A stretch of DNA of 55,354 nucleotides from Candidatus Eiseniibacteriota bacterium (GTDB lineage Bacteria; Eisenbacteria; RBG-16-71-46; JABDJR01; JAWXBZ01), in the NCBI GenBank assembly GCA_034440375.1, contig JAWXBZ010000045.1:1-55354 (forward strand), in the 5' to 3' direction. How positions within the stretch are numbered: position 1 is the first letter of the stretch; every line of letters begins with the position of its first letter. This document shows, piece after piece, positions 1-55,354 of this stretch. Under the pieces are notes generated by a model. The model worked only from the letters and a program-made list of their open reading frames with translations, did not search any database and was not told the DNA's origin. The translations under genes were made by a program, and so were the position numbers.

Positions 1-548
1 AGGCCACCGGTGGCCTCGTGCCAGATCAAACCGAAGTCGGCCACCTTGTGGAGGTCGCTGGCCGTCCAGGTGAGTTGTCCTTCATGAATGACAAGGCCCG
101 CGTCGACGCGGCCCGCTTCAACCTCTCCCATGATCTGATCGAACGGCACGACAACCGGCACCACATTCGGCGCGAAGAGCTGGAGCAGCAGCCAGGCCGT
201 GGTCTTGACGCCGGGGATGGCCACCCGGAGGCCGGCCAGATCGGCCAGCGCCATCGGATGCCGGGCCAGGATGATCGGGCCATAGCCTCGCCCCATGGAG
301 GCGCCCGTCCTCATCACCTGGTAACGGTGGGCCACCTCGGGATAGGCGTGTGCCGAGAATGCGGTCATTTCGTACTCGCCATTCAGGGCCCGCCGGTTCA
401 GCGACTCGATATCCTCGAGTCGGTGCTCGATGACGCATCCCGGAACGACCACGCGGCCGGTGGACAGGGCATAGAACATGAAGGCGTCATCGGGATCGGG
501 GCTGTGGCCTATCCGGATCAATCGTTGCGTTGCGGCGTCGGCCGTCAT
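1..548 (-). CDS. mqnD: MqnD 1,4-dihydroxy-6-naphthoate synthase (MqnA/MqnD family), partial; its 3' end runs off the window
   Basis: Not in the ORF track. Manual minus-strand translation from ATG 548 gives MTADAATQRLIRIGHSPDPDDAFMFYAL...EDIESLNRRAL...GASMGRGYGP...VAIPGVKTTA...GLVIHEGQLT, which are MqnD motifs. It starts 5 bp after the rpiA stop. Confidence 0.9.
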   Translation of the reverse strand, partial: MTADAATQRLIRIGHSPDPDDAFMFYALSTGRVVVPGCVIEHRLEDIESLNRRALNGEYEMTAFSAHAYPEVAHRYQVMRTGASMGRGYGPIILARHPMALADLAGLRVAIPGVKTTAWLLLQLFAPNVVPVVVPFDQIMGEVEAGRVDAGLVIHEGQLTWTASDLHKVADFGLIWHEATGG

Positions 549-553
549 CGTCG

Positions 554-1249
554 TCAGTCCTTTCTCATCGCGCGCGCGCCGTCCGGATAGCCGACGATGA
601 CGCAGCGGGTCATGCGAACGAAGAGGCCGGATTCGACCACGCCGGGGATCCGGTCAATGTCGAATTCTGTCCGGCCCGGATTTTCGATGCCGCCGGGAAA
701 CCGGCAGTCGAGGATAAAATTTCGATTGTCGGTTTCGAACGGGCGCGCGCCGGTCATCCGGAGTTTCGGTTGTGCCCCCACGGCCGCCAGGTGGCGGGCG
801 GTTTGCTGCCAGCCGAACGGTGTCACTTCGACCGGCAGCGGAAAGTGCTCGCCCAGCCGGGGCACCAGCTTGGCCGGATCGACCATGATGATCAGTTCCT
901 TCGAGGCCGTTGCCACTATTTTTTCGCGGAGCAACGCACCTCCTCCTCCCTTGACCATGTTCAGGTCCGAGTCCACTTCGTCCGCGCCGTCCAGTGTCAG
1001 GTCGATTCCCCAGATGGATTCGAAATCGACCAGCGGGATTCCGACTTCCCGCGCCAGCCTGGCCGTGGCCTCGCTGGTCGGCACCCCCTGGATCGTGAGC
1101 CCCTTGGCCACACGCTCGCCGAGCAGCCGGACGGCCCAGGACGCGGTCGATCCGGTGCCGAGGCCGACGATCATGCCGTCCAGAACCGACTCGATGGCCA
1201 GAGTGGCCGCCTGACGCTTCAGCAGATCCTGCTGCTCCTGAGTGGTCAT
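554..1249 (-). CDS. rpiA: Ribose-5-phosphate isomerase A
   Basis: GLGTGST, DGADEVD, KGGGGALLREK and PGVVESGLF motifs. Start trimmed to MTTQEQQ. Confidence 0.97.
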   Translation of the reverse strand: MTTQEQQDLLKRQAATLAIESVLDGMIVGLGTGSTASWAVRLLGERVAKGLTIQGVPTSEATARLAREVGIPLVDFESIWGIDLTLDGADEVDSDLNMVKGGGGALLREKIVATASKELIIMVDPAKLVPRLGEHFPLPVEVTPFGWQQTARHLAAVGAQPKLRMTGARPFETDNRNFILDCRFPGGIENPGRTEFDIDRIPGVVESGLFVRMTRCVIVGYPDGARAMRKD

Positions 1250-1330
1250 ATTGAAATGGCATCCCCCGCTTACGATGTGGCCGGCCATCGTACTATTCTG
1301 CGAATTCGCTCACAACCGACCGGGGGCCCG

Positions 1331-2413
1331 ATGCCGTTTCCACGATTTGACTACATGGAATTCGCCAAGACCGATCAGGGCGATCACGTTCGCTTCCCCC
1401 TGGCCGGCAGCGGTTTCAACCTGGAGGACCCCGGTATCCTCGACGTCGACCTGTCGGCCGTCCGTTTGACCCGGCAGCCGGACTACGGTCACCCGGCCCT
1501 CCGCGCGGCCATCGCGAAACGCTATGGCGTGTCCGGGAACGAGGCGCTCCCGTTGGCCGGTACCTCGCTCGGCATCTTTCTGGTTGCCGCGGCCCTGCTT
1601 TCGCCCGGCGATCATGTCCTCGTGGAGCAGCCGGCCTACGAGGCCATGATCCGCGTTCCGGAGGCGCTGGGCGCCGTCGTCGATCGATTCGAGCGTCGCT
1701 TCGAGGAGGGGTGGGTGGTCGATCCGGATCGGGTGGTCGCCGCACTTCATCCCAAAACGCGGATGATTGCCATCAGCAACCTGCACAATCCGACCGGCGT
1801 TCGACTGTCACCGGAGGTCGAAGCGGCGCTGGTCGACCTGGCTGCGCGGCGGGGCATTACGCTCTTTCTCGACGAGGTGTACCGCGATTTCCTGGAGGAG
1901 CCGGTTGGCACGGCCTACGCCGCCTCTGGCCCGGTCGTCATCGCCTCCAGCCTCACGAAGGTGTACGGGCTTGGCGGGCTCCGGGCCGGCTGGTTGATCG
2001 GGCCTCCTGACATCCTGGCGCGTGCCGCCCGCGTGGTCGACCTGCTCCACGTCAACGATCCAGCGCCGATGCTCCCCTTCGTGCTGGCCGGTTTCGTCGC
2101 CGCTGAGCGGCTCCGGGAGCGCCATCTGGCCCTCTCCCGTGAGGGTCGTTCCATTCTTGACAACTGGATGCGGCGTCACCCGGAGTTCGGCTGGGTGCCT
2201 CCCGATGGAGGCCTGTGCAGCTTCCCGCGTCTGCCTGGCGGATGCACCGGGACCCACGTTCACGAACGACTCCTCCGCGAGGAGGCCACGCTCGTCGTGC
2301 CGGGGCACTATTTCGAAGATGATCGGCATATCCGCCTGGGGGTGGGAGGAGGCCCTGCGGCTTTGGCGGGAGGGCTTGAGGCGCTGGAACGGGTGGCCGG
2401 GTTGTCGGGCTGA
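1331..2413 (+). CDS. PLP-dependent aminotransferase, class I/II
   Basis: NLHNPTG, DEVY and SSLTKVYGLGGLRAGW (PLP lysine). The real start is MPFPRFDY; the upstream part of ORF 530.. is an rpiA shadow. Confidence 0.9.
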   Translation: MPFPRFDYMEFAKTDQGDHVRFPLAGSGFNLEDPGILDVDLSAVRLTRQPDYGHPALRAAIAKRYGVSGNEALPLAGTSLGIFLVAAALLSPGDHVLVEQPAYEAMIRVPEALGAVVDRFERRFEEGWVVDPDRVVAALHPKTRMIAISNLHNPTGVRLSPEVEAALVDLAARRGITLFLDEVYRDFLEEPVGTAYAASGPVVIASSLTKVYGLGGLRAGWLIGPPDILARAARVVDLLHVNDPAPMLPFVLAGFVAAERLRERHLALSREGRSILDNWMRRHPEFGWVPPDGGLCSFPRLPGGCTGTHVHERLLREEATLVVPGHYFEDDRHIRLGVGGGPAALAGGLEALERVAGLSG

Positions 2414-2494
2414 CCGGAGTTGGTGCCAACCCCCGCCGAGCCGCGCCACGCGTGGCTTTTCGGCTGTCACCGGGTAAAAATTAAATGGCTCTGC

Positions 2495-2523
2495 TTGCAC
2501 CCGCGGGAGAGGGCGTGTAATGT
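2495..2523 (+). promoter_or_regulatory. sigma70-type promoter of groESL
   Basis: TTGCAC-17 bp-TAATGT, directly upstream of the CIRCE element. Confidence 0.6.
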
Positions 2524-2529
2524 ACCCCG

Positions 2530-2556
2530 CTGGCACTCCGGGTCCGAGAGTGCCAA
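2530..2556 (+). promoter_or_regulatory. CIRCE element (HrcA operator)
   Basis: CTGGCACTC-N9-GAGTGCCAA versus consensus TTAGCACTC-N9-GAGTGCTAA, upstream of groES. Confidence 0.9.
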
Positions 2557-2625
2557 TGAGGACTTTGCATGCGTCGTGGTTTCTAAGTTGTTGAATTACA
2601 ACTGTTTAATAAACGGAGGTTCATC

Positions 2626-2910
2626 ATGAAGTTCACACCGCTGGGGGATCGGGTCCTGATCCGTGCCCTTGAGGATTCCGAACAGAAAGTCGGCGGCATC
2701 ATAATCCCGGACACGGCAAAGGAGAAGCCGCAGCAGGGAGAGGTCGTGGCCGCCGGTCCCGGCAAGCGCAAGAAGACGGGCGAGCGGGTTCCGCTGGAGG
2801 TCAAGACCGGGGATCGCATCCTGTACGGCAAATACTCCGGTACCGAAGTCAACATGGACGGCCAGACCTACCTGATCCTTCACGAAGACGAAATTCTCGC
2901 CCGGCTTTAG
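2626..2910 (+). CDS. groES: Co-chaperonin GroES
   Basis: [22 protein letters not shown] and KYSGTEV motifs; GGAGG RBS. Confidence 0.98.
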
Positions 2911-2940
2911 CCGCGGGCGATCAAAGGAGAATACGAGTTC

Positions 2941-4560
2941 ATGGCAAAGCTCCTACAGTTCGACAGTGAGGCGCGTGAGGCGCTCCGCCGGGGCGTCGAC
3001 AAACTGGCCAATGTGGTCACGGTCACGCTGGGTCCCCGCGGGCGCACCGTCATCCTCGACAAGAAATTTGGCTCGCCGCTGATCATCAACGACGGCGTGA
3101 CCATCGCCAAGGAAATCGAGCTGGAGGATCCGTACGAGAACCTCGGGGCCCAGCTGGTCAAGGAAGTTTCAGCCAAGACCCAGGACGTGGCCGGCGACGG
3201 CACCACCACCGCCACCTGCCTGGCCCAGGCCATCTGTCATCTGGGCCTGAAGGCCGTCACGTCGGGCGCCAACCCGATGGCGCTGAAGCGCGGCATCGAC
3301 AAGGCCGTCCAGGCCATCGTCGAGGATCTGAAGAAGCAGTCGAAGACGATCAAGACCACCGAAGAGATTGCCCAGGTGGCCTCGATCTCGGCCAATAACG
3401 ATCGGGCGATCGGCGACCTGCTGGCATTGGCCATGGAAAAGGTCGGCAAGGACGGCGTCATCACGGTGGAGGAGGCCAAGACCCTTCACACCACGCTCGA
3501 CCATGTCGAGGGAATGCAGTTCGACCGCGGTTATCAGTCCCCCTATTTCATCAACGACGCGGACCGGATGCAGGTCGTCCTCGAGGACGCCCAGATCCTG
3601 ATCCACGACAAGAAGATCGGCTCGATCAAGGACCTTGTGCCGGTCCTCGAAAAGACGCTGCAGGCCGGCAAGCCCCTGCTGATCATCTCCGAGGAAGTCG
3701 AGGGGGAGGCGCTGGCCACGCTGGTGGTCAACCGCCTGCGCGGTTCACTGCAGGTTTGCGCCGTCAAGGCGCCGGGCTTCGGTGACCGTCGCAAGGCCAT
3801 GCTCGAAGATATTGCCATTCTGACCGGCGGCAAGCTGATCAGTGAGGAAATCGGCATGAGCCTCGAGACCGCCACCCTGGGCGACCTGGGCCGTGCCAAG
3901 CGCATCGTCATCGACAAGGACAACACCACCATCGTCGAGGGCGGCGGCAAGTCGGCCGACATCAAGGGACGCGTCGCGAATCTGAAAAAGCAGATCGAGG
4001 AATCGACGTCCGATTATGACAAGGAAAAACTCCAGGAGCGCGTCGCGCGCCTCTCCGGCGGCGTGGCGGTCATCAAGGTCGGCGCGGCCACCGAAGTGGA
4101 GATGAAGGAAAAGAAGTCCCGCGTCGAGGACGCCCTGTCGGCCACCCGCGCGGCGGTCGAGGAAGGGGTTGTTCCGGGAGGCGGCGTGGCGCTGCTTCGC
4201 GCCGGCCGCACCATTGCGGCGTTGGGGCTTATCGGTGACGAGAAACACGGCGCCGCCATCATCGAAAAAGCCATCGAGGAGCCGCTCAAGAAAATCGTGA
4301 GCAATGCCGGCGGCGAGGGTTCGGTGGTCGTCGATCATGTCAAGCGTCAGAAGGGATCCATGGGTTACAACGCCGCCACCCTCGAGTACGCCGACATGAT
4401 GAAGGACGGCATCATGGACCCGACCAAGGTCGTCCGTTCCGCCCTCCAGAACGCCGCCTCGATCTCCGGCCTCATCCTGACAACCGAAGCACTGGTCGTC
4501 GAGAAGAAGGAAAAGAAAAAGCCGGGCGGCGGTGGTGGTCCGATGGGGCATAACCACTAG
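2941..4560 (+). CDS. groEL: Chaperonin GroEL
   Basis: [25 protein letters not shown] and [12 protein letters not shown] motifs. Confidence 0.99.
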
Positions 4561-4637
4561 ATTCGAGATCGCCGGCTCAGCCGGTCTGCAGGAACCTGGC
4601 AGTGAATATCGGCTCTGCCATCACACCGATGTCTAGA

Positions 4638-4674
4638 AGCAGGGCCGGGAGGTCAACTCCCGGCCCTGCTTTTT
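4638..4674 (+). terminator. Intrinsic terminator of groESL
   Basis: AGCAGGGCCGGGAG-GTCAA-CTCCCGGCCCTGCT 14-bp stem followed by TTTT. Confidence 0.85.
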
Positions 4675-4726
4675 CATTTGTGTTCAACGGCCCCCGCCGT
4701 GGGATAGTGGTCTTGCCGGACGTAGA

Positions 4727-5554
4727 CTAGGGTGTCATCAATCCCTTGATCCGCGACCAGGACGTCGGTTCGACGGCGATGATCCGATCGTGAGATGCCA
4801 GGCTCATGACGCGGCCCTGGGCGTCCAGGTTGACGGGGGCCAGGCCGCCGAGGCCGGTGAAATAGGTGTGGGAGGCGTTGCCGTTTACGTCGGCGTTGGT
4901 GAGTCCGATGCTGGCGCCGAACGCGGTCACCGTGAATCCGACTTCACTCTGATTCGCCGCGGGTGCCGTGACGACGATGGGCAGGAAGGCCAGCTGGCCG
5001 CCGCCCGGTGTCAGGCCGGCGCCGCCGTTGCCCTCGGCCATGCAGTAGATGCCGCCCCCCGCATTCAGGAAGGCAAGGATGTCGGCATTTCGGGAATTCA
5101 GGATGTTGAGTTCCGCCTGAGTCAGAATTCCGCCGAAATCCGAGGCCACCACGATGGCGCTGTACACCGTGCCTAAGTTGTTCAGACCGGCGTTCAGCGT
5201 GGCGGCGGTGGCGTGATCAAAATGAACGCCCTCCGTGTAGCCGCTGGCCACAATGCCGTTCTTGCCGACGGTGTGGCCGGCCGGCACCGCAATGCTTGAT
5301 TCGACGAAGAGGAACTTGGTGGCGCCGCCAAGATAGAACGGATTGAAGCCCGGATCCTGGATGAACGAGATGGCCACCTGGTTCAGACGGATAGCGCCGG
5401 CGGCATTGCCTCCGAGAGAGGCGTGAAAATCGGGATCATGCCCCGTCAGGAAAATGGAGCCGGCCAGGGCTGTCGAGCCCGTTACCAGGGTGGCGCCCAG
5501 CAGGATGCCGGCCGTCGCGAGTCCACGAAGTGTGCGTCGTGTCACTGATTTCAT
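4727..5554 (-). CDS. Secreted hypothetical protein with C-terminal VEPTSWSRIK tail
   Basis: GGAGG RBS; signal peptide MKSVTRR...TALA|GSIFLTGHDPDFHA; Gly/Ala-rich mature part; ends IIAVEPTSWSRIKGLMTP. Confidence 0.8.
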   Translation of the reverse strand: MKSVTRRTLRGLATAGILLGATLVTGSTALAGSIFLTGHDPDFHASLGGNAAGAIRLNQVAISFIQDPGFNPFYLGGATKFLFVESSIAVPAGHTVGKNGIVASGYTEGVHFDHATAATLNAGLNNLGTVYSAIVVASDFGGILTQAELNILNSRNADILAFLNAGGGIYCMAEGNGGAGLTPGGGQLAFLPIVVTAPAANQSEVGFTVTAFGASIGLTNADVNGNASHTYFTGLGGLAPVNLDAQGRVMSLASHDRIIAVEPTSWSRIKGLMTP

Positions 5555-5733
5555 GATTAGCCTCCAGTTGTTAAGCCTGATGAATGGCGGGGCACTCAAC
5601 CATACGTCATGTCGGCGGCCCCGCGCCACGCATTTTCATCATGACGTTGCCTGGTAGTTCCCGCCATGATATCTTCATGTGCTACCAAAAGTTATCCGTA
5701 GTCCCTCAAGTAATTTCACCGGCCTGACGGGAT

Positions 5734-8346
5734 GTGCTAAACGTGAAACAGATCCTCATTGATGACATCCTGCCGGCCGTTCAGAAGCCGTCGCGTTATC
5801 TTGGCAACGAACTGAACGCTGTCCACAAGGACCTGGCGCAGGTCAATGTCCGGATTGCCCTGGCCTTCCCGGACCTGTACGACCTTGGTCTCTCAAACAT
5901 CGGCCTCATGATCCTGTATCGCGTGCTGAACGACGTGCCGGATGTCTGGTGCGAGAGGGTCTACGCCCCCGCCGTGGACATGGAGGCCGAGATTCGCGCC
6001 CGGGGACTTCCGCTCTTCACGCTCGAGTCGACGACGCCGCTCCGAGACTTCGATTGCGTCGGTTTCACGCTGCAGTATGAGCTTTGCTACACGAACATCG
6101 TCAACATGCTGGACATGGCCGGCATCCCGTTCTTTTCCTCCCTGCGGAGTGACCGGGACCCGATCATCGTGGCCGGCGGTCCGGTTGCCTTCAATCCGGA
6201 ACCGATCAGTGATTTGATCGACGTGATCATCCTGGGTGATGGCGAAGAGGCCGTGCTGGCGCTGGCCAGGGCGTTGAAGACCGGCCGTGGCCGCCCCCGC
6301 CAGGAGCGACTTGACCTGATCCAGGTTGAGGTGCCGGGTGCCTACATCCCGGCCCGGTTCCCGACGGTCACGCTTCCATCGGGTGACATCGTCCGCGATC
6401 CAGCCGTCGCGCCAATCAAGAAGGCGATGATCCCGGATCTCAACAAGGTGCCGTTTCCGACCGACTACATTGTGCCCTACGTTCAGCAGGTCCACGACCG
6501 GATCAGCCTGGAGGTTCTGCGCGGGTGCACTCAGGGGTGCCGTTTTTGCCAGGCCGGCATGATCTATCGGCCGGTCCGTGAGCGAAGTCTCGAGAACATC
6601 GCCGCCCTGACGGAGGAGGCGATCAGGAAATCGGGCTACGAGGAAATCTCGCTGTCATCCCTGTCGACATGCGATTACAGCCGGGTCAAGGCACTGGTCG
6701 AACAGCAGGTTCGCCTGACCGGGCCGAAGAATGTGTCGGTGGGCCTGCCGTCACTCCGGCTGGACTCGTTCAGCGTTGACCTGGCCGAGATGACCAGTGG
6801 TGTCAAGAAGACCGGCCTGACCTTCGCGCCGGAAGCCGCTTCCGATCGTCTGCGGGCGGTCATCGACAAGTGGATTCCCGACGAGGAACTGATCAACACC
6901 ACGCGCGAGGTTTTCAGTCGCGGCTGGGAGTCGGTCAAGCTGTACTTCATGATCGGCCTTCCGACCGAAACGATGGATGATGTCGAAGCCATTGCCACGC
7001 TGTCGGAGCGGGTATTGAAGGCCGGCCGGCAGGTGAACAAGCGAGCCCGTATCCATACGTCGGTATCCACCTTCGTGCCGAAGCCTCATACGCCGTTCCA
7101 GTGGGAGCGGCAGGTGACCATGGCCGAGGTCAAGGAAAAGCACGATCTGCTGAAAAAGAAACTGTATCCGATCCGGCAGATCAAGGTCAGCCTGCACGAT
7201 TCGCCCACGTCCTGGTTGGAGGGGATACTGACGCGCGGCGATCGCCGGCTTGGGCGAACCATCGTGGAGGCCTGGCGGCGCGGCGCCCGCTTCGACGGCT
7301 GGACGGAGCATTTCAAGCCCGAGGCCTGGTCCGAAGCCTTCCTGGCCACGGGAATCGATCCGGATCGGGTCAATCGTCGTCGCACGCTCGAGGAGCCGCT
7401 CCCGTGGGATCATATCGATTGCCTGGTCACCAAGGACTACCACAAGAAGGAGTGGCTCAAGGCCGTGGCCGCCGGTCTCACGACCGACTGTCGAACGGCC
7501 TGTCACCGCTGCGGGGTCATCGACGAGCACAAGCAGCTCTGCGTCAACCAGATTTACACGGCTCGCGCCGGGAAAAAAGAAGAGGCCGGCTGGACAATGC
7601 CTCCGATGGCGGAGCTGACACCACCCAACCCGGATTCCGTCATGCGCCTTCGATTTCGATTCACCAAGACCGGGGAGATCCGCTTCCTGTCGCATCTCGA
7701 ACTGCAGAGCGCCATGACCCGCGCGTTCCGCCGGGCGGAGATACCGGTCGCCCGGAGCCAGGGATTCAATCCCCACGTCAAACTGAGTTTCGCCACGGCA
7801 CTGCCGGTCGGCCTCATCTCCCATGGCGAGTACGCGGAGATCGATCTCATCAACCCGATGACCGCGGATGAATTTCTGGCGCGGATGGAAAGGGTGTTGC
7901 CCACCGGCCTCGAATTCCTGTGGGCCAGCGAGATCCGGATCGGCAGTCCTTCGATGGGCAAGCTCATCGTGGCCAGCGGCTACGAAGCCGATCTCGAGCG
8001 CGCCCGCATCGAGAACGGATCGGGACCAATCGAATCGATGGTGACGGCTTTCCTGGCCAGCGAGAGCGTGAAGGTCGAGCGTCGCATGAAGGACGGGATG
8101 AGGATCCACGATGTCCGACCGGCCGTTCTCTCACTTCATTTCTACCCCGAGGGGCCAGGCGAGGGACTCCTGCGGTTCGTCCTGCGGGAGGGGAACGAAT
8201 CGGCCCGGGCCAAGGACGTCGTGCGGGGACTGTTGCACCTGGATGAAACAGCCGCCAACCGGCTCCAGGTGCGGAAACTCGACTCCTTCATTCTTGTTGA
8301 CGAGGAGTTCCGCTCGGCCAGCCTGGCTCCCGCCCACAAAGTTTGA
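5734..8346 (+). CDS. TIGR03960-type B12-binding radical SAM protein fused to a TIGR03936-type (DUF2344) radical-SAM-linked domain
   Basis: KPSRYLGNELN, AFPDLYDLGLSN, RGCTQGCRFC (CxxxCxxC) and FVPKPHTPFQW. The C-terminal domain has KTGEIRFLSHLE...SQGFNPH..LSFATALPVG. Start is GTG 5734 or 5743. Confidence 0.88.
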   Translation: MLNVKQILIDDILPAVQKPSRYLGNELNAVHKDLAQVNVRIALAFPDLYDLGLSNIGLMILYRVLNDVPDVWCERVYAPAVDMEAEIRARGLPLFTLESTTPLRDFDCVGFTLQYELCYTNIVNMLDMAGIPFFSSLRSDRDPIIVAGGPVAFNPEPISDLIDVIILGDGEEAVLALARALKTGRGRPRQERLDLIQVEVPGAYIPARFPTVTLPSGDIVRDPAVAPIKKAMIPDLNKVPFPTDYIVPYVQQVHDRISLEVLRGCTQGCRFCQAGMIYRPVRERSLENIAALTEEAIRKSGYEEISLSSLSTCDYSRVKALVEQQVRLTGPKNVSVGLPSLRLDSFSVDLAEMTSGVKKTGLTFAPEAASDRLRAVIDKWIPDEELINTTREVFSRGWESVKLYFMIGLPTETMDDVEAIATLSERVLKAGRQVNKRARIHTSVSTFVPKPHTPFQWERQVTMAEVKEKHDLLKKKLYPIRQIKVSLHDSPTSWLEGILTRGDRRLGRTIVEAWRRGARFDGWTEHFKPEAWSEAFLATGIDPDRVNRRRTLEEPLPWDHIDCLVTKDYHKKEWLKAVAAGLTTDCRTACHRCGVIDEHKQLCVNQIYTARAGKKEEAGWTMPPMAELTPPNPDSVMRLRFRFTKTGEIRFLSHLELQSAMTRAFRRAEIPVARSQGFNPHVKLSFATALPVGLISHGEYAEIDLINPMTADEFLARMERVLPTGLEFLWASEIRIGSPSMGKLIVASGYEADLERARIENGSGPIESMVTAFLASESVKVERRMKDGMRIHDVRPAVLSLHFYPEGPGEGLLRFVLREGNESARAKDVVRGLLHLDETAANRLQVRKLDSFILVDEEFRSASLAPAHKV

Positions 8347-8470
8347 GGGGTCGCAAACCGGGAGGCTCGCGCTACAATCAGGAGGCGCCATTCCGGGGAG
8401 TGATGGCGGGCCGATCCCAGGGCGACCCGGCCGACGGGACGGCATCCAGCCACGGCATCGAGAGGGCCCC

Positions 8471-8998
8471 ATGATACGCCCATCTGAAATCCTTCCGATC
8501 CTCGTTCCTGTCGCCCTTGGCCTCCTTCTGCTTTGCCGCCCAAGTCCGGCGGCCGCCGTTCTCAACTGCACCGCAAATCCGGAACTGCTCTGCGCGGACC
8601 TGCCCCGCCCGGGCATCATCGGCGATTCCGGATCGAATGGCAGCGCGGTTTATTGCGGGGCCTTCGGCGGCTACGTGGGCAAGGAGGATGTCTACACCTT
8701 TTCGCTGGTGTCGCAGACCGAAATCCAACTGCTCCTCACGATGACCGGCGGGCAGGATGCCGATGTCTTCATCGTGGCTGACTGTGATCCGGCCATCTGT
8801 TTTGCGGCGTCGTTCAACACGGGCACCACGCCCGACGCCATCTTCACCTGTCTTGGTCCGGGGGTCTATCGCGTCGTGGTTGATGCCCGGACGACGGTCA
8901 ACGTCCCGTACGAGATCCGCCTGTCCAGCTGCAACAACTGCCTGCCGGTGCCCGCGCTTCCATCGTCCTGGAGTCGGGTCAAGGCGCGGAGGGAGTAG
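8471..8998 (+). CDS. Secreted Cys-rich PPC-like (pre-peptidase C-terminal) domain protein with C-terminal PSSWSRVK tail
   Basis: Signal peptide ...SPAAA|VLNC; EDVYTF...DADVFI...LGPGVYRVVVD fits a PPC-like pattern; ends VPALPSSWSRVKARRE. Confidence 0.75.
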   Translation: MIRPSEILPILVPVALGLLLLCRPSPAAAVLNCTANPELLCADLPRPGIIGDSGSNGSAVYCGAFGGYVGKEDVYTFSLVSQTEIQLLLTMTGGQDADVFIVADCDPAICFAASFNTGTTPDAIFTCLGPGVYRVVVDARTTVNVPYEIRLSSCNNCLPVPALPSSWSRVKARRE

Positions 8999-9006
8999 CC
9001 GTCCGA

Positions 9007-9435
9007 TCACCCCGCGGCGCGCTGCAAAATCTCCTTGATCGTCGTCAGGGCCCTGCCGCTGTTTGCCACATCCCCTCGGGGAGGGAGTTTCGTCAGATCG
9101 AACCAGCGGGCCTCGGTCACGCCGGCGCCGGTCGTCAATGGCGGCGGAGCGGCCAGTTGGACCACGTAATGGAAGGCCAGGCGCCACTGTGCATGGCGCC
9201 CCTTGGACGACTCGACATGCGAGAGGAATGGCCCGGAGGTTTCAACCCCGGTCTGCTCGAAGAGCGATCGAATGGCGGCCTGGTCCGGTGGCTCGAAGTC
9301 GCTGAGTTCATCTACCGGCAGGTACCAGCCGGGCTCCCGGTCCGGGATTGTCTTCGTGTCGAACCGGATCAGCAGAATCCGATCACCGGCCACCAGGCAG
9401 GTATCAGCCAGCAACTGAACCGGACGAGGCGTCAT
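9007..9435 (-). CDS. NUDIX-fold protein with degenerate Nudix box
   Basis: RILLIR...GWYLP...EPPDQAAIRSLFEQTG...EARWF; ATGA overlap with the upstream radical SAM gene. Confidence 0.8.
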   Translation of the reverse strand: MTPRPVQLLADTCLVAGDRILLIRFDTKTIPDREPGWYLPVDELSDFEPPDQAAIRSLFEQTGVETSGPFLSHVESSKGRHAQWRLAFHYVVQLAAPPPLTTGAGVTEARWFDLTKLPPRGDVANSGRALTTIKEILQRAAG

Positions 9436-10538
9436 CCCGCTCCCAGTTTCAGGATCATCCGCGCTTTCTGCCCCAGGGACAGATTCTGACCATGCTGGCA
9501 GCACTTGTCGCAGATCGGGAACATGTCGGCGCGGACCTTTTCGACCATCTTTCGACGCTTCATCCCGTTCCAGATCTCGCGGATTGACTGATCGCGCACA
9601 TTGCCGTAGTCGTAGGCTTCGAGGTGGCTGCATGGACGGACGAAGCCGTAGGGATCGATCAGGATCTCCCCCTCGACGACGCGACACCCCGTGATCGGAA
9701 AGCGGCCAAGCAAAAGGTCGTCATCGGACATGGACGCCAGAATGGCCAGGGTCGGGTGCTTCCGGATGATGCCCGGGCGTTGCAGAAAAGTGCGGATCCG
9801 CCGGACATCGTCCTCACTCGGAAGAAAACTCCCCTCGCGGCTGATGAATTCCTCGCCGGCGACCACCTGTCCATCCAGCTGACTGCCGTGCACTTCCGCC
9901 AGCGATGTCTCGCTGGCCAGTTGGAACGAGACATCCATGCCGAGGCTATCCTGGAGCCCGGAGAGTTCCTCAAGCTGGTCGGCATTGAGCCGGGAAATGG
10001 TGGCGTGGAGGGCCAGCCGGGGCCGCCGGGACTTCAGCCGTTTCTTGACGCTCGTCAAGCGCTCGAGGCCGGCCATGGCCCGTTCCCAGGCCCGCTCCTG
10101 TCCACGAACCTCGTCATGTCGCTTGCCGACGCCGTCGATCGATACCGTGATCGCCCGGACGCCGGCATTGACCACCCGTTCGGAGGTTCGTTCGGTGAAG
10201 AGGGTGCCGTTGGTGATGACATCGACCTCGAGGCCCAGGGCCCGCATGCCGTCGATGACGTCCAGCGCATCCCGTCGCAGAAGCGGTTCGGAACCGACCA
10301 GGATCACCTGCGGCACCCCGATCTCGGCCAGCTGCTTCGCCGTGGTGAGGATTTCGGCCGTCGTCAGTTCGACCAGCATGTCGGTTTCGCCGCGAACCCA
10401 GACACCGCAGGTGGTGCATCGGAGGTTGCACTTGTAGGTCATGCCGAACGTGGCCGACAGGATGCCGCCACGCTTCAGGATCCATTCGCGGCGCAGGGCA
10501 CGGGCGGCCCGGAAGGTCAGGTCAAGGGCGTTGATCAC
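9432..10538 (-). CDS. Radical SAM protein with SPASM/twitch domain
   Basis: CNLRCTTC, GSEPLLR, TNGTL and SIDG motifs; C-terminal C..IDPYGFVRPC...GNVRDQSIREIWN...CDKCC. Confidence 0.9.
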   Translation of the reverse strand: MINALDLTFRAARALRREWILKRGGILSATFGMTYKCNLRCTTCGVWVRGETDMLVELTTAEILTTAKQLAEIGVPQVILVGSEPLLRRDALDVIDGMRALGLEVDVITNGTLFTERTSERVVNAGVRAITVSIDGVGKRHDEVRGQERAWERAMAGLERLTSVKKRLKSRRPRLALHATISRLNADQLEELSGLQDSLGMDVSFQLASETSLAEVHGSQLDGQVVAGEEFISREGSFLPSEDDVRRIRTFLQRPGIIRKHPTLAILASMSDDDLLLGRFPITGCRVVEGEILIDPYGFVRPCSHLEAYDYGNVRDQSIREIWNGMKRRKMVEKVRADMFPICDKCCQHGQNLSLGQKARMILKLGAG

Positions 10539-10567
10539 GGGTCAGGAGTATAGCGCATCCGGGGAAT

Positions 10568-11869
10568 TCAACCGGTCACTGTCGTTGGCAGGATCAACAG
10601 CTGGAGCAGTCGCCGACCGCGGGCTTCCACGACCTTGATGGTATAGCGGCCGAACCGGACCTGGTCGCCGATCCGGCCCAGGGTGCCGAGTTGGAGCTGC
10701 ACGTAGCCGCCAATCGTGTCGGCATCCACATTCTCCTCGAGCGTGACGCCGAGCTGGGCCGCCACCGCCTCCAGGAGCATGCCGGCACTCACCAGGTAGC
10801 CTCCCTGCCGAACCTTTAGCAGCTGGGGCGCCTCCTCATCGAATTCGTCCTGCACGTCGCCAACCAGCTCCTCGATGACATCCTCCAGGGTAAGGATGCC
10901 CGAGGCGCCGCCGTATTCGTCCACGACGATCGCCAGGTGCTGTCGTTGTTCCTGGAAGTTCAAGAGGAGCCGTTCGGCACCCATCGATTCGGGAACGAAG
11001 AGCGGCGGACGCAATACTTTCTCGAATCCCTGGCGCCCCGGGTCGACGAGCGGCAGGTCCTTGATGTGAAGGATTCCCAGCACCCGGTCCAGATCCCCCT
11101 CGCAAACCGGGTAGCGGGTATGGCCGGAGAAACGTACCTGTTCGACCAGTTCGACGAAGGGACGATCGATCGAGAGGATGGCGACATCCGTGCGGGGGAT
11201 CAACATCTGCCGGGCGGTGCGCCGGCCGAAGGTGAAGACGTTCTGCAGAAGCCGCTGGCGCATGACCGGAATTCGACCGCCGGCGTGGCTGTGGGCCATC
11301 AGCATCTGGAGCTCTTCCTCGCTGTGCGATGAGTCGTGCTCCGAGGCAGCCCCCCCAAGCCGCAGGAGCCGAAGCGTCAGGTTGGCCAGACCGTTGAGTG
11401 ACCAGATCAGGGGATAGAAGACAAAGTAGAAAGCGATGATTGGCCGGGCCACGATGAGAGTGGTTGCCTCGGCCCGCCGGATCGCCAGTGACTTGGGCGC
11501 CAGCTCTCCGAACACGATGTGCAGAAAGGTGATCAGCACGAAAGCGGACGCCACGCTGGCCGTGTGGGACATCGTCGAACGAAGGAAGGGGAGCCCGTCG
11601 AAGAACGGCTGGAAGAGATGCGCAAATGCCGGTTCGCCGACCCAGCCGAGGCCAAGACTTGCCAGTGTGATACCGAGCTGCGTCGCCGACAGATAGGCAT
11701 CCAGCCGCGCCACGAGCGACTCCGCCAGCTTCGCCGACTTGTTCCCCTTCTTCGAAAGCTCCGCCAGCCGCGTTGCCCGCACCTTGACCAGCGCGAACTC
11801 GGTGGCCACGAAGAAGCCGTTGAGGAAGACGAGAAAGAAGGCGAAGAGGATGGGGAAGGCGCCGGACAT
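10568..11869 (-). CDS. HlyC/CorC (CNNM-CBS-CorC) family Mg2+/Co2+ transport protein
   Basis: NGFFVATEFAL, TQLGITLASLGLG, GELAPKS and VVDEYGG motifs. Confidence 0.93.
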   Translation of the reverse strand: MSGAFPILFAFFLVFLNGFFVATEFALVKVRATRLAELSKKGNKSAKLAESLVARLDAYLSATQLGITLASLGLGWVGEPAFAHLFQPFFDGLPFLRSTMSHTASVASAFVLITFLHIVFGELAPKSLAIRRAEATTLIVARPIIAFYFVFYPLIWSLNGLANLTLRLLRLGGAASEHDSSHSEEELQMLMAHSHAGGRIPVMRQRLLQNVFTFGRRTARQMLIPRTDVAILSIDRPFVELVEQVRFSGHTRYPVCEGDLDRVLGILHIKDLPLVDPGRQGFEKVLRPPLFVPESMGAERLLLNFQEQRQHLAIVVDEYGGASGILTLEDVIEELVGDVQDEFDEEAPQLLKVRQGGYLVSAGMLLEAVAAQLGVTLEENVDADTIGGYVQLQLGTLGRIGDQVRFGRYTIKVVEARGRRLLQLLILPTTVTG

Positions 11870-12060
11870 ATGGAAGAGATTGTGCGGCCTGGCAGCGTGT
11901 CTGGCAACCGGCGGGAGGAACACGACCAGAAGCCCGTCGGCCCCGCCCCGGTCACATGGACCAGAACAGGGCCGGCGAGGGATTGCCAGACAATCGACTT
12001 ACAGACTCACGACTCCGCGCACCACTGGACGCCGTCAGTCTTGCGGGCCGGTTGGATCGT

Positions 12061-14931
12061 TCACGAACATCCCGCGGTCGCGCCGCAGTTGGTGCACTTG
12101 TAGCAGGCGCCGCTGCGGATCAGGGTGGAGCCGCATTCGGAGCAGGGTGGCGCGTCGGACTGGTTATCGAAGGCCTGGGGCACCGCCCCGTTCGACGCGG
12201 CGGACATGGTGCGGGCAACTTGCTTGCCGTTCCGGCTGGTTTCGTGAGCCGCCGACGGTGCACTGCCAGCCGCCACGGTTTCCGCCGTCGTCGACGTCAG
12301 CCCGTTGTCCTGAATCGTCTTCTGAATACCCAGGTCGATGGCCTCTTCCGGTGAGAGGAAGCGGGACGCCAGCCAGCGAAAGATGTAGTCGGTGATCAAT
12401 TTGGCGAAAGGGATTTCCGGATTGCGGGTATAGCCGCTCGGCTCGTATCGGACATGGCTGAACTTGTTGATGAGATCCTTGAGCGGCACGCCGTACTGCA
12501 TCGCCAGGCTGACCGCCGTGGCGAAGGAGTCCATTAGGCCTGAAACCACCGAGCCTTCCTTGGCCATGACCAGGAAGATCTCGCCGGGGCTGCCGTCGTC
12601 ATACATGCCGACGGTGATGTAACCCTCGTGACCGGCAACCGAAAACTTGTGGGTGAGGGAGCGGCGCTCGTCGGGAAGGCGCCGCCGCCGCGCCCCCGCC
12701 GGGATCAGCGAAACGCTCGTCTCGACTTTCAGCCCGGTGTTCACCGGCTGTGAGCGCTTGCAGCCGTCACGGTAGATGGCGATGGCCTTGAGGCCGAGCT
12801 TCCAGGCCTCGAGGTAGGTTTCAGCGATTTCCGCCTCCGTGGCCTCCGAGGGCATATTCACGGTTTTGGAGATGGCTCCGGACAGGAACGGTTGAACCGC
12901 CGCCATCATCCGGATGTGCCCGCGGTAGTGAATGCTCCGAGTGCCGCGGGCCGGCCGGAAGGCGCAGTCGAACACGGGCAGATGATCCTCGCGCAGGCCA
13001 GGCGCCCCCTCGATAGTCTCGTGCTCGTCGATGTAGTCGAGGATCCTCTTGGCTTCGACCGTCGGGTAGCCGAGGCGGGTCAGCGCTTCGGGCACCGTCT
13101 GGTTGACCAGTTTCAGCATGCCGCCGCCGACCAGCTTCTTGTACTTGACGATGGCGATTTCCGGCTCAACGCCGGTCGTGTCGCAATCCATCATGAAGCC
13201 GATCGTGCCGGTCGGGGCCAGTACCGTCACCTGGCTGTTGCGATAACCGTACTCGCCCCCCAGCGTGCGGGCACGCGACCAGGTCTCCCGCACGGCAGCC
13301 ATCAGGTCGCCGGCCACCAGCGTGGGATCGATCCCCTGGACCGAACCCTTGTGCATGTCGATCACGTTCAGCATCGGCTCGCGGTTTCGCTCGTAGCCGG
13401 CGAACGGCCCCAGCTGGGCGGCAATTCGTGCACTGGTGGCGTAAGCCTGGCCGTGCATGAGGCCGGTGATGGCGCCGGCCACCGCGCGCCCGGCATCCGA
13501 ATCGTATGGAAGACCTCGGGCCATGAGCAGGGCGCCGAGATTGGCGTAGCCGAGGCCAGGGGGCCGGTAGTCGTGGCTGTTCCGCTCGATGGCCGGCGTC
13601 GGATAGCTGGCATTGCCGACGATGATCTCCTGGGCCGTGATCGTGATATCGACGGCGTGTTGAAAGGCTTCCGCGTCGAACTCGCCGTCCGCCCGGCGAA
13701 ATCTCATGAGATTGAGCGATGCCAGGTTGCAGGCCGAGTCGTCGAGGAACATGTATTCACTGCACGGATTGCTGGCGTTGATCGGGGCCGTGTTGGGGCA
13801 GGTGTGCCACCGATTGATCGTCGTGTCGAACTGAAGGCCGGGATCGCCGCACAACCAGGCGGACTCGGTGATCATCCCCATCAGGTCGCGGGCCTTGTAG
13901 GTGTCCATGGCCTCGCCGGTCGTGACGGAGCGGGTCCGCCAGTCCCGATCCTTCTCGACGGCATCCAGAAACTCGTCAGTCATGCGGACCGAGTTATTCG
14001 AGTTCTGGAAGAAGACCGAAGCGTAGGCTTCGCCATTGAACGAGGCCTCGTAGCCGGCGTCGATCAGGGCCCAGGCCTTCTTCTCTTCCAGTTCCTTGCA
14101 CCGGATGAAATCGACGATGTCGGGATGGTCGGCGTTCAGGATGACCATCTTGGCCGCACGCCGGGTCTTGCCACCGGACTTGATCACGCCGGCAAAAGCG
14201 TCGTACCCCTTCATGAACGAGACCGGCCCGGAGGCGGTGCCGCCCCCCTTCAACTTCTCGCGGCTCGATCGGATGGGGGAGAGGTTGGTTCCGGTGCCCG
14301 ATCCCCACTTGAACAGCATCCCCTCGGTCTTGGCCAGATCCATGATGGAGGTCATCGTGTCGTCGACGGAGTTGATGAAGCAGGCCGAGCACTGCGGCTT
14401 TTCCTCGACACCGCAGTTGAACCAGACCGGGCTGTTGAACGCCATCTTCTGGTTCAGGAGGAGATGGGCCAGCTCGTCGCGGAATGCCGTCTCGTCGCCC
14501 TGGGAGGCGAAGTAGCCGTCCTTGGCGCCCCAGCGGGTGATCGTGTTCACGACCCGTCCGATGAGTTGACGGACGCTTGTTTCGCGTTCGGGAGTTCCGA
14601 GATTTCCGCGGAAGTACTTCGAGACGACCACGTTGGTCGCCATCATGGACCAGTTTTTCGGGATCTCGACGTTCTTCTGTTCGAAGATCACCTCACCCTT
14701 TTCCGTGGTGATGGAGGCCGTCCGGTGGTCCCATTCAAGCTCATCGAATGGGTTCGAGTCAGGCCGGCTGTTGCGCCGGTCGAAACGGAGTCCGAGGTGC
14801 CCGTTTGCGGCGCTCGACGCACCGCGTGCCTGACGGGTGCCGGGGCGGCGACCCGAGGTGTCTCCCCGTTGGTCCTGCGTTGCTTCGCCCATGAAATGGG
14901 CATCGATCGACTTGGCCAGCTTTTTCGCCAT
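12061..14931 (-). CDS. nrdJ: Adenosylcobalamin-dependent class II ribonucleotide reductase with C-terminal TSCPD domain and Zn ribbon
   Basis: FNSPVWFN, QCSACFI, SNPCSEY (thiyl Cys), CNLASLN, APTGTI and SGAISKTVN motifs; terminal CSECG..CYKCTNCGATAGCS. Confidence 0.96.
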   Translation of the reverse strand: MAKKLAKSIDAHFMGEATQDQRGDTSGRRPGTRQARGASSAANGHLGLRFDRRNSRPDSNPFDELEWDHRTASITTEKGEVIFEQKNVEIPKNWSMMATNVVVSKYFRGNLGTPERETSVRQLIGRVVNTITRWGAKDGYFASQGDETAFRDELAHLLLNQKMAFNSPVWFNCGVEEKPQCSACFINSVDDTMTSIMDLAKTEGMLFKWGSGTGTNLSPIRSSREKLKGGGTASGPVSFMKGYDAFAGVIKSGGKTRRAAKMVILNADHPDIVDFIRCKELEEKKAWALIDAGYEASFNGEAYASVFFQNSNNSVRMTDEFLDAVEKDRDWRTRSVTTGEAMDTYKARDLMGMITESAWLCGDPGLQFDTTINRWHTCPNTAPINASNPCSEYMFLDDSACNLASLNLMRFRRADGEFDAEAFQHAVDITITAQEIIVGNASYPTPAIERNSHDYRPPGLGYANLGALLMARGLPYDSDAGRAVAGAITGLMHGQAYATSARIAAQLGPFAGYERNREPMLNVIDMHKGSVQGIDPTLVAGDLMAAVRETWSRARTLGGEYGYRNSQVTVLAPTGTIGFMMDCDTTGVEPEIAIVKYKKLVGGGMLKLVNQTVPEALTRLGYPTVEAKRILDYIDEHETIEGAPGLREDHLPVFDCAFRPARGTRSIHYRGHIRMMAAVQPFLSGAISKTVNMPSEATEAEIAETYLEAWKLGLKAIAIYRDGCKRSQPVNTGLKVETSVSLIPAGARRRRLPDERRSLTHKFSVAGHEGYITVGMYDDGSPGEIFLVMAKEGSVVSGLMDSFATAVSLAMQYGVPLKDLINKFSHVRYEPSGYTRNPEIPFAKLITDYIFRWLASRFLSPEEAIDLGIQKTIQDNGLTSTTAETVAAGSAPSAAHETSRNGKQVARTMSAASNGAVPQAFDNQSDAPPCSECGSTLIRSGACYKCTNCGATAGCS

Positions 14932-15161
14932 GGGAAATTGTATTCCTCCTCCCCGACTTACCTCCGGGCGTGGGGGGCTGTGCGCCTCCGTTCATTCGCC
15001 CGCCGGCAGCCCAATTCGGGCCGGACTGCCGGATTATCGGAGGGGCCGGCCCGGCCGGTCCCCCTTACCCTTCTACCTGATTCACCCCAGCGTCGGACAA
15101 CAGCGACCGACATGGTGCGGAAGGGTTTTTACCTCGTCGGCACAGCCCAGTCAAGCACAAA

Positions 15162-15209
15162 ACGCAACATTCTGTGGCTGGACCGGTGGCGGCACACAAG
15201 ATATGGTGG
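15162..15209. promoter_or_regulatory. Tandem NrdR boxes upstream of nrdJ
   Basis: ACACAAGATATGGTGG (15194-15209) matches acaCwAtATaTwGtgt at 13/16. ACGCAACATTCTGTGG (15162-15177) matches at 11/16 on the minus strand. The boxes are 32 bp apart and next to a minus-strand TTGACT -35 (15149-15154). Confidence 0.8.
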
Positions 15210-15390
15210 TATAGGCAGGGGTGACCTGTCCACAAAATTGTCACCAAACTGCCCTGAACCAATCGAGGGCGGTGGTGTCATGGACAAACGGGGCCACCGG
15301 ATCGTCTCGGTCGGATCCGGTAGCCTCGTCAGGACTACCCACCAGAAACGGCCGACTTGTCCTCGTCAACCACCAGGGAGATACCCGCCA

Positions 15391-16074
15391 ATGACCCGTT
15401 CCACCACCATTCCGGCCGCACTTCTTGCTCTGGCGCTGGGTGCTGCCCCTCTCCGGGCCGATGCCCATCCGCCGGCCTCCGATCCGCCTCAGGCCAAACC
15501 CGTTGCCACCCCGGCCACGGCGGATGCCCCCTCGAAGCCGGCGATGGCCAAGGCCGACGAAACAATTCTCCCCATCGGCTCGGTGGTGCCCGACTTCACG
15601 CTCAAGACCGCTGATGGCAAGGAAATCAATCTCAAGGCCTACAGCGGCAAGTCGGTGACCGTGCTGACCTTCCTGTCGAAGAATTGCCCGATCTCGCGAG
15701 CCTGGCACAAGGAGATTGCGGCGATCGCCGGTGAATATGAAAAAAAGGGCGTGAAGTTTATCGGCCTCATGTCCAATTCCACAGTGACAACTTTCCTGGT
15801 CAGCGAAGGAATCAAGTTTCCGATCCTCGATGATCCGGGCAACGTGGTGGCCGACAAGCTGGACGCCATCGCCACACCGCAGATGTACGTGATCGATGCC
15901 GCCGGCAAACTGGCCTACACCGGCGCCATCAACAACAGCGCCCGGGAGGCCACCAAGGTGACGAAGGAGTATTTCAAGACGGCCCTGGCCTCGGTCGTGG
16001 CCGGAAAACCCGTTGCAGATCCCTCCCCGCTCGAGAACATCGGCTGCACGATCAAGCGCGCCGTCAAGTCCTGA
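15391..16074 (+). CDS. Exported redoxin (AhpC/TSA, thioredoxin-like) protein
   Basis: Signal peptide plus Pro/Ala linker; IGSVVPDFTL, SKNCPIS, FPILDD, ATPQMYVID, YTGAIN and IGCTIK. It forms the 3' part of track ORF 12892..16074. Confidence 0.85.
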   Translation: MTRSTTIPAALLALALGAAPLRADAHPPASDPPQAKPVATPATADAPSKPAMAKADETILPIGSVVPDFTLKTADGKEINLKAYSGKSVTVLTFLSKNCPISRAWHKEIAAIAGEYEKKGVKFIGLMSNSTVTTFLVSEGIKFPILDDPGNVVADKLDAIATPQMYVIDAAGKLAYTGAINNSAREATKVTKEYFKTALASVVAGKPVADPSPLENIGCTIKRAVKS

Positions 16075-16107
16075 CTTCAGCCTCAACGACGATTTGGCCT
16101 CGGGCCC

Positions 16108-17988
16108 TCAGGGCTCGAGGCCAAATTCGTTTCGAAGTCGATCATCGGGGGTGGCCTCGGGGAGCGCGTCGCCATGGCGCGAACGGATTCGATCGATTGC
16201 CTTCCGGGCAATCCGGTGGCCGGGGAAGAGATGTGTCACCCGATGGTACGCCGCCGCCGCATCACCATCCCGACCGACTCGCTCGAAGGCGAGGGCCAGC
16301 ACCAGCCACGGTCGGGCGGACCGGGGCGCCGCGGCTGCCGCCCGCCATGATTCGCGCACGATGTCATGGTGATGCTCCCGCCACCATGCGGGGTCGTCCG
16401 GCATGACCGTCTGGGTCGGATCGACGGTGCGGTACTCATGCCGAAGGAGCCACGAGGCCTCGGCCCGTTCGCGCCGCGCATAGATCAGGGCCTGGTCGTC
16501 CCAGTGGACCAATGCCCACTCGGACCAGGTCCGGGCCACGGCGGCGAGCGCCTGATAGCCGTCGGCCCCCGGGTAGCGAAGAAAGAGCCAGTCGGCCTCA
16601 CGCACTTGCAGTCGATCTCGCGTGCCCGGCGCCGCATCCCGCAGAGAGAGGTATTCCTCGACCAGATCCTCGCCGTACACGAAGTAGCGCCCGTCCACGA
16701 ATATGCGCCAGGCGGGATCGAGCGCATGCACCAGCCATCCACCGAAGTCGTAGTTGTTCACCAGACGCCCGCCGGATGATGGCGCCACCTTTCGGAGAAA
16801 ATCGGTGGCATCGATTGGAAAGCCGGTGGTGTCAAGATGGGGGCGGGGGGGCCAGGCGCGGGCGTATCCAGCCCGGCCGCCGATCAGGAGAACGAGCGAC
16901 AGACTGGCAATGGCCAGGCCGGCGATCTGGATCAGGGTTCGCACCTGCCGAGGTGGGGAGGGCCACGGCCCGGTCAGGAGCGCCAGTGCCGGCAGGGCGC
17001 CGATGGCAAGCAGATCACGATTGCGAGCCGCCAGGAAGGGTCCGGCCGCCAGGCCCAGAAGCAACACGGCCAGTCCCCACCGCTCGACGGCTCGCCGTTT
17101 CCACTGCCCGGCGAGTGCCGCCACGACAACCACCACCGCCATCACCACGGTGGCTGTCCGTTCCGGCAGATGTCCCTGCGTGACAGACAGGATCGGCTGC
17201 CACTCCTGCACCATCTGGCGATAGAGCCCTCCCGCCGCCAGATGGCCCACATAGTCGAGCAAGGCGCGGGGACCGGCCGGATGGATCAGGGAGGCCAGGA
17301 CGACCGCCCCGAGCACCCACCAGCACTCCCGCGCATTTCGGCCGACCGGGCCGCCACCTGCGAGCAGCAGCGTCATCAGGCCGAGTCCGATCACCGGCCC
17401 GTGAAGGTTTGTCCAGAATAACTGGATCACGGGGAGGATCCAGAGCGATGCCTCTCCGCGCCGCGCCTTCCCGAAGCGCTCGAGCGTCAGCGCCAGCAGG
17501 AGGTAGGTGAAGAGTTGCGGCCGGGCCACCATCCGGTCGCCCATGACGAGGGGGATCAACGCCAGGATGGCGCCGATCACGGCGAACGGTATCCGCTCCC
17601 GCGCCGCCGCCCGGATGATGAGGAGCCCGGTGATCAGCAGGAGAACAGCAACCAGGCCGATGACGGCGGCCCCGCCGCCCGCCTGCTCGGCCAGGGCCAT
17701 TATCAGTTCGGCCAGCCACTCATGATTGACCCACCGGTTGCCGGCGGCCGTGAACGACCAGGCCTCGACGAAAGCGCCGGGCCGGCCGGCCAGAAGGTCA
17801 GCGCCGGCCCGCAGGTGCCACCAGACATCGCTGTCGGGGCCGGGACGAAGGGCGGGGAGGAGGAAGGCAACGAACCCGGCGATCAGGGCCAGGTAGCCGA
17901 TGACGCGGCGGGCGCCGGGTTTATTCTTCCAGCCTGATTCCCCGGCTGACCCGGAGGTCGGTCGCGGCGCCCCGGCGGCCGGGGTCAT
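16108..17988 (-). CDS. Polytopic membrane protein, probable GT-C-fold glycosyltransferase with C-terminal TPR-like helices
   Basis: DSDVWWHLRAG, NHEWLAE, RPQLFTY, WTNLHG, EWQP and NNYDFGGWL..FVDGR; many hydrophobic segments. Confidence 0.65.
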   Translation of the reverse strand: MTPAAGAPRPTSGSAGESGWKNKPGARRVIGYLALIAGFVAFLLPALRPGPDSDVWWHLRAGADLLAGRPGAFVEAWSFTAAGNRWVNHEWLAELIMALAEQAGGGAAVIGLVAVLLLITGLLIIRAAARERIPFAVIGAILALIPLVMGDRMVARPQLFTYLLLALTLERFGKARRGEASLWILPVIQLFWTNLHGPVIGLGLMTLLLAGGGPVGRNARECWWVLGAVVLASLIHPAGPRALLDYVGHLAAGGLYRQMVQEWQPILSVTQGHLPERTATVVMAVVVVVAALAGQWKRRAVERWGLAVLLLGLAAGPFLAARNRDLLAIGALPALALLTGPWPSPPRQVRTLIQIAGLAIASLSLVLLIGGRAGYARAWPPRPHLDTTGFPIDATDFLRKVAPSSGGRLVNNYDFGGWLVHALDPAWRIFVDGRYFVYGEDLVEEYLSLRDAAPGTRDRLQVREADWLFLRYPGADGYQALAAVARTWSEWALVHWDDQALIYARRERAEASWLLRHEYRTVDPTQTVMPDDPAWWREHHHDIVRESWRAAAAAPRSARPWLVLALAFERVGRDGDAAAAYHRVTHLFPGHRIARKAIDRIRSRHGDALPEATPDDRLRNEFGLEP

Positions 17989-18001
17989 CAGGCCCTGGGC
18001 G

Positions 18002-18325
18002 TCAGGCGGAGAAGCTCTCGCCGCAGGCGCACGACTTCTTGGCGTGGGGGTTCGTGAAGCGGAAGCCGCCGTCGAGCAAGCCTTCTCCGAAATCGAGGAC
18101 GCTGTCCGAGAGATAGAGAAGACTCTTCGGATCGCACAGGATCGTCACGCCGTCCTGCTCGAAGACATTGTCGTTGGGGCGACGCAGGGTGGTGAAATCG
18201 AGGACGTAGGAAAATCCGGAACAGCCGCCTCCCTTGACGCCCACCCGGAGCATCAGCCCCGGCTCTCCCTTTTCACGCACGATCCCCTTGATGCGCTGAA
18301 TGGCTCGTTCACTGGCGTTGATCAT
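18002..18325 (-). CDS. iscA: A-type Fe-S cluster carrier (IscA/HesB family)
   Basis: GGGCSGFSY and NPHAKKSCACGESF motifs; ATGA-coupled to iscS. Confidence 0.93.
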   Translation of the reverse strand: MINASERAIQRIKGIVREKGEPGLMLRVGVKGGGCSGFSYVLDFTTLRRPNDNVFEQDGVTILCDPKSLLYLSDSVLDFGEGLLDGGFRFTNPHAKKSCACGESFSA

Positions 18326-19494
18326 GACTTGGAGTATAGCGGACTGGCCGCCCGGAGTTCCAGGACTTTCCGAACCAGCAGCTCACCGACGTGCTCGATT
18401 TCGGATTCGGTGTTGAACCGCCCGATCCCGAACCGGAGGGCTCGAAAGGCCAGCGGGGTGGAAAGCCCCAGCGCCGTCAACACATGGCTTGGCTCCATGG
18501 AGGCCGAGGAACAGGCGGAGCTGGAGGACACCGCCACATCCCGGAGAGCCGCCACCAGCGATTCTCCCTCGACATTGGGCACCGAAATGTTGAGATTGCC
18601 GGGGAGGCGGTGTTCCAGGCTGCCGTTCAGGATCACGTCCTTCAAACCGCTCCGAATCATGTTCCAGAGCAGGACGCGCAGACCCTGGATCCGGCAGGCC
18701 TCCTCCGGGAGTCCGGCGCCGGCCACATGGAAGGCCGCGCCCATCCCAACGATCCCCGGGACGTTGAGCGTGCCCGATCGCATGCCGCGCTCGTGACCGC
18801 CGCCGTCGATCAGTGGGGCGATTCGGATCCTGCGGTCGCGCTGGCGGACGTAGAGGGCGCCGACGCCTTTCGGTCCGTAGACCTTGTGGGCGGTCAGTGA
18901 CGCCAGATCCACCTGCCAACGATCGACGTCAACCGGGATCTTGCCGGCGGCCTGCACGGCATCGCTGTGAAACAGGACGTCCTTTTCCCGGCAGATCCGG
19001 CCGATTTCTTCCATGGGTTGAAGGACGCCGATTTCATTGTTGGCGGCCATGATCGAAACCAGGATCGTGTCACTGCGAATGGCATACCGGAGGTGGTCGA
19101 GATCGATGAGTCCATCTGGATCAACGGGAAGAACAGTCGACTCGAAGCCTTCGGCTTCGAGCGATTTGAGGGTATCGAGCACCGCCTTGTGCTCGGTGGC
19201 GCAGCTGACGAGGTGACGCCCCTTTCCCTGGAACGCGCGGGCCGCTCCCTTCAAGGCCAGGTTGTTGCTCTCGGTGGCCCCGCTGGTAAAGACGATTTCG
19301 CGGGCCGCCCCGCCGATCAGCCGGGCCACCTGATTTCGCCCGGTCTCAACCGCCTCCGCCGCCTGCCACCCGTAGAGATGGCTCGAGCTGGCGGCGTTGC
19401 CAAACTCCTCGGTGAGATAGGGCATCATCGCGGCCAGGACGGCCGGATCAATCCGCGTCGTGGCGTTGTTGTCGAGGTAAATCGGGCGTTTCAT
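18322..19494 (-). CDS. iscS: Cysteine desulfurase, group I
   Basis: IYLDNNATT, FTSGATESNN, EHKAV, AHKVYGPKG, RSGT and SSSSACSS..PSHVL. An alternative start lies at 19566. Confidence 0.93.
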   Translation of the reverse strand: MKRPIYLDNNATTRIDPAVLAAMMPYLTEEFGNAASSSHLYGWQAAEAVETGRNQVARLIGGAAREIVFTSGATESNNLALKGAARAFQGKGRHLVSCATEHKAVLDTLKSLEAEGFESTVLPVDPDGLIDLDHLRYAIRSDTILVSIMAANNEIGVLQPMEEIGRICREKDVLFHSDAVQAAGKIPVDVDRWQVDLASLTAHKVYGPKGVGALYVRQRDRRIRIAPLIDGGGHERGMRSGTLNVPGIVGMGAAFHVAGAGLPEEACRIQGLRVLLWNMIRSGLKDVILNGSLEHRLPGNLNISVPNVEGESLVAALRDVAVSSSSACSSASMEPSHVLTALGLSTPLAFRALRFGIGRFNTESEIEHVGELLVRKVLELRAASPLYSKS

Positions 19495-19575
19495 GGACCC
19501 CGAGAGTAGCCTCGGGGCCGCCTCGTGGGCAAGTGCCGGGCCAGACTCCGAAGTGGTGCCCACCATGGGCGAGGC

Positions 19576-20493
19576 CTAGTTCAGGGTGAATCGAATCGGC
19601 ATCGCAACCCATACTGCCACCGGCCGCCCATTCCAGAGAGCCGGCTTGAATCGCGCCGTCGTCGCGGCCGCCACGGCCGCATCGTCCAGCCCCGGGATTG
19701 ATCGCACCAGCCGTGATTTTCGCACCCCGCCATCCCGTGTTACCAGGACGAGCAGTTCGACCACTCCCTCGAGCTCACTCTGGCGTGCCATTTCCGGGTA
19801 CAGAGGCTCCGTCATCCAGACAAGCTCCGGAAGCTGGTCGACGGTGATGAACTCTCCCGGGTCGGGTTCATCGAGCGGGTTTTGTCCGAAGTAGAGGCCC
19901 ACTCTCGAGCCAACCGGTCCACCCCGGTCCTCGCCGTCGCCCTCGGTGCCGAAGGGATCACCGAAAGGGCTGCCGAATTGGTTGGCGTAGGCAGCGAGCA
20001 CCATCTCGGACGAGTCCATCAACGCCAGATGCTGATCAACCGGCGAAGGAACGGCGTTTCTTGGGTCCGGCAGGAGGAGGGGGGCTGGCCTGGCCTTGGG
20101 GGCTGCGGTGACCACCGGCGTTGGATCCCTCAACGGGAATTCGCACTCGATGATGATCGGACTCAGCTCGAGGTTTTTCGGGTGGTCCTGTGCCAGAAGC
20201 ACCACGCCAAGCAACGCCAGGCCCAGGTGGATCGCACCGGCGGAGCCAACGCCACGCATCATGGCGCCCGGGTAGGATTCGATCAACTGACGGGAGCCGT
20301 AGGCACCGGATGCCGGTTCGAGCCGATCCGGAATCGCCGCCCAGCCCTGGGTGACTGGCGTGAGACGAGTCCAGGCGCGCCAGCAGCCAATGGCAAGCGC
20401 CGTGACTGTGAGTGCCGCCATGATGAATACCAGCCGCTCAAGGGATTGGATTCCGGCGCTGAGTGCCAGGCGAGCCCAGATGAAGTCGGACAT
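19576..20493 (-). CDS. tonB: TonB-family energy transducer (paralog 2)
   Basis: TM segment with His (SAGAIH); C-terminal PLYPEMARQSELEGVV...LDDAAV..FKPA..GRPV..IRFTL. Confidence 0.85.
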   Translation of the reverse strand: MSDFIWARLALSAGIQSLERLVFIMAALTVTALAIGCWRAWTRLTPVTQGWAAIPDRLEPASGAYGSRQLIESYPGAMMRGVGSAGAIHLGLALLGVVLLAQDHPKNLELSPIIIECEFPLRDPTPVVTAAPKARPAPLLLPDPRNAVPSPVDQHLALMDSSEMVLAAYANQFGSPFGDPFGTEGDGEDRGGPVGSRVGLYFGQNPLDEPDPGEFITVDQLPELVWMTEPLYPEMARQSELEGVVELLVLVTRDGGVRKSRLVRSIPGLDDAAVAAATTARFKPALWNGRPVAVWVAMPIRFTLN

Positions 20494-20650
20494 ACGGCCA
20501 CCTCCGGTGTGGCGCCCGGTCGGCGAATCGGGTGATCGGCCGGTCCGGGTGCGTCGCTATCCGAGAGGGGGAGATATCCGATGAGGGGTGGCCCTGCTGA
20601 AACAGTATCGAGAACCTTCCCGGATCCGGCAAGGTCGGATCCCGAACATT

Positions 20651-21583
20651 CTAACTTTCGCGGAGACTGAAGCGGATCGGAATGGACACCCAGACGGCCA
20701 CGGGCTTCTTCTGCCAGAGTGCCGGCTTGAAGGAAGCCGCTTGAGCCGCCGCCTTGGCGGAGTCATCCAGCATCTGGATCGACTGTTCGACCCTGATGTT
20801 CTTGACCTTGCCATCCTTGCCGACAAGGACCAGAAGCTTGACCACCCCCTCCACCTGGGCCTCACGGGCCAGCTGTGGGTATTCCGGTTCGGGAATCGTG
20901 ATCAATTCGGGGAGCTGCTCGACCGGCTGGAAATCGCCCGGGGCCAGCTCGCCACCGTCACTCACCGCCACGTCGCCACCGCCGAATGTACCACCACCGC
21001 CGCCGCCCCAGATGCTTCCTTCGCCCTCACCACCTTCGAACATGGGGCCCAGATCGCCGAGCTCATCCTGCGAGAGAATGGTCGTATTCTTCGGCGCCGT
21101 GGCGTCCGGCACCGGAATCGGGATGGCTGCCGACGGGGGTGGCGGGGGCGGGGGACCGAGCACCGCCTGGTTGGGCGCCTGCTTCTGGCTGAGCGAGGGG
21201 GGTGCCCCCAGGTCGGCGTAGTTGACGACGCGCGCCTGCTGTGCCACGGGTTCACGGGTCAGAAAATTGGCGATGAGCACGCCGCCGCCGATCAGCACCG
21301 CATGGAAGAGAATCGCCCCGGTCACGCCCCGCGTCATGAAGCCCTGGTAGGCACTCTTGAGTACGGGCGCACCGTAGGGAGCCACATCTCCGGTCGGCAG
21401 GTCCTCGGGAATCGGAACCCAGGTCATGTCACCATCGCCGCCGATCTGACTTGGAGTGGCCAGCCGGGTGAAGTAGGACATGATGGTGGCGATGCTGAAG
21501 AGGCCGACCACCGACCAGGCAACCACCGTCAGGATGTCGAGCTGGGCCAGCATCATGAACTTGGCCCACACAAAGCTGCTCAT
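20651..21583 (-). CDS. tonB: TonB-family energy transducer (paralog 1)
   Basis: YGAPVLKSAY before the TM segment (AILFH); poly-Pro linker; PEYPQLAREAQVEGVV...FKPA..IRFSL. Confidence 0.88.
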   Translation of the reverse strand: MSSFVWAKFMMLAQLDILTVVAWSVVGLFSIATIMSYFTRLATPSQIGGDGDMTWVPIPEDLPTGDVAPYGAPVLKSAYQGFMTRGVTGAILFHAVLIGGGVLIANFLTREPVAQQARVVNYADLGAPPSLSQKQAPNQAVLGPPPPPPPSAAIPIPVPDATAPKNTTILSQDELGDLGPMFEGGEGEGSIWGGGGGGTFGGGDVAVSDGGELAPGDFQPVEQLPELITIPEPEYPQLAREAQVEGVVKLLVLVGKDGKVKNIRVEQSIQMLDDSAKAAAQAASFKPALWQKKPVAVWVSIPIRFSLRES

Positions 21584-22089
21584 AGCGGCACCGCCTTCCG
21601 GTCCGTGTCATCCAGAGGCACGAGGCTGAATTTATCGATCTCGGCCAGCCCCAGCTCGTCGGTGATTCGCACCATCGTGTTGTAGGTCGCCAGCCGGTCA
21701 ATCTTGATGAGGACGATCAGCTCGTCTTCCGGGAGGAGATTCTTCTCCCGCTCGAGGGTGGCGGGAATCTGGGCGAACTGGATTTCCGCAGGCGCCGTGG
21801 CCCCGCGATGCCAGAAAACACGCGCATCATCGCCGACCGGTCCCGGAAAGATGCGCAGGGTCATGATCTTGGATTCGGCTATCTGTGTCGGCGGCGTGTT
21901 GTCCGGCGGGAGCGACAGCTCCATGGCCTGGGGCGTGCGAAACACCGTGGTCACCATGTAGAAGATCAGGAGGAGGAAGGCGACATCGACCATCGGGGTC
22001 ATGTCGATTCGGACGGCGACTCTCTTGGCCTTTTTCCTGCCGCCCTTCTTGGTGGTTCTTCGCTCGCCGCCACCGACGTCAGCGCCCAT
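21580..22089 (-). CDS. exbD: ExbD/TolR biopolymer transport protein
   Basis: IDMTPMVDVAFLLLIFYMVTT motif. Confidence 0.92.
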   Translation of the reverse strand: MGADVGGGERRTTKKGGRKKAKRVAVRIDMTPMVDVAFLLLIFYMVTTVFRTPQAMELSLPPDNTPPTQIAESKIMTLRIFPGPVGDDARVFWHRGATAPAEIQFAQIPATLEREKNLLPEDELIVLIKIDRLATYNTMVRITDELGLAEIDKFSLVPLDDTDRKAVPL

Positions 22090-22103
22090 GGATCCTCACC
22101 CCC

Positions 22104-22562
22104 TCAGTGCGATCCGCCACCGCGACTGGTCTTGGCCATGTCGGTGACGAGGTTGAAGTTGGTAGCCTTGACTTCCTGGAGCTGCTTCATGATGTCCTCG
22201 ATCGTGCCGTAAGGGGCGTCCTTGTCCCCCTTCAGTGCGATGCGGAACCCCGGGTTCTTGATGCGCCACCCCTTGACGCTGGCGCCGAGTTCCATGACCG
22301 GCACGGCCTCGGTGAAGCCTTCACCGGGAGAGACGTAAACCGCCCCGGCCTTGTCGACATAAATGGTGAGAAGATCGCTCTCCGGAATCTTGAGATTGGC
22401 GTGCGATTCCGGCAGCGTTACCGTCACCGTTTCCGGCGGTTTGAACGTCGTCGTCGACATGTAGAAGATGAGCAGGAGAAAGGCCACGTCGACCATGGCG
22501 GTCATGTCGAGCTTGACCCCAAGGCGGCCCTTCTTGATCCTAGACATGCGGATCCTCGGCAT
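22104..22562 (-). CDS. exbD: ExbD/TolR biopolymer transport protein
   Basis: LDMTAMVDVAFLLLIFYMSTT and LKGDKDAPYG motifs. Start is 22562 or 22547. Confidence 0.92.
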   Translation of the reverse strand: MPRIRMSRIKKGRLGVKLDMTAMVDVAFLLLIFYMSTTTFKPPETVTVTLPESHANLKIPESDLLTIYVDKAGAVYVSPGEGFTEAVPVMELGASVKGWRIKNPGFRIALKGDKDAPYGTIEDIMKQLQEVKATNFNLVTDMAKTSRGGGSH

Positions 22563-23262
22563 GCTCTTCGAGGAGCTGGAGCATTTCGTAGGTGGCTTCG
22601 TCCATCAGGTAGTTGAACGAGTCGACCCGGTTGACGAAGTAGTTGTAGGCCACGATGCCGCAGATGCCGACGAAGATCCCGCCGGCGGTGTTGATCAGCG
22701 CTTCGGAGATACCCATCGCCAGCTGGGCGGGGTCGGGCGCACCCTCGTGACCGGAGGCCGAGAAGGCGCGGATCATGCCGATGACGGTTCCAAGGAGGCC
22801 GACCATCGTCCCGATCGAAGCGATGGTCGAGAGCGAAATCAGGTTGCGCTCGAGCAGCGGCACTTCGAGGGCGTTGGCCTCCTCGATGGCGCGCTTGGTT
22901 TCGATGAGACGCTTCTCCGCGTTCATCTTCCCGGCCACCAGGCTGTAGCGCTCGAGGCCGGCCCGGATGACGTTGGCCAGCGATCCCTGCTGGTGATCGC
23001 ACAGGGCGATGGCCCGCTCCAAGTTCTTCTCGAGGAGGAGCTGGCGGAGCTGCTGGATGAAGGTGATCATCGAGCCGCGCCCCTGGGCCCGCTTCAGGCT
23101 GACGAATCGTTCGATGATGAACGAGACCACCAGGATCGAGAGCGTTATCAGGGCGATGACCAGTGGCCCCCCGGCGCGCACGAACTCCGGCAGCAGAAAG
23201 AAATAGATCAGGATGGAACTGCCGATCGCCATTGAGTAGATGACGAGATAAAACTGCTTCAT
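22540..23262 (-). CDS. exbB: MotA/TolQ/ExbB proton channel protein
   Basis: STIASIGTMVGLLGTVIGMIRAF and LAMGISEALINTAGG motifs. Confidence 0.93.
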   Translation of the reverse strand: MKQFYLVIYSMAIGSSILIYFFLLPEFVRAGGPLVIALITLSILVVSFIIERFVSLKRAQGRGSMITFIQQLRQLLLEKNLERAIALCDHQQGSLANVIRAGLERYSLVAGKMNAEKRLIETKRAIEEANALEVPLLERNLISLSTIASIGTMVGLLGTVIGMIRAFSASGHEGAPDPAQLAMGISEALINTAGGIFVGICGIVAYNYFVNRVDSFNYLMDEATYEMLQLLEEHAEDPHV

Positions 23263-23302
23263 GGTCGCCTTGTCCTCCCGGTAAGCCCGCCGCCCGGCGG
23301 GA

Positions 23303-23653
23303 TTAGCCCTTGGCCGCGGCGAACGACTTCAAGGCGTCGTCCACCGTGTTGTGGGCTTCGAATACCATGGCCAGCTTGGTGATGATCAGAATGTTGTTGA
23401 TCCGCTTTTCGACCCGCGCCAGCTTGACCGCCCCGCCTCGCTTGGCGTACCCGGAATGGGTGGACACCAATAGACCCAGGGCTGTCGAATTGAGGTGGTT
23501 GACGCTTCCCAGGTCGATGACCAGCTGCGTATTGCCCTTGGTGATCAGGTCATCGATCGTTTCCTTGAGCTTGCTGGTTTCGTCGCCGCCCCAAAGTGTT
23601 CCCTCGGGCGTAATCACCGCCACGGGGCCGTGCATGACCGTCTTGACTCCCAT
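23303..23653 (-). CDS. STAS-domain anti-sigma-factor antagonist
   Basis: LVIDLGSVNHLNSTALGLL..GGAVKL..ILIITKL..VF, a SpoIIAA/RsbV-like pattern; GGAGG RBS. Confidence 0.88.
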   Translation of the reverse strand: MGVKTVMHGPVAVITPEGTLWGGDETSKLKETIDDLITKGNTQLVIDLGSVNHLNSTALGLLVSTHSGYAKRGGAVKLARVEKRINNILIITKLAMVFEAHNTVDDALKSFAAAKG

Positions 23654-23676
23654 CGATCCTCCTCCGAAATCGGGCC

Positions 23677-25230
23677 TCAGCCCCCCAATGCCTTACGCAT
23701 CTGACGTACTTGATCCGATCCCGGGCAGGAGTCACCCTGATTAAGCAGGGTGATCGCCTCCGGAGTCTGATTCAACTTGACGTAACAGTTGGCCAGCGTG
23801 AGCATGGCCCGTATGTTGCACTCGTTGTAACCAAGCGCCTGCTTCAGCACCGGGACAGCGGCGGCGAAGTCGCCATCCTCCCAGAGCATGTAGCCAAGAT
23901 TTTCGCCGGCCTGCGTCCCGATCGGGCCCTTCGGACTCAGGCTCAAGACCTGCTGGAAGGCGGCTTTTGCGTTGGGGCGATCCGCTTTCTTCAGGTAAAG
24001 ATTCCCCATGGCGAGCTGAAACTCCGGGCTCGATTCATTCGATTTGATCAGGGATTTCAGCATCGTTTCCGCCTCGTCCAGCTTGTCCAGCTGGATGAGC
24101 GCCGCCGCCCGGTTGGCACCGGCGCTGACATTGCCCGGATCGACTACCAGGAGGCGGGCGTAGGCATCGGCGGCATCCTCGTACTGCTGCAGGTTCATGG
24201 CGTTGGAGCCGAGAAAGTTCAGGTATTCCTTGTTGGTGCTGTCGATCGAGACGGCTGTCCGAAAGGCCACGCCGGCGTTCGGCAGATCCTTCTTCGATTC
24301 ATAGATGCGACCCATCAGGAAAGCGTCGCGTGCGGGAATCGCGAACCCTTCGGCAGCCTCGTAGTGGGCCAGGGCCGCATCATTCTGCTTCTGGATGAGA
24401 TTGACCCGCGCCAGGGCAATGTGCGCCTGGCTGTCGTCCGGGTTGACGAGAAGGGCACGCTCGGCCGCCATGCGGGCGCCGGCCGTATCGGGCGGGGAGA
24501 GGGACATGTGGGCATAGGCCATCTTGGAGAGCGCGCGGGCGTCGGGCACCACCAGCGTATAGAGACTCAGGCTCTGGATCGCCTCGTCGAACTTCTTCCG
24601 GCCGATGGCCACGTCGGCGGTGAGACGGTAGGCGTCCCAGTTGTCCGGCTCAAGGCGGGTGATCTCGTTCAGTTCGGAGAGGGTCGCGTCATACTGCTGT
24701 GTGGCATAGAGGGCACGGGCCAGCTTCCAGCGGACGTCCACCAGCGAGGGATCGAGCTCAATGGCTCCTCGAAATCGTGTGGCGGCCAGTTCGGTGACGC
24801 CCTTCCGGAGGTAGAGATTGCCCAGGTCGACCTTATATTCCGGGACTTCCGGAGATAGCGACTCGGCGGCAATCAGCGGGTTCTGGGCCTCGTCCAGCTT
24901 GCCCGTCTCCATGAGGGCCAGGCCGTAGGCGTTCTGGGCCACCGCGTCCCGCGGATTCTTGTCCACGCCGGCCTTGGCCAGGAGCAGCACCGTCGCCCAG
25001 TCACCGGATTCCACCGCGACGGACCAGGGGCGACCCTTTTCGCGGGCGTGTACGACTTGGCGGCCATCGATCAGAACAAGGAGAAACATCGTGAGCATGA
25101 GCAACAGCAGGCCGAGCCCGGCCCATCCGAGCGGCGGCAGGCCCACGCGGGACTTGTTGTTTTCGGCCGCGACGCGATCCAGCTCCAGCACTTCGAGCCG
25201 TGAGCGGCGCACCTGGTTGATCCTGGACAT
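23677..25230 (-). CDS. Membrane-anchored multi-TPR protein
   Basis: AAGGAGG RBS before MSRINQ; one hydrophobic segment followed by repeated TPR signatures (A...LG..Y...A...F..A..LDP). Confidence 0.85.
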   Translation of the reverse strand: MSRINQVRRSRLEVLELDRVAAENNKSRVGLPPLGWAGLGLLLLMLTMFLLVLIDGRQVVHAREKGRPWSVAVESGDWATVLLLAKAGVDKNPRDAVAQNAYGLALMETGKLDEAQNPLIAAESLSPEVPEYKVDLGNLYLRKGVTELAATRFRGAIELDPSLVDVRWKLARALYATQQYDATLSELNEITRLEPDNWDAYRLTADVAIGRKKFDEAIQSLSLYTLVVPDARALSKMAYAHMSLSPPDTAGARMAAERALLVNPDDSQAHIALARVNLIQKQNDAALAHYEAAEGFAIPARDAFLMGRIYESKKDLPNAGVAFRTAVSIDSTNKEYLNFLGSNAMNLQQYEDAADAYARLLVVDPGNVSAGANRAAALIQLDKLDEAETMLKSLIKSNESSPEFQLAMGNLYLKKADRPNAKAAFQQVLSLSPKGPIGTQAGENLGYMLWEDGDFAAAVPVLKQALGYNECNIRAMLTLANCYVKLNQTPEAITLLNQGDSCPGSDQVRQMRKALGG

Positions 25231-25700
25231 CAGCCTCCTTGCGGCGCCGCACGGAGCGGCGTCCGGTGGACAGATAGAGTCGACCGTCCGTGTGACGGAA
25301 CCACGAACGACCCGGCGTTCGTGGCACCGATCAATGGGACGCGCCACGATACCCGAACGCTACTCGACCTTCAATAACCGGTTGATGGATGGCCCGATAG
25401 GAGGCAGCAACCAGATCGGTGGGGAACCGAATGGTCGTCTCGGGCCGACGCCGGGAGACTAATCACAGCCCCGTGGCATCTTTCGGTAGTTTACATGACG
25501 GTTACGCGTCCCCGCCAAGCAATTTTCCCGAATTCAGGCTCTACCCGCAACGGATCCGTTTCGTTCCAGCAGCAAACGAACCGGCCGACGCCGAAAGCCA
25601 CTACCTCCCGGCCCTCCGATCGCATAAAATGCCTCATCGTCAAAAGTTACGAACCATCGGATTCATTGATTTCGACCGATCAGCCCGGGAGTGTACCCAC

Positions 25701-27107
25701 GTGATTGTCGCGACCGTACAGGAACTGCTTGACCGGATGGGGGGGACGATCACCCTCGACGCGACCGGTTTTTTCAAGGTGACCGACCCGACACGCTTCT
25801 ACAAGGAGCAGACCGATATCCTGGCCATCAACGCTTCGGTCGGGCCAACCGCGGAAGTTCGGGACGCGGCCCGCTGGATGATCCTGGCGGCCTCGCACTA
25901 CCTCGGAAGCTTTCCGGCTTCGATTCACGAACTCTACATGGCCCGGGGGCGCGGCGAGGTTTCGGAGTCCTTTACCGTCCCGGCCATCAACATCCGCGGC
26001 ATGACCTACGACACGGCCCGGGCGGCGGTCCGCTCGGTCCAGAAACGGGACGGCGGCGCCTTCGTTTTCGAGATCGCGCGCTCCGAAATCGGCTACACGA
26101 ATCAGCGGCCGGCCGAATTTGCCAGTCAGGTAATCGCAGCGGCCGTCCGCGAGGAATTTCACGGACCGATTTTTATCCAGGGCGATCACTTCCAGATCAA
26201 CGCCAGAAAATATGCGGAGGATCCGGATGCCGAGATCCAGGCGGTGAAGGATCTGATTGCCGAGGCAATTACGGCCGGCTTCTACAATCTGGACATTGAC
26301 GCCTCGACCGTGGTCGACTACGCGAAGCCGACGCTGGCGGAGCAGCAGTCGCTGAACTCGCGGCTAACGGCGGAACTCACCGCTTACGTGCGCTCGCTTC
26401 AGCCCGAAGGGGTGACCATCTCGGTCGGTGGGGAGATCGGCGAGGTCGGTAGCCAGAACTCGACGGTGCCAGAACTCGAGGCATTCATGGACGCCTACAA
26501 CGCCCATCTTGTCTCACTCGGATCAGGTCTGACCGGTCTCTCCAAGATTTCCGTTCAATCCGGAACCCAGCATGGTGGCGTGGTCATGCCCGACGGCTCG
26601 TTGGCCGAGGTGCAAATCGACTTCGAAACGCTCGCCTCCCTCTCACGGGTGGCACGGGAGCAGTACCAGCTCGCCGGCGCCGTGCAACACGGCGCGTCGA
26701 CGTTGCCCGATGAGGCATTTGACATGTTTGCCAAAACGGGCACGGCTGAAATCCACCTGGCGACATCATTCCAAAACCTCTTTTTCGAGAGCCTCTACCT
26801 GCCGGACGAGATCAAGGAGGAGATGTACTCCTGGCTGGCCACCCATTGCGCCTCCGATCGCACGGCGGACATGACCGAAGAGATGTTCATATACCGGACC
26901 CGCAAAAAGGCGTACGGACCATTCAAGGAAGCCATCTGGGGAATCGACTGGGGAACGCGCAAGAGCCTGTCGGAGGACCTGGAGGACCGCTTTGACTTCT
27001 TCTTCGAGAAACTGGGCATTGATGGAACCCAGAGTGTCGTGCAGAAGCGGGTTCCTCATGTCCACATCCCCTCGCCCATGCCGGAGGCGCTCCGCGCTGC
27101 ATTGTGA
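25701..27107 (+). CDS. fba: Class II fructose-bisphosphate aldolase
   Basis: TVPAINIRG, FEIARSEIGYT, FIQGDHFQ, GGEIGEVG, GTQHGG and AVQHGAST motifs; GTG start after GGGAG. Confidence 0.88.
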   Translation: MIVATVQELLDRMGGTITLDATGFFKVTDPTRFYKEQTDILAINASVGPTAEVRDAARWMILAASHYLGSFPASIHELYMARGRGEVSESFTVPAINIRGMTYDTARAAVRSVQKRDGGAFVFEIARSEIGYTNQRPAEFASQVIAAAVREEFHGPIFIQGDHFQINARKYAEDPDAEIQAVKDLIAEAITAGFYNLDIDASTVVDYAKPTLAEQQSLNSRLTAELTAYVRSLQPEGVTISVGGEIGEVGSQNSTVPELEAFMDAYNAHLVSLGSGLTGLSKISVQSGTQHGGVVMPDGSLAEVQIDFETLASLSRVAREQYQLAGAVQHGASTLPDEAFDMFAKTGTAEIHLATSFQNLFFESLYLPDEIKEEMYSWLATHCASDRTADMTEEMFIYRTRKKAYGPFKEAIWGIDWGTRKSLSEDLEDRFDFFFEKLGIDGTQSVVQKRVPHVHIPSPMPEALRAAL

Positions 27108-27436
27108 TCGGGAGGGAGTGGCATGACCTGGGTCCGACCCGTGACTTTCGCCCGGGTCGCCCGCGCGGATTCGTGATCAACGGGCGCGCGGTGGCAGTTC
27201 TTCGGCTGGGCGACGACTGGCACGCGTTCTCGAATCGTTGCCCTCACAACGGCCAGCGGCTCGAGGACGGGCAGCTGACCGGCACCGTGCTCACGTGCCG
27301 CTGGCACGGCTGGCGCTTTGATGTGACGACCGGCCACTCGCCCGATGTCGCGCCCGGGGAGGAGGGTCCGCGCCTGCGACTCTACCCGGTTCGGGTGGAG
27401 GAGGGCGTGGTCTCGGTCGAAGTCGAGCGGCTCTAG
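27104..27436 (+). CDS. Rieske 2Fe-2S ferredoxin
   Basis: NRCPH...TCRWHGWRFDV (CxH..CxxH); GTGA overlap with fba. Confidence 0.9.
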   Translation: MIGREWHDLGPTRDFRPGRPRGFVINGRAVAVLRLGDDWHAFSNRCPHNGQRLEDGQLTGTVLTCRWHGWRFDVTTGHSPDVAPGEEGPRLRLYPVRVEEGVVSVEVERL

Positions 27437-27444
27437 CAACCGCC

Positions 27445-28548
27445 TCAGCTCGCGGAAATATCGTCCGCAAGGGCGGAGATATCATCCTCATCGGCGCGCC
27501 AGGGCAGAGGATCAGTGAGCCCGACCAGTCGGACCGCCAGTTCGTCATCGCCGAGCGCGTTCGGCCCGAGTGCTCGCTCGTGCGCTTCCGTCAGGAGGTC
27601 GAGGAGGCACTGGTTCCAGGGAGCGGCACGCCCGAGCCGGGCGGCCAGCGTGATGATCTCCCCGTTCATGTATTCGTTTTCCAGCCGACGCCCCGGATGA
27701 TGGAGATTCTGCCAGGTCGAATTGTGGACGCCATCAAAGGTCCCGTGCCGTGCCGCGCGGCCGGCTAGGTGCGCCAGCATGGCGGTGACATCGTCGCCGC
27801 GACCTCCGGCCGGATGAAACGCGATCCCGGCCGCCTTGAGAATTCTTGCCCCCTCGATGATGACGTTTCGCTCCAGCCGCGCCGCCGCCGGCATGGCGGA
27901 ACCATCGGCCCGGACGAGCGGCGAGACGCCGCTGAAAAGATTGACCACCAACTTCAGTCCCTTGTCGGCCACGATGTCCGGGGAGGCCACCGCGTCAAAT
28001 CCGGCGTTGATGAGGTCGGCGATCACCGCGTCAAGGAAAGGGTCGTCGGCGGCACGGCCATGCGGCCACCGGCCGAGAATCAGGATTCCCGGCGTGCGAA
28101 TCCGCACTTCCCCCGGTGTCAGCATCGTCGACGTCGCCCGCACGATGCCGCCGAGCAGGTCGGGAAACCAGGAATGCGCGCTGGCCTCGGCGCGGATGCC
28201 GTTCTGCCAGGTGACCGTGGGTGTTCCGGCACCGAGTGCCGCACTGGCCAGCGGCAACGCCGACTGGAGATCGCCCGCCTTCATGGTGAGCAGGAGGCGG
28301 ATGTTCGGTCCGGGCGTGATCTCGTCGATGCGGGTGACCGCCTCCAGCGGCACCAGCGTCGCCGTCCCGGCGCACACGAGAGAGAGGCCTCGCTGGGCCC
28401 GGATGGCCGTCACCACGGCCGGGCGTGCCACCAGCGTCACGCGGCGGCCGGAGCGAGCCAGAATGGCCCCCATCGAGCCGCCGACCGCCCCGGCCCCATG
28501 AATGACATAGTGGGGAGGTGTGGATTGTCCGGTGTCCGATGGCATCAC
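27445..28548 (-). CDS. Ketopantoate reductase family protein (PanE/ApbA)
   Basis: GAGAVGG Rossmann motif, LTMKA, WQNGI, KLVVN and STWQ..E.EYMNGEI. Confidence 0.8.
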   Translation of the reverse strand: MMPSDTGQSTPPHYVIHGAGAVGGSMGAILARSGRRVTLVARPAVVTAIRAQRGLSLVCAGTATLVPLEAVTRIDEITPGPNIRLLLTMKAGDLQSALPLASAALGAGTPTVTWQNGIRAEASAHSWFPDLLGGIVRATSTMLTPGEVRIRTPGILILGRWPHGRAADDPFLDAVIADLINAGFDAVASPDIVADKGLKLVVNLFSGVSPLVRADGSAMPAAARLERNVIIEGARILKAAGIAFHPAGGRGDDVTAMLAHLAGRAARHGTFDGVHNSTWQNLHHPGRRLENEYMNGEIITLAARLGRAAPWNQCLLDLLTEAHERALGPNALGDDELAVRLVGLTDPLPWRADEDDISALADDISAS

Positions 28549-30293
28549 GCGCGGGCCTTCCCCGGTGATTGAAGTTCAGCCGACCGTCGACGGGATTGCC
28601 GTGCGAGCCCGAGAAAGCGCCAATGAAGGAGCGGGTTCCGCCGAAACGCCGACTGATAAAAAGCGGCGAGATTTTGATGGTAACCGGTCTGGTTCGGCTC
28701 AAGGCGCGCCGCCTCGCGCATCGCATGAATGGCCTCGTCTCGCCGGCCAATTTGATGAAGCGCCACGCCCAGACCGCACCAGGCTTCATGTCGACGCGGG
28801 TCAAGCCGCACGGCCGTGTCGAATCGAAGCAGGGCCTCACCGGGGCGTCCCGCATTCAATTCGGTCAGGCCGGCCAGGTGTTCGACACCGGCAATCGAAA
28901 GGTCTGATCGGCAGGCCAGGGCCTCTGCATAGCAGCGGGCGGCCTCCGAGGGGCGCGTGGCGAGATCCAGATCGCCCAGTCCGCGCCAGCCGAAGGGCGA
29001 GCCGGAATCCTCTTCCGTCATGGCGAGGAGGTCGCGACGCGCGGCATCGGCATTGCCGGATCGGGCGAGGAGGAGCGCCGCCGCTTCGCGCGCTTCGTCA
29101 AATCGATCAGCGCACCGGAGGGCCCTTTTGTAGGCCGCCTTCGCCCGGTCGAAGTCGCCATTGGTCTCGGCAACGCGTCCGAGATGGAACCAACCGACCG
29201 GGTCGCCAGGCCACTGAGCAACCGCCGCTTCGAGTTCTACCAGCGCGGCCGCGTGCTCACCCGATTGGAGGAGCGAACTTGCCAGGAGCGACCGGAGAGA
29301 GCGATCGTCCGGCCAACGCTGGCAGCCGGGGCGAAGGACAAGGGTGGCATGGGCCGGACGGTTGTCGGCGCGAAGTACCCGGGCCAGCATGAGGAGAGCC
29401 GGGCGGGAATCAGGCGCCATCGTCCGGGCCAGCTCGGCCGTGCGTTGCGCCTCCGGATGATCGCCGGCTCGGAGGGCCAGCTCCGCCAGGACAAGCCATC
29501 CGTCCGTGGCCTGGCGATCCAGGCGTGTGCTCCGGTCGGCCAGTGTCCTGGCAAACTCCGCCTGCCCGGAATCCAGGGCGGCCCGTGCGGCCAGCTCCAG
29601 GATTGGTGCATCCAGCGGATAATTGGCGGCGAGTTCGGCCACGGCCGCAGCGCGATCTGCCGTTTGGGAGCCCTCGAGGACACACGACTGGACTCGACCC
29701 AGGTGCCCGGCGCGCGCCATCAGTGTTGCGCGATCACCCGCCGCTACTGCCGGCCCGAACAGTCGCTGAAAAGTTCGGGCTTCCATCGAGTCATCCATCG
29801 CGCTCAATGCAGCACGGGCGCCATCCATTTCTCCGGACGCGGCCAGTGCCAGAACGAGTTCTCGCCCGACTTCGACTGATCCCGGGGATCGCTCGAGCGC
29901 GGCGCGGAATGCCAGGGCCGCCGCATCCCACCGGTGATCGAGCAGGGCGGCCCGACCGGCGGCAAAATGCCCGGCAGGGCGCAGGGGATGGGCCGCCACC
30001 AACTTGTCGGCAAGGTGCCGGGCCATCGCGGAGTTGCCGATCGCAAGATATCGTTCCAGCGCCTGAAAGTCCGGCCAGTCGCGCCGAAATCGGTGAAGTT
30101 GTTCCCGGGCAATCAAGTCGAGCGGTGGCAGGAGATCCGCCGGATCAGGAGAGCCGAGATACCGGGCCAGTTCGTCGAGCCGGACCAACGGCGGTCGGGT
30201 TGTTTCGACCTGATGGAATCGAAATGGCACCGCGGACGGCAGGTCGTAGAATGTGGCCATGGCCTGCGGGAGTGGGACGATCGGGTGGGTCAT
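28545..30293 (-). CDS. TPR-repeat protein
   Basis: Repeated TPR signatures (GWFHLGR...AYKRAL; AWCGLGVAL...AARLEP; YHQNLA). Confidence 0.75.
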   Translation of the reverse strand: MTHPIVPLPQAMATFYDLPSAVPFRFHQVETTRPPLVRLDELARYLGSPDPADLLPPLDLIAREQLHRFRRDWPDFQALERYLAIGNSAMARHLADKLVAAHPLRPAGHFAAGRAALLDHRWDAAALAFRAALERSPGSVEVGRELVLALAASGEMDGARAALSAMDDSMEARTFQRLFGPAVAAGDRATLMARAGHLGRVQSCVLEGSQTADRAAAVAELAANYPLDAPILELAARAALDSGQAEFARTLADRSTRLDRQATDGWLVLAELALRAGDHPEAQRTAELARTMAPDSRPALLMLARVLRADNRPAHATLVLRPGCQRWPDDRSLRSLLASSLLQSGEHAAALVELEAAVAQWPGDPVGWFHLGRVAETNGDFDRAKAAYKRALRCADRFDEAREAAALLLARSGNADAARRDLLAMTEEDSGSPFGWRGLGDLDLATRPSEAARCYAEALACRSDLSIAGVEHLAGLTELNAGRPGEALLRFDTAVRLDPRRHEAWCGLGVALHQIGRRDEAIHAMREAARLEPNQTGYHQNLAAFYQSAFRRNPLLHWRFLGLARQSRRRSAELQSPGKARA

Positions 30294-30343
30294 CGGCTCG
30301 GAGGTCTCAGGTGGTCGTGCCGTCCAGTCGTGGACGGCTCGGC

Positions 30344-30372
30344 TTGACGCCCTTCAGGTGACGCGGTAGCGT
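30344..30372 (+). promoter_or_regulatory. Putative sigma70 promoter of the folB-panC operon
   Basis: TTGACG-17 bp-TAGCGT. Confidence 0.5.
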
Positions 30373-30477
30373 GTTCGCTGCAAATTCTGTTACTGCAACG
30401 GTTTCAGGTTTTGCCGTTCCGTCTGATTCCGGCGCGATCCGCGCCGTCGGGGCGTGAGCGGTGGCACTTTAGCAGGT

Positions 30478-30846
30478 ATGAGGCGCCTGGTGGATATGGT
30501 TCGGCTGCATGGCATCGTACTCTTCGCCCATCTCGGGGTGCATGAGGCGGAGCGTGAGGCTGGCCAAAAGATCCAGATCGATGTCGAGATGTCGGCGGAT
30601 CTGGAGGAGGCCGGCCGGCATGATGCGCTGGCTTCGACGATTGATTATCAGAAGGCCTACCGCCTGATCGAGACCACGGTGGCCGCCAGCCGTTGCCGCC
30701 TTCTGGAGGCCCTTGCCCTGACCCTGATCGATTGCCTGATGGAGGGTTTTCCGGTGAGCCGGGTGACGATTCGCGTCAAGAAACCAAACGTTCCCTTCCA
30801 GGGCACTGTCAGTGCCGTGGAAGTCGAGCTGACGCGGTCACGATGA
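30478..30846 (+). CDS. folB: Dihydroneopterin aldolase
   Basis: AHLGVHEAER..GQKI.ID, TIDY, LLEALA and KPNVP motifs. Start is ATG 30478 or GTG 30490. Confidence 0.92.
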   Translation: MRRLVDMVRLHGIVLFAHLGVHEAEREAGQKIQIDVEMSADLEEAGRHDALASTIDYQKAYRLIETTVAASRCRLLEALALTLIDCLMEGFPVSRVTIRVKKPNVPFQGTVSAVEVELTRSR

Positions 30847-31340
30847 GCCGGGCCTTCGTGGGGCTGGGATCCAACCTGGGCGACCGGGAGAAGACGATCC
30901 GAGCCGCGCTCGACCAGCTGGCCGCAATTCCCGGCACAACCCTCCGACGGGCCTCATCACTCTACAACTGCGAGGCCGAGGGTGACGCCGGGCAGCCCGC
31001 CTATTTGAATGCGGTGGCACAACTGGAGACCGACCGACCGCCGCGACAGTTGCTGTGGCACCTCTTCCTGATCGAGGCGCGTCTTGGCCGGCAACGGCGG
31101 CAGCGGTGGGCACCGCGCCCCATCGATCTCGACCTCCTCGTCTACGAGCAGCGGGTCATGGACGAACCGGATCTCATTCTCCCGCACCCCCGGATGCTCG
31201 ATCGTCCGTTCGTCCTCGTGCCGATGGAGGAGATCGATCCCGATTTCATTCATCCGGTGGCCGGCCGCCCGATCCGCCAGATTCTCCGCGAACGGAAATT
31301 TTCCGGGGGCGTCCGGTGGCTTGGACGCATCTGGCAGTGA
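30843..31340 (+). CDS. folK: HPPK (6-hydroxymethyl-7,8-dihydropterin pyrophosphokinase)
   Basis: GLGSNLGDR, YLNAV, PRPIDLDLL and LPHPRM..RPFVL motifs. Confidence 0.95.
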   Translation: MSRAFVGLGSNLGDREKTIRAALDQLAAIPGTTLRRASSLYNCEAEGDAGQPAYLNAVAQLETDRPPRQLLWHLFLIEARLGRQRRQRWAPRPIDLDLLVYEQRVMDEPDLILPHPRMLDRPFVLVPMEEIDPDFIHPVAGRPIRQILRERKFSGGVRWLGRIWQ

Positions 31341-31370
31341 GATGATGCGGCCGGGGATCGAGAGGAAGTC

Positions 31371-32018
31371 ATGCGCAATCTGAATTTCGTGGCCATTGAG
31401 GGGGTCATCGGCGTGGGCAAGACTACGTTGTCGCGACTGCTCTCCGAGCGGCTTGCCGCCCGACTGGTCCTTGAAGTGGTCGAGGAAAACCCTTTTCTGC
31501 CCGACTTCTACCGGGACATGCGGCGTTACGCGTTCCAGACCCAGCTCTTTTTTCTCCTGTCCCGCCACCGGCAGCAGAAGGACATCCAGCAGCCTGACCT
31601 TTTCCTGCCGAAGACGGTTTCGGATTACATCTTTCAGAAGGACAGGATCTTCGCCACGCTAAACCTGAGCGATAACGAACTCAAACTGTACGAGCAGATT
31701 TTTCCGATACTGGAAGAGCAGGTACCGGTGCCGGATCTGGTCGTCTATCTTCAGGCGTCGCATGATGTCCTGATGGAGAGGATCGCGCGGCGGGGCCGGG
31801 ATTTTGAGCGGGCGATGCCTCCGGAGTACATTGCGGCGCTGGGGGAGGCCTACAATTATTTTTTCTTTCATTACACGACCACGCCGCTCCTGATCGTCAA
31901 CACGAACCAGGTCGATTTCATCAACGATGCCGGCGCGGTCGAGGACCTGATCGCCCGATGTGAGCAGCACCAGGGGGGGACGGTCTATTACACGCCCCTG
32001 TCACCTTTGTCGGAATGA
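31371..32018 (+). CDS. Deoxynucleoside kinase
   Basis: IEGVIGVGKTT, ENPFLPDFY, QLFFLLSR, PDLVVYL and RGRDFE motifs. Confidence 0.92.
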   Translation: MRNLNFVAIEGVIGVGKTTLSRLLSERLAARLVLEVVEENPFLPDFYRDMRRYAFQTQLFFLLSRHRQQKDIQQPDLFLPKTVSDYIFQKDRIFATLNLSDNELKLYEQIFPILEEQVPVPDLVVYLQASHDVLMERIARRGRDFERAMPPEYIAALGEAYNYFFFHYTTTPLLIVNTNQVDFINDAGAVEDLIARCEQHQGGTVYYTPLSPLSE

Positions 32019-32028
32019 AGGCGGATCG

Positions 32029-32847
32029 ATGAGCGCGGCACGAAAGCGACTGACGGCCGCGGGTCTGCGCGGGCATAAGCGCCCGATGGCAGAACCGCTT
32101 GTCATGCTGACCGCTTACGACTTTCCGACGGCGCGCGCCCTCGACGCTGCCGGCGTGGACATTCTGCTCGTGGGCGACTCCGTCGGGATGGTCGTGCTGG
32201 GTTATGACACGACCCTGCCGGTCACCATGGAGGAGATGTTGCACCATGTCGGGGCGGTGGCCCGGGCGAAGACCCGTGCGCTCGTCGTGGCCGACATGCC
32301 CTGGATGTCGTACCACACGGGAGTTGACGATGCGGTCCGGAATGCCGGCCGTTTCATCAAGGAAGCCGGCGCCGACGCGGTAAAGCTGGAGGGTGGTATC
32401 GAACGCGTTCCGGTGGTCCTCGCCGTGGTTGCGGCGGAAATTCCAGTCATGGGGCATTTGGGTCTCACGCCGCAATCAGTCTTGCGCTTCGGCGGTTACA
32501 GGGTGCAGGGGCGGGGCGAGGCCGCGGTGGAGGCGTTGGTCGAGTCGGCCCGGGCTCTCGAGCAGGCCGGCTGTTTTTCACTCGTTCTCGAGGGAATCCC
32601 TGCGCCGGCCGCCGCGGCGATCACGGCCGCCGTTTCGATTCCGACCATCGGGATCGGTGCCGGGCCCGACACCGATGGGCAGGTCCTCGTCATCCACGAC
32701 CTCATCGGATTCGGGGGGGAGCATGTGCCCCGCTTCGTCCGACGTTACGCGGACATGACCGGGACGGTCATCGATGCCGCGCAACGCTTCGTCCTGGATG
32801 TCCGGGCGGGTCGCTACCCCGAACCCAGCGAGACTTATCCCGAGTGA
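32029..32847 (+). CDS. panB: 3-methyl-2-oxobutanoate hydroxymethyltransferase
   Basis: MLTAYD, LLVGDS, VADMP, VKLEGG, GHLGLTPQ and DGQVLV motifs. Confidence 0.97.
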   Translation: MSAARKRLTAAGLRGHKRPMAEPLVMLTAYDFPTARALDAAGVDILLVGDSVGMVVLGYDTTLPVTMEEMLHHVGAVARAKTRALVVADMPWMSYHTGVDDAVRNAGRFIKEAGADAVKLEGGIERVPVVLAVVAAEIPVMGHLGLTPQSVLRFGGYRVQGRGEAAVEALVESARALEQAGCFSLVLEGIPAPAAAAITAAVSIPTIGIGAGPDTDGQVLVIHDLIGFGGEHVPRFVRRYADMTGTVIDAAQRFVLDVRAGRYPEPSETYPE

Positions 32848-33749
32848 ATCAAGCCGGACTGAATCTGATCCGAAGAATTTCCGCCGCCCGCCGCCTCGTA
32901 GCTTCCTGGCGCGCGCGCGGAGAGTCAATCGTATTCGTCCCAACCATGGGGGCGCTGCACGTCGGCCACAAAAAACTGATCGAACGGGGCGTTGGTCCGG
33001 GACGCCGTGTGGTCGTCAGCATCTTCGTCAATCCACTTCAGTTCGGACCGAACGAGGATTTCGATGCCTATCCACGGGCGCTTCCCGCGGATGTCCAACT
33101 TTGTCGGGACGCCGGCGCCGATCTGGTTTTCGCTCCATCCGTCAATGAACTCTACCCGAAGGGGCACGCCACGATCGTGCATGTCGGCGGCCTCGACCAC
33201 TCACTCTGCGCCCCGTTCCGGCCGGGTCACTTTGACGGTGTGTCGACCATCGTGCTGAAGCTCCTGAACATCGTGCGCCCCGATCAGTTGTTGCTCGGGC
33301 AGAAGGACGCGCAGCAGGCGGCGATCGTGGGCCGGATGATCAGGGACCTGGACCTCCCGGTTCGACTCATCAAAGTTCCGACGGTGCGCGAACGCGACGG
33401 CCTGGCCATGTCGTCTCGCAACCGCTACTTGACGACCGGGGAGCGGACGGCCGCGCCGGAACTCCATCGCGCTCTCCGGGCCGCGGCGGACTGCGTGCGT
33501 GCCGGGGAGCGCCGCCCATCGATGGTGCTGTCGGTTTTTCGTCGCCGGCTGGCCGCGGCTCGTCTCTTTCGATTGCAGTATGCCGAGATCCTCGATGCCG
33601 AACGGCTCGTCCCGATGCCGAGGCTCGAGGGGCGCATCCTGATCGCCGCGGCGGCATTCCTGGGCCGCGCCCGACTGATCGATAACATCCTGATGAATGT
33701 CGGGGGGCCTGCCCCTGCGGCCGCCCGTCGCAAAGGGGGCACCACATGA
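32844..33749 (+). CDS. panC: Pantoate-beta-alanine ligase
   Basis: VPTMGALHVGH, SIFVNPLQF, RPGHFDGV, GQKDAQQ, GLAMSSRN and RLIDN motifs. Confidence 0.97.
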   Translation: MNQAGLNLIRRISAARRLVASWRARGESIVFVPTMGALHVGHKKLIERGVGPGRRVVVSIFVNPLQFGPNEDFDAYPRALPADVQLCRDAGADLVFAPSVNELYPKGHATIVHVGGLDHSLCAPFRPGHFDGVSTIVLKLLNIVRPDQLLLGQKDAQQAAIVGRMIRDLDLPVRLIKVPTVRERDGLAMSSRNRYLTTGERTAAPELHRALRAAADCVRAGERRPSMVLSVFRRRLAAARLFRLQYAEILDAERLVPMPRLEGRILIAAAAFLGRARLIDNILMNVGGPAPAAARRKGGTT

Positions 33750-34519
33750 CAGCCATTCCCGAGGGCTCGGCGGCCATCATTCTTGCCGCCGGCAAAGGCA
33801 CCCGCATGCAATCGGAATTGCCAAAAGTGGCCGTCTTGCTCGGCGGACGTCCGCTCATTCGCTACGTGCTCGATGCCACGTTCGGCGCCGGTCTCGATCG
33901 GGTCGTGGCGGTGGTCGGCTATCGGCGCGACATCGTGGCCGAGGCCATCGGCTCCCTGCCGGTTCTCCTGGCCGTTCAGGAAGAGCAGCGGGGGACCGGA
34001 CATGCCGTGATGATGGCGGCACCATTCCTTGAGGATCAATCCGGTCCGGTCGTTGTGCTGGCCGGGGACATTCCGCTGATCCGGGCCGCGACCATTGCCG
34101 AACTGCTTCGGCATCACGCAGGGACCGGTGCCGCCGTGACGGTGCTCACGGCCGATCTTTCCGATCCGTCCGGGTACGGCCGCATCGTTCGCGGCCCGGA
34201 TGGGCGCGTCCTCGCCATCGTCGAGGAAAAGGACGCCACCGCCGAGGTTCGCCTGATCCGGGAAATCAATTCCAGCATCTATGCATTCGACTGGTCGTTC
34301 CTGTCGAACGCCCTGGGCCGGTTGACCAGCCGGAACGCCCAGGGTGAGTACTATCTGACCGATACCCTCCGGATGGCGGCCCTGGACGGCCGAATCGTCG
34401 AGGCGATCAAGGTGACCGAGCCATCGGAGGTCTCGGGCGTCAATACGGTGGAGCAACTGGCTGAACTCGAAGCGGCCAGGGACCGCATGGATGGCCGGGG
34501 CGGGGAGGCAGGCCGATGA
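33746..34519 (+). CDS. Stand-alone GlmU N-terminal-like UDP-GlcNAc pyrophosphorylase (NTP transferase)
   Basis: LAAGKGTRM, GTGHAV, GDIPL, GYGRIVR, IVEEKDA and NAQGEYYLTD motifs. The protein ends after GVN with no LbH domain. Confidence 0.88.
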   Translation: MTAIPEGSAAIILAAGKGTRMQSELPKVAVLLGGRPLIRYVLDATFGAGLDRVVAVVGYRRDIVAEAIGSLPVLLAVQEEQRGTGHAVMMAAPFLEDQSGPVVVLAGDIPLIRAATIAELLRHHAGTGAAVTVLTADLSDPSGYGRIVRGPDGRVLAIVEEKDATAEVRLIREINSSIYAFDWSFLSNALGRLTSRNAQGEYYLTDTLRMAALDGRIVEAIKVTEPSEVSGVNTVEQLAELEAARDRMDGRGGEAGR

Positions 34520-35022
34520 GACGCCTCTGGGCCGGGTGGCGAATGGCCTACGTGGAACAGGCCGGGCAGGACCATCGTGGGGGGTGCCTGTTCTGCCGGC
34601 TGGCGGCGCTCAAACCTTCCGCCACGAACCTCATTATCGAAAAGAGCGAGGACTGCCTGATCATTCTGAACGCCTTTCCGTACAACTGCGGACACCTCAT
34701 GGTGGCGCCCGTCCGGCATCGTCCCTGGACGGCGTCGCTGAATCCGGCGGAGCGCACCGCCGTCTGGGACGGCATGGCCCGCTCGGAGACCGCCTTGAGA
34801 AAGGCCTATCGCCCTCATGGTATCAACGTCGGCCTCAACCTTGGCCGGCCGGCGGGCGCCGGCGTCGTCGGGCACGTTCACTTCCATCTGGTGCCGCGCT
34901 GGAACGGCGACACCAATTTCATGCCGGTCGTGGCCGGTACGAAGGTCCTCCCGGAAAGCCTCGATGTCACCTGGACCCGGTTGCGCGAGGCGCTGGCCCC
35001 GGGATCTCAACTCCGGAAATAG
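34516..35022 (+). CDS. HIT-family hydrolase (Ap4A phosphorylase-like)
   Basis: LWAGWRMAYV, CLFC, LNAFPYNCGHLMV and HVHFHLVPRW.GD.NF motifs. Confidence 0.92.
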   Translation: MRRLWAGWRMAYVEQAGQDHRGGCLFCRLAALKPSATNLIIEKSEDCLIILNAFPYNCGHLMVAPVRHRPWTASLNPAERTAVWDGMARSETALRKAYRPHGINVGLNLGRPAGAGVVGHVHFHLVPRWNGDTNFMPVVAGTKVLPESLDVTWTRLREALAPGSQLRK

Positions 35023-36821
35023 AGTTCCCGGTAGTCCTTGATCTCGGCGGACTCCTTGAGATCCTTCAGCCAGTCCTGGTAGACCTCGTTCCTCCGCTGC
35101 GAGACCAGCTGAGTCTGGATCTGTCCTTTCTGGGCGGCGAGCAGCGTTTCGTCGGCCCCTTTCTTTTCTTCGATCTTCACGACCATGACGCCACGTGTCG
35201 CATCGACCGGACCCGCAATCCCGCCGGCCTTCGTCGTGAAGACCGCGGCCATCGCTTCCGGATCGCGGCCGAGGCCGGGGATGCCCGCCGACTTCGAAAA
35301 CGGGCCAACGGTCCGGACCAGGGTTGAATCGCTGCCGGCGGCGCGCCGCCAGTCGGTGCTGTTGCGCGCCAGGGCCAGGAACGACTCGGCTTCCTTCCGG
35401 GCCATCTCGCGCTGCCGCGCCTCGGTCGTCTTCTGTCGGGCGATCTCGGCGAGGTCGGCGAAGGTGGCCTTCCCCTTTTCGCTCCGGCGATCGAGGACGA
35501 TCAGGTACCAGGCGTCGTTGGTCGTGAATACCGGCCCGACCGTGCCGACCGGAGCCTTGAAGGCCCAGCTGGCCGGACCGCTGACCGATTCCAATCCCCG
35601 GATGAATCCCGCCTCGGCAAAGGGCGGGGGCGTGGACACGGTGAGGCCGGCGGCCTGCGCCAGTTCGGCAAACTTGCCCGGCGTCAGGGTCTCGCGCAAC
35701 TGGGTCATTTTCTCCTCCAGCCCGCTCACGGTGGCGTCGCTCGGTCCGACCGGGAGCATCAGCTGGCGGAACCGGACCTTCCGAACGCCGTCCTCGATCT
35801 TGACGGAATCGATCTGGACGAGGTGCATTCCCTGGCGATCCTGGATCGGTTCGGATACGCCCCCCTCCGGCAAAGACATCACCTGTGTCTCGAGTTCCGG
35901 CGTCAGCTCGCCTGGCCCGACGAAGTGGTCCGTCAAGCCGCCGTTCTGTGCCGACGGCAATTCGGAGTAGGTCTCGGCCAGTGAGGCAAAGTTCTGGGCG
36001 GTTGAGTCGCCATTCGCCGCACGCTGGGCGATCGCGGCGAAATCCTGCAGTTGCTGCCGGAGGTCGCTGACGTCAGATTCCGTTGGCTTGCGATCCAGCT
36101 TCGCCACGCGCACGGTGGCCTGGGGAGGAAGTTGAAACTCCTCCGGGTGGGCCTTGAACCAGGCTTCGGCTTCCTGATCGGTGACCGCCGCCGGGAGGTT
36201 GTACTGGCGCAGTTCAAAGAGCCGGTAGGTCATGCGGACGGTTTCATTCCGATCCAGGAACGCCTGACGGACATCGTCATCGGATACCTGAGCCCCCTGG
36301 TAGACCATGGATTGGAGTTTTTCAACCGGAAGCGTGTCACGCAGGTAGGCTTCCAGCTGACGGGCGAAGTCCACGTTGGTCTGGATCAACGACAAATACT
36401 TCTGCCGGTCGAACTGGCCGTTCGTCTGGAAATTCGGGTTGGTGGTGAAGATGGGGGGCGGCTGCTGCAGCGCGATCTGCTTCAGTTCCTCGTCGGTGGG
36501 AGCCAGGCCCCGCTTCCGGGCTTCCTGAATCAGGAGGACCTGCTCGACGACGTTGTTCCATGACTGTTCCATGAGCAGGGCTTCATCACCCGGGCCCGGA
36601 TCGGTGCCGCGTCCCTGACGGAAACTGTCGCGGTTGGCCTGATAGACCCGGTTGAAGTACTCGAGCTGGATCGGCTCACCGTTCACGCGCCCGACGACAC
36701 CCTGGCTGACGCCGCAGCCGACCTGCTGCTCGGCTCCCCAGACAAGGACCATGAGAAACAGAAACGCGACGACGGTTATCCAGAGGATGACCTTCGTGTT
36801 CTTGCGCATCGCATCGAGCAT
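35007..36821 (-). CDS. PpiD-like membrane-anchored SurA-N/parvulin chaperone
   Basis: MLDAMRK..K.ILWI TM segment, VGRVNGEPI, GQFD..KY, FASLAETYS..SAQNGG and a terminal IKDYR. Confidence 0.85.
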   Translation of the reverse strand: MLDAMRKNTKVILWITVVAFLFLMVLVWGAEQQVGCGVSQGVVGRVNGEPIQLEYFNRVYQANRDSFRQGRGTDPGPGDEALLMEQSWNNVVEQVLLIQEARKRGLAPTDEELKQIALQQPPPIFTTNPNFQTNGQFDRQKYLSLIQTNVDFARQLEAYLRDTLPVEKLQSMVYQGAQVSDDDVRQAFLDRNETVRMTYRLFELRQYNLPAAVTDQEAEAWFKAHPEEFQLPPQATVRVAKLDRKPTESDVSDLRQQLQDFAAIAQRAANGDSTAQNFASLAETYSELPSAQNGGLTDHFVGPGELTPELETQVMSLPEGGVSEPIQDRQGMHLVQIDSVKIEDGVRKVRFRQLMLPVGPSDATVSGLEEKMTQLRETLTPGKFAELAQAAGLTVSTPPPFAEAGFIRGLESVSGPASWAFKAPVGTVGPVFTTNDAWYLIVLDRRSEKGKATFADLAEIARQKTTEARQREMARKEAESFLALARNSTDWRRAAGSDSTLVRTVGPFSKSAGIPGLGRDPEAMAAVFTTKAGGIAGPVDATRGVMVVKIEEKKGADETLLAAQKGQIQTQLVSQRRNEVYQDWLKDLKESAEIKDYRELYFRS

Positions 36822-37004
36822 GAGACGGCCACTCCCAGATAGTGGAAAGGCGGGTAATCACCGCCGGATAAGTGCATCACCAGAATGAGGCCCGAAATCA
36901 TATCATTCGGCGCGCGGGTCCGACAATCACACTTTGCCGTTGACCTGAGTGCATCCCATCGGGCAAATTGACGGCTTGCCAATCCTCTTGCCGGTAAGAG
37001 CCCG

Positions 37005-38078
37005 ATGATGCGTGCGCTGGCACCGGAACTTTCCGATCGCATCTTCCAGAGCCTGCCGTTCGGGGTACTGCTCCTTGATCGTCGCGGGCGGATTGCCGCA
37101 TGCAATCGCCGGGCACTCGATCTTTTCGCCCTGGTGGACGACGACATCGTCGGCCGGGACGTAAACCAGGTTCTCCGGACCGACGACCCTCACTGGTTCA
37201 GTCTCGACCCGATCGACCGACTGGGCGATCCCGACGCCGGCCGGCTGGTGGAAGGGCGAATCGGGGGGCGAAAGGTCACCTTTTCAGTCAATCTGGCTCC
37301 GTGCACCGACGAGGCGGGCGCCACCCAGGGCACGCTCGTCCTGCTCGACGATTCGTCCCGGCGGGGGACGGACGACGACCGGATGGAGCGCCTCATTTCA
37401 CTGGGGGAACTATCGGCCTACGTGGCTCACGAGATTCGAAACCCGCTGACCGGGGTCCGCACGACGATTCAGTTCATTGGCCAGAAACTGGGCAAGGACG
37501 ACCCGAAGCAGGAGGACATTGAGGCGATCATCGCGGAACTTGACCGGGTCGAAAAGATCATCGAGGACTTGCTTCAGTTCTCCCGGCCCCAGGTGGGGAC
37601 AAAGGCCATGACCAGCCTCAATACACTGGTCGATCGAACCCTCGAGGCGCTGGGCCCCCAGTTCGAGGCAGCCAGGGTCGAGGTCAACCGCAATCTCCGA
37701 GCCCGCCTGCCCGAGAGCCTGATGGACCCGGACATGATCCAGCGCGTCCTGTTCAACCTGATCACCAATGCCGTCGAAGCGATGCCCGACGGTGGTTCCC
37801 TCAAGGTCACGACCACGGTGCGCCGCTACCGGGCGGGGGAGGCCAATCTCGAGGTCTTCATCAGCGACACCGGTCGTGGCATCGACCCCGAGATTGTCGA
37901 ACGAATATTCCAGCCCTTCTTTACCACGCGGCCGGCCGGGACGGGGCTGGGCCTGCCGATCTCACTTCAAATCGTGCGCGCGCACGGAGGGCGAATCACG
38001 GCCCGCAATCGGGCGAAGGGGGGCGCCATCTTCCGACTTTCCCTCCCGCGCGCCACGGCCACCACCGAGGAGGCCTGA
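37005..38078 (+). CDS. Cytoplasmic PAS-domain sensor histidine kinase (NtrB-like)
   Basis: PAS region (LPFGVLLLD..GRI..CN), H-box VAHEIRNPL, NLITNAVEAM, DTGRGI, FQPFFTT and GTGLGL. No TM segment. Confidence 0.93.
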   Translation: MMRALAPELSDRIFQSLPFGVLLLDRRGRIAACNRRALDLFALVDDDIVGRDVNQVLRTDDPHWFSLDPIDRLGDPDAGRLVEGRIGGRKVTFSVNLAPCTDEAGATQGTLVLLDDSSRRGTDDDRMERLISLGELSAYVAHEIRNPLTGVRTTIQFIGQKLGKDDPKQEDIEAIIAELDRVEKIIEDLLQFSRPQVGTKAMTSLNTLVDRTLEALGPQFEAARVEVNRNLRARLPESLMDPDMIQRVLFNLITNAVEAMPDGGSLKVTTTVRRYRAGEANLEVFISDTGRGIDPEIVERIFQPFFTTRPAGTGLGLPISLQIVRAHGGRITARNRAKGGAIFRLSLPRATATTEEA

Positions 38079-38079
38079 T

Positions 38080-39483
38080 CTGAAATCGACCGTCCTGGTC
38101 ATCGACGACGAGCCCTCGATCGTCCGGTCGCTTGATCGAATCCTGACCGACCGGGGCTACAAGGTCGAGTCGGCCGGCTCGGCCGCCCGGGGAATGGAAC
38201 TCCTGGCCAGTGTCCGTCCCCAGGTGGTCCTGCTCGATCTGAATCTTCCGGATGGCCACGGCATGCCGTTGATCAAGGAAATTCTGGTTTTCGACCCGGC
38301 CATTCGGGTGATCGTGATCACGGCCTTCGGCGACTTGAAGCTCGGCATCGAGGCCATGAAAGCCGGCGCGAACGACTTCCTGAAGAAGCCGTACGAAATG
38401 GACGAACTGATACTGGCGGTGGACAATGCGGCGCGCGCCTTCGAGAGCCAGGTCCGTCTCGACATCTACAGCCGGCGGGAGGCCGAGATATTTCACGGTC
38501 AGCACCTGATCGGCGAGAGTCCGCCCATGGTGCGGCTCCTGGACATTGTCGAGCGGGTGGCCGGCAGCAACGCCACAACGGTTCTGATCCTGGGAGAGAG
38601 CGGAACCGGCAAGGAACTCGTGGCGCGGGCCATTCACTATGGAAGTGAGCGAAAGAACGCGCCGCTCATGGAGGTGAACTGCAGCGCGTTTCAGGAAACC
38701 CTTCTCGAGAATGAGCTATTCGGCCACGAGCGTGGGGCCTACACCGACGCCCGTGAACTCAAGAAGGGGCTGGTGGAACTCTGCGATGGTGGCACTCTTT
38801 TCCTGGACGAAGTGGCCGACATGCCGCTCGCCACCCAGGCCAAGTTGCTCCGATTCCTTGAAAACCAGACGTTCAAGCGAGTCGGCGGCGGCGTCGATCT
38901 CCGGGTGGATCTTCGGATCGTAACCGCCACGAACAAGGACCTTGCGACGGAGATCGCCGCGGGCAACTTCCGGGAGGACCTGTTCTATCGACTGAAGGTT
39001 GTTTCGCTCGAACTCCCGCGCCTCACCGACCGTGGCGACGATGTGCTGCTCATCGCCCGCTGGTATCTCCGGCAGTTCAATCAGAAGTTCAAGAAGTCAT
39101 TCCGCGAAATTGCTCCGGAAGCCGGCCGCCTCATCGGAGCCTACCGCTGGCCGGGAAACGTACGCGAATTGAAAAATGTATTGGAGCGTCTCGTACTCCT
39201 CGAGAACGATACGGTCCTCCGGGTCGAGCACCTTCCGGCCGAGATCCGGGAGGCGGGAAGGAATCCGGCATTTCGGAGAATGGCTCCAGCCGAGCTGCTC
39301 GGTGTCGATGATGTACCGACGCTTGCCCGGATAGAGGATGACCACATCCGGCGAGTCCTGCTTTTGACCGGTGGAAACAAGTCTCATGCGGCCCGCTTGC
39401 TCGGGATTTCGCGGCAGGGGTTGTTCGAGCGTCTCAAGCGAGTGGTCGAACCCGTTGCGGCGACCGAACAGGGCGTCAAATAA
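38080..39483 (+). CDS. sigma54-dependent NtrC-family response regulator (REC-AAA+-Fis HTH)
   Basis: VLVIDDE, LLDLNLPD, GESGTGKE, NELFGHERGAYTDA, LFLDEV, FREDLFYRL, WPGNVREL and GNKSHAARLLG. Probable CTG start at 38080 after GAGGAGG. Confidence 0.93.
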   Translation: MKSTVLVIDDEPSIVRSLDRILTDRGYKVESAGSAARGMELLASVRPQVVLLDLNLPDGHGMPLIKEILVFDPAIRVIVITAFGDLKLGIEAMKAGANDFLKKPYEMDELILAVDNAARAFESQVRLDIYSRREAEIFHGQHLIGESPPMVRLLDIVERVAGSNATTVLILGESGTGKELVARAIHYGSERKNAPLMEVNCSAFQETLLENELFGHERGAYTDARELKKGLVELCDGGTLFLDEVADMPLATQAKLLRFLENQTFKRVGGGVDLRVDLRIVTATNKDLATEIAAGNFREDLFYRLKVVSLELPRLTDRGDDVLLIARWYLRQFNQKFKKSFREIAPEAGRLIGAYRWPGNVRELKNVLERLVLLENDTVLRVEHLPAEIREAGRNPAFRRMAPAELLGVDDVPTLARIEDDHIRRVLLLTGGNKSHAARLLGISRQGLFERLKRVVEPVAATEQGVK

Positions 39484-39507
39484 ATAGACATGTCCATAAA
39501 ATTGGCA
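39474..39507. promoter_or_regulatory. Putative tandem bEBP upstream activator sequences
   Basis: CGTC-AAATAAATA-GACA directly followed by TGTC-CATAAAATT-GGCA (YGTC-N9-GRCA twice), about 200-225 bp upstream of the -24 element. Confidence 0.55.
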
Positions 39508-39686
39508 ACATTGTAACTTATTGAATTGCAAAGCATTACGGTGGTGCGGCCAATAATCGTCCTATTTGATTACGCCCCATTCGGTTAGGAAGATCCGGCA
39601 CCCTTTTCACCTGTTCACACCTATTCCGATGGCTAAATTGTTTTATTTCAACAACTTATGGATCAGGCCGTCTGGCATGAAACTGG

Positions 39687-39699
39687 TAACTTATTGATT
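39687..39699 (-). promoter_or_regulatory. IHF-binding site
   Basis: Reverse complement AATCAATAAGTTA is an exact WATCAANNNNTTR match. One-mismatch copies lie at 39514-39526 and 39646-39658. Confidence 0.6.
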
Positions 39700-39714
39700 G
39701 GCATCAGGTTTGCA
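39698..39714 (+). promoter_or_regulatory. sigma54 -24/-12 promoter
   Basis: TTGGCATCAGGTTTGCA: GG(39700-01)-N10-GC(39712-13), matching TGGCA-N6-TTGCA, about 30 bp upstream of ATG 39744. Confidence 0.82.
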
Positions 39715-39743
39715 GTGTGACCTTGCATGATGTTCGGGAGGCA

Positions 39744-40130
39744 ATGGTGTCGAAAATGGTCCTGATCGTGGAGGACGAAAAGCTGCTGGCTCGCACGCTC
39801 AGCCGGGCGATGAAGGATGCGGGGTATCGCACCGTCACGGTCGGCAGTGCCGAGTTGGCAGAAAAGCAGCTGGGTACGTCCCAGTTCGACCTCATGGTCA
39901 TCGACAACCGCCTGCCCCAGGAAACGGGGCTGGAGCTCCTGTCAAAGGTCCGCGATGCCAATCAGGACCTGAAGGTGATCTTGATGACCGCCTTCGACAG
40001 CCGCGACGTCAAGTCTGAAGCCAGGAAATTGAAAGTGGACCGGTACCTGAAGAAACCGTTCGATCTGGAACGGATGCTGGCCCACGTTTCCGAGTTGATC
40101 GGCGGCCCGGAAGATGGCCCGACCGATTAG
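39744..40130 (+). CDS. Single-domain response regulator (receiver only)
   Basis: VLIVEDE, DLMVIDNRLP..TGLELL, ILMTA and YLKKPFD motifs; GGGAGG RBS. Confidence 0.92.
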   Translation: MVSKMVLIVEDEKLLARTLSRAMKDAGYRTVTVGSAELAEKQLGTSQFDLMVIDNRLPQETGLELLSKVRDANQDLKVILMTAFDSRDVKSEARKLKVDRYLKKPFDLERMLAHVSELIGGPEDGPTD

Positions 40131-40159
40131 ATCCCAATACAGGAAGGAGGTGGTTCGGA

Positions 40160-40246
40160 ATGGCGGCGAAGAAGAAGGCGGCTAAGAAGACGGCCAAGAA
40201 GGCGACGAAGAAGAAGTCTGCGAAGAAGGCGTCGAAGAAGAAGTAG
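40160..40246 (+). CDS. 28-aa Lys/Ala-rich histone-H1-like peptide MAAKKKAAKKTAKKATKKKSAKKASKKK
   Basis: Below the ORF-track cutoff. Strong SD AAGGAGGTG 7 nt before ATG; all 15 Lys codons are AAG; a terminator follows. Confidence 0.82.
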   Translation: MAAKKKAAKKTAKKATKKKSAKKASKKK

Positions 40247-40296
40247 TTCAACTTCCGCCCGAACGCCCCGCCCGCATGACGGGCGGGCACCGAGAG

Positions 40297-40337
40297 GGGT
40301 CGGTCCTGGCCGGAGTCAGGGCCGGCCCACTTTTTTT
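40297..40337 (+). terminator. Intrinsic terminator of the receiver/basic-peptide transcript
   Basis: GGGTCGGTCCTGGC-CGGA-GTCAGGGCCGGCCC (with G-U pairs), then AC and T7. Confidence 0.8.
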
Positions 40338-40378
40338 GACGGGGTGGGGATTGGGATGATGGGGTGAATTCCAGGGCA

Positions 40379-40416
40379 AGAAAAACGGCGAATCCGAGAG
40401 GATTCGCCGTTTTTCT
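40379..40416. terminator. Intrinsic, bidirectional-type terminator
   Basis: AGAAAAACGGCGAATCC-GAGA-GGATTCGCCGTTTTTCT perfect 17-bp inverted repeat with A/T tracts, downstream of the minus-strand gene ending at 40454. Confidence 0.85.
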
Positions 40417-40453
40417 GTTTGCTCGAAACAGTGCTGCCCGGGTGCTGTTGAAC

Positions 40454-41044
40454 CTAGTTACAGGTCGCCGCTGTTGCCACAGGGGCGGTCAGCAGCGTGG
40501 CATCGGAAAGGCCAACGGTTCCATCGGAGTTCAGGTCGAAGCAATATCCGTAAGTCGCGGTGGAGAGCGGAAAGGTGAACTGGACGGCATCGTTCAGCGC
40601 CACCTCGCAAGGGGGCCCGAGGGCAGTGCCCGTGAGGTCGGGCGACACCTGCCCCACTTCCTTGATCTTGATGCTGTTGATGAACACCTCAACCGCCACG
40701 CCGCCTGGAATCGTGGCCGGGTTCAGGCAACGCCCAAGTCGGAGATTGAAGACGGCCACACCACTGGCATTCGTGGTGGACGAGACGCTGGGGTGCGTCT
40801 GGGTTGAACACCAGCAAGTTGCCGTATCACCCGCTACTGTCCATACAAGCGTGACGTTAGCGCTGTCGATCGGGCCGCTGGTGCCGACGATCGTGACCCG
40901 GTAGGCCAGGCCGCCGTTCGGTGACCCGAGAACATTGGGGATGGTGCTGAGTGCGGGATCCGGAACGCCGGCAAGTGCGGACACGGGTGCCACGACAAGG
41001 CCCAAAGCAAGAACGAGGAAAGGAACTCCATAACGCCGACCCAT
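40454..41044 (-). CDS. Secreted Cys-containing protein with Ig-like beta region and dockerin-like Ca-binding repeats
   Basis: AGGAGGT RBS; signal peptide ..SALA|GVPDPALS; STTNASGVAVF; SPDLTG...VALND and CFDLNSDGTVGLSD; 6 Cys. Confidence 0.75.
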   Translation of the reverse strand: MGRRYGVPFLVLALGLVVAPVSALAGVPDPALSTIPNVLGSPNGGLAYRVTIVGTSGPIDSANVTLVWTVAGDTATCWCSTQTHPSVSSTTNASGVAVFNLRLGRCLNPATIPGGVAVEVFINSIKIKEVGQVSPDLTGTALGPPCEVALNDAVQFTFPLSTATYGYCFDLNSDGTVGLSDATLLTAPVATAATCN

Positions 41045-41122
41045 CGATGCACCTCCTGAATGTCCCGGGCTGGTTAAATCGTTGCTGCACGGCCTGTTTT
41101 TAGATGGATCGCAGGCACTGGG

Positions 41123-41151
41123 AGTGTATCGGACGTGCGGCCCACCTTCAA
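41123..41151 (-). promoter_or_regulatory. Putative sigma70 promoter for the 41044 gene
   Basis: TTGAAG-17 bp-TACACT on the minus strand. Confidence 0.5.
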
Positions 41152-41167
41152 CATTCATTTTTGTGGG

Positions 41168-42070
41168 TCAATCCACGCCGGGTTGCCGCCCGGTTGCGGG
41201 CGGGATGGGCGATTTGAGGTTCTGGCGTCCCTTGTTCTGGCTCAAAAGCCCCATGTCTCCCAGGTCGAAGTCGAGTTGTCGGTCTTCCTTCCCGGACTCG
41301 CACACCACAACATATCGCCGGTACAGGCTGCCGTCAGCCCTGAGCCCGTTCCGCATTTCCTGGACCCGGTAGGAGCTTTTGTGATCGGAGCAGCGGAGAC
41401 GCTGGACCACCGATTCGTGCCAGCTGTCAGTTGCCTCGCGCTTGGCAGAACTTCTCCGGTAAATCGTCGTCAATGATCCGACCAGTCTGACGGCCGCCTC
41501 GGATGCCTCCTCGCGAAGTGCCGGCGGGGTATCCGACGGGAGCGCGGTTGCCCCGGGCACCACCTTCCCGATGATGAACGCGATGACGAACGGGGAACTG
41601 GTCTCCGTGACCGGGGGCAGCGTTCCAACCCCTTCCCGGAGAAGCGCCGCCCCCTCCACGGATGGCATGTCCCGGTCCAATTGTTCAAATCGGGCGACCA
41701 GTGAATCAACCACGGCCAGGTACTCGTCGTCGAAGCGATCGGCCATGACGATTCCGGTGAAGTTGTCCAGAGGGTAGTCCATCGCAATCACACGATGGGC
41801 CACGCGCCGCTGGTCATGCATCGTGCGAATGGCGCTCAGTGCCGTCCCCGCATCCTTGACGGTTGGAAGGAGCCTGTCCCGGGTGGTTTGAAGGTTGTTT
41901 ATGCCGAACTGGAGCATCTCCTGACTGGTGCGGGCCTCCTGGGCCCGGCCGCTCGCCGACAGCAGCACTGACAGGATGGAAGTGACCAGGAGCATGGCCG
42001 CCAGGCGGCCAAAGAGGCGGGGAACGTCCCGGTTCAGCGGCCGGATGGTGATGCTGGGGCTCAGTTTCAA
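41168..42070 (-). CDS. Hypothetical exported protein
   Basis: 3' part of track ORF 41168..42853. TTG start after a purine-rich stretch; signal-like LAAMLLVTSILSVLLSASGRA|QE. The start is uncertain. Confidence 0.6.
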   Translation of the reverse strand: MKLSPSITIRPLNRDVPRLFGRLAAMLLVTSILSVLLSASGRAQEARTSQEMLQFGINNLQTTRDRLLPTVKDAGTALSAIRTMHDQRRVAHRVIAMDYPLDNFTGIVMADRFDDEYLAVVDSLVARFEQLDRDMPSVEGAALLREGVGTLPPVTETSSPFVIAFIIGKVVPGATALPSDTPPALREEASEAAVRLVGSLTTIYRRSSAKREATDSWHESVVQRLRCSDHKSSYRVQEMRNGLRADGSLYRRYVVVCESGKEDRQLDFDLGDMGLLSQNKGRQNLKSPIPPATGRQPGVD

Positions 42071-42394
42071 CTTCTCTTCCTCGCTGGCTGACTGGAAACC
42101 AAAGGCCTGAATCCGAACGGCCGACCGCCATTTCCTTGACTGACACCGGCTCTCGAGCGTACAATCTTGCCTTGTTCGTGCCGCATTGTCGACTCGAGCA
42201 CCGAGTGGCCGCCACCACATCCTGGAATGACAACGCCCCCGATGACCACAAACGAGTTGACCCTTTGGCACGACACACCTTGATGGTCGACGATCAACCC
42301 CGTCCCTGGGATGTCTGGTTCCCGGGGTGCGGGGCTTTTCTTTGAAAGCGCTTTTTTGATTTGCCGCTCCGTGACATGCCCTGAGGAGGCCAGC

Positions 42395-45300
42395 ATGCTC
42401 CAGAGCCGGAGGCGTCCCCGACAGTTTCCGTTCGGGATTCTGAGGCCAGTTGCCCGAACCCTGTTTTTTTCGGCCCTTATGGCAGCCATTTCGATTGGCG
42501 TGGCCGGCGCAGGTGTCCACCAGGTTGAGGTTCGTTTTGATCCGGCCGCCATCACGCGCGGCGTACGAATGGGAGTTGACGGGGCCGCCTGGCTGCTTCC
42601 CGGGTGCAGCGTCTGGAATGAGGCCGGTGCGCCGGCCGTTCCGTTTCGTCCGGTTCTCCTCGCCGTTCCGGCGGGAGAAAGGGTCGTGTCGGTGACCACC
42701 CGTGCCTCCGGAGCCTCCGTTGAGCTGGACCTGGGCGAGCCGGGTATTGGAAGCACCGACGGAAGGCGTGCCCCAACCGCCTGGGACGGGGCAACCCCGT
42801 ATCCGGCCCGGCTCCACCGATCGAGTGATGCGGGCTGGATGCGCGGACAGCAAATCCAGCCCCTGACCATCTGGCCGCTGGATTGGGATCCGGGCCGCGG
42901 CCTGGCCACCCTCACCACGTCCATCTTGATCGAGATGGTGACCGAGGCGGCCCCACCACCCGCGGATACCTTTCTGCCGCTCCGACCTTCAGCACGGGTC
43001 GACGGTCATTTCGGGGCGCTGTTGTCGTCGTGTGTCCTTAATCCCGAACTGCTCGCGGACGAATCCCGGCGGCGTGATGTCATTCGCCCCCTCGATTCCG
43101 CCGCGACACCCTTCAGCCCGCGGTTCCGCCCCTCCGTGGACGGCAGCCCGGTCGAAATGGTGATCATCACCTCGGAGGCGCTGGAGCCTTACTTCACGCC
43201 TTTGGCCGTGTGGAAGACCGAACGGGGGATCCCCACGGTGGTACGCAGCACCGAATGGATCCGGGCCAACTACCCCAACGCTGTCGATCTGGCATCGACG
43301 ATCCGCCGGTTCATCGCTGACGCCGCTTCCCGCTGGGGGACCGAGTACGTCCTCCTGGCCGGCGGATCCGAGATCATTCCGGTGCGCTACGGCAAGAGCC
43401 TTTACTTCGGTGGCGAGGACATTCCGGCGGACATGTATTACCAGTGCCTGGACGGCACCTGGAATTCCGACGGGGACGCCTTCTTCGGTGAGGGCTACAA
43501 CAGTTCGTTGATCACCGGCGACGGTTGCGACCTTTTCCCCGAAGTGTGGCTGGGGCGCGCGGCCGTTTCGGATTCAACAACCGCGCAGACCTTCGTCAGC
43601 AAGAATCTGACCTACGAACGGGACCCGGCCCCGGGTTACCTGACCCGCGCCATGATGATGGCCGAGGTTCTCTTCCCCCAGCACTATTCGACCGGTGATT
43701 CCATCGTCTACGACGGCGCTTATGTTGCGGAGCAGGCGCTCTCCCGATTTCCCCCCTCGTTCACACTGTCGCGTTACTACGAGAATTTCCCACCGTATGC
43801 CCCTCTCGGCGCGTTGCCCGAGACCAAAACGGCTGTCGTTGACGCAGTCAATTCGGGTTACGGCATCATCCAGCATGTCGGTCACGGCTACATCAATACG
43901 ATGGCCGTCGGCATCGACGGACTGACGCTCGGCAATCCCGATGTGGCCGCGTTTTCGAACGGACCCCGGTATTCGCTTCTGTACTCCATCAACTGCACTT
44001 CGGCGGCGTTCGACTTCAACTGCATCGGCGAGGAGTGGTTGGAGAACGCGACGGGCGGTGCCGTGGCCAATGTCGGATCAACCCGGTTCGATTTTCCGGG
44101 CACCGGCACCGAGTACCAGAACGAGTTCTACCGCGTGCTGTTCGGGGCGCCGGTGCCGAGCCTTGGTGAAGCCTTCGCCGGCTCGAAAATCCCGTTCATC
44201 GCGGAATCGACCTCCGATTCGGAGCACCGCTGGACACAGTTTGCCCAGGTACTCCTCGGAGACCCGTCGCTTCGCATCTGGCGGTACGAGCCGGTGGCGG
44301 CGGCGGTATCGCACCCGTCGTCCATCGAACTCGGTGCCGGCGTCGTCGTCGTCACGGTGATGCGGGGTGGATCACCGGTCGATTCGGCGGTGGTTTGCCT
44401 GTTCAAGAATTCGGACGACTACGTGGTTGCCCTCACCGACGGCGCCGGGCAGGCAACACTTGATTTCCATCCGGATCGGCCGGGCCAGTCCCGGCTGACC
44501 GTGACGCATCCGACACTTCGCCCGTGGCAATCCGATATCGCCGTCCTTGCGCCGGCATTGCCACACCTCTTCGCCTCACTGGCGGTCGTCGACGACGCGA
44601 CGGCCCCGGCAGACGGAAACGGTGACACGATTTTTGACCTCGAGGAAACGGTCCGTTTCGAACTGGTACTGACCAACCAGGGGACCGCCCCGGCCACTCT
44701 GGTGACCGCCACCCTTGTCTCGGCCGATCCAAATCTTCAGATCATCGACGGCACCGCCAGCTGGCCCAGCCTCGGCGTCGGGGCCTCGGCCCCGCCGATC
44801 GATCCGTTCGTCATCCGGGCGGTGGGCACCGCGACCGATCGCTATGAGACCACCGCCACATTGATCATTGCGGCGGCCGGTTATTCTCGTTCCGAGCCGG
44901 TAATCATCCTGGTCGGCGCCCCCCTTCTCGAACGATATCGACTTCTGCGGAGCGACGTTGGCTTGGGAAATGGAAACGGGCTGATTGAGGTCGGCGAAAA
45001 CCAGACCCTGACCCTGACGCTGCGCAACAACGGGCGGGGCGCGGTCCGAAATGTCACTGCCAGGCTCCGCCCGCTCGGTCCCGAAACCACGATCAGTGAC
45101 TCGATGGCCAGCTTCGGCACCATCGGTGCCGACCAGGTGGCCATTGGCGACCCGTTCGTTTTTCAATGGAGCACTATCAACCCCTCGCGCAAGATGCGAT
45201 TGGTGGTCGAGAGTCTCGGCAAGACATTGATGAGCTTTGACGTCGACGTGTACCCCCCGGGCACGCCGGTGCTGCCGGCCGCCGGCGGGAAGGCCTCATC

Positions 45301-47173
45301 CATCGCATTGACCTGGCAGCCGAATATCGAACTGGACAATCGCGGCTACGTCGTCTATCGGGGAACAGCCGCCGGCGGTCCGTTCGCCCGTGTCAACATG
45401 TATGCTGACAATCGAATCGCCTACTACAATGACGAAAACCTGGCGCCCCTGACGCGATTCTATTATCGGGTGGCCTCGATCGATCAGTCCGGGAATGAAA
45501 GCCCCCAGTCGATCGTGGCAGCCGCCACGACCACGCTGTCCAGCTCGGCCGGCTACCCGCTGTTGCTTGGCGGATCGACATCGTCCTCCCCGACATTCTC
45601 ATACTTTGACGGGGACACGATTCCTGAAATTGTCTGCGGCGCGGAGGAACTGTACGTCATCAGCGGGCTCGGAATCGAGTTCGTCGACGGTGACAACGAC
45701 GGTCGGACGTATGGCGTCTACTCCAGCTCGGGTTACGCCACGTTCTGGTCGCCGCCGTCGTCGACCGACATCGACCTGGATGGCGTCATCGACGTCTGCG
45801 CGGCCGGGTGGAGCAACGGACTTCTTTATCTTTACGATGGCCATCTCGGTACCAAGCCGGGATTTCCGGTGAACATTGACGTCAGTGGCACCGGCAACCC
45901 CGGCACCTGGAGCGCCCCGGTCATGGTTGACGTCGATGGTGACGACGTGATGGAAATCTTCATCAACTCGGGAGCCCACACGTACGCATTTCACGCTGAC
46001 GGCTCGGAACTGGTCGATGGGGATGCGAACCCGGCCACCCAGGGGGTTTTCGCCGCCCTCGGTGCGCCGTCCAACTACTCGACACCGCGTATCGTCGACC
46101 TCGACAACAATGGGGTCATGGAAGTGATCATCGCCAGCCGCGACAGGAAGCTGTACGTGAAGCATCTCAATGGCACCAACTATCCGGGCTTCCCGATCAC
46201 GTACACCGGGGACATCACGTCAACGCCGGCCATCGGTGACCTGAACAACGACGGATTGAAGGAGATCGTCTTTGGTTGCAGCGACAACAAGCTGTATGCC
46301 TTCAACATCAACAAGGTGGCCCCGCCCGGGTGGCCGAAGGGGGTCAATTTCAACCAGGACCTCGATTCGAGTCCGGCACTGGCTGACATGAACGGGGATG
46401 GGTTCCTCGATGTGGCCATCTGCGCTGGAAACGGAACGGTGGGGATCTTCAAGGGGCAGGATGGCGGGATCTTTCCCGGTTTTCCTGTCATACTGACGAA
46501 TGGCGCGGGTCAGTCCATACAGATACGGTCAAGTCCGTCCATCGGCAACGTCGATACCTCGCCGGACCTGGAAATGGTCTTCGGCGGGCAGGACGGCAAC
46601 GTCTATGCCCTGAAGACAAACGGCACGATGGCCATCGGATTTCCGATCAAGACCGATAACGTCGTGGAAGGGGGGGCGGTTCTCTGGGATGTCGATGGGG
46701 ATGGCCTTACCGAAGTATGCGTTCAAAGTTTCGACCAGCGGTTGTATGTCTGGGACACGCCGGCGCCCTTCACCGCCCAATCATGTCCATGGCCGATGTT
46801 CGGCCACGACAGCCGTCGAACCGGCGTGGTCGGCAACCCCATCTTCATTGTGACGGGGACTCCCGATTCGCCGCCGGCACCGCCTCTTCCATTGACCCTG
46901 GCCCAGAATTCACCGAATCCATTTCAGCCGGCGACAACGATCCGATTCCGCGTGGCGCCGGACTCAAACGTCCGGTCGGCGCAGCTGGCAGTTTTTGATC
47001 CATCGGGGCGGCTGGTGCGCCGATTGTTTGAGGGCGAGGTGGCAGCGGGGGAATTCGAGTTTCGCTGGGATGGTCTGGATGACGCCGGGTGTGCCGTGGG
47101 GTCCGGAGTTTATTTCTACCGGATTGAAGCGAACGGGCAGTCGATCACTCGAAAGATGGTGCTCGCGCGGTAA
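42395..47173 (+). CDS. C25 (gingipain-family) cysteine peptidase with propeptide, Ig/FnIII-like modules, FG-GAP/VCBS-like repeats and FlgD-Ig CTD
   Basis: GAGGAGG RBS; WKTERG, YVLLAG, PADMYY, WLGR, His in IQHVGHG, Cys in SINCTS, LLGDP; DxDxDG repeats; terminal QNSPNPF...WDGLDD..GSGVYFYRI..KMVLAR. Confidence 0.9.
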   Translation: MLQSRRRPRQFPFGILRPVARTLFFSALMAAISIGVAGAGVHQVEVRFDPAAITRGVRMGVDGAAWLLPGCSVWNEAGAPAVPFRPVLLAVPAGERVVSVTTRASGASVELDLGEPGIGSTDGRRAPTAWDGATPYPARLHRSSDAGWMRGQQIQPLTIWPLDWDPGRGLATLTTSILIEMVTEAAPPPADTFLPLRPSARVDGHFGALLSSCVLNPELLADESRRRDVIRPLDSAATPFSPRFRPSVDGSPVEMVIITSEALEPYFTPLAVWKTERGIPTVVRSTEWIRANYPNAVDLASTIRRFIADAASRWGTEYVLLAGGSEIIPVRYGKSLYFGGEDIPADMYYQCLDGTWNSDGDAFFGEGYNSSLITGDGCDLFPEVWLGRAAVSDSTTAQTFVSKNLTYERDPAPGYLTRAMMMAEVLFPQHYSTGDSIVYDGAYVAEQALSRFPPSFTLSRYYENFPPYAPLGALPETKTAVVDAVNSGYGIIQHVGHGYINTMAVGIDGLTLGNPDVAAFSNGPRYSLLYSINCTSAAFDFNCIGEEWLENATGGAVANVGSTRFDFPGTGTEYQNEFYRVLFGAPVPSLGEAFAGSKIPFIAESTSDSEHRWTQFAQVLLGDPSLRIWRYEPVAAAVSHPSSIELGAGVVVVTVMRGGSPVDSAVVCLFKNSDDYVVALTDGAGQATLDFHPDRPGQSRLTVTHPTLRPWQSDIAVLAPALPHLFASLAVVDDATAPADGNGDTIFDLEETVRFELVLTNQGTAPATLVTATLVSADPNLQIIDGTASWPSLGVGASAPPIDPFVIRAVGTATDRYETTATLIIAAAGYSRSEPVIILVGAPLLERYRLLRSDVGLGNGNGLIEVGENQTLTLTLRNNGRGAVRNVTARLRPLGPETTISDSMASFGTIGADQVAIGDPFVFQWSTINPSRKMRLVVESLGKTLMSFDVDVYPPGTPVLPAAGGKASSIALTWQPNIELDNRGYVVYRGTAAGGPFARVNMYADNRIAYYNDENLAPLTRFYYRVASIDQSGNESPQSIVAAATTTLSSSAGYPLLLGGSTSSSPTFSYFDGDTIPEIVCGAEELYVISGLGIEFVDGDNDGRTYGVYSSSGYATFWSPPSSTDIDLDGVIDVCAAGWSNGLLYLYDGHLGTKPGFPVNIDVSGTGNPGTWSAPVMVDVDGDDVMEIFINSGAHTYAFHADGSELVDGDANPATQGVFAALGAPSNYSTPRIVDLDNNGVMEVIIASRDRKLYVKHLNGTNYPGFPITYTGDITSTPAIGDLNNDGLKEIVFGCSDNKLYAFNINKVAPPGWPKGVNFNQDLDSSPALADMNGDGFLDVAICAGNGTVGIFKGQDGGIFPGFPVILTNGAGQSIQIRSSPSIGNVDTSPDLEMVFGGQDGNVYALKTNGTMAIGFPIKTDNVVEGGAVLWDVDGDGLTEVCVQSFDQRLYVWDTPAPFTAQSCPWPMFGHDSRRTGVVGNPIFIVTGTPDSPPAPPLPLTLAQNSPNPFQPATTIRFRVAPDSNVRSAQLAVFDPSGRLVRRLFEGEVAAGEFEFRWDGLDDAGCAVGSGVYFYRIEANGQSITRKMVLAR

Positions 47174-47210
47174 CAATCGCGGCCGAGCGGATTTCGTTCG
47201 TCCTGCCAAT

Positions 47211-47239
47211 TTGACAGGGCCCTGGGGCTCCATTAGCCT
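47211..47239 (+). promoter_or_regulatory. Putative sigma70 promoter of the second C25 gene
   Basis: TTGACA-17 bp-TAGCCT. Confidence 0.6.
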
Positions 47240-47430
47240 CATATGGTTCTGGATCCGTCGCCGGGACAGAGCCCCGCGTGTCACCAGCATGAGGAGACAT
47301 TCATCGGGACTGGCTAAAGGCAATCCGCTGACACGACGATTCTGATCTATCCGGGCAACGCCTGCCGGGTATCTGACGTTTCGTTCTTGGCGACTGTTCG
47401 CAATTCATGCCGGATCCGGAGGTTTCCCGA

Positions 47431-50400
47431 ATGCTCGATTCTCCCTGTCCCCCCGGGCGCAAGCCCGTCCTCATTCAATTGATCGCGCTCACCATTGGCC
47501 TCCTGACGTCACTGGCGTCCTTCGCGAACCCGGGCCCGCTTCGGCTCGATCGCCGATTGTCGCCCGACGATGTCACCATCGACAGCCGCGCCAACGTCCC
47601 CGTCATCCGAATGAAGGGGGAGACGTTTCGTGCCCTGGCCGGAGGCACATGGCCGGAGGCGCTGACCTGGTTCGCCCTGCCGCCGGGACAGGTGGCTGAA
47701 AAGGTGACCGTGACGGCCGACGACCCGGTCGACATCGAGGAGGTTACCGCGCTGGACCTGGCCCCTTTGCTCGAGGGACTGCCGCGTGTCGGGGCACCGC
47801 TTTCGATTCGACGCGCGGAGGGGAACTCGCGCGGTGTGCGATTGCTCGGTCTTGGCGTCTCGCCGTTGGCCTGGGATGCCGCTCGCGGGCGGCTCGTCTT
47901 GTACCAGCGGCTCGAATTTACCGTTGATCTGGCCCCCGAGCCGGCGCCGGCCGCCGCCTTGACGCCCGGACGCCCGGGTAGCCCCGGCGACAACCGATTT
48001 CGCGACGCCCTGCGCGGCCTGGTGGCCAACCCCGGCCTGATCGTGGACGGAATCCCGCCCGCCGCCGAACAACTACGGGGCGATTTCGCGCCAAGTTCAT
48101 TCGTGGACGACGCCTGGGAAGGGCCTTTCCGACCGTCACTCGACGGCCGGCCCGTGGACATGGTCATCATCACCGGTGAGGCGCTTGAATCGGAGTATCA
48201 GCGACTGGCCGAATGGCGGACCCGAAGCGGCATCTACACCGTGATCCGCACCGTCGAGTGGATTGCCGCCGAATACCCGGAAGGCGTTGATCTGGCCGAT
48301 CGCATTCGTCGATTCATCAGGGACGCCGTGTCGGGCTGGGGGGTGGAGTGGGTTCTCCTCGGCGGCGATGCCGATGTCGTGCCGGTACGCTACGGGCGGA
48401 ACCAGTACTTCGGCGGCGAGGACATTCCCGCCGACATCTACTACCAGTGTCTTGATCGCACCTGGAACGAGAATGGGAACGATGATTTCGGCGAGGGGGC
48501 ACCTCCCGGCGACGGGACCCTGCCGGCCGACAACGCCGACCTGATCCCCGATGTCTGGCTGGCCCGGATTCCCTGCTCCTCGGCCGAGGGCACCCGCTTG
48601 ATGATCGACAAGACCTTCCAGTACGAGCGGACGCCGATCCTTGCCCCCGGATACCTGGACCGGTTCGTGTCCATGGCCGAGGTACTCCAGCCGTCGAACT
48701 GGAATTTTCCAGATACGGTGGTCTTCGACGGCGCGCTCCTGTCCGAGGAACTCATTGCGGGGCTATCGCCGTTCTACCAGATCGACCGTTTCTACGAGAA
48801 CTGGCGGGCCTATCAACAAGTGGGGGCCATGCCCGAGACCCGGGATGCGGTCCTGGCCGCGATGAGCGCCGGCGCCGCCATCGTGAATCATGACGGCCAT
48901 GGCTTTCACAACAATCTCTCGGTCGGCATCGGCGGACTGGAAGTTGTCCGTACCGACGTCGATGCCCTGGCAAATGTCGGCAGGCCGTTCCTCTTCTTCG
49001 GCATCAACTGCAATTCGGCGGCCATCGACTTCGATTGCATCGCCGAGCACTTTCTCTGCCAGCCGAACGGGGCCTTCGCCTACATGGGGTCGACGCGTTT
49101 CGACTTTCCCGGAACTGGCGATCTTTATCAGTCGGAGTTCATCGAGAACCTGATGGATGGTGTACCACTGGGGAAGGCCCATGCGCTGGCCAAGCTGGCC
49201 GAGGTGCCGCTGGCCCAGTTCGACGGGCCGGAGCGCTGGCATCAGTTCTCCCTGCTCTGCCTGGCCGATCCGGCCGTACCGATCTATTCCGACCTGCCGC
49301 GATCGCTGTCCGTGATGCACGCGTCATCACTGACGCTGGGTCAGCCGGTGCCGGTCACAGTGACCCGCCTCGGGGCACCCCTGGCCGGCGCCCGCGTCAC
49401 GCTGTACCGCGCGGGTGAGGTATTTATCACGGCGACCACCGACGTCAACGGGCAGGTCACGCTGGAATGCGCCGCTGAAACCCCGGGCCCGCTATCGCTG
49501 GTGGTGACCGCGCGGAATTCGTTACCCTATGAGGCAACTCCGATGCTTGGGCTGCCGGCTGCCGCCGCATGGCCCGTCATTCGATCCATTCGGGTGGATG
49601 ACATGGCCTCCGGCAACGGCAACGGACGGCTCGAGGCGGGCGAGACGGCCGATCTCTTGATCACCGTTCGCAACGACGGCAGCGCTCCGGCGGCGAACCT
49701 GGGATTATCGATTGGAACTACAACCGCGGCAGTAAGCTTTCCGAGCGCGACCGGTCTCCTCGGCACGCTGGCCGCCGGCGCCTCGGACTCGACCTGGGAT
49801 GGCGCCCCGATACGGGTTGCTGTCGAAGCGGGCGTACCCGGATGGCTGGATGTCGAATCGCTTGTCACCCTGTCGTGGACCGGTGGTTCACGCGTCATAC
49901 CGGTGGGGTTGCGCGTTGGCGGCGCCGTCCTGGCCGTTCGCTCGCAGAGCTATGTGGACGATCCAGGCGGTCCGGCTTCCGACGGTGTAGTCCTGGCCAA
50001 CGAACTGATTCACCTGACGCCGGTGATTGTCAATCAGGGCGGCGCCCGAACCGGGAGCGTCATTGTAAGACTGGAAAGCGTTGATCCGCGGGTCACCCTG
50101 GAAACCGCCCAGGTCGTCGTGGGTCCGCTGGAGGCCGGACAGGCGCTGGCACTGCCCGTGCCGCTGGCGTTTCGGGTCAGTGACCTTCAGGCCTTGCCGA
50201 CCATCGACCTGGTGCTGTCGATCGGGTCACCCGAATACGGCCGGCGGGCCGTTGATCTGAAACCTCCGGGAGTTCCACCGATTCCCTTCGGGCTGTCGCG
50301 GCCCTCCTCGATCCTGTTGACCTGGTTTCCGGTTCTTGACCCGGACATCCGGGGTTACGCCATCTACCGTTCCGCCAGCGAAAGCGGGCCTTTCGATCTC

Positions 50401-52455
50401 CTGAATCCGGATGTCGACAATGCCATGGGTTACTACGAGGACATCAACCTGCCGCCGTTCAGTCGGTGGTTTTACCGGGTGGCCTCGATGGATCGCTCCG
50501 GGAACCAGTCCGGCACGAGCGCCACGGTCAACTTTGCCACGAGCTATCCCACGCTGGGAAACTGGCCGATTCGTCGAGAGGGGGCCACGCCCTCCTCGCC
50601 GGTTGTCCATGACTTTGACGGCGACGGTATTCTGGAAATCATCATCGGCGGTGAGGAAATCTATGTCGTGCGAGCCGACGGCACCGAATACCGGAACGGC
50701 GACGATGACAGCCGTACGCTCGGGATCCTGACGCGGACAAACAAGGCCAACTTCTGGTCGACTCCCGCGGTGGCCGATGTGGATGGGGATGGAATCCTCG
50801 ACATCGTGGCCGCCGGCTTCAACGACGGCAAACTGTACGTTTTCGGGAGTGACGGGTCAACGCGCGCGGGATGGCCGAGAGCGCTCGGAAACCCCCTCGG
50901 CCAGTCCGATGCCGCCGTGGCGTGGGGTTCCCCCCTGATCGTTGATCTGACCAACGATGGGTCGCGTGAGATCATTATCCCCGGAAATCGGTACCTGTTT
51001 GCCTTCCACGCCGACGGCACAGAAGTGTCCGACGGCGATTCCAACCCGGCCACCTACGGCCCCTGGCTCGATCTGGGAGGCGCATTCAATTACGGGACCG
51101 CCGCCGCGGCCGATTTCGACCAGGACGGCCGGCCGGAAATTGCGGTCGGCAGTCGCAGCGGACAGTTTTTTCTGATCGACGACACCGGCATCGTCATGCC
51201 GGGCTTTCCAAAGGTCTACCCCGGTGCGCAGATCACCGGTTCGCCGGCGATCGCCGACCTCGACAAGGACGGCGAACTGGAGGCGATCTTCCCGCTGCGA
51301 AACACCGCGGAAATTCACGCTGTCAACCGGTTCGGTGCATCGCCTCCGGGCTGGCCTGTCCGGATCGCCGTCAACCAGGACCTGGATGCCTCACCGACGG
51401 TGGCCGACCTGGACGGCGACACGTTTCCGGACGTGGTCATGGTCGGTGGCTCCGGCCGTGTGTCGATCTGGAAAGGGCAGAACGGCGTCATCTTCCCGGG
51501 TTTCCCGGTCAACCTGGCGCTTCTCGAGCAGGCCCAGTCCTTCGCGGTGCGCGGCACACCCTGCCTCGGCGACGTGACGGGTGACGGGGTACCGGACATC
51601 CTGATCGGCACACAGACCGCCAGTGTTTACGGGTTGTCGACAAGCGGGCAGGTTCTGCCGGGCTTTCCGCTCCGGGCCGAGGACAACATCGAAGGGGGAC
51701 CGCTCCTCTGGGATATCGATGGCGATGGCAATACCAACATCGTCTTCGGATCGATCGACCGGAAGATTTATGCGTACGACACCCCCGGCCTGTTCAATCC
51801 AATCAGCTGCCCCTGGCCCATGTTCCGCCACGACCAGATGAACACCGGCTTTGTCGGCAAACCATTGTCGGTGCCGGCCGAGCCGGCTCTCAGTAACTTG
51901 ACCGCCCTGGCCACGCTGGAGGGAATTCGACTCGAGTGGTCCCTTTCGGGGGATGGCTGGACCGGGTGGGTCGTGGAGCGTTTCCCCGCAGCACTACCGG
52001 AGGCCGCCGAACGCCTGACCGTGGAGGCGTTGCCGCACCGGACGGGCACAATGACCTACCTCGACGGGACGGCGCGGCCTGGTGATCGGTACGCCTACCG
52101 GCTTAGCGTGATCGACCGCCTGGGACATGTCCGGACTTTCCCCGAACTGCTCGCCTCGATCCCGGCAGGAGCACCCAGGGCCCTGGCCGGATCCGCGGCA
52201 CCCAATCCCTTCGGTGCCGGTACAACGCTCTCCTACGCCATTGCCGAAGGGCCGACGAAGGTGACCCTGGATGTCTTTGATCCTCTCGGGCGACGGATTC
52301 GACGGGTCGAGTCGATTGATCGGGCACCCGGCACGTACAGCACTGTCTGGGATGGCCGTGACGACTCGGGTGCGGAGGTCCTTCCCGGAGTCTATTATTG
52401 GCGGCTGACCGCCGGGCCCGATCAGGTCCGCGGCAAGCTGACCCGTATCCGTTGA
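47431..52455 (+). CDS. Second C25 peptidase / FG-GAP / FlgD-Ig protein (paralog)
   Basis: GGAGG RBS; WVLLGGD, PADIYY, His in NHDGHG, Cys in GINCNS; DxDGDG repeats; APNPF..WDGRDDSG..PGVYYWRL. An alternative start lies at 47407. Confidence 0.9.
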   Translation: MLDSPCPPGRKPVLIQLIALTIGLLTSLASFANPGPLRLDRRLSPDDVTIDSRANVPVIRMKGETFRALAGGTWPEALTWFALPPGQVAEKVTVTADDPVDIEEVTALDLAPLLEGLPRVGAPLSIRRAEGNSRGVRLLGLGVSPLAWDAARGRLVLYQRLEFTVDLAPEPAPAAALTPGRPGSPGDNRFRDALRGLVANPGLIVDGIPPAAEQLRGDFAPSSFVDDAWEGPFRPSLDGRPVDMVIITGEALESEYQRLAEWRTRSGIYTVIRTVEWIAAEYPEGVDLADRIRRFIRDAVSGWGVEWVLLGGDADVVPVRYGRNQYFGGEDIPADIYYQCLDRTWNENGNDDFGEGAPPGDGTLPADNADLIPDVWLARIPCSSAEGTRLMIDKTFQYERTPILAPGYLDRFVSMAEVLQPSNWNFPDTVVFDGALLSEELIAGLSPFYQIDRFYENWRAYQQVGAMPETRDAVLAAMSAGAAIVNHDGHGFHNNLSVGIGGLEVVRTDVDALANVGRPFLFFGINCNSAAIDFDCIAEHFLCQPNGAFAYMGSTRFDFPGTGDLYQSEFIENLMDGVPLGKAHALAKLAEVPLAQFDGPERWHQFSLLCLADPAVPIYSDLPRSLSVMHASSLTLGQPVPVTVTRLGAPLAGARVTLYRAGEVFITATTDVNGQVTLECAAETPGPLSLVVTARNSLPYEATPMLGLPAAAAWPVIRSIRVDDMASGNGNGRLEAGETADLLITVRNDGSAPAANLGLSIGTTTAAVSFPSATGLLGTLAAGASDSTWDGAPIRVAVEAGVPGWLDVESLVTLSWTGGSRVIPVGLRVGGAVLAVRSQSYVDDPGGPASDGVVLANELIHLTPVIVNQGGARTGSVIVRLESVDPRVTLETAQVVVGPLEAGQALALPVPLAFRVSDLQALPTIDLVLSIGSPEYGRRAVDLKPPGVPPIPFGLSRPSSILLTWFPVLDPDIRGYAIYRSASESGPFDLLNPDVDNAMGYYEDINLPPFSRWFYRVASMDRSGNQSGTSATVNFATSYPTLGNWPIRREGATPSSPVVHDFDGDGILEIIIGGEEIYVVRADGTEYRNGDDDSRTLGILTRTNKANFWSTPAVADVDGDGILDIVAAGFNDGKLYVFGSDGSTRAGWPRALGNPLGQSDAAVAWGSPLIVDLTNDGSREIIIPGNRYLFAFHADGTEVSDGDSNPATYGPWLDLGGAFNYGTAAAADFDQDGRPEIAVGSRSGQFFLIDDTGIVMPGFPKVYPGAQITGSPAIADLDKDGELEAIFPLRNTAEIHAVNRFGASPPGWPVRIAVNQDLDASPTVADLDGDTFPDVVMVGGSGRVSIWKGQNGVIFPGFPVNLALLEQAQSFAVRGTPCLGDVTGDGVPDILIGTQTASVYGLSTSGQVLPGFPLRAEDNIEGGPLLWDIDGDGNTNIVFGSIDRKIYAYDTPGLFNPISCPWPMFRHDQMNTGFVGKPLSVPAEPALSNLTALATLEGIRLEWSLSGDGWTGWVVERFPAALPEAAERLTVEALPHRTGTMTYLDGTARPGDRYAYRLSVIDRLGHVRTFPELLASIPAGAPRALAGSAAPNPFGAGTTLSYAIAEGPTKVTLDVFDPLGRRIRRVESIDRAPGTYSTVWDGRDDSGAEVLPGVYYWRLTAGPDQVRGKLTRIR

Positions 52456-52477
52456 GACTCGCCCGGTTCGAGGAGAG

Positions 52478-53968
52478 ATGATGGCAACGCCCGTTCGTGT
52501 CCGCTTCGCGCCCAGTCCGACCGGTTACCTGCACGTAGGCGGGGCGCGGACGGCCCTGTTCAACTGGCTGTACGCCCGGCATCACGGCGGCACCTTCATC
52601 CTCCGCATCGAGGACACGGACGCCGAGCGCTCAACGGATGAATCGACGCGGGCCATCTTCGACGGGATGAGGTGGCTCGGCCTCAACTGGGATGAGGGGC
52701 CTGACCGGGGGGGGCCGCATGCGCCGTATGTCCAGACGGAACGCCGGGCCACCTATCACGAAGTGGCCGAGGAGCTCCTGGCGCGCGGTCAGGCCTATCG
52801 CTGCTTCTGCAGCCCGGATGAATTGAAAGAGCGCCGCGAGGCCGCCATGAAGGAGGGGCGTACGCCGGGATACGACGGGCGCTGCCGAACGCTCAACGCC
52901 GCTGAAGTTGCAGCCCACATGGCCGCCGGGCTGCCCATGGCCCTTCGCATCCAGACACCACCGGGGGAGAGCGCCTGGGTCGATGCTATCAAGGGAGAAA
53001 TCCGGTTCGATCACAAGAACCTGGAGGACTTCGTGATCATGAAGTCGGACGGCAATCCGACCTACAACTTTGCCGCCACCATCGACGACATCCGGATGGA
53101 GATCACCCATGTCCTGCGCGGGGACGATCATGTATCGAACACGCCGCGTCAGATTATCCTGTATCGGGCGCTGGGCGCCCCGCTGCCGGTCTTCGGCCAT
53201 TTGCCGATGATCCTGGGCGGCGACGGCACCCGGCTCTCGAAGCGCCATGGCGCGACGGCTGTCGATGCCTACGCCGACATGGGATTCCTGCCGGACGCCA
53301 TGATCAATTACCTGGCGTTGCTCGGCTGGTCGCTGGATGGTGAGCATGAAATTTTCGCTCGAAAGGAATTGATCGAGGTCTTTACGCTGGAGCGCTGCGG
53401 TTCAACGCCATCGATCTTCGACATTCAGAAGCTGGAGTGGCTGAATGGCCTGTATCTGCGCGGCATGCCGGTGGCCGAACGAACGGCGCTCGTGACGACC
53501 TATCTTGGCGAACGAAACCTCTGGCCCAGGGCCGGTCGCGACGAAGCCTGGCTCAACCGGGTCGTCGACGCCGTCGGCGATCGCCTGAAGCGGATCAACA
53601 GCATCATCGACTACGCCGGATTCCTCTTCGTCGACGTGGTCCAATTCGATCCAGTCGCCTACGAAGACATGGCCAGGCGCAAACGCGTAACGGAAATCCT
53701 GCCGGCCGTCCGCCGCATGCTGGCCACCGTCGAACCATTCGACGAAGCGGCCACGGAGGCCGGCCTGCGTCTGGCAGCGGAAGCACTGGGCCAGAAGGCG
53801 GGGGACCTGATCCACCCGACCCGAGTGGCACTGACCGGAAAGAAGGTCGGCCCCGGCATCTTCGAGACAATCGTCCTGACCGGGCGCGAGGAGGCGGTCA
53901 AAAGGCTCGAGCACGCGGAGCACCTGCTGGCCGAGTCGTATTCGCCGATCGCCGAGGAAACCCGCTGA
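52478..53968 (+). CDS. gltX: Glutamate-tRNA ligase
   Basis: RFAPSPTGYLHVGG, LRIEDTD, ITHVLRGDDH and RLSKRHG motifs; anticodon-binding domain RVALTG..GPGIFE. Confidence 0.98.
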   Translation: MMATPVRVRFAPSPTGYLHVGGARTALFNWLYARHHGGTFILRIEDTDAERSTDESTRAIFDGMRWLGLNWDEGPDRGGPHAPYVQTERRATYHEVAEELLARGQAYRCFCSPDELKERREAAMKEGRTPGYDGRCRTLNAAEVAAHMAAGLPMALRIQTPPGESAWVDAIKGEIRFDHKNLEDFVIMKSDGNPTYNFAATIDDIRMEITHVLRGDDHVSNTPRQIILYRALGAPLPVFGHLPMILGGDGTRLSKRHGATAVDAYADMGFLPDAMINYLALLGWSLDGEHEIFARKELIEVFTLERCGSTPSIFDIQKLEWLNGLYLRGMPVAERTALVTTYLGERNLWPRAGRDEAWLNRVVDAVGDRLKRINSIIDYAGFLFVDVVQFDPVAYEDMARRKRVTEILPAVRRMLATVEPFDEAATEAGLRLAAEALGQKAGDLIHPTRVALTGKKVGPGIFETIVLTGREEAVKRLEHAEHLLAESYSPIAEETR

Positions 53969-53986
53969 ACCAGTCCCAATAAGTGG

Positions 53987-54015
53987 TTGCATCCACACCA
54001 CGCAGTTGGTAAATT
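53987..54015 (+). promoter_or_regulatory. Putative stable-RNA promoter
   Basis: TTGCAT-17 bp-TAAATT followed by a GC-rich discriminator (CCTGCGCGGC), upstream of the tRNAs. Confidence 0.55.
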
Positions 54016-54075
54016 CCTGCGCGGCCTGAAGCCACCTGATTGGCAAATGACGTAATCGATTATCACACAATCGGT

Positions 54076-54149
54076 TGGGGAGTCGTTCAACGGTAGGACA
54101 TCTGCCTCTGGAGCAGAGAATTGGGGTTCGAATCCCTGCTCCCCAGCCA
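54076..54149 (+). tRNA. tRNA-Gln(CTG)
   Basis: Acceptor stem TGGGGAG/CTCCCCA-G-CCA; anticodon arm TCTGC-CT-CTG-GA-GCAGA; GGTTCGAATCC T-loop. Confidence 0.97.
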
Positions 54150-54176
54150 TTTTGATTAAAGATGACTTGAATATCA

Positions 54177-54251
54177 GGCGCTATCGTCTAGGGGTTAGGA
54201 CGGGTGGTTCTCAGCCATCAAACCGGGGTTCGATTCCCCGTAGCGCCACCA
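54177..54251 (+). tRNA. tRNA-Glu(CTC)
   Basis: Acceptor stem GGCGCTA/TAGCGCC-A-CCA; anticodon arm GGTGG-TT-CTC-AG-CCATC; GGTTCGATTCC T-loop. Confidence 0.96.
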
Positions 54252-54257
54252 GCAGTA

Positions 54258-54290
54258 GTCGGGGGTAACCGCAATGCGGTTACCCCCGAC
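54258..54290. terminator. Perfect 15-bp hairpin between the tRNAs and the convergent toxin gene
   Basis: GTCGGGGGTAACCGC-AAT-GCGGTTACCCCCGAC; no clear U-tract. Confidence 0.6.
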
Positions 54291-54334
54291 CGATTTGGTC
54301 CTTCGACATCGTCAACCCGGCGCCCGCACGTCTG

Positions 54335-54673
54335 TCAGGCGCCAATGATCTCATTGAGGCCCTCGAGAACCTGGTCCAATTCCTCCGGGGCTGCCTTGCC
54401 CATGCGTTTGCCGATGCGCTCGACCGATAGCGTCCGAATCTGGCTGATCTTGACCCATGATTGCTTTGGAAGGCGAGGTGTCGTCAGTTCCAGCGTCAGC
54501 GGGAATGCGGCTCGCTGCGGCTGGCTTGTCAATGCGACGGCGATCACGGTACCCGAACGGTCGTTGAACACATTCTGGCTGAGAATCAAAACCGGGCGCT
54601 GACCAGATTGCTCATTCCCGCGCGTAGGGTTGAGATCCGCCCAGCGAATCTCGCCTCTCAGTATTCCGGCCAT
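54335..54673 (-). CDS. mazF: PemK/MazF-family endoribonuclease toxin
   Basis: RGEIRWADLNPTRGNEQSGQRPVLILS..FN and QIRTLSVERI motifs. Confidence 0.93.
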   Translation of the reverse strand: MAGILRGEIRWADLNPTRGNEQSGQRPVLILSQNVFNDRSGTVIAVALTSQPQRAAFPLTLELTTPRLPKQSWVKISQIRTLSVERIGKRMGKAAPEELDQVLEGLNEIIGA

Positions 54674-54900
54674 CTGTCCATTTCCGCGCCCAATCCCTCA
54701 TCGGCAAGAGCCTGTTCGGCTGTCGGGTCAAGTTTTGCGCATTCTTCGGCGAGGCGCCGGTGTTCGAGGCGATCCAGTTGCCCGGTCACAGCGGCCTCAA
54801 TTGCCTGGCTCCGGTTCGGATAGCGCGCGTCCCGTACCAGCCGATCGACACGTTGAAGCGTGCGTGTATCAAGTGTTACCGCAACCTTGGTCTTGGCCAT
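54658..54900 (-). CDS. Ribbon-helix-helix antitoxin (CopG/MazE-like)
   Basis: KTKVAVTLD..L..VD...YPNRSQAIEAAV; acidic C-terminus; AGGAGG RBS; overlaps the toxin start. Confidence 0.88.
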   Translation of the reverse strand: MAKTKVAVTLDTRTLQRVDRLVRDARYPNRSQAIEAAVTGQLDRLEHRRLAEECAKLDPTAEQALADEGLGAEMDRWPEY

Positions 54901-54909
54901 AAATCCTCC

Positions 54910-54932
54910 TAGTATGATAATATATCATACTA
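54910..54932. promoter_or_regulatory. TA autorepression operator
   Basis: Perfect palindrome TAGTATGATA-ATA-TATCATACTA directly upstream of the antitoxin RBS. Confidence 0.75.
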
Positions 54933-55057
54933 AAAGCGCTGGCAAGAACTTCAACCGGATTGATGCGAATTGCGGACGACCGGGCCGGCCGGCGGACGTT
55001 GACAGCTCAGAGTTGGCTTCGGGATGATCCGTGGGTAGTCTTTCGGTTGGGGGCCTC

Positions 55058-55354
55058 CTACCGCACCCGCAACACCCGCCCTGTCGACGCCTGTCCGGCA
55101 TCGCCCGTGAGTCGATAGAAGTACATCCCGGACGGGACCTCCGCGCCGACATCATCGCGTCCATCCCAGTCGACGGCGTGGGGGCCGGCGTCCATGACCT
55201 GGTTCACGAGTGTCCGGACGAGTCGGCCGTCGGGGGCGTGAACTCGGATGGCGACGCGGCCGCGTAACGGCAGTGAAAATCCGATGCGTGCGGCGGTGTG
55301 GAAGGGATTGGGGTGGGCGGGGCCGGCGGCGAAGACGAGCGCAACGTCCTGGCC
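55058..55354 (-). CDS. C-terminal fragment of a secreted protein ending in a FlgD-Ig CTD; its 5' end lies outside the window
   Basis: Manual translation: ..AHPNPFHTAARIGFSLP..DGRLVRTLV..AGPHAVDWDGRDDVGAEVPSGMYFYRL..RVLRVR*. Confidence 0.85.
   Translation of the reverse strand, partial: GQDVALVFAAGPAHPNPFHTAARIGFSLPLRGRVAIRVHAPDGRLVRTLVNQVMDAGPHAVDWDGRDDVGAEVPSGMYFYRLTGDAGQASTGRVLRVR

Follow-up and report, generated by a model that had tools for sequence, protein, structure and literature searches.

A portable C-terminal tail on small exported proteins of an Eisenbacteria genome, and a lipoprotein as its candidate reader

The window, a 55,354-nucleotide stretch of a Candidatus Eiseniibacteriota genome, carries two genes whose products share a C-terminal tail: ORF1 ends in IAVEPTSWSRIKGLMTP and ORF2 in VPALPSSWSRVKARRE, each followed by the stop codon (Table 1). 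The positions and endings of both ORFs were confirmed in the sequence as an earlier sequence-only reading had given them, and the Sec signal peptides it had assigned to both are visible by inspection. The mature domains fall into separate BLAST clusters, in agreement with the view that they are unrelated; the PPC match of ORF2 is weak and below the cut-off (E 0.003).

Table 1. Positions of the tailed genes, their signal peptides and tails, and two context genes in the window.
Feature	Positions	Strand	Basis or remark
ORF1, exported, 275 aa; GSIFLTGHDPDFH domain, no Pfam or NCBIfam family matched	4727..5554	-	Homologs end in the tail or in PEP-CTERM
ORF1 predicted Sec signal peptide, residues 1-31	5462..5554	-	Sequence, heuristic and conserved A31/G32 boundary
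ORF1 tail IIAVEPTSWSRIKGLMTP + stop: Pro/Val linker, then S-W-S-x-I-K helix	4727..4783	-	Profile 37.2 bits
ORF2, exported, Cys-rich, 175 aa, weak PPC-like domain	8471..8998	+	Tail kept in 5/5 homologs found
ORF2 predicted Sec signal peptide, residues 1-29	8471..8557	+	Sequence inspection and homologs (AHA at the same place)
ORF2 tail LPVPALPSSWSRVKARRE + stop	8942..8998	+	Profile 32.1 bits
C25 peptidase + FG-GAP protein with FlgD-type CTD; context, not a tail carrier	42839..47173	+	The genome's alternative C-terminal signal
Second C25 peptidase + FG-GAP protein with FlgD-type CTD; context, not a tail carrier	47431..52455	+	

The motif had been described as P-[ST]-S-W-S-R-[IV]-K. That a tail is shared held up, but not its exact form: the real motif is longer (~17 aa) and more general, with the consensus P-V-x-V-E-P-T-[TS]-W-[SG]-x-[IVL]-K-x-L. 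The Trp is invariant and usually preceded by Thr, Gly often replaces Ser after it, and the Lys is present in 72/74 tails. Only 3-13 residues, mostly 4-5, follow the Lys; the tail has no transmembrane (TM) helix and in this respect differs from PEP-CTERM, as had been proposed. In the 3.96 Mb genome, a six-frame search for [ST]W[SGA]x[IVL]K gives 75 matches whose placement is not random: 65 are at most 13 aa from a stop and 10 at least 30 aa away. A tail profile at a threshold of 25 bits finds 69 C-terminal ORFs versus 2 internal sites, although this C-terminal count is partly circular because the profile was built from those motif matches.

The 70 tail carriers fall into 52 unrelated sequence clusters (BLAST), and their cargo domains include choice-of-anchor D, choice-of-anchor E and ScyF-like. 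They are short, with a median of 225 aa versus 717 aa for FlgD-CTD proteins. Signal peptides occur on 35/39 called tail genes versus 430/1522 controls. They were assigned by a heuristic of our own, and the count covers 39 of 72 carriers, since 33 were missed by the first gene caller and dropped. The genome-wide scan that had been suggested thus finds the tail to be common, C-terminal and enriched on signal-peptide proteins, in favour of the sequence-only reading, and most relatives have 19-109 profile matches per genome. No curated Pfam or NCBIfam model covers the tail, and among the openly available papers listed no title or opening of an abstract describes it. By these sequence counts, the tail is a portable, modular, C-terminal tag on small exported proteins.

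The tail shares its position with established sorting signals. Among the top 120 ORF1 homologs, the tail is found on 38 and a PEP-like TM tail on 72, never both on one protein; the other 10 have neither. This bears out the earlier statement that ORF1-like domains carry PEP-CTERM elsewhere. For ORF2 no swap is demonstrable because a search for homologs of near length found only 5, every one of them tailed. Paralogs in this genome exchange the tail for a FlgD/T9SS-type CTD on the same domains, a swap that the sequence-only reading had proposed to look for; no ORF carries the tail together with a FlgD CTD, and the 54 tail carriers scanned gave no FlgD/Por_Secre_tail (PF18962/PF13860) match. In the proteins compared, the tail never occurs together with PEP-CTERM or with a FlgD-type CTD.

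Like PEP-CTERM/exosortase signals and LPXTG, GlyGly-, MYXO- and IPTL-CTERM, the tail is short, portable and present in many copies per genome, and like PEP-CTERM it directly follows the ORF1 domain and shares choice-of-anchor cargo. Unlike tripartite signals, it has neither a TM helix nor a terminal Arg cluster (the tail position table shows no conserved basic run), which are two of the three defining parts of such signals (bioRxiv 10.1101/2023.06.07.544157). An exosortase, the kind of intramembrane protease that the search covered, was considered as the tail's reader and rejected because the sole exosortase in the genome is paired with an adjacent IPTL-CTERM gene.

A single-copy operon outside the window (G000:C137:30037-33381) encodes a predicted 28-strand barrel and two NTF2-like lipoproteins, lipoA and lipoB, which are homologous to each other (HHalign 99.8%). 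The AF2 model of lipoA (pLDDT 93; helix region 95-97) has a cone-shaped alpha+beta, NTF2-like fold (Foldseek TMq ~0.5). The fold resembles the NTF2/SnoaL-like superfamily (DUF4440, SnoaL), yet none of its families matches lipoA or lipoB above cut-off, a lipoB repeat protein giving a weak DUF4440 match. None of the three operon products has sequence relatives in the PDB, and an ESM Atlas search returned unnamed clusters only. The barrel has no Pfam match, PorP/SprF being weak in 3/21 members, and its fold search returned generic barrels only (MtrB Z 17.1, rmsd 10.4, 493 aligned), which gives no ground for calling the fold new. Co-loss of the barrel in the tail-poor family f9 was rejected, since a profile search detects it in 31/31 class relatives. 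At loci labelled Ignavibacteriaceae and Latescibacterota, the barrel does not adjoin lipoA/B, which counts against the reading given below.

In sequence, the tag and the last helix of lipoA are closely alike. Of 150 lipoA homologs, 133 end W.D-(about 8 aa)-[TS][WLF]G.[L][RK], and 30 score at least 5 bits for the tail core, versus 19/2872 background C-termini. In lipoA this helix is predicted to pack against the protein's NTF2-like domain and to place its Arg/Lys in a pocket formed by Tyr, Trp and an acidic residue. Over 147 sequences, co-variation in lipoA is strongest for the pairs E78-R171 (z 11.2) and W73-R171 (z 9.1), and Y45-R171 reaches z 6.5. The full pocket occurs in 104/113 lipoA proteins with a basic helix residue versus 0/34 without one. 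LipoA refines the sequence-only reading: the tail is modular on unrelated carriers, but in lipoA the helix belongs to the fold. From these likenesses, lipoA appears to be the source of the tail helix.

That the tail helix is part of the lipoA fold leads to lipoB as the candidate reader. Helix-less lipoB proteins retain the pocket acid in 21/21 cases and all three pocket residues in 15/21; the other lipoB form keeps the pocket and has a Trp-less placeholder on a linker. In this genome, lipoA has lost both the pocket and the basic residue, and lipoB (region G000:C137:30037-30561) keeps Y/W/D (Y37, W62 and D67). The lipoB pocket could instead bind another Lys/Arg ligand.

Our preferred reading, to which we give a probability of roughly 55%, is that the tail is a portable tag whose helix likely fits the vacant pocket of lipoB, which, at the outer membrane, would either hold the cargo or route it. 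Export by Sec would come first, and lipoB, its pocket left vacant by having no helix of its own or only the placeholder, would then take up the cargo's helix in trans by donor-helix complementation. LipoA and lipoB may pass the cargo to a T9SS-like translocon (SprA/PorV) or to the co-encoded barrel, and a PorU-like C25 peptidase may cut the Pro/Val linker; these last two steps are the least certain. Among the guesses of the sequence-only reading, docking onto a carrier is the better supported, with binding itself presumed. Short terminal elements complete or dock on a partner's groove in donor-strand complementation (chaperone-usher, type V pili) and in cohesin-dockerin pairs, and the proposed tail would do likewise. 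It would differ from those systems in that a helix whose Lys is buried serves as donor to an NTF2-like acceptor, and in that this donor is common to dozens of unrelated cargo proteins; and unlike the small-molecule pockets of NTF2/SnoaL-like families, the lipoprotein pocket appears to take a peptide Lys/Arg.

The distribution of tail and lipoproteins across genomes is consistent with this lipoB reading. Eisenbacteria, Latescibacterota, Krumholzibacteriia and Poribacteria carry the tail, largely as had been stated. In an outgroup of 61 genomes (the phylum of G034), SprA is present in 49, the lipoprotein family in 26 and the tail in 16 (one further tail-pattern match has an in-frame stop). All 16 tail genomes lie within both the 26 lipoprotein-positive and the 49 SprA-positive genomes, and 0/23 genomes with SprA and without the lipoproteins have tails; p-values for this co-occurrence are too strong because the genomes are related. 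It counts against the reading that ten of the 26 lipoprotein-positive genomes have no match to the strict tail pattern. The sole outgroup client, of 135 aa, is an Ig domain that G000 has only immediately ahead of FlgD CTDs (8/8), and outgroup lipoB retains the pocket and has the C-terminus W.DES[NE]F. This one-client version is found in genomes labelled Ignavibacteriaceae, a family that has members in culture.

Poribacteria, in which an initial search gave no lipoA match and 92 tail-pattern rows versus 1 control row, were rejected as a counter-example: the tail is in 26/26 sampled genomes, and an iterated search found a distant lipoB-like family in 26/26 (HHalign 96% to lipoB). Some features still count against the lipoB reading. 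The poribacterial protein has F for W, its short acidic C-terminal segment might itself occupy the pocket, and no barrel neighbours its loci. The tail-poor G016 and G023 (2 and 1 tails) keep the operon, though W62 of their lipoB is changed to F/L. G047 (2 tails, 1.5 Mb) gave no lipoprotein match.

It is improbable, though the strongest of the alternatives, that the tail is a minimal T9SS signal for small proteins, read directly by SprA, PorV or a PorV paralogue, with the likeness to the lipoA helix reflecting origin only or lipoA/B being mere substrates. A search for SprA, PorU and PorV found all three in the genome, with several PorV paralogues; SprA-like genes occur in all tailed outgroup genomes and, together with PorV, in 5/5 Poribacteria tested. 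Like the T9SS CTD (type A PF18962/TIGR04183, here FlgD_ig PF13860; with PorV), the tail combines with a Sec signal on many unrelated proteins, and it is found in the same genome, on the same domains, in the same position and after the same pre-CTD Ig domain. The linkers are also similar (26/101 CTD windows versus 19/202 control windows; 20/69 tails). However, T9SS CTDs are folded beta-sandwich domains of 70-100 aa, whereas the tail is ~17 aa with a single 9-residue helix, its cargo is small, and its candidate partner is an NTF2-like lipoprotein rather than a PorV/PorP barrel. Direct reading by the T9SS also leaves unexplained the 23 tail-less outgroup genomes with SprA, the 49 and 36 FlgD CTDs that G016 and G023 retain with almost no tails, and the retention of the pocket in helix-less lipoB. 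A dedicated partner for one signal class has a parallel in type B CTDs with their PorP/SprF shuttles (PMC12618676).

More doubtful is that the tail serves as a permanent, non-covalent, dockerin-like anchor on lipoB and on tandem paralogues chained by their own tails, a periplasmic or surface scaffold with no role in translocation. It draws on the same pocket evidence as capture by lipoB, and tail-rich genomes do have tandem accessory lipoB copies, each with a long linker and then a canonical tail; in G000, both repeats of a two-repeat lipoB are followed by a tail. Against this, housekeeping lipoB is single-copy versus up to ~100 carriers per genome, and the positional swap with export and sorting signals suggests routing rather than binding alone.

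It is very unlikely that the tail binds the membrane directly as an amphipathic basic helix, like the membrane-targeting helices of MinD/FtsA and PBP5: it has a W, I, L face, a net charge of ~+1.9 and no TM segment, but its hydrophobic moment (0.37 versus 0.34 for shuffles) is not that of a high-moment helix, the near-invariant Lys and small residue after Trp suggest a specific site, and the nested co-occurrence with the lipoproteins would be unexplained. We give equally little credence to the Lys, for all its nearly fixed distance from the end, being a site of covalent attachment (an isopeptide to peptidoglycan or glycan, or acylation), as its lipoA counterpart is Arg in 62%, incapable of such a link, and no co-occurring enzyme was found beyond the exosortase with its own target.

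We return to capture by lipoB for its broader form, which we put forward tentatively and with clearly less confidence: a sorting system of the cell envelope, not described before, in uncultured FCB-side phyla and in Poribacteria, in which a 9-residue helix borrowed from the fold of one lipoprotein would be an address label read through donor-helix complementation by a paralogous, helix-less lipoprotein. In Eisenbacteria-type genomes a dedicated 28-strand barrel without a plug might go with the pair and translocate or display cargo, parallel to or upstream of the T9SS. A 17-mer peptide and a soluble domain of 170 residues would suffice for a direct test, and such a minimal peptide/receptor pair could double as a display tag. 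If true, it would give an address and a reader to ~2% of proteins in several uncultured phyla, reveal a sorting principle based on neither a transmembrane anchor nor a folded CTD, and mean that a sorting signal can arise from the terminal helix of one lipoprotein paralogue.

ORF1 and ORF2, two exported ORFs of the window, end in the tail as the sequence-only reading had claimed, and the motif proves frequent and C-terminal across their genome (G000; 3.96 Mb, 94% complete; the window is contig C45). Six-frame translation gives 75 matches to [ST]W[SGA]x[IVL]K, 65 of them within 13 residues of a stop. With an iterated profile, 69 sites at C-termini and 2 internal ones reach 25 bits or more. The consensus, [PC]-V-P-V-E-P-T-T-W-[SG]-x-[IVL]-K-x-[LR]-[LFI], mostly ends 4–5 residues beyond the Lys. 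Signal peptides, called by a heuristic, are enriched (35/39 carriers found by the first gene caller, with 33 carriers outside this count, versus 430/1522 non-membrane controls). Seventy carriers form 52 BLAST clusters, the biggest with 14 members. In the 54 carriers scanned, no Pfam or NCBIfam model covers the tail. The domains identified in their cargo are those usual in surface proteins: choice-of-anchor D and E, ScyF-like NHL, DUF4394, LTD, PPC, beta-helix and DNRLRE. We consider it very probable that the tail is a sorting or docking tag of some kind.

Coordinates of window features, carriers and associated loci
Feature	Location	Strand	Remarks
ORF1, 275 aa	window 4727-5554	-	
ORF2, 175 aa	window 8471-8998	+	
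TPR protein, anti-sigma-antagonist-like, ExbB/ExbD/ExbD-like, two TonB-like genes	window 19576-25230	-	TPR and TonB_C from Pfam; other genes named by eye
Short ORF ending in FDLNSDGTVGLSDATLL	window 40454-40759	-	sequence; end presumably dockerin/EF-hand-like
Two tandem gingipain-like C25 peptidase + FG-GAP proteins, FlgD-type CTDs	window 42839-52455	+	Pfam scan
Outer-membrane barrel protein	G000:C137:31405-33381 (L018:11409-13382)	- (L018)	between rsmA and lipoA-lipoB
Two-repeat lipoprotein	G000:C24:19644-20960 (L001)		
Extended tails	G000:C129:11053-12159; C89:2146-2478		
Lamin-tail-domain carrier	G000:C194:12463-13104; L378, L379, L092		
Dedicated exosortase and adjacent IPTL-CTERM protein	G000:C112:33448-35130 (L005)		flanked by two kinase-like genes
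Ig-like client (example)	L364:3573-3980		
PorV match near lipoB-like genes	G088:C1:1875496-1880757		Poribacteria

Some carriers deserve separate mention. Two high-scoring tails run on for 33–46 additional residues, likely through a lost stop or as a frameshifted fragment. An unnamed secreted family of 14 tail-bearing members lies in tandem arrays (contigs C252, C11, C50; L008, L009, L016), and its domain also begins three large FlgD-CTD proteins. The lamin-tail-domain carrier, which persists where tails are scarcest (G016, G023, G029), is possibly the core client in the class of G000.

The proposed exchange with other C-terminal signals is borne out. Of 926 ORF1 homologs, the best 120 were sorted by C-terminus: 38 carry the tail, 72 carry a transmembrane tail of PEP type, 10 fit neither rule and none has both; the nearest named homolog among the matches listed is labelled Ca. 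Eisenbacteria. Several carriers have paralogues in G000 with a FlgD-type CTD in the tail's place, and no ORF of this genome was found with both. All 5/5 ORF2 homologs retain the tail. Tail carriers are shorter than FlgD-CTD proteins (median 225 aa versus 717 aa). G000 encodes SprA, PorU-PorV, additional PorV paralogues, five C25 proteins and 114 FlgD matches, 106 of them C-terminal; its sole exosortase has an IPTL-CTERM gene as its partner. The short window ORF without a Pfam match is possibly a fragment with a third kind of C-terminal tag.

A candidate reader emerged from the C24 lipoprotein, a carrier with two lipoB repeats and the motif after each, whose paralogues are the NTF2-like, mutually homologous lipoproteins lipoA and lipoB on contig C137 (rsmA, outer-membrane protein, lipoA, lipoB, polysaccharide deacetylase, secDF). 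Among the best 150 of 1904 lipoA homologs, 133 end in [TS][WLF]G-x-L-[RK], about 8 residues past the last strand, and pLDDT values of 95–97 there are consistent with a terminal helix packed on the domain. Housekeeping lipoB ends at the last strand or bears a Trp-less placeholder on a linker (SISELKSR in G000); additional tandem copies have the canonical tail.

In a 147-sequence lipoA alignment, the helix basic residue R171, equivalent to the K of TWGxxK, forms the top two co-varying pairs, with E78 (z 11.2) and W73 (z 9.1), then one with Y45 (z 6.5); these pocket contacts come from co-variation, not from model coordinates. The full Y/W/acid triad occurs in 104/113 lipoA proteins with a basic helix residue versus 0/34 without, so that in this fold it is kept only where a Lys or Arg needs holding. 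Helix-less lipoB copies keep the acid in 21/21 and the whole triad in 15/21, and in G000 neither the triad nor the basic residue survives in lipoA, whereas lipoB retains Y37/W62/D67. From this retention and contrast we infer that lipoB would bind an externally supplied Lys-bearing helix, such as the cargo tail.

Cargo would leave by Sec, its signal peptides being heuristic calls, and its tail helix would be captured in the lipoB pocket, displacing the placeholder where present; we put this capture at about 0.55–0.6. Cargo might then pass to a T9SS-like translocon or to the co-encoded barrel, or stay on lipoB. The linker is like pre-CTD linkers, so cleavage by a PorU-like peptidase is possible. 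The barrel protein, one copy in 31/31 genomes, is predicted to be plug-less with ~28 strands (pLDDT 87); structure searches gave generic matches only. It has no assigned family and may be a new translocon in its own right. It is not adjacent to lipoA/B in all lineages, which counts against the proposed model.

The profile finds 19–109 tails per genome in 27/30 class relatives and 1–8 in one family (counts limited to at most 150 scored candidates). A GTDB pattern scan extends them to records labelled Eisenbacteria, Krumholzibacteriia, Latescibacterota, Effluviviaceae, Zixibacteria, Ignavibacteriaceae and Poribacteria, names taken from record titles and to be treated cautiously; records labelled Fibrobacteraceae or Udaeobacter, possibly wrongly, hold 5–19 each (L128, L158, L131). 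LipoA/B matches occur in 40/45 genomes chosen by tail pattern. Of the remaining five, one belongs to Poribacteria, another yielded lipoB in a further search, two are chance matches, and G047 (2 tails, 1.5 Mb) gave no lipoprotein match.

Direct reading of the tail by T9SS core parts is an unlikely alternative, which the exchange with CTDs would also fit. Among loci with no barrel beside lipoA/B, two of Latescibacterota type have a PorV-family gene close upstream, and one of Zixibacteria has, ~4 kb away, what looks by eye like a SprA-like 3' end. Tail-poor G016 and G023 retain the operon and 49 and 36 CTDs, a result against the proposed model. In an outgroup of 61 genomes, from the phylum to which an Ignavibacteriaceae-labelled genome belongs, 49 have SprA; 26 of these 49 also have the lipoprotein family, and 16 of those 26 the strict tail. 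Because kin are not independent, the p-value is overstated. The strict pattern, TWGSIKA[MLI]F[RKQ], is single per genome (a 17th match has an in-frame stop), and was found in none of 23 SprA-positive, lipoprotein-negative genomes; ten of the 26 lipoprotein-positive genomes also gave no match, which weighs against the model. Outgroup lipoB ends in W.DES[NE]F with its W..E pocket intact.

The outgroup client is one conserved ~135 aa secreted protein (13 loci read). These single-copy, Ig-like proteins of Ignavibacteria-type genomes (L364-L376) end in RTWGSIKA[ML]FR, have no Pfam family and often adjoin a Maf-like gene, named by eye. In G000 the Ig-like domain occurs only in eight FlgD-CTD proteins, 95–100 aa before the stop, so the client's tail occupies the exact CTD position.

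Poribacteria have tails and a lipoB-like protein in 26/26 genomes sampled, the housekeeping copy tail-less and accessory copies tailed. This protein is distant, with Phe replacing Trp and its own acidic segment at the end, which weighs against lipoB as reader. All 5/5 tested have PorV and a ~2200 aa SprA-like ORF, its pieces under the family cut-off; at one locus a PorV match lies ~3.5 kb from two lipoB-like genes.

Tandem tailed lipoB paralogues, present in many relatives, and the two C24 repeats suggest chain formation; a permanent dockerin-like scaffold is improbable. Direct membrane binding by the tail and covalent linkage via its Lys are both very unlikely. Tripartite signals have a transmembrane helix and an Arg cluster (bioRxiv 10.1101/2023.06.07.544157), and the tail has neither.

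The tail would resemble the T9SS CTD and PEP-CTERM in mode of working, but it qualifies as neither, as it has no folded domain like the former and no transmembrane helix or Arg cluster like the latter. Searches of openly accessible literature by title and abstract found no description of it. CTD classes have dedicated shuttles (PMC12618676), but these are barrels, whereas the candidate reader lipoB is an NTF2-like lipoprotein. The tail is best regarded as a candidate C-terminal sorting signal whose reader may be of a new type.

Follow-up and report, generated by a model that had tools for sequence, protein, structure and literature searches.

What is the output of a sigma-54 circuit that carries its own kinase, its own activator and its own candidate promoter side by side, and that closes with a reading frame for a peptide of only 28 amino acids? 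The question is raised by one locus in a window (the whole stretch of DNA that was analysed) of 55,354 nucleotides, contig JAWXBZ010000045.1 of a Candidatus Eiseniibacteriota bacterium from the uncultured phylum here called Eisenbacteria.

Layout of the locus

The cassette order is PAS histidine kinase, NtrC-type sigma-54 activator, 233-bp AT-rich gap, receiver, 28-aa peptide and terminator, with the following features.

37005..38078, + strand: PAS histidine kinase, 357 aa (Pfam PAS, HisKA, HATPase_c)
38080..39483, + strand: NtrC-type activator, probable CTG start (Response_reg, Sigma54_activat, AAA_lid_14, HTH_8)
39474..39507, no strand: candidate enhancer (UAS), two tandem YGTC-N9-GRCA palindrome-like sites, 39474-39490 and 39491-39507
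39484..39716, no strand: AT-rich intergenic spacer, from GC content
39673..39688, + strand: weaker -24/-12-like element TGGCAT-N5-TGGTA, also in the closest relative
39687..39699, - strand: perfect IHF-core match WATCAANNNNTTR, abutting the -24 element
39698..39714, + strand: predicted sigma-54 promoter TTGGCATCAGGTTTGCA, TGGCAT-N5-TTGCA (39699-39714), 10 of 11 consensus positions
39744..40130, + strand: single-domain receiver (Pfam Response_reg 7.7e-25)
40160..40246, + strand: Lys/Ala-rich peptide, 28 aa, 15 Lys, AGGAGG 9 nt upstream
40267..40337, + strand: two GC-rich hairpins, the second an intrinsic terminator with a T-run after it

Gene content, gene order, the predicted promoter, the enhancer-like sites and the conservation of the peptide ORF are read from the sequence and from comparison with relatives. 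The order that a sequence-only reading had put forward was borne out, every element listed there being found at or close to the position given for it, and the AT-rich spacer of that reading is plain enough (GC is 0.415 over 39500-39699, whereas the flanks stand at about 0.61). In 28 loci, 191-402 nt separate the activator stop from the point where the receiver alignment begins. Comparison across the phylum gives the architecture strong support. The circuit is a real one, and as a described system it is absent from the literature searched.

The expected synteny is found in relatives: in 19 of 20 wide loci a kinase ortholog stands directly 5' of the activator, with the receiver downstream of both. 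In 177 of the 206 phylum genomes the activator has one single-copy ortholog (E<=1e-125), its domains (PF00072, PF00158 at 8.8e-65, PF25601 and PF02954) all score above their cut-offs in an NtrC-type architecture, and the recognition helix of its HTH is highly conserved among orthologs. No ATG, GTG or TTG start is present near its N-terminus; the CTG at 38080, behind GAGGAGG, is the codon where 18 aligned relatives have ATG, GTG or TTG, and is the probable start. Equivalence to AtoS/AtoC was considered for the pair and rejected, the best NCBIfam match of the kinase, AtoS, scoring 271.8 against a curated cut-off of 646 bits and the activator scoring 405.3 against 714 bits for AtoC. The L1 loop of the activator is GAYTDA, with the Thr retained, in place of the canonical GAFTGA, and this we count against the reading in which the activator drives the circuit; among 19 orthologous activators from the wide loci GAFTDA occurs 10 times, GAYTDA 5 and GAFTGA 4, and GAFTDA recurs in three other activators of the same genome. 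The gene for sigma-54 itself, for which the sequence-only reading called, was found: rpoN is a 541-aa open frame on contig C93 with a PF04552 match at E=3.9e-64.

Promoter and enhancer-like sites

The predicted promoter agrees with TGGCAC-N5-TTGCW at 10 of 11 positions and with exact spacing, a score that none of 300 shuffles of the region reached. Its conservation, on which the original claim depended, holds up well: an equivalent -24/-12 element lies downstream of the activator in all 28 first-examined loci, in 27 of them beating 300 shuffles at p<0.05, and at least 9 of 11 positions match in 15 of 20 loci of a second sample and in 17 of 20 loci of a family lacking the receiver, there at an almost constant distance, +209 to +230 past the activator stop. 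Transcription is predicted to start near 39725; because the weaker element, 26 bp upstream of the main promoter, exists as well and is shared with the closest relative (L003), the start could instead be near 39699.

The tandem repeats that had been reported were located as two head-to-tail sites, and conservation speaks for them too. Homologous TGTC-N9-GACA sites (at most 1 mismatch, at most 135 nt past the activator stop) occur in 52 of 72 loci, while 48 of 1298 control windows (3.7%) have one, an enrichment of about 20-fold just past the stop. The tandem pair is the sole one in the 3.96-Mb genome, but with 1117 single sites about 1.3 pairs would be expected by chance (simple arithmetic), so that its significance comes from conservation in relatives and not from its count. 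Less came of the ‘IHF sites’, in the plural, of the sequence-only reading: they are weakly supported, since the window holds one perfect core match (0.24 expected), placed right against the -24 element, and at least one arises in 22 of 100 window shuffles. The match is part of an 18-nt direct repeat shared with 39513-39530, and the genome has two HU/IHF-family genes.

Two products, one of them constant

The supposed output was the receiver together with the peptide, and it is the peptide that stood. A Lys/Arg-rich ORF of 13 to 227 aa turns up in 69 of the 71 loci that could be evaluated (28/28, 19/19, 4/4 and 18/20, the last two being receiver-less loci), with an ATG start (in a few GTG), a GGAGG-type site and the Lys frame kept, at a short spacing from the receiver stop that runs from overlap to +67 nt. 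The receiver fared otherwise. At E<=1e-20 an ortholog of it exists in 98 of the 206 genomes, and in the largest family in 0 of 89, where the activator ortholog is present in 78 of 89; of the 24 loci inspected there, 22 place a 21-27-aa peptide immediately behind the promoter. Because in that family the predicted promoter would drive the peptide directly, comparison makes the peptide the invariant output and the receiver an accessory, one which the activator gene tree suggests was lost once.

Where it is present the receiver has the marks of a single-domain (CheY-like) response regulator. Among Pfam domains Response_reg alone clears the curated cut-off, two further matches being weak and sub-threshold, and the acidic pocket, phospho-acceptor Asp, Thr and Lys (DE...D...T...K) show at least 90% conservation across 48 orthologs. 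All 120 homologs among the matches listed are 121-174 aa long, and the homolog search turned up no fusion of at least 225 aa, which is weak evidence. Translation most likely begins at ATG 39744 (128 aa) or GTG 39747 (127 aa), behind GGGAGG; a start at GTG 39717 is disfavoured by its overlap with the promoter.

The peptide is the most Lys-dense ORF of the genome (12 Lys within a stretch of 20 residues; the runner-up has 8). Its length varies 17-fold between families, from 13-30 aa in many to over 200 aa in some lineages, and this range, unusual for a precise structural role, we count against our own best explanation. Against protein-family profiles, PF07382, NF038052 and NF038053 included, the 28-aa form has no match; the best long homolog reaches sub-threshold scores with PF07382 (E=1.4e-7, 32.2 against 40 bits), NF038053 (24 against 80 bits) and NF038052 (22.3 against 135 bits). 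Similar unnamed low-complexity Lys-rich proteins are scattered across several phyla, which is a lead. Downstream, a first GC-rich hairpin at 40267-40287 precedes a terminator hairpin at 40297-40328 with 14 pairs and the T-run ACTTTTTTTG, an intrinsic terminator. One RNA-library contig from a relative runs from the 3' end of the receiver through the peptide and the terminator, a weak hint given possible DNA carry-over and a strand and start that are not readable from it.

How the switch may work, and what else it could be

On balance we favour a dedicated two-component/sigma-54 switch with a conserved polycationic output, a binder of some cytoplasmic polyanion for which DNA is the leading candidate, and with the receiver as accessory. 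The cytoplasmic PAS kinase would sense an intracellular signal and phosphorylate the adjacent NtrC-type activator, which would bind the tandem TGTC-N9-GACA sites beginning at its own stop codon and switch on the sigma-54 promoter some 210 bp downstream. From there a short operon of receiver and polycationic (AKKK)n peptide would be transcribed as far as the intrinsic terminator. The peptide would bind its polyanion, nucleoid DNA being the first candidate, in the manner of stand-alone bacterial H1-like or protamine-like proteins, and the receiver would probably modulate the same phosphorelay; that it acts as a feedback phosphate sink, as had been proposed, is speculation. Activator driving adjacent promoter, binding target of the peptide and role of the receiver are the three parts of the scheme that we infer.

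How far should one go beyond this? By its composition the peptide, the one constant product of the circuit across an uncultured phylum, is probably a binder of DNA or another polyanion. Since the 13-30-aa forms have no folded domain, ‘DNA-binding’ is for them a reading of charge. Nucleoid binding is our leading guess, and the nucleoid-condensation or dormancy switch that was first suggested is a possible reading of the same composition. In its boldest form, a phylum-wide single-target switch whose minimal bacterial ‘protamine’ coats nucleic acid, compacts the nucleoid and halts growth on a PAS-sensed cue while the receiver tunes or times the response, the idea is tentative and we would not expect it to survive whole.

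Among the alternatives the same circuit with a different target survives best. Though we think it rather improbable, the peptide may be directed to polyphosphate granules, RNA or ribosomes, as an AlgP/PhaF-type organiser, an RNA chaperone or a hibernation factor; from composition, polyphosphate and RNA binding are live rivals to nucleoid binding. The peptide lacks any domain that would confer DNA specificity, the unnamed Lys-rich proteins of other phyla offer a lead in the same direction, and, in the part of the source available, the KPAA-repeat H1-like C-terminus of AlgP is reported to localise to polyphosphate granules and to be needed for their spacing (PMC9239181). Against this, the stand-alone Lys-rich proteins Hc2 and Hq1/ScvA are described, in the accessible portions of the reports on them, as DNA-binding (PMC2848022, PMC4766238). 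Also against it, though by synteny only, is uvrA, directly 3' of the peptide gene in many relatives. As to ribosomes, a separate Arg/Lys-rich ORF on contig C24, which we take to resemble ribosomal protein bS22, sits elsewhere in the genome, and the peptide is thus not bS22.

Could the adjacency be coincidental, with the neighbouring activator having other main targets or another activator serving the promoter? The genome has 19 strong Sigma54_activat matches, so another could do so, as well as 28 sites that fit a fairly strict -24/-12 pattern, and the chance expectation for tandem pairs is no help. But the order activator, promoter, peptide is held in nearly all genomes that have the ortholog, the promoter distance is near-fixed in the receiver-less family, the palindromic sites are enriched where the activator gene ends and no second tandem pair is to be found in the genome; together these leave coincidence quite unlikely.

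Polycationic peptides bind acidic lipids, and an antimicrobial or envelope-directed polycation, membrane-active or exported, could be imagined. Sigma-54 has moreover been proposed, in the part of the source available, as a controller of the cell exterior (PMC3162934). The peptide, however, has neither signal peptide nor hydrophobic face, the conserved cassette has no transporter, immunity or maturation gene and its neighbours vary among relatives, uvrA and ppiD excepted, so that we give this very little credence. Least credible of all is a circuit whose real output is the receiver, with the Lys-rich ORF as low-complexity 3' UTR sequence that is not translated or has no function. For it speak the lack of a family match for the peptide, the tendency of AAG repeats to leave all three frames open and a test of codon-position variability over 11 distinct 22-codon ORFs that gave no decisive outcome. 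Against it, start codon, strong GGAGG site and Lys frame are kept almost throughout, the largest family dispenses with the receiver while retaining promoter and peptide ORF, and small residues replace one another at the spacer positions but the Lys triplets do not change.

If the favoured switch is real, its peptide would be the smallest known dedicated nucleoid- or polyanion-binding effector with a signal-transduction system of its own, and would connect sigma-54 directly to the regulation of an H1-like protein, a connection of which no case was found in the literature searched. ORFs of 13-30 codons, usually missed by gene callers, could then be the main output of a conserved module, and four small genes with one promoter would open the physiology of this uncultured phylum to experiment.

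Relation to known systems

One likeness is to Hc2 (HctB) of Chlamydia and the Burkholderia-type H1-like proteins, which are also stand-alone and built of intrinsically Lys/Ala-rich short-period repeats, with a length that changes with the number of repeats (165-237 aa for Hc2 in the part available of PMC2848022). The long Eisenbacteria homologs match these families (PF07382, NF038052, NF038053) weakly; unlike true members, they all stay under the curated cut-offs, the 28-aa peptide matches none and in many families the peptide, at 13-30 aa, is far shorter than the described members. The Chlamydia parallel drawn by the sequence-only reading is a loose one. The kinase and activator there, CtcB/CtcC, are indeed labelled AtoS/AtoC-like, but hctB of C. 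trachomatis is sigma-28-dependent in the available text of the same source (PMC12282069), whereas the Eisenbacteria gene lies behind a predicted sigma-54 promoter and a two-component system of its own.

ScvA/Hq1 of Coxiella are very small basic proteins enriched in a non-replicating cell form with a condensed nucleoid, according to the portion of the source at hand (PMC4766238), and the likeness to the peptide is one of description. Sigma-54 two-component control is a predicted Eisenbacteria feature that this portion does not describe for them, and developmental forms of Eisenbacteria are hypothetical. With AlgP/PhaF of Pseudomonas the peptide shares a Lys/Ala-rich, disordered and, for the peptide, presumably polyanion-binding repeat in a region prone to change, as far as the available part of the report goes (PMC9239181); it lacks both their folded N-terminal domain and their Pro-rich KPAA repeats, and AlgP, in that part, acts on polyphosphate granules.

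On the regulatory side the resemblance is to NtrB/NtrC and AtoS/AtoC, with a PAS-HisKA-HATPase kinase, a receiver-AAA+-HTH_8 activator and palindromic sites upstream of a -24/-12 promoter. The Eisenbacteria pair differs in being the equivalog of no named system and in having GAYTDA or GAFTDA in place of the NtrC-type GAFTGA in most orthologs, and in its apparent regulon, which is a single tiny operon immediately 3' of the activator gene.

Organization of the cassette

The architecture described here is real, non-random and phylum-wide, and its conserved output is the peptide, not the receiver. In the window the genes and elements lie in the order that the sequence-only reading had given them on the plus strand, as ORF listing, direct reading and Pfam confirm:

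37005-38078, plus strand: PAS-HisKA-HATPase kinase, 357 aa (ORF listing and Pfam)
ends 39483, plus strand: NtrC-type activator, overlapping the kinase (Pfam Response_reg, Sigma54_activat at E=8.8e-65, AAA_lid_14, HTH_8)
activator to receiver: AT-rich gap, GC 0.415 versus about 0.61 in the flanks (composition)
39474-39490 and 39491-39507: two head-to-tail YGTC-N9-GRCA sites
39673-39688, plus strand: second, weaker -24/-12-like element, also in the nearest relative, L003
39698-39714, plus strand: candidate sigma-54 promoter, with TGGCAT-N5-TTGCA at 39699-39714, 10/11 consensus positions
ends 40130, plus strand: receiver-only protein (ORF listing and Pfam)
40160-40246, plus strand: 28-aa ORF with 15 Lys, AGGAGG at 9-nt spacing (ORF listing, direct reading)
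40297-40328, plus strand: terminator, hairpin and T-run

The activator ORF is devoid of a canonical start codon, its probable start being CTG 38080 behind GAGGAGG (the start region is 38067-38082), at a codon where 18 relatives have ATG, GTG or TTG; the CTG could mean low activator translation in this genome or could be an assembly variant. For the receiver, ATG 39744 or GTG 39747 is the most likely start, the protein's closest database homologs being 124-127 aa. Around the cassette, a PpiD-like gene (35007-36821, minus strand; the label is from our own sequence reading) diverges from the kinase, an arrangement shared by several relatives, and a 1620-aa repeat-rich protein is encoded downstream (42311-47173, plus strand). 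At 40383-40414, between convergent genes, there is a perfect hairpin flanked by an A-run and a T-run that resembles a bidirectional terminator; it matches a microRNA entry of Rfam at chance level. Apart from this hairpin match (E=0.078) Rfam returned no family in the window region, and it returned none in 10 receiver-less loci.

Promoter and enhancer-like sites

In the genome rpoN, whose absence would have been fatal to the circuit proposed earlier, was found, as were 19 strong sigma-54 activators and 28 sites fitting a fairly strict -24/-12 pattern. The L1 loop reads GAYTDA or GAFTDA in most orthologs of the cassette's activator. The score of the TGGCAT-N5-TTGCA element was reached by none of 300 shuffles of its region. 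The position of the start predicted near 39725 is less fixed, since the weaker element lies 26 bp away, the same pair is present in L003, and transcription could therefore begin near 39699 instead; in family f14 it is the upstream-type element that is the better match. As to the ‘IHF sites’ of the sequence-only reading, a single perfect core match, barely above chance, abuts the -24 element, and the plural has to go. Two HU/IHF-family genes are present in the genome. The tandem YGTC-N9-GRCA pair occurs once genome-wide, and this count is not used as evidence because by our own arithmetic about 1.3 pairs are expected by chance. An 18-nt direct repeat (GTAACTTATTGA...) has one copy at 39513-39530, just past the enhancer-like sites, and the other at 39686-39703, overlapping the -24 element; GTAAC-containing motifs recur in the spacers of relatives.

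Conservation among relatives

Candidatus Eisenbacteria is the label on the nearest public loci, except for a few that NCBI lists under other names at equal identity (56-60%), and the DNA runs that contain the stretch are microbial-mat and sediment metagenomes. A first sample, comprising the best receiver matches in 40 relatives, gave 30 loci, the window's own included. In 28 of these an activator ortholog ends 191-402 nt upstream of the receiver, the remaining two being a second orphan copy and a non-ortholog. In each of the 28 a -24/-12 site precedes the start of the receiver alignment by 28-76 nt, and for 27 the site is better than in shuffles (p<0.05), so that the promoter is conserved as had been anticipated. 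The same is true of the candidate upstream activating sites: TGTC-N9-GACA with at most one mismatch is present in 23/28, mostly close behind the activator stop and in many cases as tandem copies spaced by 17-18 nt. On extension to 72 loci, counting within 135 nt from 15 nt before the activator stop, it was found in 52, versus 48 of the 1298 control windows drawn from these loci. The recognition helix of the activator's HTH is nearly invariant. Synteny also holds, with kinase and activator upstream of the receiver in 19 of 20 loci examined over a wider stretch. Genomic context was surveyed within this phylum. From the conserved adjacency, spacing and palindromes, we infer that the promoter would be driven by the neighbouring activator.

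One genome, G038 (L020 and L045), has two receivers: a canonical copy beside the activator, and a second forming a pair with a 116-aa Arg/Lys-rich gene. The sequence retrieved for this pair, reaching about 4.5 kb upstream, contains neither kinase nor activator. In many families the next gene after the Lys-rich one, in the same orientation, is uvrA (e.g. L005, L007-L010, L069-L071, L086, L089-L113). A motif search located it in 37/94 loci, a count in which some genomes figure as two loci and many loci are too short to reach uvrA; in the window's genome uvrA is on a separate contig, C125.

The peptide

The window peptide is the most Lys-dense ORF of the 3.96-Mb assembly, with 12 Lys in 20 residues, the runner-up having 8. 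Behind the receiver there is a Lys/Arg-rich ORF in 28/28 evaluable loci of the first sample (left out were a locus that ends inside the receiver and a non-ortholog) and in 19/19 of a second sample, drawn from other families (left out was a locus that ends at the receiver stop, and four loci were read by eye); the samples together give the peptide ORF in 69/71 evaluable loci. In receiver-bearing loci the ORF invariably opens with a start codon preceded by a GGAGG-type site, at a position ranging from overlap with the receiver stop to 67 nt past it. Length is far from constant, at 13-227 aa. The Lys triplets are invariant, with the residues between them varying among Ala, Gly, Thr, Val and Ser, and in the 22-codon ORFs of family f10, the largest of the phylum, a codon-position variability test found positions 2 and 3 both variable.

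Among the long forms, of 59-227 aa, many carry at their end a short tail, hydrophobic or rich in Pro, which is shared by members of a family and is possibly a docking motif (the long Lys-rich proteins considered are those of L004, L007, L009, L010, L016, L017, L019, L020, L025, L027, L073, L075-L077, L080 and L083). The tail is absent from short forms, the window's included, and the window peptide has no signal peptide or hydrophobic face.

No Pfam or NCBIfam model matched the 28-aa peptide. Its long homologs gave sub-threshold, purely compositional matches to models of Hc2 and Burkholderia H1-like proteins, and in the ESM Atlas the matches were confined to Lys-rich clusters without names, spread over several phyla and scoring low for recognition. 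Identity with ribosomal protein bS22 was rejected because a separate ORF, short and Arg/Lys-rich, which we take to resemble bS22, sits on contig C24 of the same genome near 21268 (plus strand). The putative target of the peptide is read from its charge.

A family without the receiver

The sequence-only reading had made the output a receiver plus a peptide; across the phylum the conserved part of that output is the peptide and not the receiver. A receiver ortholog (E<=1e-20) was found in 98/206 genomes of the phylum, comprising none of the 89 in f10 and 97/116 of the others, and a single-copy activator ortholog (E<=1e-125) in 177/206, 78 of the 89 in f10 among them; both tallies count an unpublished genome, G081. 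In f10, 22/24 inspected loci run from kinase and activator to a -24/-12 site, placed at +209 to +230 relative to the activator stop, and on through a leader of about 90-150 nt and a GGAGG site to a Lys/Ala peptide of 21-27 aa, with no receiver. The two exceptions, L103 (genome G115) and L105 (G130), are without the promoter-peptide unit, the replacements downstream of the activator being one transposase-like ORF with a zinc-ribbon N-terminus and one block of tandem repeats of about 30 nt.

A quick maximum-likelihood search on 42 activator orthologs, with 4 paralogs of the same genome serving as the root for reading, gave a gene tree of moderate support in which f10 (SH-aLRT 100) and f17 (93) are sister groups nested among receiver-bearing lineages. 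This suggests that the receiver was lost once with the peptide being kept. Judged by their alpha-1 ‘specificity’ residues both receivers look generically NtrC-family, which has no bearing on shared phosphorylation. No fused receiver-Lys-rich protein of at least 225 aa was found at E<=1e-15, and this counts as weak evidence.

RNA libraries

Assembled contigs of four RNA-library runs were searched; a match denotes presence in the library only, not transcription, start or strand. In three runs, each of a different study, there is one piece of about 150 nt that is near-identical to the window over 133-144 nt, from 40107, 40109 or 40118 to 40250. Another run has a 300-nt contig from a relative over 40035-40334, which takes in the 3' end of the receiver gene together with the peptide and the terminator. 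The remaining matches are low-complexity look-alikes from other organisms. Upstream of 39744 there is no contig cover in the four runs, which is uninformative on transcription. All three near-identical contigs stop fitting at 40250, 4 nt past the peptide stop codon, with 7-8 unmatched letters beyond; the break could be strain divergence or a 3' end.

Relation to known systems

The kinase and activator most closely resemble AtoS/AtoC, yet fall far below the equivalog cut-offs. On the polycation side, published work describes Hc2 as a stand-alone Lys-rich repeat protein that binds DNA in cell forms with condensed nucleoids (PMC2848022), Hq1/ScvA as a DNA-binding Lys-rich protein of such forms (PMC4766238), and AlgP as having a KPAA-repeat tail that organises polyphosphate granules (PMC9239181). 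The Chlamydia parallel drawn earlier fails as a regulatory precedent: according to PMC12282069, it is sigma-28 that binds and drives hctB in C. trachomatis, with sigma-54 binding only two other genes. The literature searched gave no link of sigma-54 to H1-like or lysine-rich nucleoid proteins and no description of the cassette, and that on Eisenbacteria consisted of surveys. Going by its sequence features, we file the cassette as a putative union of two known kinds, a two-component system of the sigma-54 type and a free-standing H1-like polycation.

Follow-up and report, generated by a model that had tools for sequence, protein, structure and literature searches.

Domain-less polycations rich in lysine and alanine are known in a few bacteria, where they are proteins of about 100 to 350 residues. 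The chlamydial Hc2 binds DNA and is made conditionally. ScvA of Coxiella is a basic protein of about 30 residues, rich in Arg and Gln and devoid of an AKK repeat, and lineage-specific small basic peptides are known from ribosomes (bTHX and bS22). Very small gene products can also be the output of sigma-54 two-component systems, as in ZraSR-zraP and GlrKR-glmY.

The size of Hc2 is reported to vary with the number of its repeats, from 165 to 237 aa in C. trachomatis (PMC2848022). In Coxiella, Hq1 and ScvA are described as small basic DNA-binding proteins that are enriched in the small-cell variant with its condensed nucleoid (PMC4766238). For AlgP of Pseudomonas, which has a Lys-rich repeat tail and a net charge of +55, peptides of the KPAA repeat were reported to bind DNA in vitro, and the protein was found to be enriched on polyphosphate granules and to be needed for granule spacing (PMC9239181). 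H1-like histones that carry only a C-terminal domain (CTD) act on chromatin and are said to resemble bacterial H1-like proteins, and the one of Toxoplasma also associates with the nucleolus and with ribosomal proteins (PMC9769792).

The locus analysed here contains an ORF of 28 codons whose product, like those of its orthologues, falls into the compositional class (not a homology family) of bacterial H1-like Lys/Ala repeat polycations. This product gave no match in Pfam or NCBIfam. Its best-scoring orthologues stayed below the cut-offs of the two Hc2 models, with 32.7 bits against 40 for PF07382 (HC2) and 22.3 bits against 135 for NF038052 (histone_lik_HC2), and below the 80-bit cut-off of NF038053 (hist_H1_lk_Burk; best orthologue 30.3 bits, no match for the 28-aa ORF). 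With scores below threshold, the resemblance to Hc2 is compositional as far as sequence comparison goes, and no homology is established. In the searchable literature, whose coverage stops short of subscription journals, neither such a gene nor a histone-like protein of the Eisenbacteria is described.

The micro-ORF and the surrounding predicted sigma-54 module

The window, by which we mean the whole 55,354-nt stretch of DNA that was analysed, carries the micro-ORF downstream of a kinase gene, a regulator gene and a receiver gene (Table 1). The 28-aa product comprises 15 K, 8 A, 2 T, 2 S and 1 M, with no D or E, and has a net charge of about +15. All 15 Lys codons are AAG, for which a probability of 0.007 is obtained at the genomic AAG share of 72%. 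The genome (3.96 Mb, GC 63.8%) uses Lys in about 2.2% of the codons of long ORFs, and a crude binomial estimate for at least 15 Lys in 27 codons is about 2e-18. When ORFs of at least 12 aa were collected in six frames over the whole genome, 2 of 61,852 had a Lys content of at least 30%; the second one is 15 aa long, and the 28-codon ORF is the sole one of at least 16 aa with such a content in the 3.96-Mb genome. The Lys-rich ORF is far beyond chance. Its Shine-Dalgarno (SD) 9-mer occurs in 36 copies genome-wide on both strands, with a start codon 4-10 nt after it in just 6 of them. The features named in the original prediction, namely a 28-aa ORF with a 9-nt SD and an ATG, exclusive use of AAG for Lys, no acidic residue and two hairpins on the 3' side, were all found again.

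Table 1. Features of the micro-ORF locus, in window coordinates
Feature	Position	Strand	Description
Sensor histidine kinase (PAS-HisKA-HATPase)	37005..38078	+	cytoplasmic; first gene of the module; Pfam PAS, HisKA, HATPase_c
NtrC/AtoC-like sigma-54 enhancer-binding response regulator (REC-AAA+-HTH_8)	38071..39483	+	approximate start; Pfam Response_reg, Sigma54_activat (218 bits), AAA_lid_14, HTH_8
Sigma-54 -24/-12 promoter-like element TGGCATCAGGTTTGCA	39699..39714	+	in AT-rich intergenic region; one mismatch to TGGCAC-N5-TTGC
Stand-alone CheY-like receiver	39744..40130	+	first cistron of the sigma-54 unit; Pfam Response_reg, 8.1e-25
Shine-Dalgarno AAGGAGGTG	40144..40152	+	9 nt, 7 nt ahead of the ATG
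Micro-ORF MAAKKKAAKKTAKKATKKKSAKKASKKK and stop	40160..40246	+	28 codons; ATG at 40160, TAG at 40244-40246
First 3' hairpin CCCGCCCG-CATGA-CGGGCGGG	40267..40287	+	8-bp stem, 5-nt loop, followed by GGGCAC; computed fold
Intrinsic terminator	40297..40337	+	14-pair stem at 40297-40328, then T7 at 40331-40337

On the opposite strand a Phe/Leu-rich ORF of 93 aa (40009-40290, -) starts within the terminator stem and overlaps the receiver gene. It is open because it is the complement of AAG and GCN codons, nothing more, and it was rejected since promoter, SD, ATG and T-run all give the + strand.

The two regulatory genes of the module could be assigned by domain but not by equivalog family. The best NCBIfam score of the kinase was to an AtoS-like model (272 bits, below the cut-off of 646 bits), and the regulator scored 405 bits with AtoC and 386 bits with NtrC, both under cut-off. 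We therefore treat kinase and regulator as a generic pair, both being under every NCBIfam equivalog cut-off. For the receiver, the ATG at 39744 was taken as the start because the listed GTG at 39717 precedes the point at which transcription is expected to start. The receiver has a net charge of about -2 and has orthologues in relatives.

Upstream of the receiver, the strict form of the sigma-54 pattern was present in 19 of 27 orthologous loci, against a background of 0.018 per 120 nt for other parts of these loci, and the remaining 8 of 27 showed, by eye, one-base variants at -12. In the window as a whole, matches with two mismatches were not enriched (49 against 50.5 expected), so that the weight of TGGCATCAGGTTTGCA lies in its position and conservation only. 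The -24 GG/-12 GC spacing upstream of the first cistron, the enhancer-binding protein next to it and an rpoN gene in the genome (G000:C93) together give the characteristics of a sigma-54 unit, and we infer sigma-54 dependence in vivo. Because the element lies beside an NtrC/AtoC-like activator, expression is probably induced by a signal and not constitutive or ribosomal. The peptide had originally been predicted to be highly expressed; in the constitutive sense this does not agree with a unit placed behind a conserved sigma-54 element beside an enhancer-binding protein, for which conditional expression is predicted.

The AT-rich intergenic region also contains palindromes, around GACATGTC (39477-39504) and TTGCAA (39519-39538), and an 18-nt direct repeat GTAACTTATTGA(A)TTGCA/GGCA (39686-39703), the second copy of which overlaps the -24 element. 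The palindromes and the repeat are candidate activator-binding sites. On the far side of the unit a 234-aa protein with no family match is encoded at 40454-41158 (-), and at 42311-47173 (+) a 1620-aa protein with a Peptidase_C25 domain, FG-GAP repeats and a C-terminal FlgD_ig-type domain. The six neighbour proteins that were scanned include the kinase, the activator, the receiver, an uncharacterised secreted protein and the C25 peptidase.

Conservation and length forms in the phylum

The stand-alone receiver (39744-40130) was searched against 40 relatives and the DNA 3' of each best match was read. Of 30 loci, 28 (that of the window among them) had a K/R-rich ORF with a strong SD after the receiver orthologue; 27 of these were recovered by a script with fixed offsets and one further locus, L023, had been missed by these offsets. 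In 25 of the 27 scripted loci the ORF started 2-109 nt past the receiver stop, the two others being L010 (-23) and L018 (no receiver stop). The SD ahead of the orthologous ORFs was of the type GGAGG(G)GTGA. As to the two loci without an ORF, L030 ends at the contig edge, and the receiver match of L031 is weak (E 7e-21) and probably non-orthologous. All 20 additional loci read in eight families (f9, f10, f12 and f14-f18) carried the micro-ORF as well, the one in L097 being broken by an N run. Within the phylum, which is probably Ca. Eisenbacteria, a 201-nt DNA probe built from one relative's SD, ORF and 3' flank gave matches in 196 of 206 genomes, and a stringent repeat pattern restricted to AAG did so in 152 of the 206; both tallies include genome G081, flagged as unpublished, which enters no other claim. 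The same kind of ORF is carried by a 'Candidatus Eisenbacteria' MAG. Loss or disruption of the ORF in close relatives, which would have spoken against a gene, was thus not what the 28 of 30 loci showed, and the search for micro-ORFs of the SD+MAAKKK kind next to orthologous receivers that had been proposed with the prediction found them at the same loci. This comparison of loci confirms the 28-codon ORF as a genuine conserved gene of the phylum.

Similarity searches did not recover the family. Exact look-up in a collection of 15 billion proteins found 0 of 10 forms (the 28-aa peptide and nine orthologues of 30-227 aa), and a homologue search with a 112-aa orthologue returned just 3 weak matches after composition correction. 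As sequence searches are blind to the family, homology of the micro-ORFs is taken from synteny alone. In a Planctomycetia MAG (L110, G210:C191) we observed a 20-aa ORF, MAKKKKKAAKKAAKKKKGHG, and Lys/Ala micro-ORFs therefore exist outside the phylum too. In the other genomes checked, matches to the AAG-repeat pattern were mostly tails of longer proteins.

The orthologues ranged from 13 aa (MAKKKAKAKKKKK) to 227 aa. By family, the lengths were 16-19 aa (f9), 21 aa (f18), 21-27 aa (f10), 26-31 aa (f17), 28 and 30 aa (f1, the window genome and its sister), 62-120 aa (f2), 116-154 aa (f13) and 227 aa (f7), and predicted length is stable within a family. In f10, the largest family, a 21-22-aa ORF of the form MAAKKKAAKKK[AGV]TKKK[AV]AKKKK was found in 29 of 30 loci, with none in L070 by the pattern used. 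At all lengths from 13 to 227 aa the orthologues lacked a recognisable domain and were nearly free of acidic residues. The 28-aa form is thus a single member of a series of lengths and no lone oddity, which corrects the original description on this point; that the product is a domain-less polycation like an H1 tail is supported. Some long forms end in short, non-basic tails (Pro/Met/hydrophobic) that are conserved within families and could be docking motifs or degrons: ..S[NS]RM[IV]KM, for example ..SNRMVKM, in L004, L007, L009 and L010; ..[ED]LPSIF[TSN]M in L017, L019 and L020; ..PPL in L093-L095; and ..KKPLCCA in L028. Short forms, the 28-aa one included, have no such tail. In L024 (G020) the sequence from about 1920 is AAA-rich and split into several consecutive K-rich frames, which reflects either slippage or an assembly error in the A-runs, or else a decaying copy.

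The spread of lengths bears on the proposal that the peptide is a lineage-specific ribosomal peptide, a RiPP precursor or an exported cationic peptide. Small size, a very basic composition and a very strong SD would suit any of these, and one orthologue has two Cys residues in its ending ..KKPLCCA. Against this, a ribosomal protein would be expected to have a fixed length and sequence and a constitutive or ribosomal-operon context, whereas the orthologues vary from 13 to 227 aa and belong to a sigma-54 unit rather than to a ribosomal operon, and the ribosomal part of the original prediction is given up on these grounds. A RiPP precursor would be expected to have a Cys core and an adjacent radical-SAM maturase; the peptide contains no Cys and matched no NCBIfam precursor model, and the six neighbour proteins included no maturase, no transporter and no signal-peptide-bearing partner. 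We regard this group of readings as highly improbable.

In the loci of f10 (89 genomes; 5 loci read for layout) there is no receiver gene. There the activator gene is followed by the sigma-54 element, a leader of ~100-150 nt, the SD, a 22-aa ORF and the terminator. A tie of the micro-ORF to a receiver is consequently not obligatory, since the largest family has the one without any gene for the other. We therefore consider the micro-ORF as the constant output of the module and the receiver as an optional passenger. In f10 loci L044-L048 and L054-L083 a uvrA-like ORF was observed downstream of the micro-ORF.

The same layout weighs on the idea that the peptide modulates its own signalling module in a feedback, as small products of other sigma-54 two-component systems do, acting on the receiver, the activator or the activator's DNA sites. 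The micro-ORF is always beside the activator gene and in most families is co-transcribed with the receiver, at gaps from stop to ATG down to 2 nt (f2), and the non-basic C-terminal tails of long forms could dock on a partner. Yet in f10 the ORF is nearly unchanged without a receiver, the receiver of the window is near-neutral (about -2), and short forms have no tail. Such feedback appears improbable to us. A role of the receiver as an acidic chaperone was likewise rejected on the basis of its net charge of about -2.

Coding signature and RNA-level features

Among 27 f10 ORFs of 22 codons, 7 of 69 columns were variable. None of these fell on codon position 1, two fell on position 2 (Ala/Gly/Val and Ala/Val) and five on position 3, including TAA/TAG, and Lys was encoded by AAG only, 14 times in each ORF. 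Iterated AAA codons are reported to give less protein output and to cause ribosome sliding (PMC4363877), so that avoidance of AAA is in keeping with translation of a poly-Lys ORF. Between the window genome (G000) and its sister, the ORF shows two in-frame indels of 3 nt, the other changes being mostly at wobble positions, and the SD is nearly identical. A strain variant seen in DNA run X12 showed 21 differences over 39598-40156 (559 nt) and zero over 40170-40246. The type of codon variation, the AAG bias and the invariant SD-ATG geometry taken together favour translation.

For transcription, contigs from RNA libraries of two studies cover the locus, X15 record 9 at 40107-40250 and X16 record 17 at 40109-40250, with one difference each; the sole listed difference within the ORF, 40183 T>A, is synonymous (GCT to GCA). 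These contigs have no strand, ends or level, and they amount to a weak hint of transcription because DNA carry-over is possible. Most of the 901-nt stretch had no high-identity cover in the RNA runs, from which nothing follows, and DNA run X6, of which about half was read, gave just low-identity pieces on the repeat. In all four runs contigs that are <90% alike stack on 40151-40243; these are other AKK-coding sequences, possibly eukaryotic H1 mRNAs, and are uninformative on this gene. RNA runs X17-X20, which contain about 0.11 of the sampled words, do not enter the evidence.

Downstream of the stop codon, the first hairpin has a similar arrangement in the sister genome and the terminator stem is nearly identical there, and a terminator-type hairpin is also found 3' of orthologous ORFs. 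Many families share a motif, GG(C/G)CACGTCC, placed after the stop of the micro-ORF and ahead of the terminator, namely in L044-L083 (f10), in L005, L012, L013, L015, L021, L100 and L101 (f9), in L084-L089 (f17) and in L017, L019 and L020. The window locus does not have the conserved form of this motif and keeps just GGGCAC (40288-40299), after the first hairpin. The motif core CACGUCCU is complementary to the SD AGGAGGUG at 7 of 8 positions and is one base off the 16S anti-SD, CACCUCCU. It is predicted to form a mini-hairpin GGAC-CUGGCAC-GUCC, and in some of the f10 loci another copy, immediately upstream, is predicted to pair with the SD. Rfam has no family for the motif and gave nothing in four orthologous loci. 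The motif may be an element of translational control or of stability.

Two further pairings and one database match were considered apart from this motif. A long-range pairing between GUUCGG in the SD spacer and CCGAAC past the stop, as seen in the MFE fold, is not conserved in the sister genome and was discarded. A perfect hairpin AAAAACGGCGAATCC-GAGA-GGATTCGCCGTTTTT at 40380-40417, with an A-run and a T-run on its flanks, is probably a bidirectional terminator that serves the convergent gene 41158-40454 (-). The sole Rfam match, to mir-9447 at 40373-40425 and below threshold, is spurious, its source being this hairpin.

Near-invariant ORF nucleotides in f10 and the conserved 3' motif show some constraint on the RNA too. 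They could be taken further, to a conserved element that is mainly RNA, either a small regulatory RNA or a cis-element, with translation of the ORF incidental or regulatory. The exclusive AAG, the complementarity of the GG(C/G)CACGTCC core to the SD at 7 of 8 positions and the f10 transcript, which would be short and mostly untranslated leader, agree with this. The changes that do occur, however, are at wobble positions or are conservative exchanges among Ala, Gly, Val and Thr, indels stay in frame, and every orthologue has an optimal SD and ATG in the same place while repeat number and nucleotides differ widely between families. The absence of an Rfam match and of the conserved-form motif in the window locus also speaks against an RNA element, and we consider this reading quite improbable compared with a translated gene.

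Predicted mode of action and relation to known polycations

In the mechanism that we propose, the micro-ORF would be translated as the last cistron of a short sigma-54-dependent transcript that runs from the promoter at ~39699-39714 through the receiver gene and the micro-ORF to the terminator. The adjacent PAS kinase and NtrC/AtoC-like protein would probably turn this transcript on upon the signal of the kinase. The 28-residue peptide, with a charge of ~+15 and no folded domain, would act via charge alone and bind a cellular polyanion, most probably chromosomal DNA, with the result that the nucleoid would be compacted, shielded or silenced. The peptide would then be a minimal inducible analogue of a histone H1 tail, of Hc2 and of ScvA. 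That the peptide binds nucleic acid or polyphosphate, as was originally proposed, is the best reading by composition and analogy only. With moderate confidence, and by analogy with the described Lys/Ala polycations, we favour an inducible domain-less polycation made from a sigma-54 unit and binding a polyanion, with DNA as the most probable main target.

The same gene and the same regulation could serve another target, that is polyphosphate granules, ribosomal or other RNA, or acidic lipids, and the peptide would then organise granules, form coacervates or damp translation. The peptide has charge and no specificity determinants, AlgP is reported on polyphosphate granules (PMC9239181), the genome encodes PPK1 and two PPK2, and the H1-like protein of Toxoplasma is reported with nucleolus and ribosomal proteins (PMC9769792). 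On the other hand, the locus shows no link with ppk, granule proteins or ribosome genes, and for most Lys/Ala repeat proteins the target on record is DNA. A target other than DNA is possible but less probable. Gene content did not serve to tell the two main targets apart: the genome holds two HU/IHF-type genes in addition to the PPK1 and PPK2 genes, and conventional DNA partners are therefore present and polyphosphate is available as a target.

A bolder form of the DNA or polyanion reading, which we put forward tentatively, is that of a switched 'protamine': an oligolysine of 13-30 residues, made only when the sigma-54 circuit fires, would by its charge alone condense the nucleoid or coacervate RNA or polyphosphate and so lead to a protected or dormant state. 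If this were true, the peptide would be the smallest dedicated bacterial chromatin or condensate protein known, its length of 13-227 aa would be tuned per lineage by gain and loss of repeats, and it would be one case of a widespread unannotated (AKK)n micro-gene class, for which the Planctomycetia 20-aa ORF may be compared. Independently of this proposal, the gene is retained across a whole candidate phylum as one for a peptide (in many families of 13-30 aa), with a maximal ribosome-binding site and a predicted sigma-54 switch of its own, and it supplies the output of a conserved two-component/sigma-54 module that was otherwise anonymous in this uncultured phylum. If the peptide condenses polyanions, it would provide a minimal and genetically tractable model of charge-driven control of nucleoid or condensates and would point to a class of micro-genes systematically missed by gene callers and tryptic proteomics.

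Compared with the known systems, the peptide is like chlamydial Hc2 (hctB) in its Lys/Ala-rich repeats of the pentamer type and in the lack of a folded domain, and unlike Hc2 in that forms here go down to 13-30 aa and in that the gene lies in a sigma-54 unit beside its activator. The KPAA-repeat domains of Pseudomonas AlgP and PhaF are likewise disordered Lys/Ala repeat polycations that have been compared with the H1 tail. There, however, the repeat is Pro-rich and forms the tail of a folded N-terminal domain (352 aa in AlgP), whereas the peptide has neither another domain nor Pro and is built from the unit A/T/S-A-K-K(-K). The CTD-only H1-like histones of kinetoplastids, dinoflagellates and Toxoplasma share with it a Lys-rich domain of the C-terminal type without a globular domain, but these eukaryotic proteins work on nucleosomes and have a greater length (91 aa in Toxoplasma), and we know of no regulatory parallel for them. 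ScvA is, by analogy, the nearest precedent for a conditionally made nucleoid protein of peptide size; it is confined to one genus, whereas the micro-ORF is spread through a phylum. In circuit logic the closest counterparts are ZraSR-zraP and GlrKR-glmY, in which a kinase and an enhancer-binding regulator adjoin a sigma-54 promoter from which a single very small product is made, with the difference that here an oligolysine peptide takes the place of the periplasmic chaperone or small RNA. The product would work like the known Lys/Ala polycations, but three features set the gene apart from them: it is of peptide size, it is conserved throughout the phylum at lengths that are fixed per family, and it has a predicted sigma-54 switch of its own.
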